The position numbers were made by a program, and so were the translations under genes. Positions 1-64,000 of a stretch of 64,000 nucleotides of DNA are shown here, piece after piece (the stretch's first letter is position 1; every line of letters starts with the position of its first letter). Under the pieces are notes generated by a model that worked only from the letters and a program-made list of their open reading frames with translations, ran no database searches and was not told the origin of the DNA. Source of the DNA: Alphaproteobacteria bacterium (GTDB lineage Bacteria > Pseudomonadota > Alphaproteobacteria > Rs-D84 > SZUA-605); NCBI GenBank assembly GCA_031549385.1, contig JAVBPW010000001.1:390661-454660 (forward strand). The letters are read 5' to 3'.

Positions 1-132
1 ACAATAATAAAAGTATAGATAGTTTTTTCAAAACAGTACTCCTTTGGTGCTATTATTATATCAAATTTTTGACCTCCTTGCAACTGCTTTATTGGGCTTG
101 ACAAAAGTCTGATTTTTGTAGATATTATAACA

Positions 133-954
133 ATGATTAAATTGATAAATCTTATTGGAAAATTTTTTGGATATGTGAAAGTTTTGTTCCTAACTTCACT
201 GGTTGCTTTTTTAATTAGCTCTTTTTATACAATGTATCATTTTCATGTTATTGCGCCTGTTGCTGTGTTTGCTAATTTGATTGCTGTACCGTTTTTTTCT
301 TTCTTTATTATGCCTCTTTGTACTTTGATTTTATTTTTGTTGCCTATTAATGGAGCTGAAATTCCTCTTCAAATTTTAGATCAACTATATTTTGTATTTA
401 AAAACATTTCTCAGTTTTTTGATTCTTGGGATTGGAATTTTATGGTTGGAGCTATGCCTTCTTGGACTTTGGGATTTTTTTCTTTTTCTTTTTATTTTTT
501 TATTGCTTTTAATAACAAATGGGTAAAAAGATTTTGTGTTTTTGTTATGCTGCTATGTTTTGCTTCTCCTCTTTTTTATAAAACACCTAATATTTGGATT
601 GCAGAAAATGGTCAGTTGATTGCTGTTAAAAAAGAAGATGGAAGATTGCAATTTTTTGGAAATGTTTCTCTTAATAAGTTTATTGCTGATGAATGGATAA
701 GAATTAATGGACAGGAAAATATACTTAAGTCTGAGAAAAATTATTGTTCACGTAAAAAGTTTTGTTATTATCAAGTTGATGGAAAAACTTTATATATTTT
801 AAATGATTTTTTTGATATCTATAGAAATATTATGATTGCTTGCGATGATGAAAATGGTATTATTGTTTCATCTTATGAAATAAATAATCCTGCTTGTAAA
901 GCTCAGTTAATCGACAAAAAATATCTTCAAGATAATGGATATCAAACTTTTTAA
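133..954 (+). CDS. ComEC/Rec2-like polytopic membrane protein, probably a C-terminal fragment or pseudogene. Upstream frames are closed and a hydrophobic stretch continues in another frame in the first 100 nt.
   Basis: Multi-TM N-terminal half with 'ANLIAVPFFSFFIMPLCTLILFLLP', which matches the conserved ComEC helix motif aNllavPl..vPlalla. No metallo-beta-lactamase domain. Stops occur in all frames before position 133. Confidence 0.4.
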   Translation: MIKLINLIGKFFGYVKVLFLTSLVAFLISSFYTMYHFHVIAPVAVFANLIAVPFFSFFIMPLCTLILFLLPINGAEIPLQILDQLYFVFKNISQFFDSWDWNFMVGAMPSWTLGFFSFSFYFFIAFNNKWVKRFCVFVMLLCFASPLFYKTPNIWIAENGQLIAVKKEDGRLQFFGNVSLNKFIADEWIRINGQENILKSEKNYCSRKKFCYYQVDGKTLYILNDFFDIYRNIMIACDDENGIIVSSYEINNPACKAQLIDKKYLQDNGYQTF

Positions 955-1000
955 TTCATTGACAATTTGAATTTTCGTTGGTAAGTATCTATATATTAGG

Positions 1001-1009
1001 TGTTATAAT
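1001..1009 (+). promoter_or_regulatory. Extended -10 promoter element TGtTATAAT
   Basis: Exact TGnTATAAT consensus at 1001-1009. A TTGACA hexamer sits at 959-964 but is too far away to serve as its -35. The predicted TSS is about 1016-1018. Confidence 0.3.
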
Positions 1010-1016
1010 AATTCAA

Positions 1017-1425
1017 ACTTAAATTTAAAACATATGTACCATACTTTAGTGTCTGATGTTGATAGGAAATTTTATGAGGGTGGTTGGTCAAATTCATATG
1101 AATTGGAAAATGAATCACCATTTATTTCGATTTTTGAACGAAAAGTGTGTATTTGTAAAAATATCACTCACCGTGAGACAGGGGCCAAGGATTTATTCCT
1201 TTATTTTCCCCGCCAACCCTTTATTCAAGAGGATGCCTTTGTTGGTGACCAAGAAGTAAGGAATAGTTTGCTTGGTTTTAAATCAGCTGTTTTTAATGGA
1301 TTGCGTGATCAAAGAACTTGGTTCAAGGTTGAGAAAAATGAAGGCGCAGATCTGTTATATACAGGCTGGGGTGGGTAATTCATTTACAAAAAATTTAGGC
1401 TGGAATTTCCAGCCTTTTTTATTTC
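1017..1425 (+). ncRNA. Candidate non-coding transcript (about 400 nt) or degenerated gene remnant, running from the promoter to the intrinsic terminator
   Basis: The segment 1100-1390 is GC-elevated. The only ORFs (114 and 67 aa) have no recognisable protein features. It is bounded by an extended -10 promoter and a perfect terminator. It contains a degenerate reverse-oriented piece of the intergenic repeat around 1090-1160. Confidence 0.25.
1397..1425 (+). terminator. Rho-independent terminator (AGGCTGGAA/TTCCAGCCT stem plus T6)
   Basis: Perfect 9-bp inverted repeat followed by TTTTTT. Confidence 0.7.
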
Positions 1426-1970
1426 CCTTTTAAACCTAGCTGATAAATTTTTTCTAACATTTTTAATCTTTTTTCTTGGCTTACAAATTGTACACTGTAA
1501 AGAGGTGTTCTTTTTGCCTTAAATCCACAAAATTTAAAAATATGTCTGTTTAAACATTTCCATGTTACAAAGCCTGTTATTAATTGGTAAATCCAAGGTC
1601 CATTTAATGTATAAATAAAACGTACAGTTTTACCTTTCATTAATTTTGCTGGAATCATTCCTTTTCCATATTTGAAAAATACTCCGTGAACTATTGTTTT
1701 GTCTATCCAACCTTTGAATAAAGCAGGAACTGTGCCCCACCAAATAGGACTTTCAATTACTATATGGTCAGCCCATAAAAACCATTTTTGATGTTCTTGT
1801 ATGACTGGTTCAACCATCATGTTGCTGTTTGCAAGTGGGTCGAATTTTGTATCACGTAAAACTATTTTATTTACTTTGTTTTCTTTTTTTGCACCTTTTT
1901 CATAAGCTTCTATTAAGGCTTGTCCGAATGAGCCATGGAATGGGTGGGTGTCTATAATCAGTATATTCAT
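1419..1970 (-). CDS. Flavodoxin-like-fold NAD(P)H dehydrogenase (quinone), KefF/MdaB/general stress protein 14-like
   Basis: 'MNILIIDTHPFHGSFGQALIEAYEKGAKKENKVNKIVLRDTKFDPL' has the N-terminal flavodoxin_2 pattern, with ...WWGTVPALFKGWIDK downstream. AAGGAG RBS on the minus strand at 1977-1982. Confidence 0.6.
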   Translation of the reverse strand: MNILIIDTHPFHGSFGQALIEAYEKGAKKENKVNKIVLRDTKFDPLANSNMMVEPVIQEHQKWFLWADHIVIESPIWWGTVPALFKGWIDKTIVHGVFFKYGKGMIPAKLMKGKTVRFIYTLNGPWIYQLITGFVTWKCLNRHIFKFCGFKAKRTPLYSVQFVSQEKRLKMLEKIYQLGLKGK

Positions 1971-1990
1971 AATTTATCTCCTTGGGGGTA

Positions 1991-2115
1991 CGTTGAATTT
2001 TGGTTACGATTCAAAAGGATTTAAAATTTAAAGACGCATCACGTAGCCATATGTACGCTCAGGTCTTAAAATTTTAAATACTTTCGTTCTCACTCAAAAT
2101 TGAACGACCAATGAT
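1991..2115. repeat. MITE-like intergenic palindromic repeat, copy A (subfamily 1)
   Basis: Terminal inverted repeats CGTTGAATTTTGG...CTCAAAATTGAACG. Internal long hairpin with arms TTTAAAATTTAAAGAC/GTCTTAAAATTTTAAA around the palindromic core CGTAGCCATATGTACG. About 70% identical to copy F. Confidence 0.7.
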
Positions 2116-2242
2116 TTAATATCATTTTAATTATATCAAATTTTTGAATCCTTTACAATATGACAATATTCTCTTAAAAAAGATTGCAAAATTGTTATTT
2201 TTTTTCTATTATTGACCTTTGAATAAAAAAAGGAAAAAGACT

Positions 2243-5200
2243 ATGGCATATCCAAAAACTAATGTATCTGTAAACTTTGTAGAAATAGAAAAAAATATCC
2301 AAAAATTTTGGGAAGATAATAAGATTTTTATGAAGTCAATTGATATTAGAAATGGAGCAGAGGATTTTGTGTTCTTTGATGGACCTCCTACTGGTAATGG
2401 TTTGCCTCATTATGGACATTTGGCAGTGTCTGCTATGAAAGATTGCGTTTGTCGTTATAAGACTATGCAAGGGTACCGAGTTATTAGAAATTTTGGTTGG
2501 GATTGTCATGGACTTCCTGTTGAAATAGAAGTTTGTAAAGAACGTGGACTTGCTGATAGAGATGCTATTTTATCTTATGGTATAGAAAAGTTTAACGGCG
2601 AATGTAAAAAAGATGTTATGAAATATCGTTCTATTTGGGTTGATACTTTAAATAGAGTTGGCAGATGGGGTAACTTTGATGCTGAATATAAGACTATGGA
2701 TTTTTCTTATATGGAATCTGTTATGTGGGCTATTTCTGAGCTTTATAAAAATGATTTACTTTATCAAGGTTATAAAGTTATGGCTTATTCTTATGGAGCT
2801 GAAACATCACTTTCTAATTCAGAAGCTAAGATGGAATATAAGGATAAAGTTGATCCTGCTATTACTGTTGCTTTTAAATTAAAAGATGATTTCTTAAGTA
2901 AGGAAACTCATGTTCTTGTTTGGACTACTACACCTTGGACACTTTGCACTAATTTAGCTTTGGTTGTTGGAAAGGATATTGATTATTCTGTTATGGAAGA
3001 AGATGGAACACAATATATTCTTGCTTCTGCTTTGGTTGCTAATTATAAAAAACAATTAGAAAATGCTACTCTTGTTAAAACTATTAAAGGTTCGGATTTA
3101 TTAGGTAAAGAATATGTGCCTATGTTTGATTATTATGCTCATCTTGAATTTAATAACGCTTTTAAAATCTATGATGCTGATTTTGTTTCAATAACTGATG
3201 GAACTGGAATTGTGCATATGGCTCCTTATGGAGAAGATGACTTTGAAGTTTTAAAGAAAAATAGTATTCCTGTTGTTTCTCCAGTTGACGGAAAAGGTTT
3301 GTTTAATTCAGAAGTTAAAGATTATGCTGGTATGCTTGTTTTTGATGCATCAGAAAAAATTATTCAAGATTTAAAAGAAAGAGGAGTGTTGATAAAAAAA
3401 GAAAACTATACTCACTCTTATCCTTATTGTTGGAGAACTAAAACTCCACTTATTTATAGACCTATGGAATCTTGGTTTGTGAATGTGGAAAAAATAAAAC
3501 AAAATATTATTGATGAAAACAAAGAAATAACTTGGGTGCCTGAACATCTTCGTGATGGACGTTTTGGTAAATGGTTAGAGGGTGCTAAAGATTGGGGTAT
3601 TTCAAGAAATCGTTTTTGGGGATGTCCGCTTCCTATTTGGGTAAGTGATAATCCTGATTTCAAAAGAATTGATGTTTTTGGATCATACGAAGAAATTGAA
3701 AAAGTTTCTGGTCAAAAAATTAGTGATCCACATAAACCTTTTATAGATGAAATTACTTATAAAAATCCTGATGATCCTTCTGGAAAAACTTTGATGAAGA
3801 GAATTCCTGATGTTTTGGATTGTTGGTTTGAAAGTGGAGCTATGCCTTTTGCTGCTCTTCATTATCCGTTCGAAAACAAAGAATTGTTTGAGGAAAGATT
3901 CCCTGCTGACTTTATTGTCGAAGGACAAGACCAAACACGTGGATGGTTTTATACTTTGATGGTGCTTGCTGTTGCATTATTTGGAAAGAAAGCATTTAAG
4001 GTTTGTATGGTTAATGGATTGGTTTTAAATGTTGAAAAGAAAAAACTTTCTAAATCAGAAAAGAATTATGTTTCACCTGATGTATTATTTGAAAGTTTAG
4101 GGGCTGAAGCTTTTAGATGGTATATGCTTAGTTCACCTTTGTTTAAAGCTGAATCTGTGGCATTTGATGAAAAGTTAACTGCTAAGGCTATGAGAGATGC
4201 TTTGATACCTTTATGGAATAGCTATCACTTCTTTACACTTTATGCTAATGCTGATAATGTTGATGCAAAAGAAATTGTAACTTCTTCAAATGTACTTGAT
4301 AGATATATTTTAGCAAAACTTAAAAAATTGTCTGTTGATGTTAAATCTAATATAGATAATTGGTCAGTTGATAAAGCATGTGTTAAAATTGTTGATTTCT
4401 TAGACGTTTTAAATAATTGGTATATCAGACGTTCTCGTGATAGATTCTGGGGGACTGGAATAACTAAAGAAATGTCAATGGAGGCGTTTAATACTCTTTA
4501 CACTGTACTTGTTAATGTGTGTAAAACTATTGCTCCTATTATGCCTCATGTGTCAGAATTTATTTATAAAAATTTAACTAATGAAGAAAGTGTGCATTTA
4601 GTTTTATGGCCAGATTTATCAACAATAGCTGATGAAGATGATTTGATTAAGGCTATGGATCAAGTGCAAGATGTTTGCAGATGTGGTAAATTTATACGTG
4701 AAGAAGAAAGTTTGCGTAACAGATTGCCTCTTGCTTCTGCTACTGTGGTTGGAATCGAATTGGAAGATTATTCTGATGTTATTGCTGATGAGTTAAATGT
4801 TAAAAAAGTTATATTCGATAAAAATCTTCCTCAGTATGCTGATAAGTTTTTGTATTTGATTACTCCTAAGATTGGGGAACGCTTAGGTGGAGCTTTAAAA
4901 GATATTATTCCTGCTTCTAAAAAAAGTGAATATAAACTTGCTAATGGAAAGTGTATTGTTGCTGGGTTTGAATTGAATAATGATGAATTCGAAGAAAGAC
5001 TTGTTTTGAAAAATGGAGTGCATGGAAAAGCATTATCTGATAACAGTGCTGTTGTTATGCTTGATTTAGTTGTTACTCCTGAATTGAAAAAAGAAGGAAT
5101 GGTTCGTGATTTTGTTAGAGCTGTTGCTGATGAAAGAAAAGAAATAGGTTTGGAAGTTACTGACAGAATTAAGCTTTATTATGAAACAGATAATAACGAA

Positions 5201-5338
5201 GTTATAGATGCTTTTAATACTTATTCAGGATATATAAAAGAACAAGTTCTTGCAGAAGTTTTTGAGAAAAATAAGATGGCTAAAAAAGAAGTTTTATTAG
5301 GAGATGTTAAAATATATTTATATTTAACTAAAAATTAG
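2243..5338 (+). CDS. ileS: Isoleucyl-tRNA synthetase, type 2 (eukaryote-like)
   Basis: HYGH motif ('PPTGNGLPHYGHL') and KMSKS motif ('KKLSKSEKN'). The ORF-track start at 2219 is TTG; ATG at 2243 is preceded by an AAGGAAA RBS. Confidence 0.95.
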   Translation: MAYPKTNVSVNFVEIEKNIQKFWEDNKIFMKSIDIRNGAEDFVFFDGPPTGNGLPHYGHLAVSAMKDCVCRYKTMQGYRVIRNFGWDCHGLPVEIEVCKERGLADRDAILSYGIEKFNGECKKDVMKYRSIWVDTLNRVGRWGNFDAEYKTMDFSYMESVMWAISELYKNDLLYQGYKVMAYSYGAETSLSNSEAKMEYKDKVDPAITVAFKLKDDFLSKETHVLVWTTTPWTLCTNLALVVGKDIDYSVMEEDGTQYILASALVANYKKQLENATLVKTIKGSDLLGKEYVPMFDYYAHLEFNNAFKIYDADFVSITDGTGIVHMAPYGEDDFEVLKKNSIPVVSPVDGKGLFNSEVKDYAGMLVFDASEKIIQDLKERGVLIKKENYTHSYPYCWRTKTPLIYRPMESWFVNVEKIKQNIIDENKEITWVPEHLRDGRFGKWLEGAKDWGISRNRFWGCPLPIWVSDNPDFKRIDVFGSYEEIEKVSGQKISDPHKPFIDEITYKNPDDPSGKTLMKRIPDVLDCWFESGAMPFAALHYPFENKELFEERFPADFIVEGQDQTRGWFYTLMVLAVALFGKKAFKVCMVNGLVLNVEKKKLSKSEKNYVSPDVLFESLGAEAFRWYMLSSPLFKAESVAFDEKLTAKAMRDALIPLWNSYHFFTLYANADNVDAKEIVTSSNVLDRYILAKLKKLSVDVKSNIDNWSVDKACVKIVDFLDVLNNWYIRRSRDRFWGTGITKEMSMEAFNTLYTVLVNVCKTIAPIMPHVSEFIYKNLTNEESVHLVLWPDLSTIADEDDLIKAMDQVQDVCRCGKFIREEESLRNRLPLASATVVGIELEDYSDVIADELNVKKVIFDKNLPQYADKFLYLITPKIGERLGGALKDIIPASKKSEYKLANGKCIVAGFELNNDEFEERLVLKNGVHGKALSDNSAVVMLDLVVTPELKKEGMVRDFVRAVADERKEIGLEVTDRIKLYYETDNNEVIDAFNTYSGYIKEQVLAEVFEKNKMAKKEVLLGDVKIYLYLTKN

Positions 5339-5419
5339 TAATTTACCTGATAAAAAACCTCTTGTGTTGATGTTAAAATTATGGTATATTTAATACATCA
5401 ATAAAAAGAGAGGAAAATT

Positions 5420-5917
5420 ATGATAAAAGTTTCTTACGTTATTTTAGCATCTGTTTTGCTAGTATCTGGCTTTGCAGAAGCACAAAGAACAAATGATGGT
5501 ACAGCTTCACGTGCTGGAGTTAGCCGTTTAAATACTGGTGTTGCAAAACCTGCAGCGTCATCTGAAATCAGACCTGCTATTGCTAAACCGACTGTTGCTA
5601 CTGCAGTGAAACCTGTGGAAGCTCAAAAAGTTACTGAAATTGTAGAACCTGTTAAAACTACTGCTATTATAGAAGATACAGAATTAATCAAAAAGAAACA
5701 GGAAGAGTTGGCTAATAAGCAAGCTTTGAAAGAACAATTAGAACTTGAAATCTCTCAAATAGAATCTGAACAAAAACGTTGCGATAAGCAAAAGAAGAAC
5801 TGGACTATTGCAACAGTTGCTGGGTCTGTGGGAACAGTTGCTGGTACTGTGGGTGCTGTTATTCAAGGTAAAGACTTAAAAGAAAAGAAAGAAACACTTA
5901 ACGAGTTAAAGAATTAA
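5420..5917 (+). CDS. Secreted coiled-coil protein with a C-terminal glycine-zipper helix (paralog family member 1)
   Basis: Signal peptide ...SGFAEAQ. N-terminal 'AQRTN..SRAGVSR' is like that of the 731-aa protein. Coiled coil present. C-terminus 'KRCDKQKK..TVAGSVGTVAGTVGAVIQG'. Confidence 0.7.
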   Translation: MIKVSYVILASVLLVSGFAEAQRTNDGTASRAGVSRLNTGVAKPAASSEIRPAIAKPTVATAVKPVEAQKVTEIVEPVKTTAIIEDTELIKKKQEELANKQALKEQLELEISQIESEQKRCDKQKKNWTIATVAGSVGTVAGTVGAVIQGKDLKEKKETLNELKN

Positions 5918-5929
5918 AGGAATTTGAAC

Positions 5930-7213
5930 ATGAAAAAAAGTATATTAATTTTATCAGGCTTGTTGGTTTCACTTAATGCATATGCGCAACAATCAACTAA
6001 ACCTACTGGACTTGTTTTAGAAAAACCAGTTGCACCAACTGCTTCTGGAGTTTCTGCTGTATCAATAAATAGTGAAATTGAACTTGATAATGCAATATTA
6101 AAATTAGATAAAGAAATTAAAACACTTTCTGAAACTCGTCAAAAGAAAGAAGATGAACTTGATAAGTGTTCTAAATCAGTTAAAGGATTTAAAGTTGCTG
6201 GTATTTCCACTTTGTCTGCTACTGGTGTGCTTGCAGGTGTTAATATTTACCAAGGTGTTCAACAAGGTAAATTGAAAGATGAAATTAGAGATGCTTCTGT
6301 TATTAAAGCAGAAAGAGAAAAATTAGTTCAAATTATTAAAACTATTCAATCTACAAGAACAATTACTATGGATCAAATGAGAACTTTGAGAAGTAATTTG
6401 GATAAGTTAACAGAACAAGATAAAGCAGATCTTAGAACTGCTTTAACAGGAAGTAAGATTACTGTTAATTCTGAACGAGAAAAATCAGAAATGGAAGATT
6501 TCTTAAAGATGTTAGATGTTGCTGGTTATACAGTTAATGTTAATCCATTTGTTACAGTTGGTGGACATTGTGTTACTCCTGTAGAAATTTTACAATTTTC
6601 TAATCAAATTCAATATTTAGATACACCAGAAAAGTGCTGTGGAGAACATTTAGTTTGGAATGATGGTAATAATCCAGAAACTAGAAATACAAAAAATATA
6701 AGACCTTATCCAAGATGTGAATTAGATAAAGCTGGATTAGAAAAAGTTCTTGAGTTTGTTTGTAAAAATAATTTAAGATACCATAATACATACGATAATA
6801 TTTATAATTATACAAAAGAAGCCCAAGATTTATTTGAAGAAGCTTCAGGTAAAAAAGGAACTTCAGAAAAAGAATCTCTAGCAAAGATGAAAGCTTATTG
6901 CAAGAAACTTAATTTCAATAATGATTATAAATTTATAAATACAATAGAAGAAGTAAAAAAAGTTGATAATACTTTTGCAACTTTTACAGAAAAATATAAT
7001 GCTATGAAAGATAAATCAGAATTAGTGTTTGGTGATATTCAGTTTTTAATGTGGAATAAAGATTATGTTAAAAATGCTAAAGATAATGCTGTTAGAACAA
7101 GTTTAAAAGGTAAAAAAGTTGTTTTAACTGATAATGAAAAAAAACAAGCTGACCCTTGGATTAAAGAGTTAGAACTTGAATTAACAATTGAGGTTAAGGA
7201 ATCTAAGAAATAA
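5930..7213 (+). CDS. Secreted coiled-coil protein with K-C...glycine-zipper motif (family member 2)
   Basis: Signal peptide ...LNAYAQQ. Motif 'DKCSKSVKGFKVAGISTLSATGVLAGVNIYQGVQQ' is nearly identical to the one in the next gene. ATG at 5930 (track start 5924 is TTG). Confidence 0.7.
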   Translation: MKKSILILSGLLVSLNAYAQQSTKPTGLVLEKPVAPTASGVSAVSINSEIELDNAILKLDKEIKTLSETRQKKEDELDKCSKSVKGFKVAGISTLSATGVLAGVNIYQGVQQGKLKDEIRDASVIKAEREKLVQIIKTIQSTRTITMDQMRTLRSNLDKLTEQDKADLRTALTGSKITVNSEREKSEMEDFLKMLDVAGYTVNVNPFVTVGGHCVTPVEILQFSNQIQYLDTPEKCCGEHLVWNDGNNPETRNTKNIRPYPRCELDKAGLEKVLEFVCKNNLRYHNTYDNIYNYTKEAQDLFEEASGKKGTSEKESLAKMKAYCKKLNFNNDYKFINTIEEVKKVDNTFATFTEKYNAMKDKSELVFGDIQFLMWNKDYVKNAKDNAVRTSLKGKKVVLTDNEKKQADPWIKELELELTIEVKESKK

Positions 7214-7271
7214 TATCAATAAAAAATAAGGGGGGCTTGAGAAAGCCCTCTTTTTATTGTATAATATCTTT

Positions 7272-8066
7272 ATGAAAATTTTATTAGCACTATTATTGTT
7301 TTTTTCTTTTAATGGGTTTGCTCAGTCTGTTGATGCTCAGCTTTTATCTGTTAATGAAAAAATTGAAGAATTGATAAAAATAAAAGATAAAAAATTAATT
7401 GAACTTAATAAATGTGCTAGGTCTGTAAAAGGTTTTAAGGTTGCAGGGATTACTACTTTAACTGCGACTGGTGCTTTGGCAGGGGTTAATGTTTATCAAG
7501 GGGTTGAACAAATTAAAACTCAGAATGCTATTAATGATGAAAAGAGTAGATTAGAAGCTTTAAAACAAGATGAAATAAAGATTATTATTGTTCCAGGGGA
7601 AACTACTGATAGTTTAGTAAAAGATAAAAATAAAACAGAAGAAGAACTTAGAGAGCGTATTAAGAATATGACTCCTGAAGAACGACAAAAATATATAGAT
7701 AGTCAATACTGGCAAAATACTTCAGAAAAAGATATGTATGAAGCAGGTGTTGCTTATTTGGAAAAAGGTCAAAATCAAACTGCTATTGAAAGATTTAATA
7801 AGGCTTTAGAAATGAATCCTAATAATCCTTTTTCTTACTATGGAAGAGGGGCTGCAGAATATCATATAGGAAAATTAAATGAAGCTAAAGCTGATATAGA
7901 AAAATCGCTTGAACTTTGGGTGTTGGATGTAAAATTACCTTTTCATGATTTGAATGTAATATGTTTTAAATGTAGTGCTAAATATGATGAGGTTAAAAAG
8001 GTTTGCTACCGAACAGCTTCTGATGGAAAGCGAGCTGATTTGACTGATTTAAATAAATGTAAATAA
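7272..8066 (+). CDS. Secreted protein with K-C...glycine-zipper motif plus a C-terminal TPR repeat (family member 3)
   Basis: Signal peptide ...NGFAQS. Motif 'NKCARSVKGFKVAGITTLTATGALAGVNVYQGVEQ'. TPR-like segment 'AYLEKGQNQTAIERFNKALEMNPNNPFSYYGRGAAEYHIGKLNEA'. ATG at 7272 (track start 7257 is TTG). Confidence 0.65.
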   Translation: MKILLALLLFFSFNGFAQSVDAQLLSVNEKIEELIKIKDKKLIELNKCARSVKGFKVAGITTLTATGALAGVNVYQGVEQIKTQNAINDEKSRLEALKQDEIKIIIVPGETTDSLVKDKNKTEEELRERIKNMTPEERQKYIDSQYWQNTSEKDMYEAGVAYLEKGQNQTAIERFNKALEMNPNNPFSYYGRGAAEYHIGKLNEAKADIEKSLELWVLDVKLPFHDLNVICFKCSAKYDEVKKVCYRTASDGKRADLTDLNKCK

Positions 8067-8070
8067 AAAT

Positions 8071-8092
8071 AGCCCCATAAGGGGCTTTTTTT
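8071..8092. terminator. Bidirectional intrinsic terminator between convergent genes
   Basis: AGCCCCATAAGGGGCT hairpin flanked by T/A runs on both strands. Confidence 0.7.
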
Positions 8093-8927
8093 AAAACTTC
8101 ACTGGAATATTTTTTGCAACTGAGTCAATCAGTTTCAGTTTTTCCAGTAATGACTTCATGTCTTCCAACCTGATGGAGTTTGGTCCGTCAGATGGAGCAT
8201 TGTCAGGATCGTCATGCGTTTCAAGGAACACACCCGCCATTATTCCTGTAGAAAGCGCGGCACGAGCTAATACTTCCACATGGTCTCTGTTTCCTCCTGT
8301 AGTTGCACCTGCACTGCCCGGTTGTTGGACTGCATGAGTTGCATCAATAATCAGAGGGTAACCAGCGTGACCCATTATGGGAAAGCCTGTTATGTCTACC
8401 ACCAAACCGCCGAAGCCAAATGTAGTTCCCCGTTCAGTGAACATAATATTATCGTTCCCTGTTGAGGCTGCTTTTGCAGCTAAGTTTTGCATCATTTGAG
8501 GGCCTAAAAATTGACCCTTTTTGATGTTAACAACTTTTCCGGTTTCTGCAGCTGCAATCACCAAATCGGTTTGGCGACAAAGAAACGACGGGATTTGCAG
8601 AATATCTGCTACCTGCGCTGCCTTTTCACACTGAATTGTCTCATGCACATCGGTGATTATGGGAAGATTTAATTCTTCCTTAATCCCTTTAAGGATACGT
8701 AATCCTTCTTTCATGCCTACACCTCTTTTTGAGGTGAGGGAAAGCCGGTTTGCTTTGTCGTATGATGATTTGAATATAAGGTTTATATTCAAATCTGTGC
8801 AGACTTTTTTTAGGTGTTCTGCTATCATAAAGCAATGAGCTTCACTTTCAATCTGGCAAGGGCCAGCAATCAATGTGAATGGCAGGTTATTTGCCATTAA
8901 GAAGTTTTTTATTTTAATTGTTTTCAT
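8091..8927 (-). CDS. kdsA: 2-dehydro-3-deoxyphosphooctonate aldolase (KDO-8-phosphate synthase)
   Basis: N-terminus 'ANNLPFTLIAGPCQIES' aligns to the E. coli KdsA 'ANDLPFVLFGGMNVLES'. Length is DAHP/KDO8P-synthase-like. Confidence 0.9.
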   Translation of the reverse strand: MKTIKIKNFLMANNLPFTLIAGPCQIESEAHCFMIAEHLKKVCTDLNINLIFKSSYDKANRLSLTSKRGVGMKEGLRILKGIKEELNLPIITDVHETIQCEKAAQVADILQIPSFLCRQTDLVIAAAETGKVVNIKKGQFLGPQMMQNLAAKAASTGNDNIMFTERGTTFGFGGLVVDITGFPIMGHAGYPLIIDATHAVQQPGSAGATTGGNRDHVEVLARAALSTGIMAGVFLETHDDPDNAPSDGPNSIRLEDMKSLLEKLKLIDSVAKNIPVKF

Positions 8928-9072
8928 GTTTATGTTTAATTTTTAAGTTTATGGCTTTAATATAGTGGAAAAATTATTATTTGTCAATATTTTACAAAAA
9001 TATATTATAATATGAATAAAGTAAAAAAATAACTCTATTTTCATAGAGTTATAATCTATTATAGATTAAATA

Positions 9073-10551
9073 TTACTTTTCTTCCTTTTTCTTTTCTGGT
9101 TTTAAAGTTGGAAAGGCAATAATATCACGTATGTTTTGATTGTTTGTTAGGAACATTATCAATCTGTCTATTCCTATTCCCATTCCGCCTGTTGGAGGCA
9201 TACCATATTCAAGAGCTGTGATGAAATCTTCATCCAAATCCTCAGCTTCATCGTTTCCTGCTTTGGATTGTCTTACTTGGTCTTCCATACGTTCTCTTTG
9301 ATCCCTTGGATCTGTTAATTCAGTGTATGCATTTGATACTTCTTTTCCATTTATTCTTGTTTCAAAGCGTTCTACTAAACGAGGATGTAGGCGATGCTCT
9401 TTTGTTAATGGTGAAATGTCTTTTGGATAGTCTATTACATGAATTGGTTGGATTAGTTTTGGTTCTACTAATTCAAAAATTGCTTCAATTATTTGACCCC
9501 AATTCTTTCCTTCTTCTACAAAAACTTCTAATTCATCTGCTATTTTTCTTACATCTTGGACAGTTGAATCTAATGAAATATCTCTGCCTAAATATTCTTT
9601 TATTAATTCAAACATTGTTGCGCGTCGAAAAGGTGGTTTGAAATTAATTAAATTTTCACCAACTTGAACTTCATATGTGCCATTGAATTTTAGACATAGA
9701 TGGCCTATTAAATCTTCAAGTAATTTCATCATGTCATTATAGTCTGCATATTGTTCGTATAATTCCATCATTGTGAATTCTGGATTGTGTGTTAGGTCTA
9801 TACCTTCGTTTCTAAACATTTTTCCAATTTCGAAAATCTTTTCATATCCACCTATGATTAATCTTTTTAAATATAATTCTGGAGCAATACGCAAAAACAT
9901 ATCCATATCAAGAGTGTTGTGATGTGTTATAAATGGTCTTGCTGCTGCACCTGTTTTTGTTGTTTGTAGGATTGGTGTTTCTACTTCTATGAATCCAAGA
10001 TTAATTAAAAAATTTCTTATTTCTTGAATCATTAAAAAACGAGTCATAAGAGTATCTCTTGTTTCTTTATTTGAAATCATATCTAAATATCTTTGGCGAT
10101 ATTTTACTTCGTGATCTACTAGCCCATGGAATTTTTCAGGTGGTGGTAATAAATTCTTTGAAAGCATTGTTATAGCTTTTGTACGTACTGTTAATTCACC
10201 AGCTTTTGTTTTAGAAATGATACCTTCTACTCCAACTATATCACCCACTGAAATAGATTTTAGTATCTTTTGGTTTAATTCGTCTAAATCATTTTTGTAT
10301 GAAAATATTTGTATCTTTCCTGTTTGGTCTTGCATGTCCATGAACATGCCAGAATTACGATATGCATAAACACGGCCTGCTACTTTTACTACATCAGTTG
10401 TTGTTTCTTCTGGTTGTAAATTTTTATATTTTTCTTGCAAATCACCGGCTTTTGCTGATGGTTTGAAGATATGTGGGTAGGCATTAATATTTAATTCTTC
10501 TAGTTGTGCTAGCTTTTCTAATCTTGAATCTCTTTGTGGGTTTTGGCTCAT
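9073..10551 (-). CDS. lysS: Lysyl-tRNA synthetase, class II
   Basis: 492 aa. N-terminal OB anticodon-binding region and class II motifs ('FRNEGID', 'GGMGIGIDRLIMFLT'). Confidence 0.95.
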   Translation of the reverse strand: MSQNPQRDSRLEKLAQLEELNINAYPHIFKPSAKAGDLQEKYKNLQPEETTTDVVKVAGRVYAYRNSGMFMDMQDQTGKIQIFSYKNDLDELNQKILKSISVGDIVGVEGIISKTKAGELTVRTKAITMLSKNLLPPPEKFHGLVDHEVKYRQRYLDMISNKETRDTLMTRFLMIQEIRNFLINLGFIEVETPILQTTKTGAAARPFITHHNTLDMDMFLRIAPELYLKRLIIGGYEKIFEIGKMFRNEGIDLTHNPEFTMMELYEQYADYNDMMKLLEDLIGHLCLKFNGTYEVQVGENLINFKPPFRRATMFELIKEYLGRDISLDSTVQDVRKIADELEVFVEEGKNWGQIIEAIFELVEPKLIQPIHVIDYPKDISPLTKEHRLHPRLVERFETRINGKEVSNAYTELTDPRDQRERMEDQVRQSKAGNDEAEDLDEDFITALEYGMPPTGGMGIGIDRLIMFLTNNQNIRDIIAFPTLKPEKKKEEK

Positions 10552-10613
10552 TTTTTTCTCCGTTAACTTTTTCTTTTCTATTATATTTGAGGCAATTTAA
10601 AATACAATAAAAA

Positions 10614-10640
10614 AAGCCCATGAAGGGCTTTCTTTTATTT
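10614..10640 (-). terminator. Intrinsic terminator for rpsT (minus strand)
   Basis: AAAGCCCTTCATGGGCTTT hairpin followed by a U-run on the minus strand. Confidence 0.65.
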
Positions 10641-10658
10641 ATCTTAAAAGCCCTGAAA

Positions 10659-10922
10659 TTATTTCATAGATTTTAATTTAGCTGCCATTCTTGCTGTCTT
10701 TCTTGACGCAGTATTCTTTTTTACTAAACTCTTTGAAGAACCTTTTGCAAGTTGACTTTGTGCTTCATTAAAAGCAGATGACGCTTCTTCTTTATTTCCT
10801 GAAGTGAAAGCTGTTTCAAACTTTTTAACAAAAGTTCTTAATGCTGAAATAACACTTTTGTTTGATTGTCTTTTAGCTTCATTTCTTGTTATTCTTTTTT
10901 TTGCAGATTTATGATTTGCCAT
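10659..10922 (-). CDS. rpsT: 30S ribosomal protein S20
   Basis: 'MANHKSAKKRITRNEAKRQSNKS...' is a typical S20. Confidence 0.95.
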   Translation of the reverse strand: MANHKSAKKRITRNEAKRQSNKSVISALRTFVKKFETAFTSGNKEEASSAFNEAQSQLAKGSSKSLVKKNTASRKTARMAAKLKSMK

Positions 10923-10934
10923 AATTAACTCCTA

Positions 10935-11583
10935 TTATTTCTTTGGTTTTGCTGCTTTTGCTGCGGCTGCTGGTGCAGATGATGCTGCAGGAGCTGCTTT
11001 TTCTTCTTCCATTCTTGAAACACGTGATGGGAGTAAGTTTGCAATTGTATAGTTTATTTTTGTGTCATATAACTTTGCACCTTCTGGAAGATTTAGGTCA
11101 AATAATTTTACAGCACTGTTTGCTGCAAGTGGAGCTAAATCAACTATGATTTGATTTACTATTTTATCAGCATCACATAATAATTTTACAGCACGGATAA
11201 TTACATTTAATGTTCCACCTTGTTTTAAAGCTGTGTTCTTATCACGATTTTCAAAAATAACTGGAACAGAAACTTTTACTTTCTTGTCTTTTGAAATTCT
11301 TAAAAAATCTATATGTAATGGAGTATCTTTTACTGGGTGAAATTGTACGTTTTGGCAAATACATGTTTCTTTTTTGCCGTCGCAGTCAATTTCGAAAACT
11401 CTAGTTTTGAAACCAGGTTTTGTTAATTCCATCATTAATGTTTTTGGATCTGTATTGATTAATACAGGATTTGCATTGTTTCCATAAATTACGCCGGGTA
11501 CAAGGTCTGATCTTCTTGCAGCTCTTGCGGCCCCCTTACCAGCTTCTTTACGGACTTGCACTTTTAAGTTTGTTTTATTCATT
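10935..11583 (-). CDS. rplY: 50S ribosomal protein L25, general stress protein Ctc form (long)
   Basis: 'MNKTNLKVQVRKEAGKGAARAARRSDLVPGVIYG' plus an Ala/Lys-rich C-terminal tail. ATG at 11583; the track start at 11627 is extended. Confidence 0.9.
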
Positions 11584-11711
11584 GCTTTGTCCTTTTTTGT
11601 TATTACGAGTGCCTCCAAGGGTGTCACTCAGGAGTGAGATTATGAAGTAGATTTTACTTAAAGTCAAGAAATATCTTGAATTTTTTTACAATTTGCAGTA
11701 ATGTTAGCCCT

Positions 11712-13391
11712 ATGATAGTTAAAGATAAAATATTGAATTTATTTGGGGATTTAGGGCTGGATTTCATTAATATTAGGAAGTCTGATAGACCTGATTTATC
11801 TGATTTTGCATCTACTGATTGCCTACGTATGGCAAAAGTATTAGGAAAAAAGCCTTTAGATATTGCTAATGAAGTTAAGGAAAAAGTGTCTGGATATGAT
11901 GTTTTTGAAAGTTTATCAGTTGATGGACCTGGTTTTTTAAACTTCAAAATGTCTCAAAATTTTTGGATGGATTGTGTAAATGAGCTTGGAGATGGTAACT
12001 TTATTTATAAAGAAGTTAGTCCTCGTAAGATTATTATTGATTATGGTGGACCTAATATTGCTAAACCTTTACATGCTGGACATTTGCGTTCTGCTGTTAT
12101 TGGGGAAGCTTTAAAGAGGATATTAAAAGAGCCTGGAAATGAAGTTATTGCAGATATTCATCTTGGAGATTGGGGTCTTCAAATGGGATTAGTGTTTGTT
12201 GGGTTGGAAGAAGAAGGTTATAATGCTGATGATATAACTATGGATTTACTTAATGATATTTATCCTAAATATTCTAAATTATCGAAAGAAGATGAATCAC
12301 TTTTAAAGAGAGCTCAAAATTATACATATTTACTTCAAGAAGGTGATAAAAAGTTAAAAACTTTGTGGCAAAAATGTTATGATGTATCTGTTGCTGCTAT
12401 TAAAGAAAATTATGAAAAATTAGATATAACTTTTGATCTTTTTTTAGGAGAATCAGATTCAGAAAAAGTGCTTGTTAATTTGGTTAATGAATTGAAGAAA
12501 AAAGAAGAACTTACTTTTTCAGAAGGTGCTTATGTATTAGAAGTTAAGGAAGATAATGATAAAAAAGAAATGCCTCCACTTCTTATTGTAAAGAGTAATG
12601 GAGCTTTTGGATATCATGGTACAGATTTAGCTACAATTAAACAAAGAGAAGATGATTATCATCCAGATGAAATAATTTATGTTACAGATTTTCGTCAAAA
12701 TTTACATTTTGAACAGGTTTTTAGAGCTGCTAAAAAAGTTGGTGTAATTCGTAAAGAAGTTGGTTTAGTTCATGTTGGTTATGGAACTATGAATGGAACA
12801 GATGGAAAGCCATTTAAAACTCGTGATGGTGGGATTCTTCGTTTAGGTGATTTTATTGAGATTGTTAAAAGAGCTGGTCTTTCTAAAATTAAAGAAGATA
12901 AAATATCTGATACTAATGAAAAGAATCAATTAGCATTAGATATTGGTGTTGCCGCACTTAAATTTGGTGATTTATCTAATGTGGCTACTTCTGATTATGT
13001 TTTAGATTTAGATTCTTTTACTTCATTTGAAGGAAAAACTGGACCTTATATTCAATATAGTGCCGTTAGAATTAAATCATTGCTTGAAAAAGTTGGTAAG
13101 GTTTATAGCGAGATAAAATTCTATAATGAATATGATTTGGATTTAGCTAAGGCTATTTTAGAATTTGATGATGCTTTTGTTGAAGCATACCAAAAATTAG
13201 AACCTCATCATATTTGTTTGAAGGCTTATGAAATTGCTCAAAAGTTTAATACATTTTATCACTTCTGTCATATAGTTTCTGAAACTGACGAAGAGAAGAA
13301 AAACTCTTGGGTGGCTTTATCGTCTTTAACTTTAAAAGTATTTGAAAAGTTCGCTGATTTGGTTGGATTTAAAATAGTGGATAAAATGTAA
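11712..13391 (+). CDS. argS: Arginyl-tRNA synthetase
   Basis: 'PNIAKPLHAGHLRSAVIG' HIGH motif and class I ArgRS C-terminus. Start is uncertain: 11676 in the track, or ATG at 11712. Confidence 0.9.
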   Translation: MIVKDKILNLFGDLGLDFINIRKSDRPDLSDFASTDCLRMAKVLGKKPLDIANEVKEKVSGYDVFESLSVDGPGFLNFKMSQNFWMDCVNELGDGNFIYKEVSPRKIIIDYGGPNIAKPLHAGHLRSAVIGEALKRILKEPGNEVIADIHLGDWGLQMGLVFVGLEEEGYNADDITMDLLNDIYPKYSKLSKEDESLLKRAQNYTYLLQEGDKKLKTLWQKCYDVSVAAIKENYEKLDITFDLFLGESDSEKVLVNLVNELKKKEELTFSEGAYVLEVKEDNDKKEMPPLLIVKSNGAFGYHGTDLATIKQREDDYHPDEIIYVTDFRQNLHFEQVFRAAKKVGVIRKEVGLVHVGYGTMNGTDGKPFKTRDGGILRLGDFIEIVKRAGLSKIKEDKISDTNEKNQLALDIGVAALKFGDLSNVATSDYVLDLDSFTSFEGKTGPYIQYSAVRIKSLLEKVGKVYSEIKFYNEYDLDLAKAILEFDDAFVEAYQKLEPHHICLKAYEIAQKFNTFYHFCHIVSETDEEKKNSWVALSSLTLKVFEKFADLVGFKIVDKM

Positions 13392-13903
13392 TGGATTTGA
13401 AAAACATTAAACTTATTGTTGGGCTTGGTAATGTTGGTGATAAATATAAAAATACTCGTCACAACGCTGGTTTTATTCTTGTTGATAATATTCATGATAA
13501 ATATAATGGTTCTGATTGGAAAACTAAATTCAAAGGTGAAATTTCTGATGTTAAAATAGATGGAAATAAAATATACCTCCTAAAACCTTCTACCTATATG
13601 AACTTGTCTGGGGAAAGCGTTTGTGAGGCTGTGAAATTTTTCAAAATAAAAATAGAAGAAGTATTAGTTGTCCATGATGAAATAGATTTAGAATTTGGGC
13701 AAATTAAAATTAAACAAGGTGGTGGAAATGCTGGTCATAATGGACTTAAAAGTATTTCTCAAATTTGTGGAAATGACTATTTTAGATATAGAGTAGGGGT
13801 TGGTCATCCGCGAGATATTATTCCTGGAATGGAAGTTGCTGATTATGTGTTGAGTAAGTTTAGTTTAGAAGAATTGAAAGAAATTAAACAATTGACTTTC
13901 TGA
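13391..13903 (+). CDS. pth: Peptidyl-tRNA hydrolase
   Basis: 'LIVGLGNVGDKYKNTRHNAGF' is the canonical Pth N-terminus. The ATG overlaps the argS stop (TAATG). Confidence 0.95.
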   Translation: MDLKNIKLIVGLGNVGDKYKNTRHNAGFILVDNIHDKYNGSDWKTKFKGEISDVKIDGNKIYLLKPSTYMNLSGESVCEAVKFFKIKIEEVLVVHDEIDLEFGQIKIKQGGGNAGHNGLKSISQICGNDYFRYRVGVGHPRDIIPGMEVADYVLSKFSLEELKEIKQLTF

Positions 13904-13957
13904 GTTCTTAGCATTAGCTTTTAGTTAAAATAAAATTTCAAATTTAAAAAATCGTAT

Positions 13958-14503
13958 ATGGATAAATTAATTAGTAGGGATAAGTTCCCTTTGATGTGTA
14001 TGGTGTTTGCACAAATACCTGAGGTATATTGGTCCGTTTATAAAAAAGGCGTTTACACTTTAAATATTGGCTTTCGACAGTTTGCAAACTGTTTTGACTA
14101 TGAAATAACTGAGGTTGTAAATGACTTTGAGAAACTTACTATATCTGACCTTAAAAGTTGGTACAAAGTTTTTCAAAAAATTGAAGAGGTTGAAGAAATT
14201 GATGTTGATGGAACTACTTTTAGGAAATTTAAAATAGGAAGCGATTTTTTCTATTTTAGGAAATTGTGGCGAAATGTTTTCCTTTTTGCTGTTCCATATT
14301 GCAAATGCTGCCAGCCGGATACTCAATCTGAAGCTTTTAAGACTTCTAATAAACGGCTTAAGTATGAAAGGCTTCGTACTTCTTCATATATGTATGGAGA
14401 TTTTGTGTATGAACATACATCAACAACTTGTCGGAATAGTCCTGTTGGAGGACGAGGGACTAGTTTTTTGGTGGTACGACACAGTTCGTATCATTGTCCG
14501 TAA
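13958..14503 (+). CDS. Hypothetical protein; coding status uncertain, 3' third compositionally atypical (GC-rich, Cys/Arg-rich)
   Basis: 181-aa ORF ending at a plus-strand intrinsic terminator. No recognisable motifs. The GC-rich 14280-14500 stretch was scanned for tmRNA, RNase P and SRP signatures without a match. Confidence 0.3.
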   Translation: MDKLISRDKFPLMCMVFAQIPEVYWSVYKKGVYTLNIGFRQFANCFDYEITEVVNDFEKLTISDLKSWYKVFQKIEEVEEIDVDGTTFRKFKIGSDFFYFRKLWRNVFLFAVPYCKCCQPDTQSEAFKTSNKRLKYERLRTSSYMYGDFVYEHTSTTCRNSPVGGRGTSFLVVRHSSYHCP

Positions 14504-14518
14504 AATGTTATTAATCAA

Positions 14519-14550
14519 TAAGGGGCTTTATGCTCCTTATTTTTTTCTGA
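14519..14550 (+). terminator. Intrinsic terminator (AAGGGGC-UUUAU-GCUCCUU plus U7)
   Basis: 7-bp stem with one G-U pair, followed by ATTTTTTT. Overlaps the 3' end of the convergent minus-strand gene. Confidence 0.6.
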
Positions 14551-14995
14551 AATCATCAAGTGATATGATTTTATCTTCTTCTTGAATGAAACCTAGTTCA
14601 GGGTCTGTTTCATAGTTTGAAAAATCTTTTGTTTCTGGAAGTGAAAATTGTAATGTGAATTTTACACTTGGGTCTGAGAAATTTATTATTGCTTCAAATG
14701 GAACATGTACATAATAATTTTTATTATTAAAACGAAGAGTTACTGCAAATTCTCTTTCAGATACATGTAAGTTTGAAAATTCATATTGTAATACTAATGT
14801 TATAGTGTCTGGATGTTTTGCTAATAAAAATTCTGGGAGTTTTACACCTGGGTGTTGGGTTTTTAAAGTTATGTAAAAATGATGGTTTCCAGGAAGTCCC
14901 TTTTTTTCAATTTCTTTTAATGTTTTTTTTACTACCTCTAGGAGAGCTAGCTCAATCATTTCTTGGTAGTCGATAGTATCATTTTTAATAATCAT
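14537..14995 (-). CDS. SspB-like ClpXP adaptor, alphaproteobacterial type (tentative)
   Basis: 152 aa. 'LPGNHHFYITLKTQHPGVKLPEFL...ITLVLQYEF..L.V.E.EFAVTLRFNNK...VPFEAIINFSDPSVKF' resembles alphaproteobacterial SspB homologues. Called from memory only. Confidence 0.4.
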   Translation of the reverse strand: MIIKNDTIDYQEMIELALLEVVKKTLKEIEKKGLPGNHHFYITLKTQHPGVKLPEFLLAKHPDTITLVLQYEFSNLHVSEREFAVTLRFNNKNYYVHVPFEAIINFSDPSVKFTLQFSLPETKDFSNYETDPELGFIQEEDKIISLDDFRKK

Positions 14996-15094
14996 TTATA
15001 AACTCCATATTGTGGACTGCAAATCATGTTTGTATTAAAAAATCCACTTTATCAGTATCTATAACATAGGAAAGTTTTGGTTTTTTTGCAATGA

Positions 15095-16027
15095 TTATTT
15101 TTTTGATAATGGATGGTATTTCATATAAACTTCTTTTAAATGATTATCTTGAAGTTTTGTGTAAACTTGGGTTGTTGATAAATTAGCATGACCTAATAAT
15201 TCTTGAATAGATCTTAAATCAGCTCCATTTTTTAATAAATGTGTTGCAAATGAATGTCGCAGTGAGTGTGGTGTTATGTCTTCTGGAAGACCAACATGCC
15301 TTCTGATTTTTTCAATTAACCTTTGAATTTGACGTGGGTTTAATTGTTGTCCATTTAAGCCTATAAATACTGGGTCGCCCATAGGGTTTCCATAGGGTTT
15401 TATTCTTATATAATTTTCTACTTCTTGGATTACTTGGTCTATTAATGGAACTAGTCTTTCTTTATCGCCTTTTCCTCGTATTCTTAATATACCAGATGTT
15501 TCTGCACCATACCAATCATTGAATGTTAATTCTAATGCTTCTGAGATACGAAGACCACAGCCATAAAGTAAATATAGAATTGCTTTGTCTCTTGCTGCTA
15601 TCCATGGAGTTTTATCGAATTCTTCTACACTTTTAAAGAAGGCATCTATATCAACTTCTGATACTGTTTTTGATAGTTTCTTTTGTACTTTTGGTGCTTT
15701 AAGAAGTTCTATTTCAGAGTTTTCTGTTTCATATTCATTATACAAAAATCTGTAAAATGTTTTTATAGCTGAAATATTACGGGCTATACTTTGGTTTGAT
15801 AAGTTATTTTCTTTACGGGAAAATAAGAATGAACGAAACTCTGTTATTGTTACTTTTGATAAGCTTTCTGGTGTTACATCTTCATTTGTTGCTTTTTTTA
15901 GGAATATTAGGAAAAATGTTAAATCCCTTACATAGCTTGATGCTGTGTGTTTGGAAAACCTTTTTTCGGCTAGTAAATATCTTTCAAAAGATTTTGTTAA
16001 TTCTTGTATCATGAGTGTATTATACAA
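15095..16027 (-). CDS. Tyrosine site-specific recombinase, XerC/XerD family
   Basis: C-terminal catalytic region 'HSLRHSFATHLLKNGADLRSIQELLGHANLSTTQVYT' carries the R...HxxR...Y signature. Confidence 0.85.
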   Translation of the reverse strand: MYNTLMIQELTKSFERYLLAEKRFSKHTASSYVRDLTFFLIFLKKATNEDVTPESLSKVTITEFRSFLFSRKENNLSNQSIARNISAIKTFYRFLYNEYETENSEIELLKAPKVQKKLSKTVSEVDIDAFFKSVEEFDKTPWIAARDKAILYLLYGCGLRISEALELTFNDWYGAETSGILRIRGKGDKERLVPLIDQVIQEVENYIRIKPYGNPMGDPVFIGLNGQQLNPRQIQRLIEKIRRHVGLPEDITPHSLRHSFATHLLKNGADLRSIQELLGHANLSTTQVYTKLQDNHLKEVYMKYHPLSKK

Positions 16028-16151
16028 CTTTTTATATTAATTTGAAAAGAAGAAAAAGTTTCTAGTAGTGCTTAAAATAAGTTGACATTATTGATTGTTG
16101 CTTTATAGTGGGGAAAGATATTAAAAGTTCAAACTTAAAAAATCAAAAATT

Positions 16152-16706
16152 ATGTTAACAAGAGATGCAATATTGCAACAAGTCATGTTGGGTAATATAG
16201 TTATTACTCCATTTGATGAAAAATGCATTGGAAGCAATTCGTATGATTTGCATCTTTATAAGATGCTTAAGGTTTACGATTGTGCTGAGCTGGATTGCCG
16301 GAAGCAAAATCCTACTATTGAATTTGAAATTCCCGAAGAAGGGTTTGTTTTACAGCCGGGTATTTTATACTTGGGAAGTACTATTGAGTATACTGAAACA
16401 GACTTGCATATTCCGGAAATCAATGGGAAATCTTCCCTCGGCCGGTTGGGGTTGGATATTCATAAGACTGCTGGGTTTGGCGACCTTGGTTTTAGAGGTC
16501 AATGGACTTTGGAAATGGTGGTTGTTCTTCCTCTTCGAATTTACCCTGGTCAGAAGATTGCACAATTGCAATTTGATGTTCCGGTGGGGCCTATTACACA
16601 TTTGTATAGGAATAAACCCGATCAGAAGTATGCAAACCAATCTGGTCCGACGGCTTCAAAAATGCATGAAAACTTTTCAAATGCGGAAAGTAATGGTTTA
16701 GGTTGA
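16152..16706 (+). CDS. dcd: dCTP deaminase
   Basis: 'GKSSLGRLGLDIHKTAGFGDLGFRGQWTLEMV...PGQKIAQLQF' matches Dcd/dUTPase-fold motifs. The gene is noticeably GC-richer than its flanks. Confidence 0.85.
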   Translation: MLTRDAILQQVMLGNIVITPFDEKCIGSNSYDLHLYKMLKVYDCAELDCRKQNPTIEFEIPEEGFVLQPGILYLGSTIEYTETDLHIPEINGKSSLGRLGLDIHKTAGFGDLGFRGQWTLEMVVVLPLRIYPGQKIAQLQFDVPVGPITHLYRNKPDQKYANQSGPTASKMHENFSNAESNGLG

Positions 16707-16731
16707 TTGAAAAATCAACCTATTTTTTTAT
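16701..16731 (+). terminator. Intrinsic terminator (GGTTGATT-GAAA-AATCAACC plus T-run)
   Basis: Perfect 8-bp stem followed by TATTTTTTTATT. Confidence 0.6.
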
Positions 16732-17468
16732 TCTTCGTCATCCATATCTACATCAAAACTTGATGTGTCATTCTTTTTATCTGATTTATATAAATCATTT
16801 ATTTCATAATAACTGTTTTGTTGGTACATTGATTTTGAGGCTTCGTAGAAGTCTATACTTTGCTTTTTCAAGCTTTCTACCGTTTCATAGCTTCTTGCAT
16901 ATGATGTGAATAAGTCTGAGCCTGTTAATACTGTTTCAACAAAAAATGATTTTGGTATTAAGATTGTTGGATCAAGTATTGCATTTAATCCCATTGCAAC
17001 AAAGTCTCTTGTATTTGTTGGTCTTATGAATGGAACTGCTAGATAAGGACCATCTGCTACATTCCACTTTCCAAGTGTTTGGTTGAATCTTTGGCGGTGT
17101 CTTTGAAGGCCTATTTGATCTGCTATTTCAAATGTTCCTGCGAATCCTAGTGTTGAGTTTATTGCAAATCTAGCTACTGTCTTTCCACTTTCTATGAATT
17201 GCAATTGCAAAATGTTATTTACAAAAGTTAGTGGCTCTTCTAAATTTTTAAAGAAATTATTTATGTTATATTGGAATGTTTCTGGGACTATATACAAATA
17301 TCCTCTTACTACTGGGTCTAAAAATGTTTCTTCCATATACATGTTAAATGCAAAAACTTTACGGTTTGTTTTTTCATATGGGTCGTATGTATTATCTGGT
17401 TGAGTTGCAGCACAACCTGATAATATTGAAATAAAAGTTACCAAAGAAAATAGTTTTTTAATTTTCAT
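16728..17468 (-). CDS. mlaA: MlaA/VacJ outer-membrane lipoprotein
   Basis: Lipobox '...ILSGCAAT'. Conserved MlaA core ('FAINSTLGFAGTFEIADQIGL', 'GPYLAVPFIRPTNTRD'). Confidence 0.85.
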   Translation of the reverse strand: MKIKKLFSLVTFISILSGCAATQPDNTYDPYEKTNRKVFAFNMYMEETFLDPVVRGYLYIVPETFQYNINNFFKNLEEPLTFVNNILQLQFIESGKTVARFAINSTLGFAGTFEIADQIGLQRHRQRFNQTLGKWNVADGPYLAVPFIRPTNTRDFVAMGLNAILDPTILIPKSFFVETVLTGSDLFTSYARSYETVESLKKQSIDFYEASKSMYQQNSYYEINDLYKSDKKNDTSSFDVDMDDEE

Positions 17469-17527
17469 TTTATTAATTATAGAAAATATTTCTTAAATTT
17501 CAAAGGTTTTTATGGTATAAGTGGTTT

Positions 17528-18211
17528 ATGATATCTGTTGAATATATAAAAAAGATTTTTGATAAAACTGTTCCTTGTGTTTTACATAAGGATGATGATA
17601 AGGCATCGGCTGCCAAATTATGCAAGACTGCTATTGATATGGATTTCAAAAAACTTTGTGTAAAACAATCTTTATATGATTTTACTTTTAATTGTTTGGA
17701 TAGAAAAGGTAAAGACTTAGCTTTGTACCTTGTTGGAAAGTCTATTGGTGATATGCAAAAAAATATTTTAATGTACAAAGATTATAATGTTAAAAATATA
17801 TTTGTGATGTTTGATAAAGAAGTTATAGAGCTTTCTGATATTGATTCTGTGTTTGGTGAATTAAAAGGTGTGTTTGAATTATCTAAGATTGTTTTTTGTA
17901 TCAGGTCCGATGATTTTATTTTGTTTGATGATATTGGAAAATTTGTACAAAAATTGAAAAGCTATGGAATAAAGAAAATTAATATTATTGAGAGGGGTCA
18001 TAAAATTACTATCTCTGCTTATGATTATTTGAAATATTTGCATGATGAAAATTTGAGTGTGGTTCTTTATTTTACTCCAGATGTTTATGATGATGCCGAA
18101 CTAATTTATCGAATTTATGAAAGTAAGCGAATCGTAAATCCTAATCAAAAGATTTATTTCTGCTTTCCTTTGAGTATGGCTATTACTCGTAATATTACTT
18201 TGGTAGAATAG
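17528..18211 (+). CDS. Hypothetical cytoplasmic protein (possible degenerate DeoC-like TIM-barrel; weak)
   Basis: 227 aa, no signal peptide or TM helix. 'HKDDDKASAAKLCKTAIDMDFKKLCV' loosely recalls the DeoC N-terminus. Confidence 0.4.
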   Translation: MISVEYIKKIFDKTVPCVLHKDDDKASAAKLCKTAIDMDFKKLCVKQSLYDFTFNCLDRKGKDLALYLVGKSIGDMQKNILMYKDYNVKNIFVMFDKEVIELSDIDSVFGELKGVFELSKIVFCIRSDDFILFDDIGKFVQKLKSYGIKKINIIERGHKITISAYDYLKYLHDENLSVVLYFTPDVYDDAELIYRIYESKRIVNPNQKIYFCFPLSMAITRNITLVE

Positions 18212-18306
18212 GTTAATGTTCCTATTGACATAATTAAACTTATGTCATATTAGGAAATAATAGAACAATAATGTTTTAAGTTAATAAATATATAAATTTC
18301 TAAATA

Positions 18307-18567
18307 ATGGGTAAAAAAGTTCCACATGAGAATGGTGGTGATGCCACTTGGTCTCAAGTTATTAATAATGCTGAAAGGTGGTTAGGAGATGATTCTCGCC
18401 AATCTGATGATAATAAGTCTCAAGTTTCTGCAGATGGAACAAGAGCTATTCGTATGGGAGATCATGAAACAAAAACAGATACACCTCATGTACATTTTGA
18501 AGTACGTGCTGAAGATGGGGTAACTGTTATCGCTGATAATCGGGTTAATATAACCAGTTATGATTGA
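18307..18567 (+). CDS. Small GC-rich ORF with an M23-peptidase-like 'PHVHFEVR' zinc-ligand motif (fragment, or minimal toxin-like domain)
   Basis: 86 aa. 'TKTDTPHVHFEVRAEDGVTVIADNRVN' versus M23 'TGxSTGPHLHFEVRxNGxxVNP'. Lacks a canonical HxxxD motif and a signal peptide. GC clearly above local background. Confidence 0.4.
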   Translation: MGKKVPHENGGDATWSQVINNAERWLGDDSRQSDDNKSQVSADGTRAIRMGDHETKTDTPHVHFEVRAEDGVTVIADNRVNITSYD

Positions 18568-18932
18568 TTTTTGAGGGGGAGTTTTTCCCCTTCATTAATA
18601 TAGGAGTTAAAATGGGGTATGTTCAAAAAAGATCTGAAAAGTTTTATTTAGATAAGTCTAAAGATGAGTATATTGTTTTATTTAAAGGGTATAATGATGA
18701 TCCTGTTGATGGCAATATTCATTATTTGTTTGAATATTATTATGAGGGTAGAATAGAAGGTGATAGTTTTATTGCTGAAAGAAAACTAAATGATAAACTA
18801 TATAAGTTTGGAGCTAAAATAAATTCAGCATTAAATTTAAATGATTTAATTTATGGTATAATTAAATTTGCTATGGACACATATGAGGTTCATATAGACA
18901 GAAATGATATTATAGATTTTGTTGAATTTTAA
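18564..18932 (+). CDS. Small acidic hypothetical protein, overlapping the previous ORF by 4 nt (immunity-like partner?)
   Basis: 122 aa, no signal or TM. ATGA overlap suggests translational coupling. Confidence 0.4.
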   Translation: MIFEGEFFPFINIGVKMGYVQKRSEKFYLDKSKDEYIVLFKGYNDDPVDGNIHYLFEYYYEGRIEGDSFIAERKLNDKLYKFGAKINSALNLNDLIYGIIKFAMDTYEVHIDRNDIIDFVEF

Positions 18933-18933
18933 C

Positions 18934-20439
18934 CTATTTTTTCTTTTCACTTTTTTTCACAATGTTTAAAACAAAAGTTATTCCAAGCAATAATACACAA
19001 AATATAAATAATGGGATTTGCTTGGTTACTGAGTAAATGGTTGCATATCCTCTGTCTGGAATTTTAAAGTCTATTATTCCTGATGTGTTTAATGGAAGAG
19101 ATTTTAAAATTCTTCCGTTTGAATCTATTACTGCTGATATTCCATTATAGCCTGCGCGAATCACTGGTTTGCCTTCTTCGATGGCTCTTAGTTGTGCTTC
19201 TACTAAATGTTGATATGGGCCACGTGATAAGCCATACCATGCATCATTAGTTAATATAAGTATGAAGTTTGGGTTGGTGTTCTTTTGAACTACTTGGCCT
19301 GAGAATATTCCTTCATAACAAATTAATGGTGAGAATGAAAAGCCGTCTGCTGTTATTGTTTCTAATCCTTCACCTGGTGTTAAATCAGTTAATTGATTTG
19401 TTATTGTTTTCATTGGGATATATTTTTTAAATGGAATGTATTCGCCAAACGGAACTAAATGTGATTTTGCATAGGTGGCTATTACTCCACTTTTGTTAAA
19501 TAAGCCCACCATATTAAATAGTTTTCCAGAATTGTCTGCATGAGGGAAGCCTGTAATTAAATAATTATTTTCATTTAATATTGAAGTTGCTAATGTTCTT
19601 GCAGTTGTTGCATTGATTAAATCATATGAAACTGCTGTTTCTGACCAGATTATGAAGTCTGCTTTTTCACCTTGTTTAGAGAATTCTAAATGAGTTAGAA
19701 AATTTCTTTCTACTTCTTCTGGTTTCCATTTTAATTTTTGTTGGATTCCTGGTTGAACTATTTTTACTGTTTGGTCTGTTAGTTTTATTGGTCTGATTGT
19801 TATGGTGTTTATTACCATTAATCCCATTACAGCAAGAGAAGTAAAACCTATTAATGAAGAAATAGATTTTTTGTTTTGTTGAAAGTTAAATATTAAATAT
19901 ACAAAACAGCCTAATAGTATTGTTAGGAATGTTAGACCGTTTGTTCCTATGATTGATGCGCTTTGTAGAATGTAGTTATAGTCTGACCAGATTGCGCCTA
20001 TTTTATTCCATGGGAAGCCTGTTAGTAAACATTCACGCAATATTTCTAGAATAGTAAATGATGATGTGAATATTAAAACTTTTGAAAGGGAGTTTTTACC
20101 AAAGTAGGCTAATAATGATGGAATTGCAAAGAATAAACCAAAGACTATACCAACACCTGCATAGAAAAATGGAATTAGCCAACTGAAGGTGTCTATTGTA
20201 AATTCGTCTATTAGTAATGCGTTTGTTATCCATGATAGACCAAATACAAAATGTGAGAATCCAAAAATATATCCATAAAGAAATGCTTGTTTTTTGTTTT
20301 GTGCATTAAATACTATGAATGTGAAGATTATGAATGGTATGAAAAATGCTGGTAAAAAGTTGTTTGGAGCGAATCCATGGTTTGATATAAATCCTTTTAG
20401 AGCTAGGGCTATGTATTTTAAAATTTCTTTTATCTTCAT
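18934..20439 (-). CDS. lnt: Apolipoprotein N-acyltransferase
   Basis: N-terminal multi-TM region plus C-terminal CN-hydrolase domain ('LICYEGIFSGQ'). Confidence 0.9.
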   Translation of the reverse strand: MKIKEILKYIALALKGFISNHGFAPNNFLPAFFIPFIIFTFIVFNAQNKKQAFLYGYIFGFSHFVFGLSWITNALLIDEFTIDTFSWLIPFFYAGVGIVFGLFFAIPSLLAYFGKNSLSKVLIFTSSFTILEILRECLLTGFPWNKIGAIWSDYNYILQSASIIGTNGLTFLTILLGCFVYLIFNFQQNKKSISSLIGFTSLAVMGLMVINTITIRPIKLTDQTVKIVQPGIQQKLKWKPEEVERNFLTHLEFSKQGEKADFIIWSETAVSYDLINATTARTLATSILNENNYLITGFPHADNSGKLFNMVGLFNKSGVIATYAKSHLVPFGEYIPFKKYIPMKTITNQLTDLTPGEGLETITADGFSFSPLICYEGIFSGQVVQKNTNPNFILILTNDAWYGLSRGPYQHLVEAQLRAIEEGKPVIRAGYNGISAVIDSNGRILKSLPLNTSGIIDFKIPDRGYATIYSVTKQIPLFIFCVLLLGITFVLNIVKKSEKKK

Positions 20440-20441
20440 TT

Positions 20442-20885
20442 TTAATCCTTATATGGGTTTTTGATATTTAACTTTTTTAAAAGTTCAATTTCTTTTTGTT
20501 CCATTTTATTTGCATCTTTATCTTTTATATGGTCAAGACCTTGTAAATGCAAAATCCCGTGTATTAGCAAATGAATAAAATGATCGTCTGTTTTTTTACC
20601 TTGTTTCTTTGCTTCACTTCTTATTTTATCAATAGATATTATAATGTCACCTAAATAATTTTGGTCTTTTGTTTCAAAAGATAATACGTTTGTTGGTTTA
20701 TTTTGATTCCTGAACTCTTTGTTTAGTTTTTGAACTTCTTTGTTGTTATCTATTACTAATGTTAGTTCTTTTTTGTCAGATTTAAATAAAGGTAGAACTT
20801 TATTAATCAGTTTTTGAATGTCTGAGAGATAGAACCATGTTTTTATTTTACAATTATTGATTAAATTAATCTGCATTGATTTCAC
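20442..20885 (-). CDS. ybeY: Endoribonuclease YbeY (rRNA maturation factor)
   Basis: 'HLLIHGILHLQGLDH' zinc-binding H3xH5xH motif. Confidence 0.9.
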   Translation of the reverse strand: MKSMQINLINNCKIKTWFYLSDIQKLINKVLPLFKSDKKELTLVIDNNKEVQKLNKEFRNQNKPTNVLSFETKDQNYLGDIIISIDKIRSEAKKQGKKTDDHFIHLLIHGILHLQGLDHIKDKDANKMEQKEIELLKKLNIKNPYKD

Positions 20886-22149
20886 CTCTTAGGGAACTTT
20901 GAGTTCCTGATGTTATTTTTACTTTTTGAATTGTGTTTGTTAATTTTGGACTTCCTTCCAATATAACATTTTGCATATAAATAGTGCGGCCAGATAGTTT
21001 TGTTTTGGTTTTATCATAGCCGTCTATTAAAACATCCATTGTTTTACCTACACATGATTGATTGAATTCTTTTTGATTTTTTAATAATGCGGTTTGTAGT
21101 CTTTTTAATCTTTCTTCTTTTATAGGATCGTCTACATCATCTTTTAAGATATATGCAGCTGTATGAGGACGTGGTGAATATTTGAATGAAAAGGAAGTTA
21201 TGAACTTTACTTTTTCTACTATATCCAATGTATCTTCAAAGTCTTTTTCAGTTTCTCCTGAGAAGCCTACTATAAAATCAGATGAGATTTGAATGTTTGG
21301 GTTTGTCTTTTTTAGTTTTTCTATGATACCTAAATATTCTTCTCTTGTATATCTGCGGTTCATTCTTTTCAAAATTTTATTTGAGCCTGCTTGAATTGGA
21401 AGATATATAAATGGAACTAGCTTTGGAGTTGTTGCAAATAATTCAATTTGTTCATCTGTTAAATATGATGGGTAAGATGTTGTAAAGCGAATCTGTTTTA
21501 CTTTATCTATCTTTGCTGTCTGGTTTACTAAATCAACTATTGTATAATTTTCATATTTGTAGTTGTTTACATTTTGGCCTAAGAAATTTATTTCTAATGC
21601 TCCATTTGCAACCAAATTATTTACTTCTTCCATTATATCTTCAAAAGGTCTAGAAAATTCACGGCCTCTTGTGTATGGAACTATACAATATGTGCAAAAA
21701 TTATCACAACCTTCCATGATTGAAACAAAACCAGTTGAAGTTTGATTTTTTGATTGTGGAAGAGAATCGAATTTTTCTATACCACGATAATTAGTATCAA
21801 TTACTTTTAAATCGTTTTTTAATGCAGTTAGAAGTATATGCCATGATTGTGGTCCAAAAACATAGTTAACATATGGAGCTCGTTTGAATATTTCATTTTC
21901 AGCTTCTTTTGCTACACATCCTATTACTGCTATTTTAGCTTCTTCTTTTTTTGCTTTTTTAAAACGACCAAGTTGAGAAAATATTTTGTCTGTTGCTTTT
22001 TTTCTTACAGCACAGGTGTTTACTATTAATAAATCTGCTTCTTTTAAATCAGTTGTTTCTTTCCATCCTTCTTTTATTAATGCATCAGATAAACGAGTAG
22101 AATCGTAAACGTTCATTTGACAGCCAAAAGTCTTTATTAAAAAGTTCAT
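20866..22149 (-). CDS. miaB: tRNA-2-methylthio-N6-dimethylallyladenosine synthase
   Basis: 'FLIKTFGCQMNVYDS' MTTase N-terminus. Radical-SAM 'CDNFCTYCIVP'. TRAM C-terminus. Confidence 0.9.
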   Translation of the reverse strand: MNFLIKTFGCQMNVYDSTRLSDALIKEGWKETTDLKEADLLIVNTCAVRKKATDKIFSQLGRFKKAKKEEAKIAVIGCVAKEAENEIFKRAPYVNYVFGPQSWHILLTALKNDLKVIDTNYRGIEKFDSLPQSKNQTSTGFVSIMEGCDNFCTYCIVPYTRGREFSRPFEDIMEEVNNLVANGALEINFLGQNVNNYKYENYTIVDLVNQTAKIDKVKQIRFTTSYPSYLTDEQIELFATTPKLVPFIYLPIQAGSNKILKRMNRRYTREEYLGIIEKLKKTNPNIQISSDFIVGFSGETEKDFEDTLDIVEKVKFITSFSFKYSPRPHTAAYILKDDVDDPIKEERLKRLQTALLKNQKEFNQSCVGKTMDVLIDGYDKTKTKLSGRTIYMQNVILEGSPKLTNTIQKVKITSGTQSSLRGEINAD

Positions 22150-22290
22150 TTATTCACCTGTTTGATATTCAACTGTGTTTGTTACTATTTTTTGTTTCAT
22201 TTTTGGAATGAAAAAACATAAAAATATTGCGATTACAATTAATATTATTTTAAAATATTTTCTGTGTTTGTTTTTACGAAATCTTGGCAT
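22150..22290 (-). CDS. 46-aa small membrane protein directly upstream of, and abutting, miaB (TAAATG junction)
   Basis: MPRFRKNKHRKYFKIILIVIAIFLCFFIPKMKQKIVTNTVEYQTGE: basic N-terminus plus one TM helix. Below the ORF-track size cutoff. Confidence 0.3.
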   Translation of the reverse strand: MPRFRKNKHRKYFKIILIVIAIFLCFFIPKMKQKIVTNTVEYQTGE

Positions 22291-22428
22291 TTTAACCTTC
22301 TTTATAATTTTAATTGCTTATATTATAGAAAGTATTTTATAAAAAACATTAAAAATTTAATAAAAGTGCTTTTTTTTTGTCCATTTTTGTGATATTATCT
22401 TTGTAGAGAGAAATAAAAGGAGATTTTT

Positions 22429-24624
22429 ATGAATAAAAAGTTTTTTATAGGATTGGGCGTTTTAGTAGTTGTTTTAGGTTTTAGTGCTAATGCTTATGCT
22501 CAACGTGCTAATACATCTGCAGCTGTGAAAAAACAACAAACTGGTAGAGCAGGAGTTGCACGAGCAGGAATTACACGTATAACAACTGTTGCGACAAAAG
22601 TTCCAACAAGTGGTGGTACAACTACAGATACAACAACTGATGATACAAAATTAGATTCACTTGCTTGTTCAAAAGCTTTTTATAATAAACTTGTTGAAAG
22701 TGGAGTTTGTGGGGGAGCCAACTTATCTACATGTAATGCTGATTTCAAAGTTTCTTTGATGAATGGGGATTATACAGCTTTTATGGCAAGTAAAGGTTAT
22801 ATAGCTCAAACAGTATTTACAAATTGTGATTGTGGAACTGACAGTGCTGGAACTGCTTTGGATTGTAAGAAGGTTGCTGCTATGTATGTTGGTTCTGTTA
22901 TGACTGATGGAATTATTAAAGATTATTATTCTTGCCAAAGAAGTTTTAATTCTTGTGCTAATGCAGTTTGTGGAACTGATTATGCTAATTGTGCTGATCT
23001 GTTAACAGAAAAAACTTATCCAACTGATGGAGTTGAATCTGCTCAAGCTATTTCTAGAGAATTAGAAAAGTTATTAGGTGAATTAAACTCAGGTAGTGCT
23101 TATGCTTCTACTATTTCAGGAGTTGGTACAAGACTTCAAAAAAGATTAGGAGAATGTCGCGCTAATATCTTAGATAAGTGTGAAATCGCTTCTGCTGATG
23201 GTACTTCTGATAATGCTACAAGAAGACAAGAAATCTTTGATGAATATAGAGATGGATTAATCAGAAATGGTTCAAAAGCTTTGATTGCTCGTTATGGTAA
23301 TGATGCTAAGAAAAGTATTATGGATGCATATTCATGTGTTGATTCAGTTGATGCTTGTATGAAAAAACAATGTGGAAGTGACTATAACAAATGTTTAAAT
23401 GATGACTTTACAGTTAATACTTCTGCTGTAAATAACTTCAAATCACTTTGCCAACAAGATCTTATTTCTTGTGCTGAAGTAAGAGCATTGGCTCAGTTAG
23501 AGGGATACCAATACTTAGCTGATGTTAAGGTTGACGGTGTTGCTCAAGTATGGAATGATTTTATTACAAACAGAGTGCTTGCTTATGCTAATGCAAAAGC
23601 TGTGGATCGTAAGAAATTAGAAGAAAAATTAGAAAATCTATTATCATTTGCTCAAAAGAGCTGTCAAGATAATGGTGGTGTAGTTCAATTTATCCAAGAA
23701 AAATTGGCTATCTACGACGCAAAATATGGTACATCACGTACAAACGATCAGGTTGCTAATGATACTGGATTGTTTGGAACTACTACAGTTGATGGTGATT
23801 TAGAATATTCAACAACTGCAAATGATGGAGCTCGTAAAGGGGATAGATTTTATAACAAAATGGTTTGTGCGTTCCCGTTAACAGGAAACAAAGATGCTAA
23901 TTCAAATATGCCAAAAATCATATTAATGGGTGAAAGCAAGGTTTGTGATGCTACATTCTTTGATGTTGATAAAAAAGCTGGTGGAAGAATTGTAGGTTCT
24001 ATCGTTGGTGCTGGAGTTGGTACTGCTGCTGGATTGTTGACAAGTGGTGCATTGAAGAAAGACCCATCAAAAGATATTGCTGATATTAACATAGCTATTC
24101 TTAAAGTAGAAGAATGTATAGCAGCAAAAGATGATGTTAATAAATATGATAAACTTAGAGAAGAAGCAGCTAATTTAGTTAATAAGGCTGGTGTTATGGT
24201 AACTGTTGATAATGCTTGTGATTCTGGAACAAAAGCGAGTTTGACTAAAAAGTTAGATCAAGGTGGTGGAAAATTAATTGAAAATCAAAAAGCTCAAAAT
24301 GCTGTACTTGGTACTGCTGGTGGGTTAGCTCTTGGTGCTGCTGGATTTGGTGTTGGTTCTGCTATTGATAAAAAGAATGCTGAAAAGAAACAAGATGAAT
24401 TGAAGTGTGTTGTTGGTGGAAAACAATATGCAATTGGAGAAACAATTACTGTTGCAAGAAGCTCAGCTTTCAGAGAACTTGAAGATTTCTATCAACAAAA
24501 TCCTAACTTGTTGGCAGAAAGAGGTGAATACATCAATTCTAAGTACAGAGGTGAATCTGTAGTTGCTGGACCTCAAGGAGATCAGAAAGATAGCAATATT
24601 AAGAATGAAAGTTTATTCCAATAA
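22429..24624 (+). CDS. Large secreted Cys-rich protein (731 aa) carrying two glycine-zipper helices of the 5.4-8.1 kb family
   Basis: Signal peptide ...ANAYAQR. N-terminus 'AQRAN..TGRAGVARAGITR' resembles the 5420 protein. About 30 Cys in paired CxnC spacing. 'GGRIVGSIVGAGVGTAAGLLTSGALKK' and 'NAVLGTAGGLALGAAGFGVGSAIDKK'. Strong RBS. Confidence 0.75.
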   Translation: MNKKFFIGLGVLVVVLGFSANAYAQRANTSAAVKKQQTGRAGVARAGITRITTVATKVPTSGGTTTDTTTDDTKLDSLACSKAFYNKLVESGVCGGANLSTCNADFKVSLMNGDYTAFMASKGYIAQTVFTNCDCGTDSAGTALDCKKVAAMYVGSVMTDGIIKDYYSCQRSFNSCANAVCGTDYANCADLLTEKTYPTDGVESAQAISRELEKLLGELNSGSAYASTISGVGTRLQKRLGECRANILDKCEIASADGTSDNATRRQEIFDEYRDGLIRNGSKALIARYGNDAKKSIMDAYSCVDSVDACMKKQCGSDYNKCLNDDFTVNTSAVNNFKSLCQQDLISCAEVRALAQLEGYQYLADVKVDGVAQVWNDFITNRVLAYANAKAVDRKKLEEKLENLLSFAQKSCQDNGGVVQFIQEKLAIYDAKYGTSRTNDQVANDTGLFGTTTVDGDLEYSTTANDGARKGDRFYNKMVCAFPLTGNKDANSNMPKIILMGESKVCDATFFDVDKKAGGRIVGSIVGAGVGTAAGLLTSGALKKDPSKDIADINIAILKVEECIAAKDDVNKYDKLREEAANLVNKAGVMVTVDNACDSGTKASLTKKLDQGGGKLIENQKAQNAVLGTAGGLALGAAGFGVGSAIDKKNAEKKQDELKCVVGGKQYAIGETITVARSSAFRELEDFYQQNPNLLAERGEYINSKYRGESVVAGPQGDQKDSNIKNESLFQ

Positions 24625-24636
24625 AATTTAAAAATT

Positions 24637-24666
24637 AAAGCCCCATTTTATGGGGCTTTTTTATAT
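24637..24666 (+). terminator. Intrinsic terminator (AAAGCCCCAT-TTT-ATGGGGCTTT plus T-run)
   Basis: Hairpin followed by TTTTTT. Confidence 0.7.
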
Positions 24667-24757
24667 CTTTAATATTAAAATATTTTTTAATTTTCTTTAT
24701 TTTAAATAAGTAATCTTTATAATCAATTTATATAATTAGTAAAAAGATGAGGATAAA

Positions 24758-25426
24758 ATGAAATCATATAAATATCTTTCTGTAATATCAGGTTTGTTTG
24801 TTATGACGTTGATTCTATCAAACGTATTGGATACAAAAATTTTTAATTTATTTGGTTTTATCGACTTACCAACTGGTATTTTAATATTTCCACTTGCTTA
24901 TGTGTTTGGAGATGTGTTGACTGAGGTTTATGGATATGCTGCATCCCGTAAGGTTATTTGGACTGGATTTATCTCTCTTATAGCTTTTACTTTATTTACA
25001 ACTTTGGCGATACATTTACCTGCAAGTTCAGGTTGGACATTGCAAACTGAATTTGCTTCAGTATTTTCCCATATGCCAAGAATTGTGCTTGCAAGTATAA
25101 TTGCATATTTTTGTGGTGAGTTTGTGAATTCTTATATCGTTGCAAAAATGAAAGTTTTTACTGATGGGAAAAGAATGCCATTGCGATTTGTTGTATCAAC
25201 TATATTTGGAGAATTTGTAGATATGATATTGTTTGCAGTAATTGCGTTTGCAGGGGTATTGCCATTTAAGTTGTTAATTTCATTAGGACTTTGTGCTTGG
25301 GCCTTTAAAATTGTATGGGAAATTATAGCTTTGCCAATAACATTACCATTAGTAAAAAGATTAAAGAAAATTGAAAACGAAGATTATTTTGATCAAAAAA
25401 CAGATTTTAATCCTTTCAAATTATAA
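24758..25426 (+). CDS. yhhQ: Queuosine-precursor transporter, YhhQ family
   Basis: 'FPLAYVFGDVLTEVYGYAASRKVIWTGF' conserved YhhQ motif. Six or more TM helices. Confidence 0.8.
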   Translation: MKSYKYLSVISGLFVMTLILSNVLDTKIFNLFGFIDLPTGILIFPLAYVFGDVLTEVYGYAASRKVIWTGFISLIAFTLFTTLAIHLPASSGWTLQTEFASVFSHMPRIVLASIIAYFCGEFVNSYIVAKMKVFTDGKRMPLRFVVSTIFGEFVDMILFAVIAFAGVLPFKLLISLGLCAWAFKIVWEIIALPITLPLVKRLKKIENEDYFDQKTDFNPFKL

Positions 25427-25445
25427 TTAAATAATTTGTAATTAT

Positions 25446-26438
25446 TTATGGGTTGGTTAGCTGGAATTCTATACGTCTGTTGTATTTTCTGTGTGCTGGA
25501 GTGTCGTTTGGAGCCAATGGTTGATATTCCCCAAAGCCTGTTGGAACTAGGTATTTTGCAGGAACACCTTTTTGTGTTAGGTAAGTTACTACTGCTCTTG
25601 CTCTTGCATAAGAAAGGTCGAAATTGTCTTTAAATCTTGTATTTGTTTTGCTTAATGGAACGTTATCTGTGTGGCCGTCTACACGAACTATCCAATCTAT
25701 ATTTTCTGGAATCTTTTGAATAATATTTTTTAATATTGTCGCTACTTTATCAAGTTCTTTTTTACCATTTAATCCTATATTATCTGAACCTGGAGCAAAT
25801 AGTAATTCACCTTGTAATACAAATCTGTCACCTTTTTTTTCTATGGCTTCTTCTGAACCAATTGAGGAATTTAATTCTTGAAAGAATTGTGAACGAACTT
25901 CCATTAAGTCTGCTGTCTTATTTGCCAAAGCTCGGTTTAATTGTTTTCCTAGTTCAACAATTTCTACATCTCTTTTTAGCATTTCTACTCTATCGTTTTC
26001 TAATATAATACTTAGCTTTGATATTTCATTTGTTAATTCTTGAATCCTTCCTTTCATAGCTGTCTTTGTTAGGTTTTCTTGATTTAATAGACTGTCGTTT
26101 TCTATGATTTTGCCTTCTAGTGATGCTATTACTTGATTGTATTTATCAATTTGATCTTTGTAGGAAGTTAATTCACTTTCTTTATTATTCATATTTGATG
26201 ATAGTTGATTTATTCTGTTTTGTAGGAGAGCTATTTCTTGTTGTTTCTTTAAGTTTTCTTTGTGCAATACTTCAAAGCTTGCTTGTTGCTTTGTGGTTGT
26301 TGATAATTTGTAATTAAGTAAGAATTGAAACATTACAAATATGAATAGAAAGAATAATAATAGAGCTATTGTATTTGAAAATAAGTCTATAAATCCTGAA
26401 CCGTATGCTTCTTCAACTGTTTGGTTTTGTCTTCTCAT
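25446..26438 (-). CDS. MotB/OmpA-like protein: N-terminal TM helix, ~150-aa coiled coil, C-terminal OmpA-type peptidoglycan-binding domain
   Basis: TM 'IALLLFFLFIFVMFQFLL'. Heptad-rich residues about 45-200. C-terminus 'VRVDGHTDNVPL...LSYARARAVVTYL...NRRIEF' is an OmpA_C-like motif. Confidence 0.75.
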   Translation of the reverse strand: MRRQNQTVEEAYGSGFIDLFSNTIALLLFFLFIFVMFQFLLNYKLSTTTKQQASFEVLHKENLKKQQEIALLQNRINQLSSNMNNKESELTSYKDQIDKYNQVIASLEGKIIENDSLLNQENLTKTAMKGRIQELTNEISKLSIILENDRVEMLKRDVEIVELGKQLNRALANKTADLMEVRSQFFQELNSSIGSEEAIEKKGDRFVLQGELLFAPGSDNIGLNGKKELDKVATILKNIIQKIPENIDWIVRVDGHTDNVPLSKTNTRFKDNFDLSYARARAVVTYLTQKGVPAKYLVPTGFGEYQPLAPNDTPAHRKYNRRIEFQLTNP

Positions 26439-27409
26439 TATCCGTTCTTTTTATTCTTTATTGATTTACTTAATATTTTAATGTCATTTGAAAGTTGTGA
26501 TTTCATTATTTTTAAATCTGCTTCTACATTTGATGAACTTTCTAATCTTTTTGCTGTTACCATAAATTGTAAAGATAAGTCTTGTAAGTTTTTAATTGTT
26601 TCTGATAAAGATTTTTCTGAATTTATAATTGTATTTTCAAGTTTGTTTATTGTTTCTGCATTTTGTTCAAGCAAAGATAGAAGATATGGGGAAACATCAC
26701 CACTTGATGCTACGTTTGCATTTGAAATGATTGTTAGGGCTGAAAGATTTTCTTCTATGTAATTGTAAAAATCATTTTGAGCCAAACTTATTTGTTGATT
26801 TATGAAACTTAATATTAGGGAACATGAAAGACCTATGAATGAAGAAGAGAAAGCAATAGACATTCCATTTAATGGTTTTGATAAATCATTTTTTAATGCA
26901 TCAAATACAAGAGTGAAATCTGTTGATGTTACTGAGAAGTCTGTAATAACGCCTGATATAGAATGAATTGTTATTAAAAGGCCTAAGAATGTTCCTAAGA
27001 GGCCTAAAAAGATTAATAGGTTGGAGAAATAACGACCTGTTTCTTTGTTGTCTTGTAAACGTGAATACATTATGTCTAAGATTGATTGCAAAGAAGTTGA
27101 GTTGAGTAAAAACTTTTTTTGATTTTTTGTTATCTCATATAAAGGTAGTAAAATCTTAGGTTGTTGATTATTTGGCTTTTTATTTAAAAAATTTTTAAAC
27201 CATACTAATTCTGGTTCAAGTGTTAAAAAGTATGTGAATGATTTATATAATCCTACACTAAATACACAAATAATGATTAAATTTAGTTCTGGATTTGATA
27301 AAAATAATTTTATAAATTGCGGGAAAAATGCAAGAACTATTATTGCTATTGCTAATATAAATAACATTATATATTTGAAATATTTATCTAAAAAATTTTT
27401 TGAATTCAT
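26438..27409 (-). CDS. MotA/TolQ/ExbB-family proton-channel-like protein with a C-terminal coiled-coil tail
   Basis: Four predicted TM helices including 'FLGLLGTFLGLLITI' (MotA/ExbB GLLGT signature) and 'MSIAFSSSFIGLSCSLILSFIN'. About 120-aa coiled-coil tail. Its stop overlaps the start of the downstream MotB-like gene (TAATG). Confidence 0.75.
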   Translation of the reverse strand: MNSKNFLDKYFKYIMLFILAIAIIVLAFFPQFIKLFLSNPELNLIIICVFSVGLYKSFTYFLTLEPELVWFKNFLNKKPNNQQPKILLPLYEITKNQKKFLLNSTSLQSILDIMYSRLQDNKETGRYFSNLLIFLGLLGTFLGLLITIHSISGVITDFSVTSTDFTLVFDALKNDLSKPLNGMSIAFSSSFIGLSCSLILSFINQQISLAQNDFYNYIEENLSALTIISNANVASSGDVSPYLLSLLEQNAETINKLENTIINSEKSLSETIKNLQDLSLQFMVTAKRLESSSNVEADLKIMKSQLSNDIKILSKSIKNKKNG

Positions 27410-27557
27410 TACTAGCCCTTTTGTTATGACTACTTTTATAGCAAAAATGCAGAATTGTCAAATTAAATTTTTCTCTCTGTAAAGTATTAATTCACTATGG
27501 ACAAATCAATTTGTGAATGCTAAACTCGCTTAAAGGATATCTTTAAGAGGGGTAAGG

Positions 27558-28553
27558 ATGAAGAAATTTTTAATACTATTTTCTGTATGCTTTATGGCAA
27601 TTAGCAGCTCTTATGCTGGATTGCTTGATTGGTTTTCAAGTGATGAAGATTATACTACTACTATTGCTGATTATACAGGGGAACCTGATGTTAGAGTTGT
27701 TAGTGCTGAAGAACGATATGAACTTGATAGTTATCAAGTGCCTTTTTATGTGAAAGAAGAACCTTATGCTGTGCCTGAAGTGAAAACTCCTCCTGTTCTT
27801 TGGGGAAAAGATGATCTTTATTACCCTTATCAATTAGAACCACATGTTTCTAAAAAATCATTTCAACAAGTAACTGCTCAGCGACCTTTTGCTCAAACAG
27901 CACAAAATGTTACTGTGGTTTGTAGAAAGGCTGGGTGTACTCGTCTTAATGATAAAGTTACACGTCAATTCTTATTCAGTAACTTATTAAATGTATTTAT
28001 TAATAATAAATTTACACAAGTTAGTATGTGTGAAGCTGATCCTAATTCACGAGCTTGTTTGTCTAATTCAATCCGTTTTGGTGGAAGAGTTGGTGGAACT
28101 GCTTCTTTAATTCAAATTTATTCTGCTTATGTAGCTGATTTGCGTTTTACTAAATCTATGAATAAATTGGATATTTATTTGATGTATAATGTTTATATTA
28201 ATGGTGTTAAATCACAATGTAGTGGCGCTTTGACTGCAGTTGAAGTTTTTTCTAATGACCAAGTTATTATGAGAGATGAAAGTTATAAATGCCAATTGAC
28301 TTCTGGTGTACCTACAACAGTGTTTTCTATGTTCAATGTTGATTATATCGACCTTGATTATGGTTTGATCGGTGGATATTATTCTATTGGTCTTTCTGGT
28401 GAATCTGCAGCTGGTGGAAATGGTTATGTTTTAATGAAATTTACTAAAAACACTAGGAATTCAGCTTTCAGAGAAAATCCAAAAGATGGTGAAGGGTTTG
28501 CTGGATACGAAGTTCCTGCTGGTGAATATGAAGTTAGACCTTTAGCAGAATAA
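27558..28553 (+). CDS. Secreted hypothetical protein (331 aa)
   Basis: Signal peptide 'MKKFLILFSVCFMAISSSYAG'. No recognisable domain. Confidence 0.6.
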   Translation: MKKFLILFSVCFMAISSSYAGLLDWFSSDEDYTTTIADYTGEPDVRVVSAEERYELDSYQVPFYVKEEPYAVPEVKTPPVLWGKDDLYYPYQLEPHVSKKSFQQVTAQRPFAQTAQNVTVVCRKAGCTRLNDKVTRQFLFSNLLNVFINNKFTQVSMCEADPNSRACLSNSIRFGGRVGGTASLIQIYSAYVADLRFTKSMNKLDIYLMYNVYINGVKSQCSGALTAVEVFSNDQVIMRDESYKCQLTSGVPTTVFSMFNVDYIDLDYGLIGGYYSIGLSGESAAGGNGYVLMKFTKNTRNSAFRENPKDGEGFAGYEVPAGEYEVRPLAE

Positions 28554-28671
28554 AATTTATTGATAAATCAATATTTTAAGAATATTATTATAATTTTATT
28601 GACAAATAATATGTTTTGAGTTATATTTTAATTATAGATAATATTAAACCTAAATCTTAAAAACACCAGCA

Positions 28672-28884
28672 ATGAAAGAATTTATTAATATGTACAAATG
28701 GTGGTTATTGATACCACCGGTGGCTTTTGTAATAGCTGCGTTCTTGATAGAAAAACATACATTTATTGCCTACATCTTTTTGGCAATAGGAGCATTTGCA
28801 ATGGGCTGCTTTATAGCCTGGTTTTCTGGAAAACAAAAAACCATCCGAAGGGTGGAGAAACTAGTTAAAAACATTAAATATTAG
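28672..28884 (+). CDS. Small two-TM membrane protein (70 aa)
   Basis: Two hydrophobic helices. Followed by an intrinsic terminator. Confidence 0.4.
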   Translation: MKEFINMYKWWLLIPPVAFVIAAFLIEKHTFIAYIFLAIGAFAMGCFIAWFSGKQKTIRRVEKLVKNIKY

Positions 28885-28910
28885 GAGCCGAAATGCTCCT
28901 TTATTTTTTT
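28884..28910 (+). terminator. Intrinsic terminator (GGAGC-CGAAAT-GCTCC plus T-run)
   Basis: Hairpin followed by TTTATTTTTTT. Confidence 0.55.
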
Positions 28911-28950
28911 CAGGTTTGACAAAATTCGTTTTTTTACCTATACTTTAAGA

Positions 28951-29628
28951 ATGGAAAAACTGGCTACTGTTTTAGTTGTAGATGATGATGTTAAGTTGCT
29001 TAATCTTATTAAAACCTATTTAGAAAATAATGGGTTTGAAGTTTATACAGCTGAAAATGGAATCGATGCTCTTAGAGTTCAAGATTTCTATGTTTTTGAT
29101 ATTATTGTTTGTGACTGGATGATGCCTGTGATGGATGGTATGGAATTTGTTACAAAACTTAGAGAAAAAAATTCTGTTCCTGTACTTATGCTTACTGCTC
29201 TTTCTGAATTAGATAATAAAGTTATGGCTTATGAAGGTGGGATTGATGATTATATGGCAAAACCTTTTGAACCTAAAGAATTATTACTTAGAATTAAAAG
29301 TATTTTAAAACGTTCAAATTCTTCTAAACCAAATAAAAAAGAAGTTATGTTTGGTAATTATATTTTTAATGTTTCTGATTTAACTTTATTTAAAAATAAA
29401 GAACAAATTATACTTACTGATGCAGAAAAAACTGTTTTGAAAATACTGTCATCAAAGTATGGTGAAATAGTTAGTCGTGAAGCTTTGGCTGATGCTCTTA
29501 ATTATGGTAATGAACTTAGAGGAGTTGATGTAGTTATTGTTAGACTTAGAAAAAAAATTGAAGATAACCCTAAGAAATCTTTATTCTTACAAACTGTTAG
29601 AAATAAAGGGTATCTGTTAAAAGGATAA
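28951..29628 (+). CDS. Two-component response regulator, OmpR/PhoB family
   Basis: Receiver domain 'VLVVDDD...D' plus C-terminal winged-helix ('VDVVIVRLRKKIE...TVRNKGY'). Confidence 0.85.
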   Translation: MEKLATVLVVDDDVKLLNLIKTYLENNGFEVYTAENGIDALRVQDFYVFDIIVCDWMMPVMDGMEFVTKLREKNSVPVLMLTALSELDNKVMAYEGGIDDYMAKPFEPKELLLRIKSILKRSNSSKPNKKEVMFGNYIFNVSDLTLFKNKEQIILTDAEKTVLKILSSKYGEIVSREALADALNYGNELRGVDVVIVRLRKKIEDNPKKSLFLQTVRNKGYLLKG

Positions 29629-29630
29629 AT

Positions 29631-30950
29631 ATGAGATTGAGATTTAGACATTTTTTACCTAGAACTTTTTTATGGAGAACTATTTGTCTTACTATATTGC
29701 CTTTATTGATTGCTGATATTTTACTTGCTCAATTCTTTTTAGATAGACATTGGAATGCTATTGGTGAACAGTTGGCGACTAATTTAGTTTCTGAAGTTAG
29801 TTTGCTTTTAAAAGACTTTGATGAAGTTGAATCAAGTGAATATCATAAGGTGTTTAATAAATATAGAGATACTTTTGATTTCCATATTGGATATGTAGAA
29901 GAGGCACCTGATTATAACTCGTTTAAAAAACAAAAGAAATTTCAAACAGCTTATTTGCGTGATGCTGTTAAGAAGAAAATTCCTTATCCTACACTTGTTT
30001 CTTTGCAAAATAAAAAACAATTAGAAATTTATATTTGGCATCCAAAAGGGTTGATTACTGTTGATACTATATTATCACGTGTTTATGCATCAACTACACA
30101 TTTGTTTTTTGCTTGGATGATTGGAACTTTGTTAGGTATTATTTTAATTGTTATTCCTTTTATTAGGGGGCAAGTGAGGTCTATTAAAAAATTATCTGTG
30201 GCTGCTAATAAGTTTGGTAAGGGAGAAGATTTTTATTATTCACCTTCTGGATCTGCAGAAATTCGACAAGCAGGACAGGCTTTCTTAATTATGAAAGCAC
30301 GTATTTCTAGATTTATTGAAGGAAGAACTCAAATGCTTTCTGCTGTGTCTCATGATATTAGAACTCCGCTTACTCGTATGAGATTATCTTTGGAATCAGT
30401 TAAAGATAAAAAAGTTAAGCAAGATTTATTAGATGATATTAAAGATATTGAAATTATGGTTAATTCTTATCTTGATTTTGTTAGAGATGAAATTAAGGAA
30501 GATCCTAAAAAAATAGATCTTAAAATTTTCTTGGAAGATATAAATAAAGATGTAATTTGTAATGGCAAAAGAATAGAAAGTGTTAATTTGAAAAAGGGTA
30601 TTAAATGCAAATTATTTGTTAGAGAAAATGAGTTTAAAAGAGCTTTAATAAATGTTTTAAATAATGCTTGTAGATATGCTAAATCCAAAACTTTAGTATC
30701 TTATATTAATAATGGAAAGTATATTGAAATTTATATTGAAGATGATGGTCCAGGAATTCCAAAAGATAGACGTGATGAAATGTTTAAGCCTTTTGCAAGG
30801 ATGGATAAATCACGTAATAAAGATAATGGTGGTGTGGGATTAGGCCTTACTATTGCAAAAAATGTTATTCAACATCATGGTGGAAAAATTACACTTCTTG
30901 GAAGTGAAAAACTTGGTGGATTAAAAGTTAAAATAGTATTACCAGTATAG
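29631..30950 (+). CDS. Sensor histidine kinase (EnvZ/PhoR-like)
   Basis: Two TM helices and a HAMP-like region. H-box 'LSAVSHDIRTPLT'. N, G1 and G2 boxes ('NNACRYA', 'DDGPGIP', 'GGVGLGL'). Confidence 0.85.
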   Translation: MRLRFRHFLPRTFLWRTICLTILPLLIADILLAQFFLDRHWNAIGEQLATNLVSEVSLLLKDFDEVESSEYHKVFNKYRDTFDFHIGYVEEAPDYNSFKKQKKFQTAYLRDAVKKKIPYPTLVSLQNKKQLEIYIWHPKGLITVDTILSRVYASTTHLFFAWMIGTLLGIILIVIPFIRGQVRSIKKLSVAANKFGKGEDFYYSPSGSAEIRQAGQAFLIMKARISRFIEGRTQMLSAVSHDIRTPLTRMRLSLESVKDKKVKQDLLDDIKDIEIMVNSYLDFVRDEIKEDPKKIDLKIFLEDINKDVICNGKRIESVNLKKGIKCKLFVRENEFKRALINVLNNACRYAKSKTLVSYINNGKYIEIYIEDDGPGIPKDRRDEMFKPFARMDKSRNKDNGGVGLGLTIAKNVIQHHGGKITLLGSEKLGGLKVKIVLPV

Positions 30951-30959
30951 GAAGAGATT

Positions 30960-31961
30960 ATGAAAAATAATAAGCCTAAAATATCTTTGATTATTCCTGT
31001 TTATAATTCGGAAAAATACTTGCCTGAATGTTTAGATTCTGTTTTAGAACAAACGTTCAAAGATTTTGAAGTTGTTTGTGTAAATGATGGATCAACAGAT
31101 AGTTCTTTATCTATATTAAAAAAGTATGCTGCAAAAGATGCACGAATCGTTATAAAGAGTCAAAATAATGCAGGTGTTAGTGCTGCAAGGAATGCAGCTC
31201 TTGAATTGGCTAAAGGTAAATATATTGCTTTTTTAGATTCTGATGATTTTATACATCCTGATTATTTGAAAGTTTTATATGAAACTATGGAATTGAAAAA
31301 AGCTGATTTAGTTTGGTGTGGATTTCTACGAGTTAATCAAAATATATTAAGACAAGAAGTTAAAGTTTTAGTTGGAAAAAGATATCCTATTAAAGTATAT
31401 GATAATATTTTTGATGATTTTATAAAGGGCAATATTAACCCAGAAGTCGCTTTATGGAATAAGTTGTATAAATCTGATTTGGCTAAACAAATAAAGTTTG
31501 TTGAAAACATTGCTGCTAGTGAAGATTTTCTTTATGTGGTTTCTTATTTGTACAAAACTAATAAAGTTGCTTTTGTTAATGCTGAATTGTTGTTTTATAG
31601 AGTTACTGATACAGGGCTTACTCATAAACCTGTAAAAGCTAAATATATTGAAGATCATTATAATATGTGTCTTTACTTGAATAATTTTTTTAAAAACGAG
31701 ACTTTAAAAGAAGATGTTAGAAAAGCATTGGATGAAAGAATTGCTAAGACTTTATTTAAAGCCTCCATAACTTGGCCTTATAAGAGGTCAGCGAAAGATT
31801 CCTATATGGATTATTGGAAGATTTATTGTGTAAAATTGTTAAAAATGAAGGAAAATGGGATTTATAAGCCAGAATTGCTTAATTCAATAGATAGGTATAA
31901 ATCTGACCTTTATATTAATAAAAAGTTCGGATTATTAAGGTTCTTATTACTTTTTACTTGA
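30960..31961 (+). CDS. Family-2 glycosyltransferase
   Basis: 'ISLIIPVYNSEKYLPECLDSVLEQTF.DFEVVCVNDGSTD' is the GT2 N-terminus. DxD motif 'FLDSDD'. Confidence 0.8.
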   Translation: MKNNKPKISLIIPVYNSEKYLPECLDSVLEQTFKDFEVVCVNDGSTDSSLSILKKYAAKDARIVIKSQNNAGVSAARNAALELAKGKYIAFLDSDDFIHPDYLKVLYETMELKKADLVWCGFLRVNQNILRQEVKVLVGKRYPIKVYDNIFDDFIKGNINPEVALWNKLYKSDLAKQIKFVENIAASEDFLYVVSYLYKTNKVAFVNAELLFYRVTDTGLTHKPVKAKYIEDHYNMCLYLNNFFKNETLKEDVRKALDERIAKTLFKASITWPYKRSAKDSYMDYWKIYCVKLLKMKENGIYKPELLNSIDRYKSDLYINKKFGLLRFLLLFT

Positions 31962-32086
31962 CTTTTGTAAAAGAATTTTATATAATATGTTTATTGTTGG
32001 ATTAGAAGATGAGTAGGTGTTGAGAAGAAAAAACCTCTCATTTTTTTTTGAAAAAAGATTGATATAGAACAAAGGAGTTGAAAGTT

Positions 32087-33655
32087 ATGGATTTTTCAAA
32101 GGCTATGCCAAGACCAGAATTAATTGCTATGGTGCAAACTCTTGCCGAACAAAAAGGGCTAGAGAAAGAAGTAATGTTCCAAATATTAGAAGATGCAATG
32201 TTAAAGATTGCTCGTAACCAATTTGGACATGAACTTGATTTACAAGTTATGATTGATAGAAAAACAGGAGCTATTTTAGTTAAAAGAAAAATGACTGTTG
32301 TTCCTGATGACTATGTAACAAAAACTGAAGTTATAGAAGCGCCAGATGATGGTACAGAACCTGAAATAATCGATCTTTTTAACGAAAATAGAAATTTAAC
32401 TTTAACACAAGCTAAAAAGAAAGATAAAAATCTTAAAGTTGATGATGTTGTTGAAGACTACTTACCAGCTCTTTATTTTGGAAGACAAGCTTTCCAATCT
32501 GTACGCCAAATTGTTATGGCTAAAATCAAAGGTGCTGATAGAGAAAAGCAATATGAAGAATTTAAAGATAGAATCGGCGAAGTTGTTAACTGTGTTGTTA
32601 AACAAAATGAATATGGAAACTTATATGTTGAAATAAATAATAAAGCTGAAGGATATATCAAAAGAAATGAATTAATACCAAGAGAAATGCCTCATACAGG
32701 AGATCGTTTCAGAGCTTTGGTTTTATCTGTGGAAAAATCTACATCTGGTCCTCAAATCTTTTTATCACGTTCACATCCTAATTTTATGGCAAAACTTTTT
32801 GCTATGGAAGTTCCAGAAATTTATGAAGGAACTATTGAAGTTAGAGCTGTTGCAAGAGATCCAGGGTCACATGCTAAAGTTGCTGTTTGGTCAAAAGATC
32901 CTTCACAAGATCCTGTTGGAACTTCTGTTGGTATGAGAGGTTCAAGAATCCAACCTATCATAAATGAATTGCAAGGTGAAAAAATCGACGTTATTGCTTG
33001 GTCTGATGATGTTGCGGAATTAGCTGTTAGAGCTATTACTCCTGCTAAAGCATTAAAAGTTGTTGTTGATGAAGAAGACCATAAAATTGAAATTGCTGTT
33101 GCTCAAGATAACTTGTCTCAAGCTATTGGCCGTGGTGGACAAAATGTTCGTTTGGCTTCTAAATTAGTTGGATGGCAAATCGATGTTATGAGTGAAGAAA
33201 AAGAAGCTGAAATCAGAACTAAAGAAATTAATGAAAGAATATCATTGTTTATTGCAGCTTTGGATATCGATGAAGTTATTGCAAGATTACTTTTATCTGA
33301 AGGTTTCAGAAATATTGAAGAAATTGCTTATGTTGATAAATCTGAACTTACTTCTATTAACGGTTTTGAACCTGAACTTGTTGATGAATTACAAATCAGA
33401 GCTCAAGCTTACTTGAATGCAAAACAACAAGAATTCGATAAGAAAGTAAAAGAACTTAAGATTGATAAATCTTTAATTGATTTCGAAGATGTTAATATGG
33501 ATCAAAAAATTCTTTTAGCTAATAGTGATGTTAGATCTCGTGAAGATTTAGCTGATTTATCTACTGAAGAATTACAAGCTATATTAACTGATTTAGATGA
33601 AAATCAAATTAACAAAATTATTATGAAGGCTAGAGAAATCTGGTTTAATGAATAA
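32087..33655 (+). CDS. nusA: Transcription termination/antitermination factor NusA
   Basis: S1 and KH domains ('AIGRGGQNVRLAS') and a C-terminal acidic repeat region. ATG at 32087 with AAGGAG RBS (the track start at 32078 is TTG). Confidence 0.95.
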   Translation: MDFSKAMPRPELIAMVQTLAEQKGLEKEVMFQILEDAMLKIARNQFGHELDLQVMIDRKTGAILVKRKMTVVPDDYVTKTEVIEAPDDGTEPEIIDLFNENRNLTLTQAKKKDKNLKVDDVVEDYLPALYFGRQAFQSVRQIVMAKIKGADREKQYEEFKDRIGEVVNCVVKQNEYGNLYVEINNKAEGYIKRNELIPREMPHTGDRFRALVLSVEKSTSGPQIFLSRSHPNFMAKLFAMEVPEIYEGTIEVRAVARDPGSHAKVAVWSKDPSQDPVGTSVGMRGSRIQPIINELQGEKIDVIAWSDDVAELAVRAITPAKALKVVVDEEDHKIEIAVAQDNLSQAIGRGGQNVRLASKLVGWQIDVMSEEKEAEIRTKEINERISLFIAALDIDEVIARLLLSEGFRNIEEIAYVDKSELTSINGFEPELVDELQIRAQAYLNAKQQEFDKKVKELKIDKSLIDFEDVNMDQKILLANSDVRSREDLADLSTEELQAILTDLDENQINKIIMKAREIWFNE

Positions 33656-33668
33656 GAGGTAGTAATAT

Positions 33669-36023
33669 ATGGAAGATACAAGAAAAAAATTAACTTTATC
33701 TATTAAATCTGCTCCAGTTAGCAATGCGCCTGGTGGAGTTAAGATAGAACGTAGAAGAAAAATTTTTAAGCCTGGAGAAAGTGTTGTTTCCAGTACTAAC
33801 TTGTCGTCTTCTGCTTCTGCAGAGCGATTGAAAAATATTTTAGATCAGGCGAAAAAAACTGATGAAAATAAATTAGATTTTTCTGCTCTTGATTCTAAGA
33901 GAAGAACTCTTATTGAAGAAGATAATCAAATCAGACAAGAAAGACAAAAGAAAGTCGAAAGTATTGTTGAAGAAGAAAAGAAAGAAGAAACTTCTAAACA
34001 ACCATCTCATGATTCTGGAAAAACCTTTAAAAGAACTGAAGAAGAACAACCAAAATCTTCTTTTATTAAAGAAGTGCCTAAAAACTTTAAGAAAGCAGAT
34101 AATTTTGATAAAAGAAAAATTACTGTTAAAGATATTTATGTTGATAATGGTGATGAATCAGGTGATGTTGTTGTTAGAGAAAGAAGACGCTCAATTGCAT
34201 CTTTCCAACGTAAACTTGAAAAACAACGTTTGAAAAATCTTGAAAAACAAACTGAATTAAAGCCTGTTATTAAAGAAGTTGAAATCCCTGATTTCATTTC
34301 TGTAAAAGATTTAGCGAATCGTATGTCTGTTGTTTCAGCACAAGTAGTAAAAAAATTAATGGAAATGGGTGTTATGGCTACTCTTAACCAAATTATTGAT
34401 GCCGATACTGCTCAATTAATTGTTGAAGAATTTGGTCATAAATTTAAACGTGTTGGTGAAGAAGAAACTATTGAAGGTACATTGAAAACTAAAGATGATG
34501 AAGCAACTCTAAAATCACGTCCACCTGTTGTGACTATTATGGGGCATGTTGATCATGGTAAGACTACATTATTAGATGCTTTGCGTGAAACTGATGTTGT
34601 GTCTACTGAAGCTGGTGGAATTACTCAACATATTGGTTCATATCAAATTGAAACAAAAAGTGGAAAACGAATCACTTTTATAGATACTCCTGGACACGCT
34701 GCATTCTCTGCTATGCGTGCAAGAGGTGCTAATATCACTGACATAGTTGTTTTAGTGGTTGCTGCTAATGATGGAATTATGCCACAAACAGTTGAAGCTA
34801 TTAGTCATGCTAAAGCTGCTGGAGTACCTATTATTGTTGCTATTAATAAGATTGATTTGGCAGAAGCAAATCCAACTAAAGTTAGATCTGAGTTATTAAC
34901 TCACGGGTTGGTTACTGAAGAATTTGGTGGAGATATTTTATCTGCTGAAATTTCTGCTAAGAAAAAAATGAATCTAGATAAGCTTGAAGATTTAATTTTA
35001 TTACAAGCTGAGATGTTGAATTTAAAAGCAAACCCTGATCGTAGTGCTGAAGGGGTGGTTATTGAAGCTGAAGTTGAAAAAGGATTTGGTTCTGTTGCTA
35101 CTGTTTTAATTCAAAAAGGTACTTTGAAGATTGGAGATGTTTTTGTTTCTGGTCAACAATGGGGACGTGTTAGAGCTTTAACTGATGCTTATAAAAATAA
35201 ATTAATTTCTGCTGGACCTGCTTTCCCTGTTATTGTTCTTGGATGGACTGGAAATTCTTCTGCTGGAGATGATTTTGTTGTAGTGGAAAATGAAGCAAAA
35301 GCTAGAGATATTGCAGCATATCGTGAAAAGAAATATAAAGAACATTTATTGGCTATTAAATCTAAATCTATGATGGAACAATTAATGAATGGTGTTAAAG
35401 ATGGAGATGTTAAAAAACTTACTATTTTGATTAAGGCTGACGTGAATGGATCAGCTGAGGCTATTCAAACTTCTATTATGCAAATTAAATCTGATAAAGT
35501 TAAACCTGAAGTTATTATGAGTGGGGTTGGTGAAATAAACGAATCAGATATTACTTTAGCTAAAACTGCTCGTGCTCTTGTTATTGGATTTAATGTTAGA
35601 GCTAATGCAACTGCTAAAGAATTGGCTAAACAAGAAGGAATTGATATAAGATATTATTCTATTATTTATAACTTACTTGATGATATTAAAATGGCTATGG
35701 AAGGTTTGTTAACTCCAGAAATAAAAGAAAATATTATTGGTACTGCAGATGTGCTTCAAGTATTTACAGTTGGTAAAGGAACTAAAGTTGCAGGGTGCAG
35801 AGTTGCAGAAGGTATTATTAAAAGAAATGCTAAAATACGTTTAGTTAGAGATAATATAGTTTTATACCAAGGTGAAATAGGACAAATGAAGCATGGTATG
35901 GACGATGTTAAAGAACGTAAAGAAGGCCAAGAATGTGGATTGTCATTTGATAAGTATAATGATATACAAGTGGGTGACAAAATAGAATGTTATGAAGAAG
36001 AATCAATCAAAAGTTCATTATAA
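33669..36023 (+). CDS. infB: Translation initiation factor IF-2
   Basis: G-domain '[14 protein letters not shown]', 'DTPGH', 'NKID'. Lys/Glu-rich N-terminal region. Confidence 0.95.
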
Positions 36024-36036
36024 TGGACTTGGGGCG

Positions 36037-36169
36037 CATTGAATTTTGGTTGCAAAGCAAAAGAGAAACTAAAAAATTTAACTTCACCGTATTTTAATAC
36101 GCCATCGTCAAATTTTTTAATTTACTTTTGTTTTCACTCAAAATTGAATGGTCAATGATATGTTTAAGA
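36037..36169. repeat. MITE-like intergenic palindromic repeat, copy B (subfamily 2)
   Basis: Head 'CATTGAATTTTGGTTGCAAAGCAAAAGAG', central palindrome 'CGTATTTTAATACG' flanked by inverted arms, tail 'CACTCAAAATTGAATGGTCAATGAT'. The tail is the inverted complement of the head (TIR). Confidence 0.7.
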
Positions 36170-36215
36170 AAAGTTTTTAATAAAAAATAAATATAAATTT
36201 AAAACTTAAAATTCT

Positions 36216-36860
36216 ATGAATGAAAATCAATATTATCGAATCGATGAAGGAAATCCTACTTATCTTCCTAATAAGTCTTTGAAGGTCTTTATGGAACTTT
36301 CTTCTCATAAAGGAGTTTATATCTTTAAGGAAATAGGTAAGTTTTATAAAGTAGACGTGTATGAAAAGAAATATAAAATTCTTTTTCATATTCCGGCTTC
36401 AGATGAAATGTTTCTTTATGATAAATATTCTTTGTCATATGAGAAAATTTTTGAAGGAGAAACTGGTGTTTCTTTTGAGATTAAGGAAACTTTTTATGAA
36501 GGTGGATTTTTGATAAAGAGGAATGATGAATTCTTCTTAACTAATTACTTTGCAGAAGTTACTTTGCTTGGTATGGAAGTTGGGCTTAATTGTTTTCTTA
36601 AAAAAGAGCAAAATCCAAATAAGCCGGAATTGAAGTATAAAATTTCAACAATTTATAAAGATGGTGTTGGAGAAGATCGTTGTTGCAGTTATGTTTTGGA
36701 AAAAGGATTTGTAGTTTGTAAGGATTTAAATAATCAATTACAAGTTTATCCAAGAGCTCCTGGGCAATATATTATTGAAGAAAACAATGAAATACGGGTT
36801 TATGTTTGTAAAGGTTCCTATTGGATATTGGAAAAATTCAATGTTCCAAGTAAAGAGTAA
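36216..36860 (+). CDS. Hypothetical protein (214 aa), island gene
   Basis: No signal or TM. No homology recognisable by eye. Ends at a bidirectional terminator. Confidence 0.5.
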   Translation: MNENQYYRIDEGNPTYLPNKSLKVFMELSSHKGVYIFKEIGKFYKVDVYEKKYKILFHIPASDEMFLYDKYSLSYEKIFEGETGVSFEIKETFYEGGFLIKRNDEFFLTNYFAEVTLLGMEVGLNCFLKKEQNPNKPELKYKISTIYKDGVGEDRCCSYVLEKGFVVCKDLNNQLQVYPRAPGQYIIEENNEIRVYVCKGSYWILEKFNVPSKE

Positions 36861-36863
36861 AAA

Positions 36864-36892
36864 AGCTCCCCGAAAGGGGAGTTTTTATTTTT
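36864..36892. terminator. Bidirectional intrinsic terminator (AAAAGCTCCCC-GAAA-GGGGAGTTTTT)
   Basis: Perfect hairpin with A/T runs on both sides, between convergent genes. Confidence 0.7.
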
Positions 36893-37556
36893 GTTTAGTA
36901 TTTGTTAAGAGCCATTGTTTGAATTCTACTATATCTTTTACTTCAGGAATCCAATTTAAATCTTCTGGTAAGTCTGTTGTAAATTCACAACGCATTCTTA
37001 TTGGATGAGCACCAACATTAATTGCTGCATGTTGATTATAGATTCTGTCATCTACTAGTATAGTTTCTTCAGCTTTTAATCCATATTTTTCAAAACAACT
37101 TTTTAACATATCTTCTTTTGCTGTGTCATGCATGAATTGTCTATGTTGTACGCATTCTATTGTAAGAAAATCTGTTACATCTTTTAAAAGTTCATTTAAT
37201 AGTTTCTTTTTTGTTTCTACATCAAAAGTAGCTGACATTGTGAATTGTTTGTAGCCTAATTCATTTAATTCTTTTAATGTTTCAATTACATTTGGATATA
37301 ATGGGCGATTGTTAAAGAATTCTAAACTGCTTGTAAAATCTTTATCCATTTGAGTTCCAAGTTCTGGATGAGTTTTTAATTCTAGTGCTCCATATTTTGG
37401 ACTTATTGGTAAAACTTTTGGTAGTTCTTCCCATTTAATTTTTCCATATTTATCTGAATAATTTGGATGTTTTGTTAAAAAATTAAAATATGCATAGTTT
37501 AAATTTGCTAATACTCCGTCTACATCCCAAAAAATGTTTTTTATTGTTTTTTTCAT
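36885..37556 (-). CDS. HAD-superfamily 5'(3')-deoxyribonucleotidase-like hydrolase
   Basis: HAD motif I 'IFWDVDGVLAN' (DxDGVL, as in the NT5C-type family). Downstream 'VDD' motif. Confidence 0.6.
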   Translation of the reverse strand: MKKTIKNIFWDVDGVLANLNYAYFNFLTKHPNYSDKYGKIKWEELPKVLPISPKYGALELKTHPELGTQMDKDFTSSLEFFNNRPLYPNVIETLKELNELGYKQFTMSATFDVETKKKLLNELLKDVTDFLTIECVQHRQFMHDTAKEDMLKSCFEKYGLKAEETILVDDRIYNQHAAINVGAHPIRMRCEFTTDLPEDLNWIPEVKDIVEFKQWLLTNTKQK

Positions 37557-37587
37557 GCTATTTAGTTTACCTGCTAAATTGTTATAA

Positions 37588-37950
37588 TCAATGGTTATTT
37601 AAAAACCTATAAAGTTGACTGGGTGTTAGAATCCAAAATTTCCTTATTCCTAAGATTTTCTTTATTAAGCCTACACATGAAAATCCAAAGAAGTACCATT
37701 TGGTTGATGGGCCGTAGAATTTTGTTTGTAATATTTTATATTCTTTTTTGAATTTTTTTAATGTGTCTTTTTCTTTTGTAAAGATTATTTGCGTCCAGCC
37801 TAGAAGGGGGTCTATGTATAGAAACCCTTCTTTGTTTTGTAACAATAGACTGCAATGTCTTTTTCCTTTTTTTAATGGTTTTAACATAATTAAATCACTA
37901 TCTTTAAAAAGAACATAAGCTTTTTTCCAATTACTTAGAGTTAGCTTCAT
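37588..37950 (-). CDS. Hypothetical small protein (120 aa), middle gene of the minus-strand island operon
   Basis: Overlaps the upstream ORF by 20 nt. Basic, with one hydrophobic segment 'WYFFGFSCVGLIKKILGI'. Confidence 0.45.
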   Translation of the reverse strand: MKLTLSNWKKAYVLFKDSDLIMLKPLKKGKRHCSLLLQNKEGFLYIDPLLGWTQIIFTKEKDTLKKFKKEYKILQTKFYGPSTKWYFFGFSCVGLIKKILGIRKFWILTPSQLYRFLNNH

Positions 37951-38296
37951 ATATAAATCCTTTCTTTTTGAAAATTACTGTTAGTTTATCTATGGCATCG
38001 TCCCACCATAGGGCGTGCAAAGATTCCTCTTTTATTCTGTAATCTGGAATGTAATAAAGATTTCCATATTTTGTTAATGTGTTTATATGTCGCTTTTGTA
38101 AGATACCTGCTAGGTTTAATTGTAGAACTATTTGTAAAATGTCATCAGGTGAACATGGGCGAATCGGTGAATATGAATTCTTTTCAAATCTGCTTAATTC
38201 TTGCCTTGCTTTTTGTGATCTGCAAAACCAAAACCATATTTCTTCTGCATTGTTGAATAATGTGTATCTTACTTCTTCTTGACTATGTATTTTCAT
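37931..38296 (-). CDS. Hypothetical small protein (121 aa), first gene of the island operon
   Basis: Trp-rich ('EEIWFWFCRSQKARQEL'). No recognisable domain. Confidence 0.45.
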   Translation of the reverse strand: MKIHSQEEVRYTLFNNAEEIWFWFCRSQKARQELSRFEKNSYSPIRPCSPDDILQIVLQLNLAGILQKRHINTLTKYGNLYYIPDYRIKEESLHALWWDDAIDKLTVIFKKKGFIYEANSK

Positions 38297-38451
38297 TTTG
38301 TATTTTCCCCTTCCTTATTAGAACAAAACTAGAACAAACATAACAGTGTAAAAATTAAATGTCAATATGTGAAAAGGAAAAAATTCTTTTTATTGTTGAT
38401 TTTTATCCTATAATATAGTATTACTAGAATAAAGAAAAAGAGGTATATTAT

Positions 38452-38682
38452 ATGAATCATGAACAAATATGGGTTGCTATAGATAAATTGGCTGAAATGA
38501 AGCATGTGTCTGTGTCTAGACTGGCTAGAGATGCTGGTTTAGATCCTACATCGTTTAATAAAAGTAAGAGAGTTAATTTTTGTGGGAAGAAAAGATGGCC
38601 TACTACTGAAAGCTTGGCTAAGGTGTTGGATGCAACTGGGGTTGATATTATGACTTTTGCTAAATTAGTTAATGGAAAATAA
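38452..38682 (+). CDS. Phage-repressor-like HTH DNA-binding protein (N-terminal domain only, no S24 peptidase domain)
   Basis: 'IWVAIDKLAEMKHVSVSRLARDAGLDPTSFNKSKR...RWPTTESLAKVLDATGVDIMTFAKL' resembles the N-termini of alphaproteobacterial CI/LexA-like prophage repressors. Divergent from the minus-strand operon. Confidence 0.55.
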   Translation: MNHEQIWVAIDKLAEMKHVSVSRLARDAGLDPTSFNKSKRVNFCGKKRWPTTESLAKVLDATGVDIMTFAKLVNGK

Positions 38683-38752
38683 TTTATATAAAATACTTGA
38701 CAAATAATGATTTTGTACTATATTAACAATATAAACTTAAAAAATATATAAC

Positions 38753-39028
38753 ATGAACACCAAATTTTTTATTAGGGCTCCAAAGGCTACACCATGTATT
38801 TTAATGAATTTTTTAAAATTCGTGGCAACAGATCAACCGGTTGAACAAATGATAGACGAAGGTAAGATGGATCTTAAGAAAGATTATAATCTTACTGAGG
38901 ATTTAATCATGTTCTTTGCTACTATTGTTGCTTTGAACACACCGTTGATTTTTAACGAAAGGGCAATGGAAATACTGGCTCAGAAGGAAAGCGTGCCGTA
39001 TGAGCAATTCTGTAAAATGTTTACATAA
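38753..39028 (+). CDS. Hypothetical small protein (91 aa)
   Basis: ORF followed by an intrinsic terminator about 39057-39088. Confidence 0.35.
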   Translation: MNTKFFIRAPKATPCILMNFLKFVATDQPVEQMIDEGKMDLKKDYNLTEDLIMFFATIVALNTPLIFNERAMEILAQKESVPYEQFCKMFT

Positions 39029-39088
39029 AATATAGTGTGAAAAGGTTAGTTGAGAGATAAGGTCGGAATTTACGGCCTTATTTTTTTA

Positions 39089-39439
39089 TTAAAATGCGTT
39101 TTTAATGTGTTTTGGAAGGGTGGTTTTGCTGAATGCTATGCAATCGAATCGATAGTTTGATTTTTGATATTTTGGGTTTTGCTTTATATATAAATTTGCA
39201 TTGTTTCTTATTCTTTGTTTTTGATTTTCAGATACTGAATGTAATGAATCTGACATGTTTTTCCTGAATTTAATTTCTATAAAACAAATTGTGTTTTTCT
39301 TTTTTGCGATTAGGTCTATTTCACCATTGGAACCTTTTTGACCGTGGCCGAATCGATGTTGCAATATTTCATAACCTTTTAATGCTAAGATTAACATTGC
39401 AACATATTCAGCTAATAATCCTTTTTTATTTCTTTGCAC
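39089..39439 (-). CDS. yraN: YraN-family (UPF0102) endonuclease
   Basis: 'GLLAEYVAMLILALKGYEILQHRF...GEIDLIAKKKNTICFIEIKFRKN' is the UPF0102 signature. Confidence 0.75.
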   Translation of the reverse strand: MQRNKKGLLAEYVAMLILALKGYEILQHRFGHGQKGSNGEIDLIAKKKNTICFIEIKFRKNMSDSLHSVSENQKQRIRNNANLYIKQNPKYQKSNYRFDCIAFSKTTLPKHIKNAF

Positions 39440-41222
39440 TCTTTTTAGTTTTTTTGTCTTGTGTTTTGAATTGTAAATTATACAAAGAATAATATGTTCC
39501 TTTTTTCTTCAATAATTGTTCGTGAGAACCTTGCTCTGTGATTTGACCTTTGTCTACTACATAAATTATATCTGAATTTATAATTGTTGATAGACGGTGA
39601 GCAATTGTGATTGTTGTTCGGGTCTTTATCAAATTATCAAGTGATTGTTGAACCAATTTTTCTGATTCAGTATCTAATGCAGATGTTGCTTCATCAAGAA
39701 GTAGAATTGGAGCATCTTTTAATATTGCACGTGCAATTGAAAGACGTTGCTTTTGTCCGCCTGATAGACGTATTCCTGCTTCACCTATTACTGTTTCATA
39801 ACCTTCAGGTAATTCAGAAATAAATTTATGTGCATTTGCTAAACGAGCTGCATTATAAATATCTTCTTTTGAAAATCTTTTGTTTGTTCCATAAGCAATG
39901 TTATTGAATATTGTATCATCAAATAAGATTACATCTTGTGATACTAAACCTATTTTATCATGTAAAGAATGTTGAGTTATTTCTTTTATGTTTTGATCAT
40001 CAATATATATTCCACCTTTGATAGTATCATAAAATCGTGGTATCAATTTTAATATAGTTGATTTACCACCACCTGATGGACCTATTAATGCTATGCTTTG
40101 CCCATGTTTGATTTTCATGTTAACATTTTTTAAAATAGGTTCTTCTGGATTGTAATGAAAGTCTACATTTTTGAATTCTATGTCACCTTTTTTGAACTTT
40201 AATTCTGGAGCATGTTTTACATCTTTGATTTCTGGTTCAAGGTCGAATACTTCAAACATTCTTTCTGCATTCTTTAGGGATGTTTGCATTTCTGCTACTA
40301 TTTTCGATAGACCTTTTAATGGACGATAACATGCAAATAAAGCTGTTAAAAATGTTGCAAATTGACCAGTTGTTAGTACTCCTAAAGATATTTGCCAGCT
40401 TCCAAAAACCATTGCACCTGCGATTGCAAATCCGCCTACCATTTCAAGAACAGGGCGATTGATTGCTCTTACTTTTAAATCTTTTTTGTTGATAGAATAC
40501 ATATATTCTATAATTTCACCAGCTCTTTTCTTTTCTGTGTTTTCTTTATTATAGATTTTTACAATAGGAATACTTTTGAATATTTGTGTTAAGTAACTTG
40601 TTATAATTTCATTTTGTACCATGCTTTTTCCAAATAACTTACGAACTCTTTTACCAAATCTTGATAAAGGAAGAATTACTGCTGGAAGGACTACTAGGAT
40701 TATTAATGACATTTGCCATGATTGAAATACCATTAAAACAAGTAAACAAATTATTGTTAATATTTCTTTCATGAAATCTGTGAAGAAATTTTGTAATACT
40801 TTATTTACTGCTTGAGAGTCTATTGTGTAGTTTGTTAGTAATGTTCCTGTTGATTTAGTATGAAAAAAATTTACATCCATTTTCATAAAATGACCAAACA
40901 TTCTGCTTTGAACTTCTTTTGTTATTTTTAATCCTGCTATACCCATTATATATGTATGAGCAAATAAAGATAAATTTTTTACACAGAACATTGCAACTAC
41001 TTGGAAAGCTATTATGTTTATCATTTTATAGTTTTGAACTAAAAATCCTTCATCAAAAATATCTTTCAAAAATGAATATGTGTAGGCTTCTGATGCTGCT
41101 GAAATTACCATAAAAATTACTGCGAAAATAACATATTTTACATATCTTTTTAGTGCAAAATTCCAGAGCTTTTTTATTAATTTAACATTGTCTTTAGTTA
41201 GTGTAAATTTTTCTTTTGCCAT
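39426..41222 (-). CDS. ABC transporter, fused permease and ATPase, MsbA-like lipid exporter
   Basis: Six-TM N-terminal domain. Walker A 'GPSGGGKST', ABC signature 'LSGGQKQR', Walker B 'ILLLDEATSALD'. Confidence 0.85.
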   Translation of the reverse strand: MAKEKFTLTKDNVKLIKKLWNFALKRYVKYVIFAVIFMVISAASEAYTYSFLKDIFDEGFLVQNYKMINIIAFQVVAMFCVKNLSLFAHTYIMGIAGLKITKEVQSRMFGHFMKMDVNFFHTKSTGTLLTNYTIDSQAVNKVLQNFFTDFMKEILTIICLLVLMVFQSWQMSLIILVVLPAVILPLSRFGKRVRKLFGKSMVQNEIITSYLTQIFKSIPIVKIYNKENTEKKRAGEIIEYMYSINKKDLKVRAINRPVLEMVGGFAIAGAMVFGSWQISLGVLTTGQFATFLTALFACYRPLKGLSKIVAEMQTSLKNAERMFEVFDLEPEIKDVKHAPELKFKKGDIEFKNVDFHYNPEEPILKNVNMKIKHGQSIALIGPSGGGKSTILKLIPRFYDTIKGGIYIDDQNIKEITQHSLHDKIGLVSQDVILFDDTIFNNIAYGTNKRFSKEDIYNAARLANAHKFISELPEGYETVIGEAGIRLSGGQKQRLSIARAILKDAPILLLDEATSALDTESEKLVQQSLDNLIKTRTTITIAHRLSTIINSDIIYVVDKGQITEQGSHEQLLKKKGTYYSLYNLQFKTQDKKTKKSAKK

Positions 41223-41271
41223 TTTTTCTCTTTTATTTATTTGTTAAATTGAAGTGTATTATAAAAAGAAC

Positions 41272-42510
41272 TTAAAGTAAAGTTCCTTGTTTTAATTTAG
41301 TTTGAACTTGAACTTTGCCGTCAAAGAATTCTATTTCATTTATCTCTTGGTTCTGAGAAGATTCAAGAGATGTTATTAATTTATCATTTTTATCACGTAT
41401 GATTGCGAATCCACGTTTTAAAACATTTTTAAATGAATAACTTTGAAGTAGTGAATTGAAACTTGTTATTTTATTTGAAGCTAATTCAAACTTTTGTTTG
41501 ATTATTCTTTGTATCTTGTCTGTCTTTTCATCAATTATTCTTAAGTATTCTTCTATGATTCTTGAAGGTGTTAAAATCTTTGATGATGAAGCTTGAAGCT
41601 TTAATCCATGTTTTTCTATAAAATTATATATACTAGTTCTTATTCTTTTTTCTTTTGTTAATAGTAGTTGTTCAACTTCTATTTTGACTGGGGTTGCATA
41701 TTCGGCTGCACCTGTCGGAGTTGGAGCACGAAGGTCTGAAGCAAAGTCTATTAATGTTGTATCTGTTTCATGGCCGACTGCTGATATTATTGGAATTACA
41801 GAATTTGCTGTTGCACGAACTACATTTTCTTCGTTAAATGGCATGAGGTCTTGAAATGAACCTCCACCACGAGCTACTATTATCACTGTTGGTCTTATAC
41901 TTTCTTCCATAGTGTTAAAATGATTAATTGCGTTTGATATATACACATCAGCCCCTGAACCTTGAACAGGTACAGGGTAGACTATTATTCTTGTTGGAAA
42001 GCGTTCTGTTATTCTGTGAATGATATCTTTGATTACTGAGCCTGTTGGGGATGTTACTACACCAATGATTTTTGGCATAAATGGAATTGATTTCTTTTTT
42101 GATTGATCAAATAAACCTTCTTTTGATAATCTTGCTTTTCGCTCTTCAATTTGTTTTAAAAGAGCGCCTATACCTGATACTTCAATTGCTTCAACTGTTA
42201 ATTGATAGTTTGACTGACCTGCATAGGTTGTTATTTTTCCGGTTGCTACTACTTCAAGTCCATTTTCTGGTATTGTTGATAATCTTGTCCATTTCCAAAC
42301 TACTGATTTTAATATGTAGTCTTTTCCACCAAAACTTTCTTTTAAATCAAAATAATAATGTCCATTACTGTGTTTTTTTAATCCACTGATTTCACCTTTG
42401 ATGCGAACTTTGGCAAATGCTGTTTCTACAACTGTTTTTAATACCTCTGAAAGTTGAGATACTGAGAGTTCTGTTGTGGAATTTACTATAGGATTTGGTT
42501 TTTCTATCAT
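41272..42510 (-). CDS. xseA: Exodeoxyribonuclease VII large subunit
   Basis: N-terminal OB fold ('VRIKGEISGLKKHSNGHYYFDLKE') and central catalytic region ('VIIVARGGGS'). Confidence 0.85.
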   Translation of the reverse strand: MIEKPNPIVNSTTELSVSQLSEVLKTVVETAFAKVRIKGEISGLKKHSNGHYYFDLKESFGGKDYILKSVVWKWTRLSTIPENGLEVVATGKITTYAGQSNYQLTVEAIEVSGIGALLKQIEERKARLSKEGLFDQSKKKSIPFMPKIIGVVTSPTGSVIKDIIHRITERFPTRIIVYPVPVQGSGADVYISNAINHFNTMEESIRPTVIIVARGGGSFQDLMPFNEENVVRATANSVIPIISAVGHETDTTLIDFASDLRAPTPTGAAEYATPVKIEVEQLLLTKEKRIRTSIYNFIEKHGLKLQASSSKILTPSRIIEEYLRIIDEKTDKIQRIIKQKFELASNKITSFNSLLQSYSFKNVLKRGFAIIRDKNDKLITSLESSQNQEINEIEFFDGKVQVQTKLKQGTLL

Positions 42511-42600
42511 TGTTGTATTATATGAGGGAAAATAGATGTTTTCAATAAATAATTTGACAAGAGAGCCAGAATTTACGATAATAGAACTATGCGACTTAGA

Positions 42601-43689
42601 ATGCCTCGTATTATTAGTTTTTATTTAATTTCTCAATTTTTGAGAAACTTTTTTATTTTAATGTTTTCATTTACTGGAATCGTTATGATTGGGGTGTTTA
42701 TTGAAAAGTATAAAAAATATGAAAGTTTAGATTTTATTAATGCTATTGGACTTATAGTTATGCAATTGTTTGAATTTATACATCCGGTTGTGCCATTATC
42801 TGTTTTGATTGCTATTATGATGACTTTTTGGAAAATGACTAGAACTTCTGAAATGGTGGTTATTAGAGGGTCTGGTATGTCTGTGTGGGGAATTCTTCGA
42901 CCTTTTATTACTTGTGTGTTTGTTATTGGACTTCTTGATATTTTTGTACTTAATCCTTTTACAGTTTATCTTAATAAGAAAGTAGAGGTATTACATTATA
43001 AGTATGGTATTTCTGCACAATCACCTTTTGCTTTATCAGAAAAAGGATTTTGGCTTCGTGAAAAAAAAGAAGATGGATATAATATCCTTTATGCTGATAA
43101 AATTAAGCAGGTTGAAAATAAGCTTTATTTGAATTCTATTATAATTTTTTATACTGACTTCGACCATAACTTTGTTAAAAGAGTGGAAGCAACAACTGGA
43201 GTGTTAGATAATTATTCTATATCATTTAAAAATGTTAAAGAAATTGCCCCTGGAAAAAAGATTGTTAGTTTAAAGCATCTTGTTATTCCTACACAACTTT
43301 CTATTCAAAAAATTAAAGATACTTATGCTTCAACAGATATTATTTCTTTTTGGGAATTGCCTGGACTTATTAGTTTCTTTAAAGATTTGGGTTTTTCTGT
43401 AAGACGACAGGTTTCATATTTTCTTAGCTTACTTATATTTCCATTATTTTTAGTTTCATTTGTTTTGATTGGAGCATGTTTTTCTTTGACTACACAACCC
43501 CGTGGAACTAAATTTTTTGCTAAGATGTCGCTGGGTATTGGGTGCGGATTTATAGCATATTTTATGGATCAAATTGTTTCTTCAATGGGTGCCAGTGGTG
43601 GTTTGCCAGTAATTCTTGGAGTTATTGGAATTCCTATGATGGCGATTTTCTTTTCTGTGTGGGGGTTATTTTACCTCGAAGAAGGGTAA
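42601..43689 (+). CDS. LptF/LptG-family LPS export permease (YjgP/YjgQ)
   Basis: 'RIISFYLISQFLRNFFILMFSFTGIVMIGVF' is the LptF/G N-terminus. Six TM helices with a periplasmic beta-jellyroll insert. Confidence 0.75.
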   Translation: MPRIISFYLISQFLRNFFILMFSFTGIVMIGVFIEKYKKYESLDFINAIGLIVMQLFEFIHPVVPLSVLIAIMMTFWKMTRTSEMVVIRGSGMSVWGILRPFITCVFVIGLLDIFVLNPFTVYLNKKVEVLHYKYGISAQSPFALSEKGFWLREKKEDGYNILYADKIKQVENKLYLNSIIIFYTDFDHNFVKRVEATTGVLDNYSISFKNVKEIAPGKKIVSLKHLVIPTQLSIQKIKDTYASTDIISFWELPGLISFFKDLGFSVRRQVSYFLSLLIFPLFLVSFVLIGACFSLTTQPRGTKFFAKMSLGIGCGFIAYFMDQIVSSMGASGGLPVILGVIGIPMMAIFFSVWGLFYLEEG

Positions 43690-43700
43690 AAATTTAATAC

Positions 43701-43795
43701 TATGGTCTGCAAATAATATTTTCATAAAATTTCCCAACATTGATGTATGCCAATACGTCTTCGTCGTTCAATTTTGTGAGAAATATCATTGTTCA
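43701..43795. repeat. MITE-like intergenic repeat, copy D (subfamily 2, 3' modules inverted)
   Basis: 'TGGTCTGCAAATAAT...GTATGCCAATACGTCTTCGTCGTTCAATTTTGTGAGAAATATCATTG'. The central palindrome is conserved. The tail submodules are present as reverse complements of those in copy B. Confidence 0.5.
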
Positions 43796-43823
43796 ACTCA
43801 TACTATTAAATTTTTTTAATTGA

Positions 43824-44624
43824 ATGTTTTTTAAGTTTGTTTTAATATGCATGTCTATGAGGGAGTTTAAATTTATTATTATAGCTTTATTGCTTATGTC
43901 ATCTGTTGCTTTTGCACAAAAAGTAAATACAGAAGATTTTAATTATATGGCTCCTGTCGATATTATGGGATTTTCTTATATTAAAAATACTAATGGAAAA
44001 GATTCTGTTAAAGGCAAAATACATGAGGTTATTAATAAATTTGCTAAAGAACAAAATAGAAAAGCTAATTTTATAACTGATTCAAAACTTAATTATAATA
44101 AAATTATTAGTTCTGTTATGGAAGGTAGTTTTGGAACAAATCGAATCGATTTTGTTGGTGGAATTTACTATGATGAACAAAATCTCCGTTATTTGAAATA
44201 TGTTAATAGACCTATTGCTCAGGATAATTTTATAGTTGTTTATAGACGTGATTTGAAAAATAAATATGTAGGTCTTAATGATTTTGAAAAATTAGTTAAT
44301 TCGTCAGCTAATTTGATAGTTATTGATGGGCAGGGATTTGAAGAGCTTTTGACTAATAAGTCAGTTGCTTCATATAATGATATGAAAACTTGCTTAGATA
44401 GAATTATGAAAAAAGATGAGATATTTGTAGGAAGTGAGAGAAATTTGAAGTCTTTTATTTTGAATAATCCTGAATATAAAGATCAAATAGTTGCTTTTAA
44501 TCTTAAAAGAGATGGTAAAATACTAACCCGTCGCCTTTACTTTGCTTTTAATAGAGATTTCTTAGATATGCCTGAAAATGCTGACCTTTTTAAGAATTTC
44601 TTCAATTTTCTCAAGAATTACTAG
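43824..44624 (+). CDS. Secreted or periplasmic hypothetical protein (266 aa)
   Basis: Signal peptide 'IIIALLLMSSVAFAQ'. No confident domain call. Confidence 0.55.
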   Translation: MFFKFVLICMSMREFKFIIIALLLMSSVAFAQKVNTEDFNYMAPVDIMGFSYIKNTNGKDSVKGKIHEVINKFAKEQNRKANFITDSKLNYNKIISSVMEGSFGTNRIDFVGGIYYDEQNLRYLKYVNRPIAQDNFIVVYRRDLKNKYVGLNDFEKLVNSSANLIVIDGQGFEELLTNKSVASYNDMKTCLDRIMKKDEIFVGSERNLKSFILNNPEYKDQIVAFNLKRDGKILTRRLYFAFNRDFLDMPENADLFKNFFNFLKNY

Positions 44625-44760
44625 AATTTAATATAAGTTTCCCTAATTTCCGGCTGTTTTATGGCCTAACTGTAATATATTGTAACATTTATTGATTTGT
44701 AAAAAGGCTGGTTTGGCTTTATCTTTAGAGTAGAAATAATACAAAGAAAGAGAAGTTATA

Positions 44761-45612
44761 ATGAAAGAATTTATGAACAATATAACACCATTAGTTGGAA
44801 AAGGCAATATCCATCCATCTGCTATTATCCATCCTACAGCAATTATAGAAGCTGGGGCTGTTATTGAAGCTGATGTTAAAGTTGGACCATACTGTGTTGT
44901 TGGTGCTGAAGTTATATTGCAAAAAGGTGTAGAATTAAAATCTCATGTGGTGGTTGCTGGGGTAACTACTGTTGGGGAAAATTCTTGTATCTATCCTTTC
45001 GCTGTTATTGGTGAAATTTCTCAAGATATGAAATTCTATGCTTCAAAAGAATACACTCCACTTGTAATTGGAAAAAATAATATTATTCGTGAACATGTAA
45101 CTATGCATATGGGAACACCTGCATCAACTGGAACAATTATTGGTGACAATAACTTATTCATGGTTGGAGTACACGTTGCACACGATTGTATAGTTGGAAA
45201 TAACTGTTTCTTAGCTAATAATGTAGGTTTAGCTGGACACGTTGAAGTTGATGATTTTGCTATTATCGGCGGTCAAACAGGAGTTTTACAATTTACTAAG
45301 ATTGGAAGAAACGCTATGGTTGGCGGTCAAACAGGATTACGTCAAGACGTATTACCTTATTCTATTGTTGAAGGAGCTCCTGCTTACTGGCAAGGTTTAA
45401 ACTTGGTTGGTTTGAAACGTAAAGGTTTTACTTTAGATCAAATTAAATCTATGCAAGAAGCTTATAATATCCTTTTCTCAGATAAAGGTGTTGTTGCTGA
45501 CAGAGTGAAAGAAATGAAAGAAAAATATTCTGATTTACCTGAAATAGCAGAAATTGTTAAGTTTATTGAAACAGGTTCAAAACACTCATTCCATCAACCT
45601 GTTAGAAAATAG
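44761..45612 (+). CDS. lpxA: UDP-N-acetylglucosamine acyltransferase
   Basis: Left-handed beta-helix hexapeptide repeats. 'MHMGT...HVAHDC' catalytic His region. Confidence 0.9.
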   Translation: MKEFMNNITPLVGKGNIHPSAIIHPTAIIEAGAVIEADVKVGPYCVVGAEVILQKGVELKSHVVVAGVTTVGENSCIYPFAVIGEISQDMKFYASKEYTPLVIGKNNIIREHVTMHMGTPASTGTIIGDNNLFMVGVHVAHDCIVGNNCFLANNVGLAGHVEVDDFAIIGGQTGVLQFTKIGRNAMVGGQTGLRQDVLPYSIVEGAPAYWQGLNLVGLKRKGFTLDQIKSMQEAYNILFSDKGVVADRVKEMKEKYSDLPEIAEIVKFIETGSKHSFHQPVRK

Positions 45613-45632
45613 TTTTCAAAAGTGGTAAAAAA

Positions 45633-45668
45633 ATCCCTTGTTTTCATTCAAGGGATTTTTTGTTTTTC
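45633..45668 (+). terminator. Intrinsic terminator between lpxA and lpxB
   Basis: AAATCCCTTG-TTTTCATTC-AAGGGATTT hairpin plus TTTTTGTTTTT. Confidence 0.65.
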
Positions 45669-45715
45669 AGTTTTTAAAGCTTTCTTTTATTATTAATTTT
45701 TGATATAATAATGCT

Positions 45716-46858
45716 ATGGCACAAAAGAAAATTTTCGTTATTGCAGGTGAAGCTTCAGGAGATATTTTAGCAGCTTCCGTTATTAGACAACTTAAGAATA
45801 AGGGTTGTATTATTAAGGGTCTTGGAGGAGCTGAAATGGAAAAGGTTGGAGTGAAGTCTATTGCTTCTATTGCCCCTATTTCTGTTATGGGAATTATGGA
45901 AGTTATTCCTAATCTTTTTAAAATTAAAAAACTATTTAAGAAAGTTATGAAGTCTATTAATAGATTTAAACCTGATTGTGTTTTAACTGTTGATTCTACT
46001 GGTTTTAATTTTATGATTGCTAAAGAATTACGTAAGCAAAATTATAAAGGGAAAGTTATTCACTTTGTATCACCTCAGATTTGGGCTTGGAAGGAAAAAA
46101 GAAAATATAAGGTTGCTAAGTTATATGATGAACTTCTTTGTCTTTTCTCTTTTGAAAAACCTTATTACAAAGGATTGAAATTAAAAGTACAAGTTGTTGG
46201 ACATCCTATTGTTGAACAAGGTGCTGATATGGGAAATGCGTTTAAATTTAAACGTAGAAATAAAATAAAAGATAATTCATTTATATTTGGAATTTTACCA
46301 GGTTCTCGTATGAGTGAGGTTTCTAAATTACTACCTGTGTTTTTAGAAACTGCTAAAAATATTTATCAAAAACATAAGGATGCTTTGTTTGTTATTCCTG
46401 TACTTCCTAATACTAAAAAGTTTATTAAAGAAGAAGTTAAAAAATACAAACTTCCTATTAAAATAGTTGAAGTTAATAAACATGATCGTTATGATATGTT
46501 TGCTGCACTTAATGGTGCTATATCTGCTTCTGGTACTGTTTCACTTGAACTTGGGTTAGCACGTGTGCCTCATTGTATATCTTATAAGATTAATGCTTTA
46601 ACTTATTTTATGGTAAGGCTTTTAATTAAAGTTAAGTATGCTAATATTTTTAACTTACTTGCGAATCGATTTTTAGTAAAAGAATATATTCAAAATGATT
46701 GTAATGTTAAGGATTTAACTGAATTTGGAGAAAGTCTTTTTGATAAAAGACAAACTGCTAAAATGAAAGAAAATTTAAAATATGGTGTGCAATTGTTAAG
46801 AGCAAATCATTTGTCACCTTCAAGAAAAGCTGCTCGAGAAATTTTAAAGGAGATTTAA
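45716..46858 (+). CDS. lpxB: Lipid-A-disaccharide synthase
   Basis: 'KIFVIAGEASGDILAASVIRQLK' is the LpxB N-terminus. GT-B fold, about 380 aa. Confidence 0.9.
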   Translation: MAQKKIFVIAGEASGDILAASVIRQLKNKGCIIKGLGGAEMEKVGVKSIASIAPISVMGIMEVIPNLFKIKKLFKKVMKSINRFKPDCVLTVDSTGFNFMIAKELRKQNYKGKVIHFVSPQIWAWKEKRKYKVAKLYDELLCLFSFEKPYYKGLKLKVQVVGHPIVEQGADMGNAFKFKRRNKIKDNSFIFGILPGSRMSEVSKLLPVFLETAKNIYQKHKDALFVIPVLPNTKKFIKEEVKKYKLPIKIVEVNKHDRYDMFAALNGAISASGTVSLELGLARVPHCISYKINALTYFMVRLLIKVKYANIFNLLANRFLVKEYIQNDCNVKDLTEFGESLFDKRQTAKMKENLKYGVQLLRANHLSPSRKAAREILKEI

Positions 46859-46859
46859 G

Positions 46860-47468
46860 ATGAAAAAAAATGGCGTTAATTTTTGGACCATTCCAAATAT
46901 TTTAACTTATATACGAATTATATCTATTGCACCTATGATTTGGTTGATGTTCTTGGCTAAAGGGTCTAATAATTATTTTGATATTTTTTTCTTTGGTAAT
47001 GTAGAATTTATGAGTTTTTTAGCTGCTTTCATTTATGCTTATGGAGCAGTGACTGATTGGCTTGATGGATATATTGCTAAGAAATATAATCAATTTTCTG
47101 ATTTTGGAAGAGCATTGGATCCTATTGCTGATAAGTTAATTGTTATAGCTGTTTTAATGGTTTTGTGTTTTACTAAATTTAATGCTTTTGAAGTTGTTCT
47201 TGCTTACTTGATTGTGTTTAGAGAAATTCTTATTTCTGGTTTTAGAGAAGCATTGGCTGATTATAATATGAAGATGCCTGTTATATTTGTTGCTAGAGTA
47301 AAAACATATATTCAAATGTTTGCTGTAGGCTTTTTAATGGCTTTTGATAGAACCAATATTTGGTATGATGTTGGTTTCTGGTTATTAGTTGTTGCTGTGG
47401 TGCTTACTCTTTATACTGGAGTGATATATATGAATACTATTATAAAAACACTTGTAGGAAAGAAGTAA
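46860..47468 (+). CDS. CDP-alcohol phosphatidyltransferase (PgsA-like)
   Basis: 'DWLDGYIAKKYNQFSDFGRALDPIADK' is the CDP-OH P-transferase motif D-x2-DG-x2-AR...G-x3-D-x3-D. Confidence 0.8.
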   Translation: MKKNGVNFWTIPNILTYIRIISIAPMIWLMFLAKGSNNYFDIFFFGNVEFMSFLAAFIYAYGAVTDWLDGYIAKKYNQFSDFGRALDPIADKLIVIAVLMVLCFTKFNAFEVVLAYLIVFREILISGFREALADYNMKMPVIFVARVKTYIQMFAVGFLMAFDRTNIWYDVGFWLLVVAVVLTLYTGVIYMNTIIKTLVGKK

Positions 47469-47470
47469 AC

Positions 47471-47588
47471 ATTTGAAAATTGGCTGCAAAGCAAAAAGAG
47501 TTAAAAGATTGCTTCACAATCACGTATATTAATACGCTCATGCGAAGACAACTTCCAACTTTTTAGTTTTCGCTCTATTTTGAAATGT
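47471..47588. repeat. MITE-like intergenic repeat, copy C (subfamily 2)
   Basis: 'TTGAAAATTGGCTGCAAAGCAAAAAGAG...CACGTATATTAATACGCTCATGCG...TTTTAGTTTTCGCTCTATTTTGAAATG'. Lies between convergent genes. Confidence 0.65.
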
Positions 47589-47593
47589 TTTAA

Positions 47594-48373
47594 TTAAAGA
47601 TAGGAAGAAAAGGTTATTAGTTTTTTAAAGCTTGGTAATTTAAACTTTTCTTTTGAGTTAGAGGTTTGTGCAAGGTTTTGTGAAGGAAGAGTGGCAAATG
47701 TCCATCCTTTCTTTTTTAATTCTGTGATTGCTTTTTTTAATCCTTCATAGGTTTCTGATTCTGGATGATTCATGTGAGCTATGATAATGTCACCAGATTT
47801 TACTTTGATTGTATTTTTATAAACTTGTTCCTTTTTTAATTTAGCACCTTGATCTGCGTTGATTGCAAAGCCTGCTATTTTGATGTGTTGAGATGATATT
47901 ACTTTTATTCCATTCTTATCATAAGTAGCAGTTCCTGAACGAAACCATGATGGTTTTGTGTGAGTTAATTTTTCTATTTCTTTTGAATTGTCTGTAATTT
48001 CATTAATTAATTCTTCTTTGGACTTTGTTCCTTTTATTCCATATACTGTTGTTTCTGTGGTTGATGCTGGTTTGTGATTTGTTCCATGATTTTCTATTTT
48101 AAATAATGGATTTAAAGATAATTTTTTTGCAATTTCAGGATTCTTTTTAATCCATTTACCTGATAAAAATAAAGTTGTTGGAATTTTGTTTTGAGTTAGA
48201 AAAACTATTAACCTTTTATCTGTTTTTCCATTGCAAGCATCTAAAGTTAAATATGCTATTTTTTCTTTTGTTGGAATGTTTGTTATGATTTCTGAAGAAT
48301 TAGAAATCATTGCAGCAAAAGACGTGCAAGAAAAACTCATTAAAAATGAGAATAATAGAATAGCTTGTTTCAT
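47594..48373 (-). CDS. Polysaccharide deacetylase (CE4/NodB-like), secreted
   Basis: Signal peptide. 'YLTLDACNG' resembles the NodB-type 'TFDDG' motif 1 (TLDA for TFDD). His-rich 'IENHGTNH' and 'IIAHMNHPE'. Confidence 0.6.
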   Translation of the reverse strand: MKQAILLFSFLMSFSCTSFAAMISNSSEIITNIPTKEKIAYLTLDACNGKTDKRLIVFLTQNKIPTTLFLSGKWIKKNPEIAKKLSLNPLFKIENHGTNHKPASTTETTVYGIKGTKSKEELINEITDNSKEIEKLTHTKPSWFRSGTATYDKNGIKVISSQHIKIAGFAINADQGAKLKKEQVYKNTIKVKSGDIIIAHMNHPESETYEGLKKAITELKKKGWTFATLPSQNLAQTSNSKEKFKLPSFKKLITFSSYL

Positions 48374-48378
48374 ATATT

Positions 48379-48690
48379 TTAAAATAATCCTGGTGGAATT
48401 GGTAAATTGCCAGTTGCAGATTTCATTTCTTTTTCTGAAGCTTCTGCTACTTTTGATAAAGCGTCTTTCATTGCAATTAATACTAAATCTTCTAATGTTT
48501 CTTTGTCGCTTAAAAGTTTGTCTGATATTGAAATTGATAATGGTTCTCTTTTACCATTTAATTTTATTGATATTAAATCATTTGAAGCAGAACTAGTAAA
48601 TTCCATAGCATTTAATTTTTCTTGTGCTTCTTTTATTTTTCTTTGTAGTTCCTGTGCCTTTTTTATCATATCAAACATTTTAAACTCCAT
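48379..48690 (-). CDS. ybaB: Nucleoid-associated protein YbaB/EbfC
   Basis: 'MFDMIKKAQELQRKIKEAQEKL...' is the YbaB signature. Follows dnaX as in many bacteria. Confidence 0.85.
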   Translation of the reverse strand: MEFKMFDMIKKAQELQRKIKEAQEKLNAMEFTSSASNDLISIKLNGKREPLSISISDKLLSDKETLEDLVLIAMKDALSKVAEASEKEMKSATGNLPIPPGLF

Positions 48691-48750
48691 CTTATTGGTT
48701 GCAAATAATGATAAAATTTTTGATTTTATACATTATTTTCTTTTTTATTT

Positions 48751-50286
48751 CTAATTGTTACTAATTGTTTCTATTTTTGCTCCTAAGCTATTGATGAGTT
48801 CGTTTACTACATCATTGTTTTGAGCGATTTCTTTTTTCTTTGTTTCTATTGAGCCTTTTAAGGTGCTTGGAATTATTTCTATGTTCCAATTGTCATCTGT
48901 ATAAGTGGCTAAGAAAGTTTTTAACTTTAATACAACAGATTCATTTTCTTTGATTGGAACTGTGATTGAAATTTTTCCTTTCACAAAGTTTTCAAATATT
49001 ACTTTTGTTTCTAAATCTTTTTTGAAAATTGCTTCGTTTTTTTCATCAAGTATTTTTAAAAGAGTTTCTAAATTAGGTATTTCATGAACTTCTTTTATTT
49101 TTTTTACTGAAGCAATTTCTGGTTTTTTAATTTCTGTATTTGTTAACTTATTTACTATATCAATAGGAAGTGGTTGTGTTGAAATATAACACATTCTTAC
49201 TGTTATCATTTGTAAGGCTGTCAATGATTGGTTGGAGATTCTTATTTCTTCCATACCTTTTAATAACATTTGCCACATGCGTGATAGAGAGGCTATTGAT
49301 AATATCTCTGATAATTCTTTTATTTGGTCTAAATGTTCTGGTGAAAATAAAAATGAGTCTATATTTTTTGATATTTTATATCTCATTATCCAATAATTAA
49401 TGTCTAATAAATCAGCAATTATAGATTCTGGATTTCCACCTAAGTCATAAAGTTTTTGTGTTATTTCAATTGCAATTTCTGCTTCACCTTTATTTATTGA
49501 TTTGAATAAATCAAAGATTTTTGTGCGGTCTACTAAGCCCAACATGTCTGAAATTATTTGTGTTGTTAGTTCCCCACTTGATAATGATATTCCTTGATCA
49601 AGAAGTGATAAGCCGTCACGGATAGAGCCATCTGCTGCATTTGCTATTAATGAAATAGCTTCGTCTTCATATTTTATGTGTTCTGAATTTAAAACATTTT
49701 TGTAATGGTTCATTAAAGTTTCTACTTTAACGCGTGGAAGGTCGAATCGTTGGCAACGTGACAATATAGTTACTGGAACTTTTTGAATGTCTGTTGTTGC
49801 AAGGATAAATACTACATGAGCAGGTGGTTCTTCTAATGTTTTTAATAGTGCATTAAAAGCACTTTTTGAAAGCATGTGAACTTCGTCGATGATATATACT
49901 TTATAACGTCCTAATACTGGAGCGTAACTTATTGTGTCTATAATATCTCTAATATTATCTATACCTGTGTTTGATGCAGCGTCAATTTCAAGAACATCCA
50001 AATGTTGTGATGCTGCAATTGCTTTACAATTAGAACAGACTCCGCATGGAGTTGTTGTTGGTTCTTTATTGTTACCATCTGCTCCTAAACAATTTAGAGC
50101 TTTTGCAAATATACGAGCGGTTGAGGTTTTTCCTACACCACGAATACCAGTTAGTATATAACCATGTGCTATTCTTTTTTGATTTATTGCATTTTTTAAT
50201 GTTTGCACGAGAACGTCTTGGCCTATTAGGTCATCGAATGTTTGAGATCTGTATTTTCTGGCTAAAACTTTATAATCGTGTTCCAC
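48751..50286 (-). CDS. dnaX: DNA polymerase III subunit tau/gamma
   Basis: AAA+ 'GIRGVGKTSTARIFAKALNC'. Zn module 'CGVCSNCKA'. Box VII 'SRCQRF'. Confidence 0.9.
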   Translation of the reverse strand: MEHDYKVLARKYRSQTFDDLIGQDVLVQTLKNAINQKRIAHGYILTGIRGVGKTSTARIFAKALNCLGADGNNKEPTTTPCGVCSNCKAIAASQHLDVLEIDAASNTGIDNIRDIIDTISYAPVLGRYKVYIIDEVHMLSKSAFNALLKTLEEPPAHVVFILATTDIQKVPVTILSRCQRFDLPRVKVETLMNHYKNVLNSEHIKYEDEAISLIANAADGSIRDGLSLLDQGISLSSGELTTQIISDMLGLVDRTKIFDLFKSINKGEAEIAIEITQKLYDLGGNPESIIADLLDINYWIMRYKISKNIDSFLFSPEHLDQIKELSEILSIASLSRMWQMLLKGMEEIRISNQSLTALQMITVRMCYISTQPLPIDIVNKLTNTEIKKPEIASVKKIKEVHEIPNLETLLKILDEKNEAIFKKDLETKVIFENFVKGKISITVPIKENESVVLKLKTFLATYTDDNWNIEIIPSTLKGSIETKKKEIAQNNDVVNELINSLGAKIETISNN

Positions 50287-50369
50287 TTTCTATCCTCGTT
50301 TTTTATCTGTTTTGATTATAAGAGTTTTGAAATATATTGCAATAAAAAAGAGCCTTTTAAGACTCCTTT

Positions 50370-50897
50370 TTATTGTGAAATTATCATTGATAGTTTTTTA
50401 CCTTCCATCAAAGGTTCTTTTTCTATTTTAAAGTTGCCTTGTAGGTCAGCCTTGAACTTTTGTAGTAAATCATAACCCTTTTGTTTGAATTGTAGATCAC
50501 GACCTTTGAAACGTACTGTTAATTTTACTTTATCACCATGTTCTAAAAACTTTTGTGCTGCTTTAAGTTTTACTTCATAGCCTTCGCCTTCTATTGATGG
50601 ACCAAATGTTAATTCTTTTAGTTTTGTTATAACTTGATTCTTTTTTGCTTCTTGTTTCTTTTTTTGTTTTTCAAATTTGAAACGTCCATAATCCATGATT
50701 TTACATACTGGTGGCTCAAGGTTTGGTGAGATTTCGACTAGGTCTAGTCCTGCATTGTCAGCCATTGATAGAGCTTGAGATAGAGAGATTACTCCTATGT
50801 TTTCCCCGTTTTCGTCGATAAGACGTATTTGAGAAGCTCTGATTTCTTTGTTTTTTCTTAATTCATCTTCTTTTTTTACAAATTTTTTGTTGTCCAC
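50370..50897 (-). CDS. infC: Translation initiation factor IF-3
   Basis: 'KEIRASQIRLIDENGENIGV...DLVEISPNLEPPVCKIMDYGRFKFE'. GTG start in the track. A non-canonical AUU/AUA start upstream is possible, as is typical for infC. Confidence 0.9.
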   Translation of the reverse strand: MDNKKFVKKEDELRKNKEIRASQIRLIDENGENIGVISLSQALSMADNAGLDLVEISPNLEPPVCKIMDYGRFKFEKQKKKQEAKKNQVITKLKELTFGPSIEGEGYEVKLKAAQKFLEHGDKVKLTVRFKGRDLQFKQKGYDLLQKFKADLQGNFKIEKEPLMEGKKLSMIISQ

Positions 50898-51002
50898 ATT
50901 TATCCTTTTTATATGGTTATATCTATATTTTATAATATAGATTTGCTTTAGTCTAGTAAAAGTTGTGAGTTTTTAAGAAAAGTTTTAGTATTACAGGCAA
51001 AA

Positions 51003-51179
51003 CTATTTTGGTTGTTTTGCTTCTGTAAATTCAACATGCTTTCTTAATTTTTTGTCATACTTTTTGAACTTCAATTTTTCTTGAGTATTCAAGCTTTTAG
51101 GATTCTTTTTAGTTACGTAATAAGTTCCTGTTTCTTTGTTCATTAAACGTATGAAAATTGCATTTGCTTTTGTTGCCAT
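51003..51179 (-). CDS. rpmG: 50S ribosomal protein L33
   Basis: Translation MATKANAIFIRLMNKETGTYYVTKKNPKSLNTQEKLKFKKYDKKLRKHVEFTEAKQPK matches the L33 pattern (..TG.FY.T.KN......KL...KYD...RKHV.F.E.K). Below the ORF-track cutoff. Confidence 0.8.
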   Translation of the reverse strand: MATKANAIFIRLMNKETGTYYVTKKNPKSLNTQEKLKFKKYDKKLRKHVEFTEAKQPK

Positions 51180-51337
51180 TTTTTAAATTCCTTTATTCTT
51201 TGTGTGAATATAATAAACAATTACTTTTGAAATTTCAAGCAAAAAATAGGCTTTATTGACAAATTGACTTTTTGGGTTTAGATTGATTTGGAAAATATAT
51301 AGTCAAACTTAAATTTAAATCAAAAACATTAAAACAA

Positions 51338-51676
51338 ATGAAAGTAAATCTTTGGCAAGAAACTGAAGCTGCCTTGAAGGAGCATGATATCGATTTTGAC
51401 CGCGACGTTAATAATGTCGTTATCAATGGTCATCTTATAAATAAAGGTGATTTTATGCGGTTGGCTGAACGAACTAATTATGAAGATGTTTATGCCACTA
51501 AGTTTGAAATTAATCCAACGCTTATGATTGTTGGTGGAACTTGGTGGATGAAACGTTCAAGTTCACCTTCACAAAGCATTGGATCAGTGGAAGGTTGGGA
51601 GTTTCATAGACAACCTGAAGTGCCTGTTGTTTATAAGGAAATTAAAACCTTGATGAACACAAAAAAATATGAATAG
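51338..51676 (+). CDS. Hypothetical protein (112 aa), slightly GC-enriched
   Basis: ORF ending at a strong bidirectional terminator. No recognisable domain. Confidence 0.4.
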   Translation: MKVNLWQETEAALKEHDIDFDRDVNNVVINGHLINKGDFMRLAERTNYEDVYATKFEINPTLMIVGGTWWMKRSSSPSQSIGSVEGWEFHRQPEVPVVYKEIKTLMNTKKYE

Positions 51677-51687
51677 TTTTAAACATT

Positions 51688-51716
51688 AAAAAACCCCCAA
51701 ATTGGGGGTTTATTTT
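51688..51716. terminator. Bidirectional intrinsic terminator (AAACCCCCAA-ATT-GGGGGTTT)
   Basis: Perfect GC-rich hairpin with A/T runs on both sides, between convergent genes. Confidence 0.75.
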
Positions 51717-51891
51717 ATTCTGGATCGATTGCATTAACCGGACAAACTTGAGCGCACATGCCACAGCTTACGCATTTTTCTGGGTCAATTTTTTCTTTTC
51801 CATTTGGTTGTCTTGCAATTGCCATTTGTGGGCAGATAGCTTCACAACTTCCACAACCTATACATTTTACTTCGTCTATTTTATATGCCAT
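51715..51891 (-). CDS. Small 2x[4Fe-4S] ferredoxin (58 aa)
   Basis: Translation MAYKIDEVKCIGCGSCEAICPQMAIARQPNGKEKIDPEKCVSCGMCAQVCPVNAIDPE has two CxxCxxCxxxCP motifs. Below the ORF-track cutoff. Confidence 0.7.
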   Translation of the reverse strand: MAYKIDEVKCIGCGSCEAICPQMAIARQPNGKEKIDPEKCVSCGMCAQVCPVNAIDPE

Positions 51892-51909
51892 TTTATTTTT
51901 TTCCTTTTA

Positions 51910-52623
51910 TTATTTTCTGTCCCCACCACCTGTTAAGCGTAAGATTGCTAAGAACAAGTTGATGAAATCTAAGTACAATGTTAATGCTCCAAATACTGCT
52001 ACATTTTCTGATTTTGAACTTCCACCCATTTGAGTGTGAATTACTTTTAGTTTTTGGATGTCATATGCAGTAAAGCCTACAAAGATTATTACTGTTAATA
52101 TATCAATTATAAAACTCATTTGAGCTGAACCTAAGAAGATGTTGATGATTGATGCTATGATTACTCCAATTAATCCCATGAACATGAATGAACCAACAGA
52201 TGTTAAGTCTTTCTTTGTTGTGTATCCATAGATAGACATTGCACCAAAAGTTGATGCTGTGATTAAAAATGCACGAGCAATGCTTACTACTGAATAGCCT
52301 AGTAATGAAATGCTTAATGATAATCCCATTAATACTGAGAAAGCAAAGAACATGCCTTTTGCTTTAGCTGGTTCCATGGTATAAAGTTTGTTTGCTATGA
52401 AAAACAAGAATATCAATGGAGAGAATATTACTAAGTAACCTAGTAATGAAAGTGATGCTCCATTTGCTGATACTTTTATAAATAATGTTATTAGGTTAAA
52501 ATTTATTGTTAAAAATGCTGTAAGAGCACTTATTAATAAACCTGCACCCATATAGTTAAATGTGTTTAGTATAAAGCTCTTTAAGTCGGTTTTTTGAGCA
52601 ACTACTGTTGTTTTGTTTTTCAT
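51910..52623 (-). CDS. Bax-inhibitor-1/YccA-family (TMBIM) membrane protein
   Basis: 237 aa with seven TM helices. The C-terminal pattern is typical of the BI-1 family. Confidence 0.7.
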   Translation of the reverse strand: MKNKTTVVAQKTDLKSFILNTFNYMGAGLLISALTAFLTINFNLITLFIKVSANGASLSLLGYLVIFSPLIFLFFIANKLYTMEPAKAKGMFFAFSVLMGLSLSISLLGYSVVSIARAFLITASTFGAMSIYGYTTKKDLTSVGSFMFMGLIGVIIASIINIFLGSAQMSFIIDILTVIIFVGFTAYDIQKLKVIHTQMGGSSKSENVAVFGALTLYLDFINLFLAILRLTGGGDRK

Positions 52624-52857
52624 TTTTCATCTCCGTTTTTTAAGGTTAGTATTAATATATCTTTCAAAAAGGGGTATTTCAAGCACAAAATTTTATTTTT
52701 TTCTTGTAATTTCAAATATTTTTGTTTATATATTATCTATCTTTTTGAAATAAAAAGAAATTCACATGTTGCAAATGGGCCTTTAAAAAAACCTAACGGT
52801 GCTCGAAAGAGTGTAGTGCAACAGAGGTTAACCGGTAAATATAAAGGAGTCATTAAA

Positions 52858-53664
52858 ATGAGTTTACCAAACGTTGATATTAAAGAATTAATTGAAGCTG
52901 GTGTTCACTTCGGACATCAATCTCGTCATTGGAATCCTAAGATGTCTAAGTACATCTATGGAACAAAAAATAAAGTGCATGTTATTGATCTTCGCCAAAC
53001 TGTGGTGATGATGCAAGATGCTCTTAAAAAATTAGAAGAAATTGCTGCAAATGGTGGAAAGTTCCTTTTTGTTGGAACAAAAAGACAAGCTGCTGACTTA
53101 GTTAGAGATGAATCTGAAAAAGTTGGTCAATACTATGTTAACCATAGATGGTTGGGTGGTATGTTGACTAATTGGAAAACTGTTAGTGCAAGTATTAGAA
53201 AAATGAAGCAAATCGAAAAACAAATCGAAAATGCTCAAGAACTTAAATTAACTAAAAAAGAAATCTTAAATTTAACTCGTGAAAGCGAAAAATTAAGAAT
53301 GGTATTAGGTGGTATTATGGATTTAGATGGAACTCCATCTGCATTAATTGTTATTGATGTACCACGTGAAAAATTGGCTATTGCTGAAGCAAATACTTTA
53401 GGTATTCCTGTTTTTGCTATTTGTGATACTAATGCAAATCCTGATGGAATTGATTATATAATTCCTGGTAACGATGACGCTTTTAGAGCTATTTCAGTTT
53501 ACCTTGATTTGATGACTAAAGCTATACTTTCTGGATTTGAAAAAAGAGTTGGAAATATGGAAGCTAAATCATCTGCTAAAGTAGAAGTTAAAAAGGCTGA
53601 AAAAGTTGAAGTTAAAAAAGAGGAAGTTGTTGCTACAGAAACTAAAGAAAATAAAGGAGAATAA
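52858..53664 (+). CDS. rpsB: 30S ribosomal protein S2
   Basis: 'LIEAGVHFGHQSRHWNPKMSKYIYG' is the canonical S2 N-terminus. ATG at 52858 with AAAGGAG RBS. The track ORF is extended upstream to 52594. Confidence 0.95.
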   Translation: MSLPNVDIKELIEAGVHFGHQSRHWNPKMSKYIYGTKNKVHVIDLRQTVVMMQDALKKLEEIAANGGKFLFVGTKRQAADLVRDESEKVGQYYVNHRWLGGMLTNWKTVSASIRKMKQIEKQIENAQELKLTKKEILNLTRESEKLRMVLGGIMDLDGTPSALIVIDVPREKLAIAEANTLGIPVFAICDTNANPDGIDYIIPGNDDAFRAISVYLDLMTKAILSGFEKRVGNMEAKSSAKVEVKKAEKVEVKKEEVVATETKENKGE

Positions 53665-53666
53665 TT

Positions 53667-54530
53667 ATGGTACAAATTACAACACAAATGATTACTGAAT
53701 TACGCGCTAAAACAAGTGCTGGAATGATGGATTGCAAAACTGCTTTAGTTGAATGCAATGGTGATTTCGAAGCTGCTGTTGATTGGTTACGTAAAAAAGG
53801 TTTAGTTAAAGCTGGTAAAAAATCTGAAAGAGTTGCTGCTTCTGGATTGGTTTCATTTGATGTTGAACCAGGTAGAGGTGTTATTGTTGAAGTAAACTGC
53901 GAAACTGATTTTGTGGCTAAAAATATTGATTTCCAAAATTTAGTTAGACAAGTTGCTAACAGTGCTTTGGTTGTTGATGGTGATTTAGAAAAAACTAAAG
54001 AAATCCAAGCTGATGCTGTTGCTAATGCTATTGCTACAATTGGTGAAAATATTCAAATCAGAAGAACTGCTTTTATTAAAGCTCCTGTGATTGCAAGTTA
54101 CTTACATACAGAAACTGCTCCAAGAATGGGTAAGATTGTTGTGCTTGTTGGACTTGAAGGTGATGATCAAAAATGTGCAGAAGTTGGACGTAAAGTTGCT
54201 ATGCATGTTGCTGCTTCTAAACCTGATTATTTAGATATCGAATCTGTTCCTTCAAATGTAGTAGAAAAAGAAAGAGATTTCCAAAGAGAACAATCTTTAG
54301 CTTCTGGAAAACCTGCTGACATTGTTGAAAAAATGTTAACTGGTAGAATTCAAAAATTCTATGAAGAAATTGTACTTTTAGAACAACCTTTTGTTATGGA
54401 TCCTGCTAAAAAAGTTAAAGATGTTTTGGAAGGATGTAAGGTTACTGGTTTCAAGATGTTAATTCTTGGAGACGGAGTCGAAAAGAAACAAGAAGATTAT
54501 GCATCTGAAGTTGCTTCTATGCTAAAATAG
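53667..54530 (+). CDS. tsf: Elongation factor Ts
   Basis: 'ITTQMITELRAKTSAGMMDCKTALVECNGDFEAAVDWLRKKG' is the EF-Ts N-terminus. Immediately follows rpsB. Confidence 0.95.
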   Translation: MVQITTQMITELRAKTSAGMMDCKTALVECNGDFEAAVDWLRKKGLVKAGKKSERVAASGLVSFDVEPGRGVIVEVNCETDFVAKNIDFQNLVRQVANSALVVDGDLEKTKEIQADAVANAIATIGENIQIRRTAFIKAPVIASYLHTETAPRMGKIVVLVGLEGDDQKCAEVGRKVAMHVAASKPDYLDIESVPSNVVEKERDFQREQSLASGKPADIVEKMLTGRIQKFYEEIVLLEQPFVMDPAKKVKDVLEGCKVTGFKMLILGDGVEKKQEDYASEVASMLK

Positions 54531-54551
54531 TTTTCTTGAAAAACAAATTTT

Positions 54552-54590
54552 AAACCTCTGAGAAATCAGGGGTTTAATTTTTTTATTTTT
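54552..54590 (+). terminator. Intrinsic terminator after tsf
   Basis: AACCTCTGA-GAAA-TCAGGGGTT hairpin plus a T-run. Confidence 0.65.
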
Positions 54591-54655
54591 TATCTGTGGA
54601 TAATTATCAAAAAATATGTATTTTTAATGTTGGAAATTTTGAGAAGGAGGTAAAC

Positions 54656-55147
54656 ATGAAAACTTTTATAACTGGTCCTATGTTTAGTGGAAAAACTACT
54701 GTGCTTTTGATGTTTTATAATAATTATAAAGGTAAGAAAATGCTGTTTAAGCCCTCTGTGGATAATAGAGAAGGAACTTGTAAGGTTGTATCTCGTGATG
54801 GGTTGGTTGCTGATTGCCAATTTATAGAAAATGAATTTCCTAATGTAGATAAAGGTGTTCATATTTTTATTGATGAAGCTCAATTTTTAAGTGAAGAAGT
54901 TTTAAAAGAAATATTAAAATATGAAAATGTTACTTTTTGTGGGCTTAACACTGATTGGCAAGGTAATAAATGGCCTTATTTAAATGTGGTTGATGAAATT
55001 AGACCTCTTAAAACTATTACTTGTTCTGCTGTTTGTGATTGTGGAAAACCTGCTTATTTTAGTAAAAGACTTAGCAAATCTGTTTATTTGGTTGATGTTG
55101 GGCATGAATATAAACCTGTATGTGAAGATTGTTTCAAGAATAAATAG
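54656..55147 (+). CDS. tdk: Thymidine kinase
   Basis: 'MKTFITGPMFSGKTT' P-loop. C-terminal Zn ribbon 'CSAVCDCGKPAYF...CEDCF'. ATG at 54656 with GAAGGAGG RBS (the track start at 54596 is GTG). Confidence 0.85.
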   Translation: MKTFITGPMFSGKTTVLLMFYNNYKGKKMLFKPSVDNREGTCKVVSRDGLVADCQFIENEFPNVDKGVHIFIDEAQFLSEEVLKEILKYENVTFCGLNTDWQGNKWPYLNVVDEIRPLKTITCSAVCDCGKPAYFSKRLSKSVYLVDVGHEYKPVCEDCFKNK

Positions 55148-55210
55148 TTGACAAAATTGAATATATTCAATATGTTTTAGGTAAAATATAAAATCAAATT
55201 TAAATAATAT

Positions 55211-55687
55211 ATGAAAAAGTTAAAAGATTTACGGATAGGGGATTGTCTTTATCATGACTGTAGTTATTTTTTTATTTCAGAAAAGTTAACTAGGAAAGAA
55301 GTTAAGGATAGAGTACTAACCTATCATGGGTGTGTTTTTGAAGTAGGTAGTAGCAAATTGGCTTTATCACCGGATCTTCGGGTTTCGCAATCTGAAGATT
55401 GTGTGAAAAGATATTTGGAAGAGATTGCTGGAGTTGAATATATGCAGCTTCCTGACCCTGTTGATGTTGCTAAGGCTTTTATGGAGCATACCTTTATTTT
55501 TAAATCATTTGAGGAGCGTTTTTGGCTTCGTACATTTTCTCATAACCGAATGCTTGCAAGTGTTGAGCCGCAAGGTTTTATTTGCGAAAGTTCTTTGACT
55601 GCTGAATTGGCGGTTATAAAAATGGTCTATGATTTAAATAAAATCAAAGATTGGCATCCGAGTATGAAAGAGATAGGAGTGGTTTAA
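55211..55687 (+). CDS. Hypothetical protein (158 aa)
   Basis: No signal or TM. No recognisable motif. Confidence 0.4.
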   Translation: MKKLKDLRIGDCLYHDCSYFFISEKLTRKEVKDRVLTYHGCVFEVGSSKLALSPDLRVSQSEDCVKRYLEEIAGVEYMQLPDPVDVAKAFMEHTFIFKSFEERFWLRTFSHNRMLASVEPQGFICESSLTAELAVIKMVYDLNKIKDWHPSMKEIGVV

Positions 55688-55779
55688 CCACTCTTTTTTT
55701 ATTCATTGACAAAAGATAGGATTCAAAATAAGGTTTGAAGTAATCAAGTAAAAATTAAAATTAAAAAATCAATATAGAT

Positions 55780-56616
55780 ATGAGAATGATGACAGAAGAG
55801 TTGGGGAAGAGGATTCTGACTCATAGTAGCGAAACAATGAGTGTTTACAATTTTCTTTATTATGGTGTGTTTGATCCTAAAGAAGAAAATGGACCTAGCC
55901 GCCCGGGAAGTTATTTCAGTGCATATGAACAAATCTTTGAACAATTAAGTTCAAAACAAATTTGCATTGGAAATTCAGTGAAATGGTTGCATTTTGAAAA
56001 ATTGGATAATTTGAAGATTTTTGATTATGCAAAAACCATTGAAAGTTTTCCTATTATGGCTGTGTGTGCACGCAATTTTTACCCGTTTAACGCTGGGTAT
56101 CATTGCTATGATTGGAATTATTTGCTTCCTATCATTGAAATGGCAATTGAGCAAAAACAAGAAGAGTTTTTATTCTATCTTATTTATGCAAACCTTTTGC
56201 CGTTTGATAGAGTAAATCAATTGTGGCATGCGGCGTGTGAAAATGATTTTTATCATATTATGTTTCTTTTGTTGAAGCTGTATGGTAATAAGTCAAACAA
56301 CTTCAATTTGAAAATTATCCAATGGATTCTTGAAAAGCCTAAAGATCCTGAGAAGGATAAATTAGCAATTAAATTGCTTTTTTATTTTACTGATCTTTGG
56401 TCTCAAGGTTACCTACATGTAGGTAAAGATACTTATCCTATGGAGGCTGTTTGGGCAGTGCAAGATACTTATGTTGTTTGGTGGCAGAGTATTTTTAAAA
56501 ACTTGCAAAATTATTATACTGTTCGAAGAGCTTTTGCAATAGAAACAGGGTATAGTCTTTTGAATTATATTTTTAAAAGTAATTATGGTCCTGATTATTT
56601 GTTGAAACAGTTGTAA
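55780..56616 (+). CDS. Hypothetical protein with degenerate ankyrin-repeat-like segments (effector-like)
   Basis: 'NQLWHAACENDFYHIMFLLLKLYGNKSNN' and 'NYLLPIIEMAIEQKQEEFLFYLIYANLLP' resemble the ANK consensus (-LH-A---G----V--LL--GA--N). No signal peptide. Confidence 0.4.
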   Translation: MRMMTEELGKRILTHSSETMSVYNFLYYGVFDPKEENGPSRPGSYFSAYEQIFEQLSSKQICIGNSVKWLHFEKLDNLKIFDYAKTIESFPIMAVCARNFYPFNAGYHCYDWNYLLPIIEMAIEQKQEEFLFYLIYANLLPFDRVNQLWHAACENDFYHIMFLLLKLYGNKSNNFNLKIIQWILEKPKDPEKDKLAIKLLFYFTDLWSQGYLHVGKDTYPMEAVWAVQDTYVVWWQSIFKNLQNYYTVRRAFAIETGYSLLNYIFKSNYGPDYLLKQL

Positions 56617-56626
56617 ATTTATTATG

Positions 56627-56656
56627 GGTAGCTAATTTTAGCTACCTATTTTTTGT
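56627..56656 (+). terminator. Intrinsic terminator (GGTAGCTAA-TTT-TAGCTACC plus T-run)
   Basis: Perfect 9-bp stem followed by TATTTTTTG. Confidence 0.65.
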
Positions 56657-56734
56657 CAATGTAAATATAGTTGTAATTGAAAATTTTATCCTTATAATTT
56701 CTTGCATATTTAATTTAAAAGGAAAGGGTTTATC

Positions 56735-57043
56735 ATGTTTATTAGTAATGCTTTTGCTCAAACTGAAGTGGCTGCTGTTGCTGCTGGCTTTAATTGGATT
56801 GGAACTGTATTTTATATAATTGCTTTAGGAATTTTGTTTTTCTTCTTGTTTATAAGACCTCAAAGAAAACAAATGTTAATGCATAAGCAAATTATAGAAT
56901 CTCTTAAAGTTGGTGATGAAGTTTTAACTAACTCTGGGATTGTTGCAACAATTAAAAAAATAAAAGAAAAAGAATTTGTTATTGAAATTGCTAAGGGAGT
57001 AGAAGTTACTATTCTTAAAGCATATATCGTTGGAAAAGTTTAA
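56735..57043 (+). CDS. yajC: Preprotein translocase subunit YajC
   Basis: Single TM helix plus '...RPQRKQMLMHKQIIESLKVGDEV.T..GI.G.I'. Precedes secD-secF. Confidence 0.85.
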   Translation: MFISNAFAQTEVAAVAAGFNWIGTVFYIIALGILFFFLFIRPQRKQMLMHKQIIESLKVGDEVLTNSGIVATIKKIKEKEFVIEIAKGVEVTILKAYIVGKV

Positions 57044-57055
57044 GGAGAATTTATT

Positions 57056-58603
57056 ATGAAGAAGAACTGGTTAAAACCTGCGCTTGTTGCTTTTTGTAGT
57101 TTGATTGCATTCTTTATTGCATCAGCTAATTTTGTGCCACAAAATATTTTACAACATTATCCTTCTTGGGCTCAACCTATATCTCTTGGACTTGACCTTA
57201 AAGGCGGAGCTTATATATTAATGGATGTTGATATGGATACTGTTCTTAAAGACAGGGTTGAACAACTTCGTATCAGTGTTAGAGAAGCTATGCTTGCTCC
57301 TAAAGAAAAAATCAGATTTTCTGGGCTTCGTGTTATTAATAATAAAGTTATGTTTTCTGTAAAAGATGAAAATCAACTTTCAGATTTAAGAAAAAAAATC
57401 AGAACATTAGATGAAGATATCAATATTGATACTGATGGAAATAATTTGACTGTTTATTATTCTGAAAAAGGAATAAAAAAATTAAAAGTTGATGCTATGA
57501 ATCGTAGTATAGAAATTGTTAGACGAAGAATCGACGCTTTGGGAACTAAAGAACCTATTATTACTGCTCAGGGGGAGAGAAGAATTTCTATTCAACTTCC
57601 TGGAGTTTCAAACCCTGAAGAAGTTAAATCATTAATTGGTAAAACTGCTAAGATGACTTTCCATAAGGTTGTTGAAAATGGTGATGGTTTAGGAGTTGAT
57701 ACTATGGTTGTTCCTTATTTAGGTAATGAAGAGCAAACTGTTAGAGTTTATAAAGAAGTTGTTGTTAGTGGTGAATATTTAACAGATTCAAGAGTTGCTT
57801 ATCAACAAGATGGACAACCTGCTGTTACAACTACATTTAATGGAATCGGAGCTAAAAGATTTGCTGATTTGACAGCTGCTAATATTGGTAAAAGATTTGC
57901 TATTGTGCTTGATGGTAAAGTTTTATCTGCACCTGTTATTCAAAGTCCTATTTTAGATGGACATGGACAAATTACAGGTGGATTTACTGCTGAAGGAGCT
58001 GCAGAACTTTCTATGTTACTTCGTTCAGGAGCACTTCCTGCACCTTTAACTGTTGTTGAAGAAAGAACTGTTGGTGCTGGATTAGGGGCTGACTCTATTA
58101 CTGCTGGTGCTGTATCTTGTGTGATTGGTCTTTTACTTGTTATGATCTCTATGTTTGTAGTTTATGGATTGTTTGGAAATTTTGTTAATTTAATATTATT
58201 CTTAAACATTGCATTAATTTTATCAGTATTAAGTTTGTTTGGTGCTACTCTTACACTTCCAGGTATTGCGGGAATTCTTTTGACGATTGCTATGGCGGTG
58301 GATGCTAACATTATTATATTTGAGAGAATGCGAGAAGAGGCGGTTAATAGATTGAGTGTAAAACAAACTATTTCTATGGCTTACAGTAATGCATTATCAA
58401 CTATTATGGATGCTAATATTACTACTATTATTGCTGCAGTTGTGTTATTCCAATTTGGAACAGGGCCTATTAAAGGATTTGCTGTGACACTTGGAGTTGG
58501 TGTTATTACATCACTTATCACATCTGTTTATGTATCAAGAATCATTATGGATGTGTGGGCTAAGAATAAAAGATCTCTCCCTATTGTAAGAAATGAAAAA
58601 TAA
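57056..58603 (+). CDS. secD: Protein translocase subunit SecD (short form)
   Basis: 515 aa, with a periplasmic domain and a C-terminal six-TM RND-like bundle ('LTIAMAVDANIIIFERMREE'). Confidence 0.9.
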   Translation: MKKNWLKPALVAFCSLIAFFIASANFVPQNILQHYPSWAQPISLGLDLKGGAYILMDVDMDTVLKDRVEQLRISVREAMLAPKEKIRFSGLRVINNKVMFSVKDENQLSDLRKKIRTLDEDINIDTDGNNLTVYYSEKGIKKLKVDAMNRSIEIVRRRIDALGTKEPIITAQGERRISIQLPGVSNPEEVKSLIGKTAKMTFHKVVENGDGLGVDTMVVPYLGNEEQTVRVYKEVVVSGEYLTDSRVAYQQDGQPAVTTTFNGIGAKRFADLTAANIGKRFAIVLDGKVLSAPVIQSPILDGHGQITGGFTAEGAAELSMLLRSGALPAPLTVVEERTVGAGLGADSITAGAVSCVIGLLLVMISMFVVYGLFGNFVNLILFLNIALILSVLSLFGATLTLPGIAGILLTIAMAVDANIIIFERMREEAVNRLSVKQTISMAYSNALSTIMDANITTIIAAVVLFQFGTGPIKGFAVTLGVGVITSLITSVYVSRIIMDVWAKNKRSLPIVRNEK

Positions 58604-58620
58604 GAAAGGAAAATAAAAAC

Positions 58621-59514
58621 ATGTTGAAAATGTTAGGAAAATTAAAATTAGTTAACTTTATCCCTATTACTGTTAATGTAAACTTTTTAAGATTTAGAAA
58701 ATTAGGATATTTAATTTATGCAATATTAATTGCTGCAACTATTGGACTTATGGTAACTAAAGGTTTCAATTATGGAATCGATTTCTCAGGTGGAATTGTT
58801 GTTGAAATTAAAACTGATGAATCTATTGAATCTTTAAGACATAGACTTTCTTCATTCGATCCAGAACTTCAAACTTTTGGTGAAAATTTAATTTCTATTC
58901 GACTTCCTGCTGCAGGGGATAATGAAGATGCTCAAATGTCAAAACTTTCAGAATTGAAAAATGCATTGGGTGATAATGTAGAATATAGAAATACTGAAGT
59001 AGTTGGACCAAAAGTTGGTGCTGAATTGATTAGAGATGGTATACTTGCATTTATTATTGCTATGGTTGCAATTGCTGCATATATTTGGATAAGATTTGAT
59101 TTTGCATTTGGATTTTGTGCGTTCCTTGGTCTTGTAGTTGATCTTTTAGTAACTATTGGATTTTTATCATTATTTCAACTTCCGTTTTCACTTGTATCTA
59201 TTGCTGCTATTTTAACAGTTGTTGGATATTCTATTAATGATACGGTGGTGGTTTATGATAGAATCCGTGAAAATCTTAAAAAATATAAAACTAAAAGTGA
59301 AAAAGAAATTATTGATTTGAGTATGAATGAAATGTTTGCAAGAACTACATTTACCACACTTACAACTATGATTGCAATTGTTGCAATTACTATTTGGGGT
59401 GGAATAGTGTTAGAAAGTTTTGCATATACTTTATTGTTCGGAATTGGAGCAGGTGTTTTTTCATCTATATTTATGGCAGCACCGATGCTACTTAATTTTA
59501 AATTAAGAGGATAA
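58621..59514 (+). CDS. secF: Protein translocase subunit SecF
   Basis: 'GFNYGIDFSGG' is the SecF N-terminal motif. Six TM helices. 'GYSINDTVVVYDRIRE'. Confidence 0.9.
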   Translation: MLKMLGKLKLVNFIPITVNVNFLRFRKLGYLIYAILIAATIGLMVTKGFNYGIDFSGGIVVEIKTDESIESLRHRLSSFDPELQTFGENLISIRLPAAGDNEDAQMSKLSELKNALGDNVEYRNTEVVGPKVGAELIRDGILAFIIAMVAIAAYIWIRFDFAFGFCAFLGLVVDLLVTIGFLSLFQLPFSLVSIAAILTVVGYSINDTVVVYDRIRENLKKYKTKSEKEIIDLSMNEMFARTTFTTLTTMIAIVAITIWGGIVLESFAYTLLFGIGAGVFSSIFMAAPMLLNFKLRG

Positions 59515-59528
59515 TTCAAATTTATCTA

Positions 59529-59635
59529 ATTGGCTCAAGCCAAAAGGATTGAAAATTTTGCCACACATCATGTATGTTTAATATACTCAGGTGGCAAAAT
59601 TTACAATACTTTCGTTTTTGCTCAATTATCTGAAT
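59529..59635. repeat. MITE-like intergenic palindromic repeat, copy F (subfamily 1)
   Basis: About 70% identical to copy A. Hairpin arms 'TTGAAAATTTTGCCAC/GTGGCAAAATTTACAA' carry compensatory changes relative to A (AAAGAC/GTCTT becomes TGCCAC/GTGGCA). Tail 'ATACTTTCGTTTTTGCTCAATTATCTGAAT'. Confidence 0.65.
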
Positions 59636-59775
59636 TTGCTTGGAAAAATATAAATTTTAAAAGTGTTTTCTTTATTAACGCTTGACAAAGTATGTATTTT
59701 TTTGATACATTTCCCCGATATGGCCAGGGAAATAAATCTAAGGCCAAATTGTTAACTAAAAAAAAGGTGTAAAAA

Positions 59776-60006
59776 ATGACTACTTTTGAAAAAGTGAAAT
59801 CTATCGTTGTTGAAAATTTAAATGCTGATCCAGAAAAAGTTACTCCAGAAGCTAGCTTTATTGGCGACTTAGGTGCTGATAGTTTAGATACTGTGGAACT
59901 TGTTATGGCATTCGAAAAAGAATTCAGCGTAGAAATTCCAGATTCAGTTGCTGAAAAAATCCAAACAGTTGGAGACGCTGTTAAATTTATAGATGAAAAT
60001 AAATAA
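59776..60006 (+). CDS. acpP: Acyl carrier protein
   Basis: '[22 protein letters not shown]' carries the phosphopantetheine-attachment DSLD motif. Confidence 0.95.
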
Positions 60007-60031
60007 TTAATTTTTTGTGGGCGAGGTATTT

Positions 60032-61291
60032 ATGAGAAGAGTTGTTGTTACTGGTCTTGGTTTGTTAACTCCATTAGGTTATGGGGTTAAAAAAAACTGG
60101 GAAAGTTTAATTGCTGGAAAGTCTGGTATTCGCAAAATCACATCATTTGACGTTTCACAATATCCTGTGCAAATTGCAGGTACTATCCTTAAGGGTACAG
60201 GTGAAGGTGAGTTTAATGCTGATGAAGTTGTGGAACCAAAAGAACAAAGACGCATGGATAACTTTATCGTATATGGCCTTGCTGCCGCAAAAGAAGCTAT
60301 TGAAGATTCTGGTTGGATGCCAGCTGATAAAGAAGATTTAGAAAGAACAGGTGTTCTTGTTGGATCTGGTATCGGTGGGCTTCAAACTATATCTGAAGGG
60401 GCAAATGTTTTAAGAGAACAAGGATTTAGAAGGTTATCACCTTTCTTTATTCCTTCTGCTTTGATTAATCTTTTGTCTGGATTTATTTCTATAAAATATG
60501 GCTTTGCTGGTCCTAATACAGCTGTTGTTACAGCTTGTGCGACTGGTACTCATGCTATTGGAGATGCATCTCGAATCATCGCTTATGGTGATGCTGATGT
60601 TATGATTGCTGGTGGGGCTGAAAATCCCGTTTGTGATTTAGGTCTTGCTGGATTTATTGCACTTCGTGCTCTTTCTTCTGGTTATAATGATACCCCTGAA
60701 AAGGCTTCTCGTCCTTGGGATACTGGTCGTGATGGTTTCGTTATGGGAGAAGGTTCTGGTATTGTTGTATTGGAAGAATATGAACATGCTAAAGCTCGTG
60801 GTGCCAAAATTTATGCTGAAGTTGTAGGGTATGGAATGTCAGGTGACGCTTACCATATTACTGCACCTCGTGAAGATGGAGATGGTGGATTTAGAGCTAT
60901 GAGAGCTGCATTAAATAATGCAAAACTTCAACCGTCTGATATTGACTATATTAATGCTCATGGAACTTCAACTCCTCTTGGAGATATGTTGGAATTTAGA
61001 GCTGTGCAAAGATTATTCGGTGAAGATTTAAGTGGAGCTTCTATGTCATCTACTAAATCCGCAACTGGACATTTATTAGGGGCTGCTGGGGCAGTTGAAG
61101 CAATATATTCTATATTGTCGATTGTTAACCAAGAAGTGCCACCTACATTAAACTTGGACAACCCTGAGGAGGGAACAAAAGGTGTTGATTTAGTTCCACT
61201 AAAAGCTAAATCAAGAAAAGTTGATTATGCTTTATCAAATTCTTTTGGATTTGGGGGAACCAATGCGTCAGTTATCTTTAAAAAGATTTAG
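60032..61291 (+). CDS. fabF: 3-oxoacyl-ACP synthase II
   Basis: 'RRVVVTGLGLLTPLG'. Active-site Cys 'AVVTACATGTHAIG'. 'HGTSTPLGD'. 'GHLLGAAG'. ATG at 60032 (the track start is upstream). Confidence 0.95.
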   Translation: MRRVVVTGLGLLTPLGYGVKKNWESLIAGKSGIRKITSFDVSQYPVQIAGTILKGTGEGEFNADEVVEPKEQRRMDNFIVYGLAAAKEAIEDSGWMPADKEDLERTGVLVGSGIGGLQTISEGANVLREQGFRRLSPFFIPSALINLLSGFISIKYGFAGPNTAVVTACATGTHAIGDASRIIAYGDADVMIAGGAENPVCDLGLAGFIALRALSSGYNDTPEKASRPWDTGRDGFVMGEGSGIVVLEEYEHAKARGAKIYAEVVGYGMSGDAYHITAPREDGDGGFRAMRAALNNAKLQPSDIDYINAHGTSTPLGDMLEFRAVQRLFGEDLSGASMSSTKSATGHLLGAAGAVEAIYSILSIVNQEVPPTLNLDNPEEGTKGVDLVPLKAKSRKVDYALSNSFGFGGTNASVIFKKI

Positions 61292-62291
61292 TAAGTTTTT
61301 TATAAAGAATCTCTGGAAATTTATTGTTCTTGGAGTTGTTATTCTTTATATTATGTTTTTTATGCATTCTTCATTAAAAGAAGATAAAGTTGTATTTATT
61401 GAAAAAGGTTCTTCGCTTAATCAAATTGCAACTAAATTAAAAAGTGAAGATGTAATTTATAGCAGAATTTTATTTAAAGTTTTTTCCTATCTTAATGGAA
61501 CTCAAAGCGATTTGAAAGCAGGTGAATATTTATTTACTAAAAATATTTCACTTTATAGAGTTAATCAAACTTTGGTTTGGGGAAGAGTTTTTGTTTATCC
61601 TTTAATTATTCCTGAAGGATATACTAATCAACAAATTTTTGAAATAATAAGAAACGCTAGTGTGTTAACTGGTGATATAGATGAAACTTTATATCGCGAA
61701 GGACAATTAATGCCTAATACATATTATGTTGTTAGAGGAATGACACGTGCTGGAATTCTTGAACAAATGAAAAGTTTGATGGATTATGTTTTGGAAGAAG
61801 AATGGCAAAGCAGAGCTCCTGGACTTCCATACAAAAATAAATATGAAGCTTTAATTATGGCTTCTATTGTAGAGAAAGAAACTGGAATCGAATCAGAGAG
61901 AAATTTAATTGCTGGTGTTTTTGTAAATAGATTGAAAAAGGGAATGAAGTTACAAACTGATCCTACTGTTGTTTATGCTATTACAAAAGGTTATGGAAGT
62001 ATGAGAGGGCAAGCTCTTTATAGAAAAGATTTAAGTGTAGATAGTAAATATAATACTTATAAATATTATGGTTTACCAATTGGACCTATTTGTAATCCTG
62101 GGGCAGCTGCTATTAATGCTGCATTGCATCCAGAAGATACTGAATATTTGTATTTTGTTGCTAATGGAAATGGTGGACATAAATTTTCAATAGATTATAA
62201 ATCTCATCAAGATGCTCATCAAGAATGGAGAGAAATTAAAAAAAGTAATGGAGGAAATTCTTCTGTTATAAAACCATTACCTAATAATTAA
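61263..62291 (+). CDS. mltG: Endolytic murein transglycosylase MltG (YceG-like)
   Basis: N-terminal TM helix plus YceG domain ('LQTDPTVVYA', 'YNTYKYYGLPIGPICNPG'). Overlaps the 3' end of fabF. Start is uncertain (61221 in the track, or ATG at 61263). Confidence 0.8.
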   Translation: MRQLSLKRFSKFFIKNLWKFIVLGVVILYIMFFMHSSLKEDKVVFIEKGSSLNQIATKLKSEDVIYSRILFKVFSYLNGTQSDLKAGEYLFTKNISLYRVNQTLVWGRVFVYPLIIPEGYTNQQIFEIIRNASVLTGDIDETLYREGQLMPNTYYVVRGMTRAGILEQMKSLMDYVLEEEWQSRAPGLPYKNKYEALIMASIVEKETGIESERNLIAGVFVNRLKKGMKLQTDPTVVYAITKGYGSMRGQALYRKDLSVDSKYNTYKYYGLPIGPICNPGAAAINAALHPEDTEYLYFVANGNGGHKFSIDYKSHQDAHQEWREIKKSNGGNSSVIKPLPNN

Positions 62292-62316
62292 ATATATAAT
62301 TTTGGGTATGAAATTT

Positions 62317-62346
62317 TAGAGAGAAAATTTTCTCTCTTTTTTATTT
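62317..62346 (+). terminator. Intrinsic terminator after mltG
   Basis: AGAGAGAAAATTTTCTCTCT hairpin plus TTTTTATTTT. Confidence 0.65.
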
Positions 62347-62504
62347 TATTATTATGTTATATTAAACATTTGAATCGCAAAAACATATATTTATAAAAAT
62401 TATTTTCATTTAGATATTTACTGAATCTAAAAAATTGATAAAGGACTCTTTTTTTTTGTTTTTAAATATGATAGTATGATAGTAGAGATAAGAGGAGAAA
62501 CAAT

Positions 62505-64000
62505 ATGTTTAAGAAAGTAATATTTGGATTAGTTGGGATTATTAGTTTTATTATGACAGATGCAAATTCTGCAACTTGGTCAGGAGTTAATACTGCAATT
62601 GTTGGTGGAAGTTTTTCTTGTGGTGGAAGTATAGACGGTGGAGTTAATGATTGTGTAACGACTGCTGCAGCTTCTTCTTTTAATTTAAGTATAAGTGGAG
62701 TTGGTTCTTTTTCAAATTATGCTAATTTAATTATAAATCATGATTTAAGTACAACAATAAATACTGTACCTCTTATAGAAGCAGGTACAGCAGCAAATTA
62801 TTTAAATATTGTTAATAATGCTTTAATACTTGGAGGAAATTTTGCTATAGCGAGGTGGGGTCCTGCAGAATATGGAAATATAACTAATATGGGGCTTCTT
62901 TATGCTTTAAGCGGAGGTGGTATTGCACTTGCTAATTATACTGGGTCTGTTTTTAATGGATATAATGGTACTACGATAAATTCAGATGCAGCTATTTCTT
63001 CTAGTTCTGCATATACAAGTTCAAATCCAAAATATGGTATTACTTTTACTGGGACTTATAATAATGTAATAATAGATAATTATGGTATTATTGGTAGTTA
63101 TGTAGATTCTTCTAGTCTATTTAGAGAGGTTTACTATTCTCTTTATTTACAGGGTGTAGTAGGAAGCCTAGAAAATCCTTCAAAATTTATAAATAGGCAA
63201 GGTGGTATTATTTCTGGACAGAATGCTGCTATTACTGTTATGTGGACAAATGCTAATGTATATGCTGATTTTACAAATTTAAGTTCTATTATTGGTTATG
63301 CAGGTCCTGGTTTTAATGTATCAGAAGGGGCTAGTTTAAATGGTAATTTATATAATGGATGGAATGGAGTTAATGGAGCAGGGTCTGTAATAGATATAAA
63401 CGCTAAAATTAAAGGTACTACGGCTATTGGAATCAATTCTAATAATGCTACGGTAGGGTTGGTAAAACTTAATATTTTTAATTATGCTATTATAGGGGGT
63501 GATTTTCAAACACTTACAGGTACTATAAAAACAGCTGGAGTTGCTATTAATGTGCTTAATTGGCTACCAGCAAGAATTGATCCTGTATATTTAAATATTT
63601 ATAATTATAGTAGTGGTAGTATAACAGGAGGTACTGCAATATCCTTTAATGGAAAAGTTGAAGGAAATATAAGTAACTTAGGAATTATTGAAGGAACAAC
63701 TAATCATGGTATAGTTTTATCAGGTGGTACATTTACGGGTTCTATTGTTAATGGGGCTTCTAATAATTCAACAGCTTTTATAACTAGTCAAACATCTACT
63801 ACAGGAAATAGAGGTATAAATATTTTATCTGATATAGTTGGAAATATTGAAAATTATGGAATTATTCAAGGAATGCATGCAGGAATATATTTTGATACAA
63901 ATGTAAATTTTACTGGAAAAATAATAAATTATGATGGAGGTGTTATAAAAACAGCATGGCCAACAAGTTATTATTCTATATACAATGCTTCATTAAACCA
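62505..64000 (+). CDS. Partial (5' end) large secreted beta-helix surface protein, autotransporter passenger / Pmp-like; continues beyond the window
   Basis: RBS AGAGGAG. Signal peptide 'VIFGLVGIISFIMTDANSA'. Gly/Asn/Ser/Thr-rich repeats with recurring 'NYGII', 'GG(T/I)AI..N' and 'GxIxG' units typical of parallel beta-helix passengers. No stop codon before position 64000. Confidence 0.6.
   Translation, partial: MFKKVIFGLVGIISFIMTDANSATWSGVNTAIVGGSFSCGGSIDGGVNDCVTTAAASSFNLSISGVGSFSNYANLIINHDLSTTINTVPLIEAGTAANYLNIVNNALILGGNFAIARWGPAEYGNITNMGLLYALSGGGIALANYTGSVFNGYNGTTINSDAAISSSSAYTSSNPKYGITFTGTYNNVIIDNYGIIGSYVDSSSLFREVYYSLYLQGVVGSLENPSKFINRQGGIISGQNAAITVMWTNANVYADFTNLSSIIGYAGPGFNVSEGASLNGNLYNGWNGVNGAGSVIDINAKIKGTTAIGINSNNATVGLVKLNIFNYAIIGGDFQTLTGTIKTAGVAINVLNWLPARIDPVYLNIYNYSSGSITGGTAISFNGKVEGNISNLGIIEGTTNHGIVLSGGTFTGSIVNGASNNSTAFITSQTSTTGNRGINILSDIVGNIENYGIIQGMHAGIYFDTNVNFTGKIINYDGGVIKTAWPTSYYSIYNASLN

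Follow-up and report, generated by a model that had tools for sequence, protein, structure and literature searches.

We identified a new family of hairpin-forming intergenic repeats in the genome of an uncultured alphaproteobacterium with 30.6% GC content. Five copies, A to E, lie in the analyzed stretch of 64 kb (the window), and a sixth, copy F, is located about 5 kb beyond its left end on L058, a Logan contig of the same genome that adds 8.6 kb on that side. The elements are approximately 125 to 135 nt long, AT-rich, and noncoding, and their six copies in about 73 kb correspond to roughly one per 12 kb. All six are intergenic, none being inside an open reading frame (ORF). The existence of one dispersed family of palindromic, hairpin-forming intergenic repeats at gene ends, as proposed in a preliminary description of the window, is supported. 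The status of the elements as a hairpin-repeat family is secure, its restriction to one lineage is well supported as far as the pattern search reached, and its mode of action is inferred. The family is new in sequence and falls within the known general class of bacterial palindromic, MITE-like intergenic repeats. Its less usual traits are conservation that is internal rather than terminal, strict polarity, and tight placement at stop codons.

A four-copy nhmmer profile matched copies A, B, C, and E on the plus strand of the window with E values of 5e-21 to 3e-29. Elsewhere in the window, all E values were >1, except on the opposite strands of these hairpins. With copy F included, the E values ranged from 1e-15 to 1e-29. 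The combined arm pattern TTGGYT-N5-6-CAAAAR-N50-80-TTTNGTTYTYRCTC had four matches in the 64 kb, exactly at A, B, C, and E, where the chance expectation was 0. A covariance model built from A, B, C, E, and F and run unfiltered over the window and L058 gave scores of 132 bits for A, 114 for B, 107 for C, 103 for E, 73 for F, and 25.6 for D. Each of the clean copies A, B, C, and E was predicted to fold into a single long hairpin with fold z scores of -4 to -6, and none of 200 shuffled sequences folded as well on either strand. Multiple alignment showed the same motif order in all copies. Chance similarity of AT-rich, low-complexity intergenic sequence could be suspected in a genome of this GC content, with A/T runs in the motifs themselves, and much of the similarity of copy D does lie at that level. 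However, the nhmmer E values, the four pattern matches against none expected, the constant motif order, and a covariation signal above every control (described below) all contradict it. For A, B, C, E, and F, chance similarity is refuted by the profile, the pattern, the covariance model, and the covariation, and the probability left to this explanation is negligible. At 15020 to 15100, where a possible relic copy had been suspected, the similarity is at chance level: no nhmmer or covariance-model match fell inside the segment, the nearest being at 15142 to 15218 with an E value of about 9, and its fold was no better than those of shuffled sequences (z of +0.1 and +1.0).

Copies B and C were present with the head, central palindrome, and tail originally attributed to them (fold z of -4.6 and -4.0, respectively). 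Their locations were correct and their limits slightly wider than first given, at about 36029 to 36162 for B and 47466 to 47594 for C. Copy B (plus strand; nhmmer E of 5e-21; 113.6 bits at 36032 to 36159) begins 5 nt past the infB stop codon (36021 to 36023) and leaves 53 nt to the next plus-strand gene (36216). Its predicted RNA fold has an energy of -34.7 kcal/mol (z of -4.55), which was equaled by none of 200 shuffles. From head through center to tail, B reads TTGAATTTTGGTTGCAAAGCAAAAGAG, CGTATTTTAATACG, and TTTTCACTCAAAATTGAATGGTCAATGAT. On the plus strand, its conserved 5' arm block is at 36046 to 36063 (TTGGTTGCAAAGCAAAAG), the apical near-palindrome that forms the 5-bp apical helix of the family is at 36088 to 36101 (CGTATTTTAATACG), and the conserved 3' arm block is at 36124 to 36139 (ACTTTTGTTTTCACTC). 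Copy C (plus strand; nhmmer E of 5e-29; 106.9 bits; fold z of -3.95 on the plus and -5.38 on the minus strand) reads TTGAAAATTGGCTGCAAAGCAAAAAGAG, CGTATATTAATACG, and TTTTCGCTCTATTTTGAAATG in the same order. It occupies the entire gap between the convergent genes for a CDP-alcohol phosphatidyltransferase (pgsA-like) and a polysaccharide deacetylase. The base of its hairpin overlaps the stop codon of the pgsA-like gene (47466 to 47468) and extends to position 47594, the first base of the deacetylase stop codon (47594 to 47596).

Copies A (1986 to 2115) and E (59515 to 59645), assigned earlier to another subfamily but considered kin of B and C, indeed belong to the same family. Copy E (plus strand; nhmmer E of 2e-27; 102.6 bits; fold z of -5.5) forms a hairpin at 59517 to 59638, an inverted repeat with 48-nt arms located 2 nt past the secF stop codon (59512 to 59514), and a promoter-like TTGACA box and acpP (59776) lie downstream of it. 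Copy A (plus strand; nhmmer E of 3e-29; 132 bits; fold z of -4.4 on the plus and -6.1 on the minus strand) lies between two divergent genes, a minus-strand flavodoxin-like gene and ileS. It is 15 nt from the start codon of the flavodoxin-like gene (1968 to 1970), whose ribosome-binding site is at about 1980 to 1983. A repeat scan linked the tail of B to positions 2072 to 2115, within A. The 5' extension TTGGGG and the 3' extension CAATGAT are common to A, B, and F only. Copy F, oriented like the others, begins 0 to 4 nt after the mlaD stop codon; its 3' arm holds a unique 57-nt GC-rich insertion, and with the insertion removed the sequence folds into the family hairpin.

Copy D is a genuine but degenerate member. 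It aligned end to end with the covariance model on the plus strand (25.6 bits; E of about 0.007), and it extends from 43687 to 43820 rather than from 43701 to 43795 as previously delimited. Thus delimited, it starts with the TAA that ends the LptF/G gene (43687 to 43689; Pfam LptF_LptG) and stops 3 nt short of the next ORF (43824). The outer stem of D comprises 17 bp with one central C·C mismatch, and D was predicted to form a single long hairpin (DNA fold z of -3.5; none of 200 shuffles as good). The inverted tail pieces from which a palindrome-mediated rearrangement had been deduced are partly real: the strings are present, the segment at 43763 to 43783 matches the reverse complement of the A-type tail over 14 nt exactly plus another 7 nt, and a match of 14 nt was reached by 4 of 1,000 shuffles. 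Such a rearrangement is possible, but it is not needed to explain the overall layout of D, which is the normal one, end to end on the plus strand.

Each copy forms one imperfect hairpin of approximately 46 bp over its full length, composed in order of an outer stem, a 5' block, a middle stem, the apex, the middle return arm, a 3' block, and the outer return arm. The pairing of head with tail within each copy, which had been predicted, is supported. The conserved 5' block is TTGGYTGCAAAGCAAAAG-like, with the consensus TTGGYT-N5-6-CAAAAR and a length of 17 to 18 nt, and the conserved 3' block has the consensus ACTTTYGTTYTYRCTC and a length of 15 to 16 nt. Because the 5' block exceeds the 3' block by 2 to 3 nt, the internal loop is asymmetric. 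A G·U pair (TTGG versus CTC; G·T in DNA) is invariant across all five high-scoring copies. The apex is also conserved (ATCAYGTA…TACGCTCAKG, with a 5-bp helix), and apical pairing was present in 88% of cells. The central mismatch of the outer stem consists of the same word on both arms and is kept in every copy, as TTGAA/TTGAA in A, B, C, and F, TTATCT/TTATCT in E, and TACTAT/TACTAT in D.

The helices between the blocks differ in sequence among the copies and keep their pairing. In a plain MAFFT alignment, 83.8% of the cells were paired and 18 of the 46 pairs showed double changes; none of 500 shuffles matched this result, and sliding the partner by 1 to 3 columns lowered the paired fraction to 32 to 53%. 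A model-based alignment gave similar values (83.5% paired, double changes in 22 of 46 pairs, 0 of 500 shuffles, and 34 to 54% after sliding). The hairpin consensus was also recovered by RNAalifold from trimmed sequences with RIBOSUM scoring. On the plus strand of the four clean copies, G·U pairs outnumbered A·C pairs by 11 to 3, an excess that is not decisive because it is expected on a G- and T-rich leading strand. The conserved blocks and the covarying helices at only about 55% identity indicate long-term maintenance of the hairpin, which could be due to selection or to hairpin-templated correction.

The copies are old, with a pairwise identity of just 44 to 73% and no young pairs. By part, identity was 57 to 81% in the blocks, 32 to 83% in the outer stem, and 28 to 70% in the middle stem. 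Similarity among the copies forms a mosaic: the identity of A and B is 83% in the outer stem and 34% in the middle stem, A and E show the opposite relation (32% and 70%, respectively), and C and F are 86% identical in the apex. Thus, the division into one subfamily of B, C, and D and another of A and E, made in the preliminary description, is unsupported, and the copies appear, from this mosaicism, to have exchanged segments with each other.

The layout of a MITE flanked by terminal inverted repeats (TIRs), which had also been proposed, did not hold. The outer arms were among the least conserved parts, and conservation was concentrated internally and at the apex. As a deletion derivative of an insertion sequence (IS) with a DDE transposase, mobilized in trans via its TIRs, a classical MITE would be small, AT-rich, multicopy, and noncoding, as these elements are, with ends complementary within each copy, and TA is found at both ends of C and D. 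However, the termini are unconserved between copies, the conserved parts being internal, and the window contains no parent IS. No transposase, RAYT, Y1/TnpA, or integron integrase gene was found by the Pfam scan among about 50 window ORFs, which were housekeeping genes or had no Pfam match; the only tyrosine recombinase among them was a XerC/D-like gene (15095 to 16027). By inspection, no consistent target-site duplication (TSD), TA or other, was seen at the hairpin bases of A to F, where the AT-rich flanks could mask very short ones. Moreover, blastn found no match in the PLSDB plasmids, none for copy B in 5,426 complete Escherichia coli genomes (word size 11), and only one marginal 43-nt match in phages (E of 0.03). 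Since neither conserved termini nor target duplications nor, among the scanned ORFs, a transposase were found, we regard a classical MITE as very unlikely. Among the other ORFs of the window, the protein encoded at 5924 to 7213 had no Pfam match and is a paralogue of the adjacent TPR protein, and an autotransporter-like ORF is also present.

The IF2 protein of the host is 76% identical to that of one JGI fragment and at most 60% identical to all others; its named matches are Alphaproteobacteria and Rickettsiales metagenome-assembled genomes (MAGs), at 56 to 60% identity at most. In the fetched sequence of the relatives with IF2 identities of 76%, 60%, and 57%, no element was found. The combined arm pattern was searched against 185,579 GTDB species genomes, 241 million JGI metagenome records, and IMG/VR, and the 18, 34, and 1 stretches that it matched, respectively, were all chance according to nhmmer and the covariance model. 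Since the pattern catches four of the six known copies, a genome with dozens of copies should have been detected. Within the reach of this pattern, the family appears to be restricted to the lineage of its host.

Copies B, C, D, E, and F each follow a co-oriented gene, beginning 0 to 8 nt past its TAA stop codon, with D starting at the stop codon of the lptF/G-like gene itself. For B, E, and F, the copies with spare room in their gaps, the probabilities of offsets this short were about 0.10, 0.02, and 0.06, or about 0.007 when combined by Fisher's method. The copies are flanked by single-copy housekeeping genes, namely, infB, secF/acpP, the lptF/G-like gene, the pgsA-like gene, and ileS. All six copies share one polarity (two-sided p of about 0.03), and the GC skew is positive throughout the window (+0.11 to +0.24), so the plus strand is the leading-strand sequence, that is, the lagging-strand template. 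Copy A is the exception in placement, as it has no co-oriented upstream gene. Because it abuts the ribosome-binding site of the minus-strand gene, A, if transcribed, is probably read in the opposite sense. A T-box or other leader upstream of ileS was ruled out, as the same element trails unrelated genes and has no Rfam match. An RPE-like peptide-coding frame was likewise ruled out by stop codons, which interrupt all reading frames in all copies (1 to 6 per frame). No tRNA or tmRNA was found, and no conserved sigma-54, CtrA, parS, IHF, or CcrM (GANTC) motif was seen by eye.

A terminator or regulatory-RNA role for the elements is plausible. A consensus terminator scan of 35000 to 50000 found four terminator-like sites, none of which was in B, C, or D, and reading of the sequence revealed no canonical terminator in the gaps holding E and F. 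Canonical terminators do occur elsewhere in the genome (36861 to 36886 and 45628 to 45661), and the two nearest relatives carry a canonical GC hairpin with a T-run directly after infB, which corresponds to the site of B here. Placement just 3' of stop codons, the lack of any other terminator there, and the presence of one in the relatives together favor a 3'-end stem-loop. A U-run at the stem base is present only in C and D, and four of the six copies are without it. Because the hairpins are long and AU-rich and only these two have a U-run, most copies are not canonical intrinsic terminators.

The most likely reading, to which we give about an even chance, is that the family is an ERIC/RPE-like palindromic repeat of old age whose copies are co-transcribed and form stem-loops at mRNA 3' ends. 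The repeats would have spread in the past as a nonautonomous hairpin element and would have survived only in the short stretch, safe for such elements, from a stop codon to the following promoter. At present, they would be co-transcribed at the 3' ends of leading-strand genes, where the long stem-loop may work as a 3'-end structure by blocking 3' exonucleases, providing a site for processing, or standing in for an intrinsic terminator. At the convergent pgsA-like and deacetylase pair, C may act in both directions. Selection on the stem-loop, possibly together with hairpin-templated repair, would then preserve the pairing. Transcription, 3' ends, and processing of the elements are all inferred, from the sequences of a small sample, six copies in one genome. 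Bacterial repeats of 100 to 200 bp with long stem-loop transcripts have precedent (PMC2229807, PMC10969869), and the effect of co-transcribed ERIC on mRNA stability depends on its orientation (PMC2229807), with similar behavior in other small repeats (PMC10969869). On the other hand, the uniform polarity is equally explained by the direction of replication, the hugging of stop codons could reflect tolerated insertion sites, and compensatory changes can arise in a DNA palindrome via template switching without selection on RNA.

In an alternative reading, the hairpin would act in single-stranded DNA (ssDNA), as in a REPIN or an IS200/IS605-type mini-element. A strand-specific enzyme of the HUH/Y1 type or similar would then recognize the asymmetric hairpin in the lagging-strand template, with polarity set by replication and any RNA effects incidental. 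The single polarity of all six copies, on the leading-strand sequence as judged by the GC skew, fits such a replication-oriented mechanism equally well, as does the context of copy A, for which polarity is the only property shared with the other five. The asymmetry and mismatches of the hairpin are conserved, and strand discrimination by ssDNA recombinases at attC sites and IS608 ends relies on such features. The copies also folded well with DNA parameters (z of -3.1 to -5.5), and the absence of TIRs and TSDs is expected of this class. However, no Y1, RAYT, or TnpA gene was found among the approximately 50 window ORFs scanned, and no cleavage tetranucleotide or terminus is common to all copies, TTGGGG…CAATGAT being found just in A, B, and F. 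The divergence of the copies, without young pairs, points to no recent activity, and the apex, which is the variable part of REPINs, is conserved here. In addition, because the directions of genes and of replication coincide in the window, RNA-level and ssDNA-level mechanisms are inseparable there. We consider an ssDNA-level element doubtful but not far-fetched.

Conserved loops with covarying helices are also the classic signature of a dedicated structured RNA motif, either acting in cis in 3' untranslated regions (UTRs) or processed into a small RNA, with a specific protein recognizing the internal loop and the apex. The G·U pair kept in the five high-scoring copies, the greater frequency of G·U than of A·C on the plus strand, and the sense orientation of five of the six copies directly 3' of genes are consistent with this explanation. 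However, strand composition alone predicts the G·U bias, both strands fold about equally well, and the context of A is antisense or 5'. The family tolerates the 57-nt insertion in F and the severe degeneration of D. Rfam gave no gathering-score match in the window and nothing overlapping any copy at E values up to 1; around B, at E values up to 10, only chance-level matches were obtained (E of 4.5 and 8.5), far below the gathering scores. The absence of the element from relatives and from all collections scanned would also be unusual for an RNA with a conserved partner. A dedicated RNA motif is unlikely. To about the same small degree, we entertain the idea that the family is not decayed selfish DNA but a polar, protein-recognized module whose asymmetric loop and apex are read on one strand. 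It might be an RNA element of 3' UTRs to which a lineage-specific protein binds, thereby determining the fate of mRNA 3' ends genome-wide, or a replication-oriented ssDNA signal, the hairpin counterpart of polar chromosome motifs. Either version would account for the single polarity, the internal blocks, and the pairing kept at about 55% identity.

The blocks of approximately 130 nt account for several otherwise empty intergenic gaps and should be masked or modeled before small RNAs or terminators are predicted in this lineage. If the elements replace intrinsic terminators or shape mRNA 3' ends, as in the reading of a co-transcribed 3'-end stem-loop, they would be another case of a domesticated selfish palindromic repeat in a reduced, AT-rich alphaproteobacterial genome, parallel to ERIC in enterobacteria and RPE in Rickettsia. 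Given a whole-genome scan, their strict polarity and conserved internal loops could distinguish RNA-level from ssDNA-level selection on hairpin repeats.

Among known repeats, REP and REPIN sequences resemble the present family in being extragenic, often located at the 3' ends of genes, and hairpin-forming. The pairing of REP hairpins is kept by compensatory change, and REPs stabilize upstream mRNA. A strand-specific ssDNA mechanism of the REP/RAYT type would fit the single polarity of A to F. REPs are units of 20 to 40 nt with a conserved head tetranucleotide, and a REPIN consists of two units around a variable spacer; in A to F, in contrast, the apex is conserved and the ends are variable, the arm blocks match each other only imperfectly as inverted copies, no head motif is common to all, and the scanned window ORFs lack a RAYT gene. 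Rho-independent terminators and SPRITE-type repeats are similarly located directly 3' of stop codons, and the A-run and U-run of C and D are like those of a bidirectional terminator, but the stem of A to F is an AU-rich helix of about 46 bp full of conserved mismatches rather than a short GC-rich stem with a U-run. Integron attC sites, which lie in cassette arrays beside an integron integrase gene and have conserved R/L boxes at the hairpin base, differ from A to F: the flanking genes here are housekeeping genes, the scanned ORFs include no integron integrase, and no box at the hairpin base is conserved across the copies. The Correia/NEMIS repeats of Neisseria are alike in kind, being repeats of 100 to 155 bp that are co-transcribed with their neighbors and form long stem-loops that are RNase III substrates (PMC10969869). 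However, their conserved 24-bp TIRs, TA duplications, embedded promoters, and IHF site have no evident counterpart in A to F.

The closest parallels were found in ERIC and the Rickettsia palindromic elements (RPEs). ERIC (IRU; 127 bp) is of nearly equal size, is an imperfect palindrome as a whole element, and is strictly intergenic in transcribed regions next to genes; its transcript, as in A to F, is predicted to form one long stem-loop (PMC2229807). There is no sequence similarity between the two, as judged by blastn of copy B against the E. coli genomes, and the host here is an alphaproteobacterium. ERIC also has short conserved TIRs, TA ends, and TSDs (PMC2229807), whereas the termini of A to F are variable and no TSD was found; in addition, ERIC contains ORFs and A to F do not. 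The RPE families (105 to 146 bp), which we compared by description only, share with A to F an AT-rich alphaproteobacterial host, a size in the range of about 105 to 150 bp, a long predicted stem-loop, old and diverged families, and no known transposase (PMC2229807, PMC10969869). The named IF2 relatives of the host include a Rickettsiales MAG, but the host is not a Rickettsia (IF2 identity to the named Alphaproteobacteria and Rickettsiales matches of at most 56 to 60%). RPEs carry an open frame and are often inserted in frame in protein genes and in RNA genes, whereas A to F have stops in all frames and are intergenic in six of six cases. The family can be assigned with good support to the heterogeneous class of small bacterial repeats that are palindromic or MITE-like, with ERIC and the RPEs as its closest analogues.

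The degenerate copy D of the long-hairpin repeat contains a stretch that resembles an inverted piece of a tail. Positions 43763-43783 of the window matched the A-type tail in reverse-complement orientation (TTCTCAC..AAAATTGAACGAC) over 14 nt exactly plus a further 7 nt, and an inverted match of 14 nt was reached by only 4 of 1,000 shuffles. This match suggests a local inversion or a template switch inside the palindrome. Another alteration was found in copy F, which lies on L058, a Logan contig of the same genome reaching 8.6 kb to the left of the window. This copy, which is situated some 5 kb before the start of the window, contains a 57-nt insertion on the minus strand of the contig (L058:6733-6789; GTTGTTATACAACTTGCGGGCTTCTCGTAAGCGAACAAGTTCGAACTCGTCGGGCGC) between the conserved 3' block and the outer 3' arm. 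The insertion, with a GC content of roughly 58%, is unique to copy F; no second copy was found in the DNA searched, and it showed no tRNA and no Rfam match.

The repeat scan of the window also showed a stretch common to the 5' leaders of sspB and ybaB/ebfC, both of them minus-strand genes (14996-15028 and 48678-48710), with 79% identity across 33 nt. The ribosome-binding site falls within this stretch, as does a motif, GGWYTGCAAAT, that is similar to the conserved 5' block of the element. The preliminary description had proposed a relic copy at 15020-15100, and this likeness of the leaders to the 5' block is probably the source of that call. The similarity between the two leaders may reflect a real shared leader or may be due to chance.

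Among the other genes of the window, a large open reading frame (62505-64000) with a signal-peptide-like start runs off the window end. Its predicted product contains Gly/Asn/Ser-rich repeats and resembles an autotransporter passenger domain, and no homologue was found at E values up to 0.001 in a set of 5.8 billion proteins. Two adjacent paralogous genes are located at 5924-7213 and 7257-8066, and their products are 40% identical across 119 aa. The product of the second gene contains TPR repeats, and that of the first has only one homologue, a distant one, in the whole protein collection.

Each 8-kb bin from 1 to 64000 showed a strongly positive GC skew, with values between +0.11 and +0.24 regardless of gene orientation, thereby indicating that the whole window lies on one replichore, with the plus strand as the leading strand.

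Canonical terminators consisting of an A-run, a GC hairpin, and a T-run were found at 36861-36886, 45628-45661, 8060-8093, 10604-10641, and 50340-50376, several of which are bidirectional. Thus, the genome uses ordinary intrinsic terminators beside the long hairpin repeats. Both of the nearest relatives carry a canonical terminator with a GC stem and a T-run within 5 to 20 nt downstream of infB (L054:2700-2745 and L055:12400-12445), and copy B occupies this same post-infB position in the window genome.
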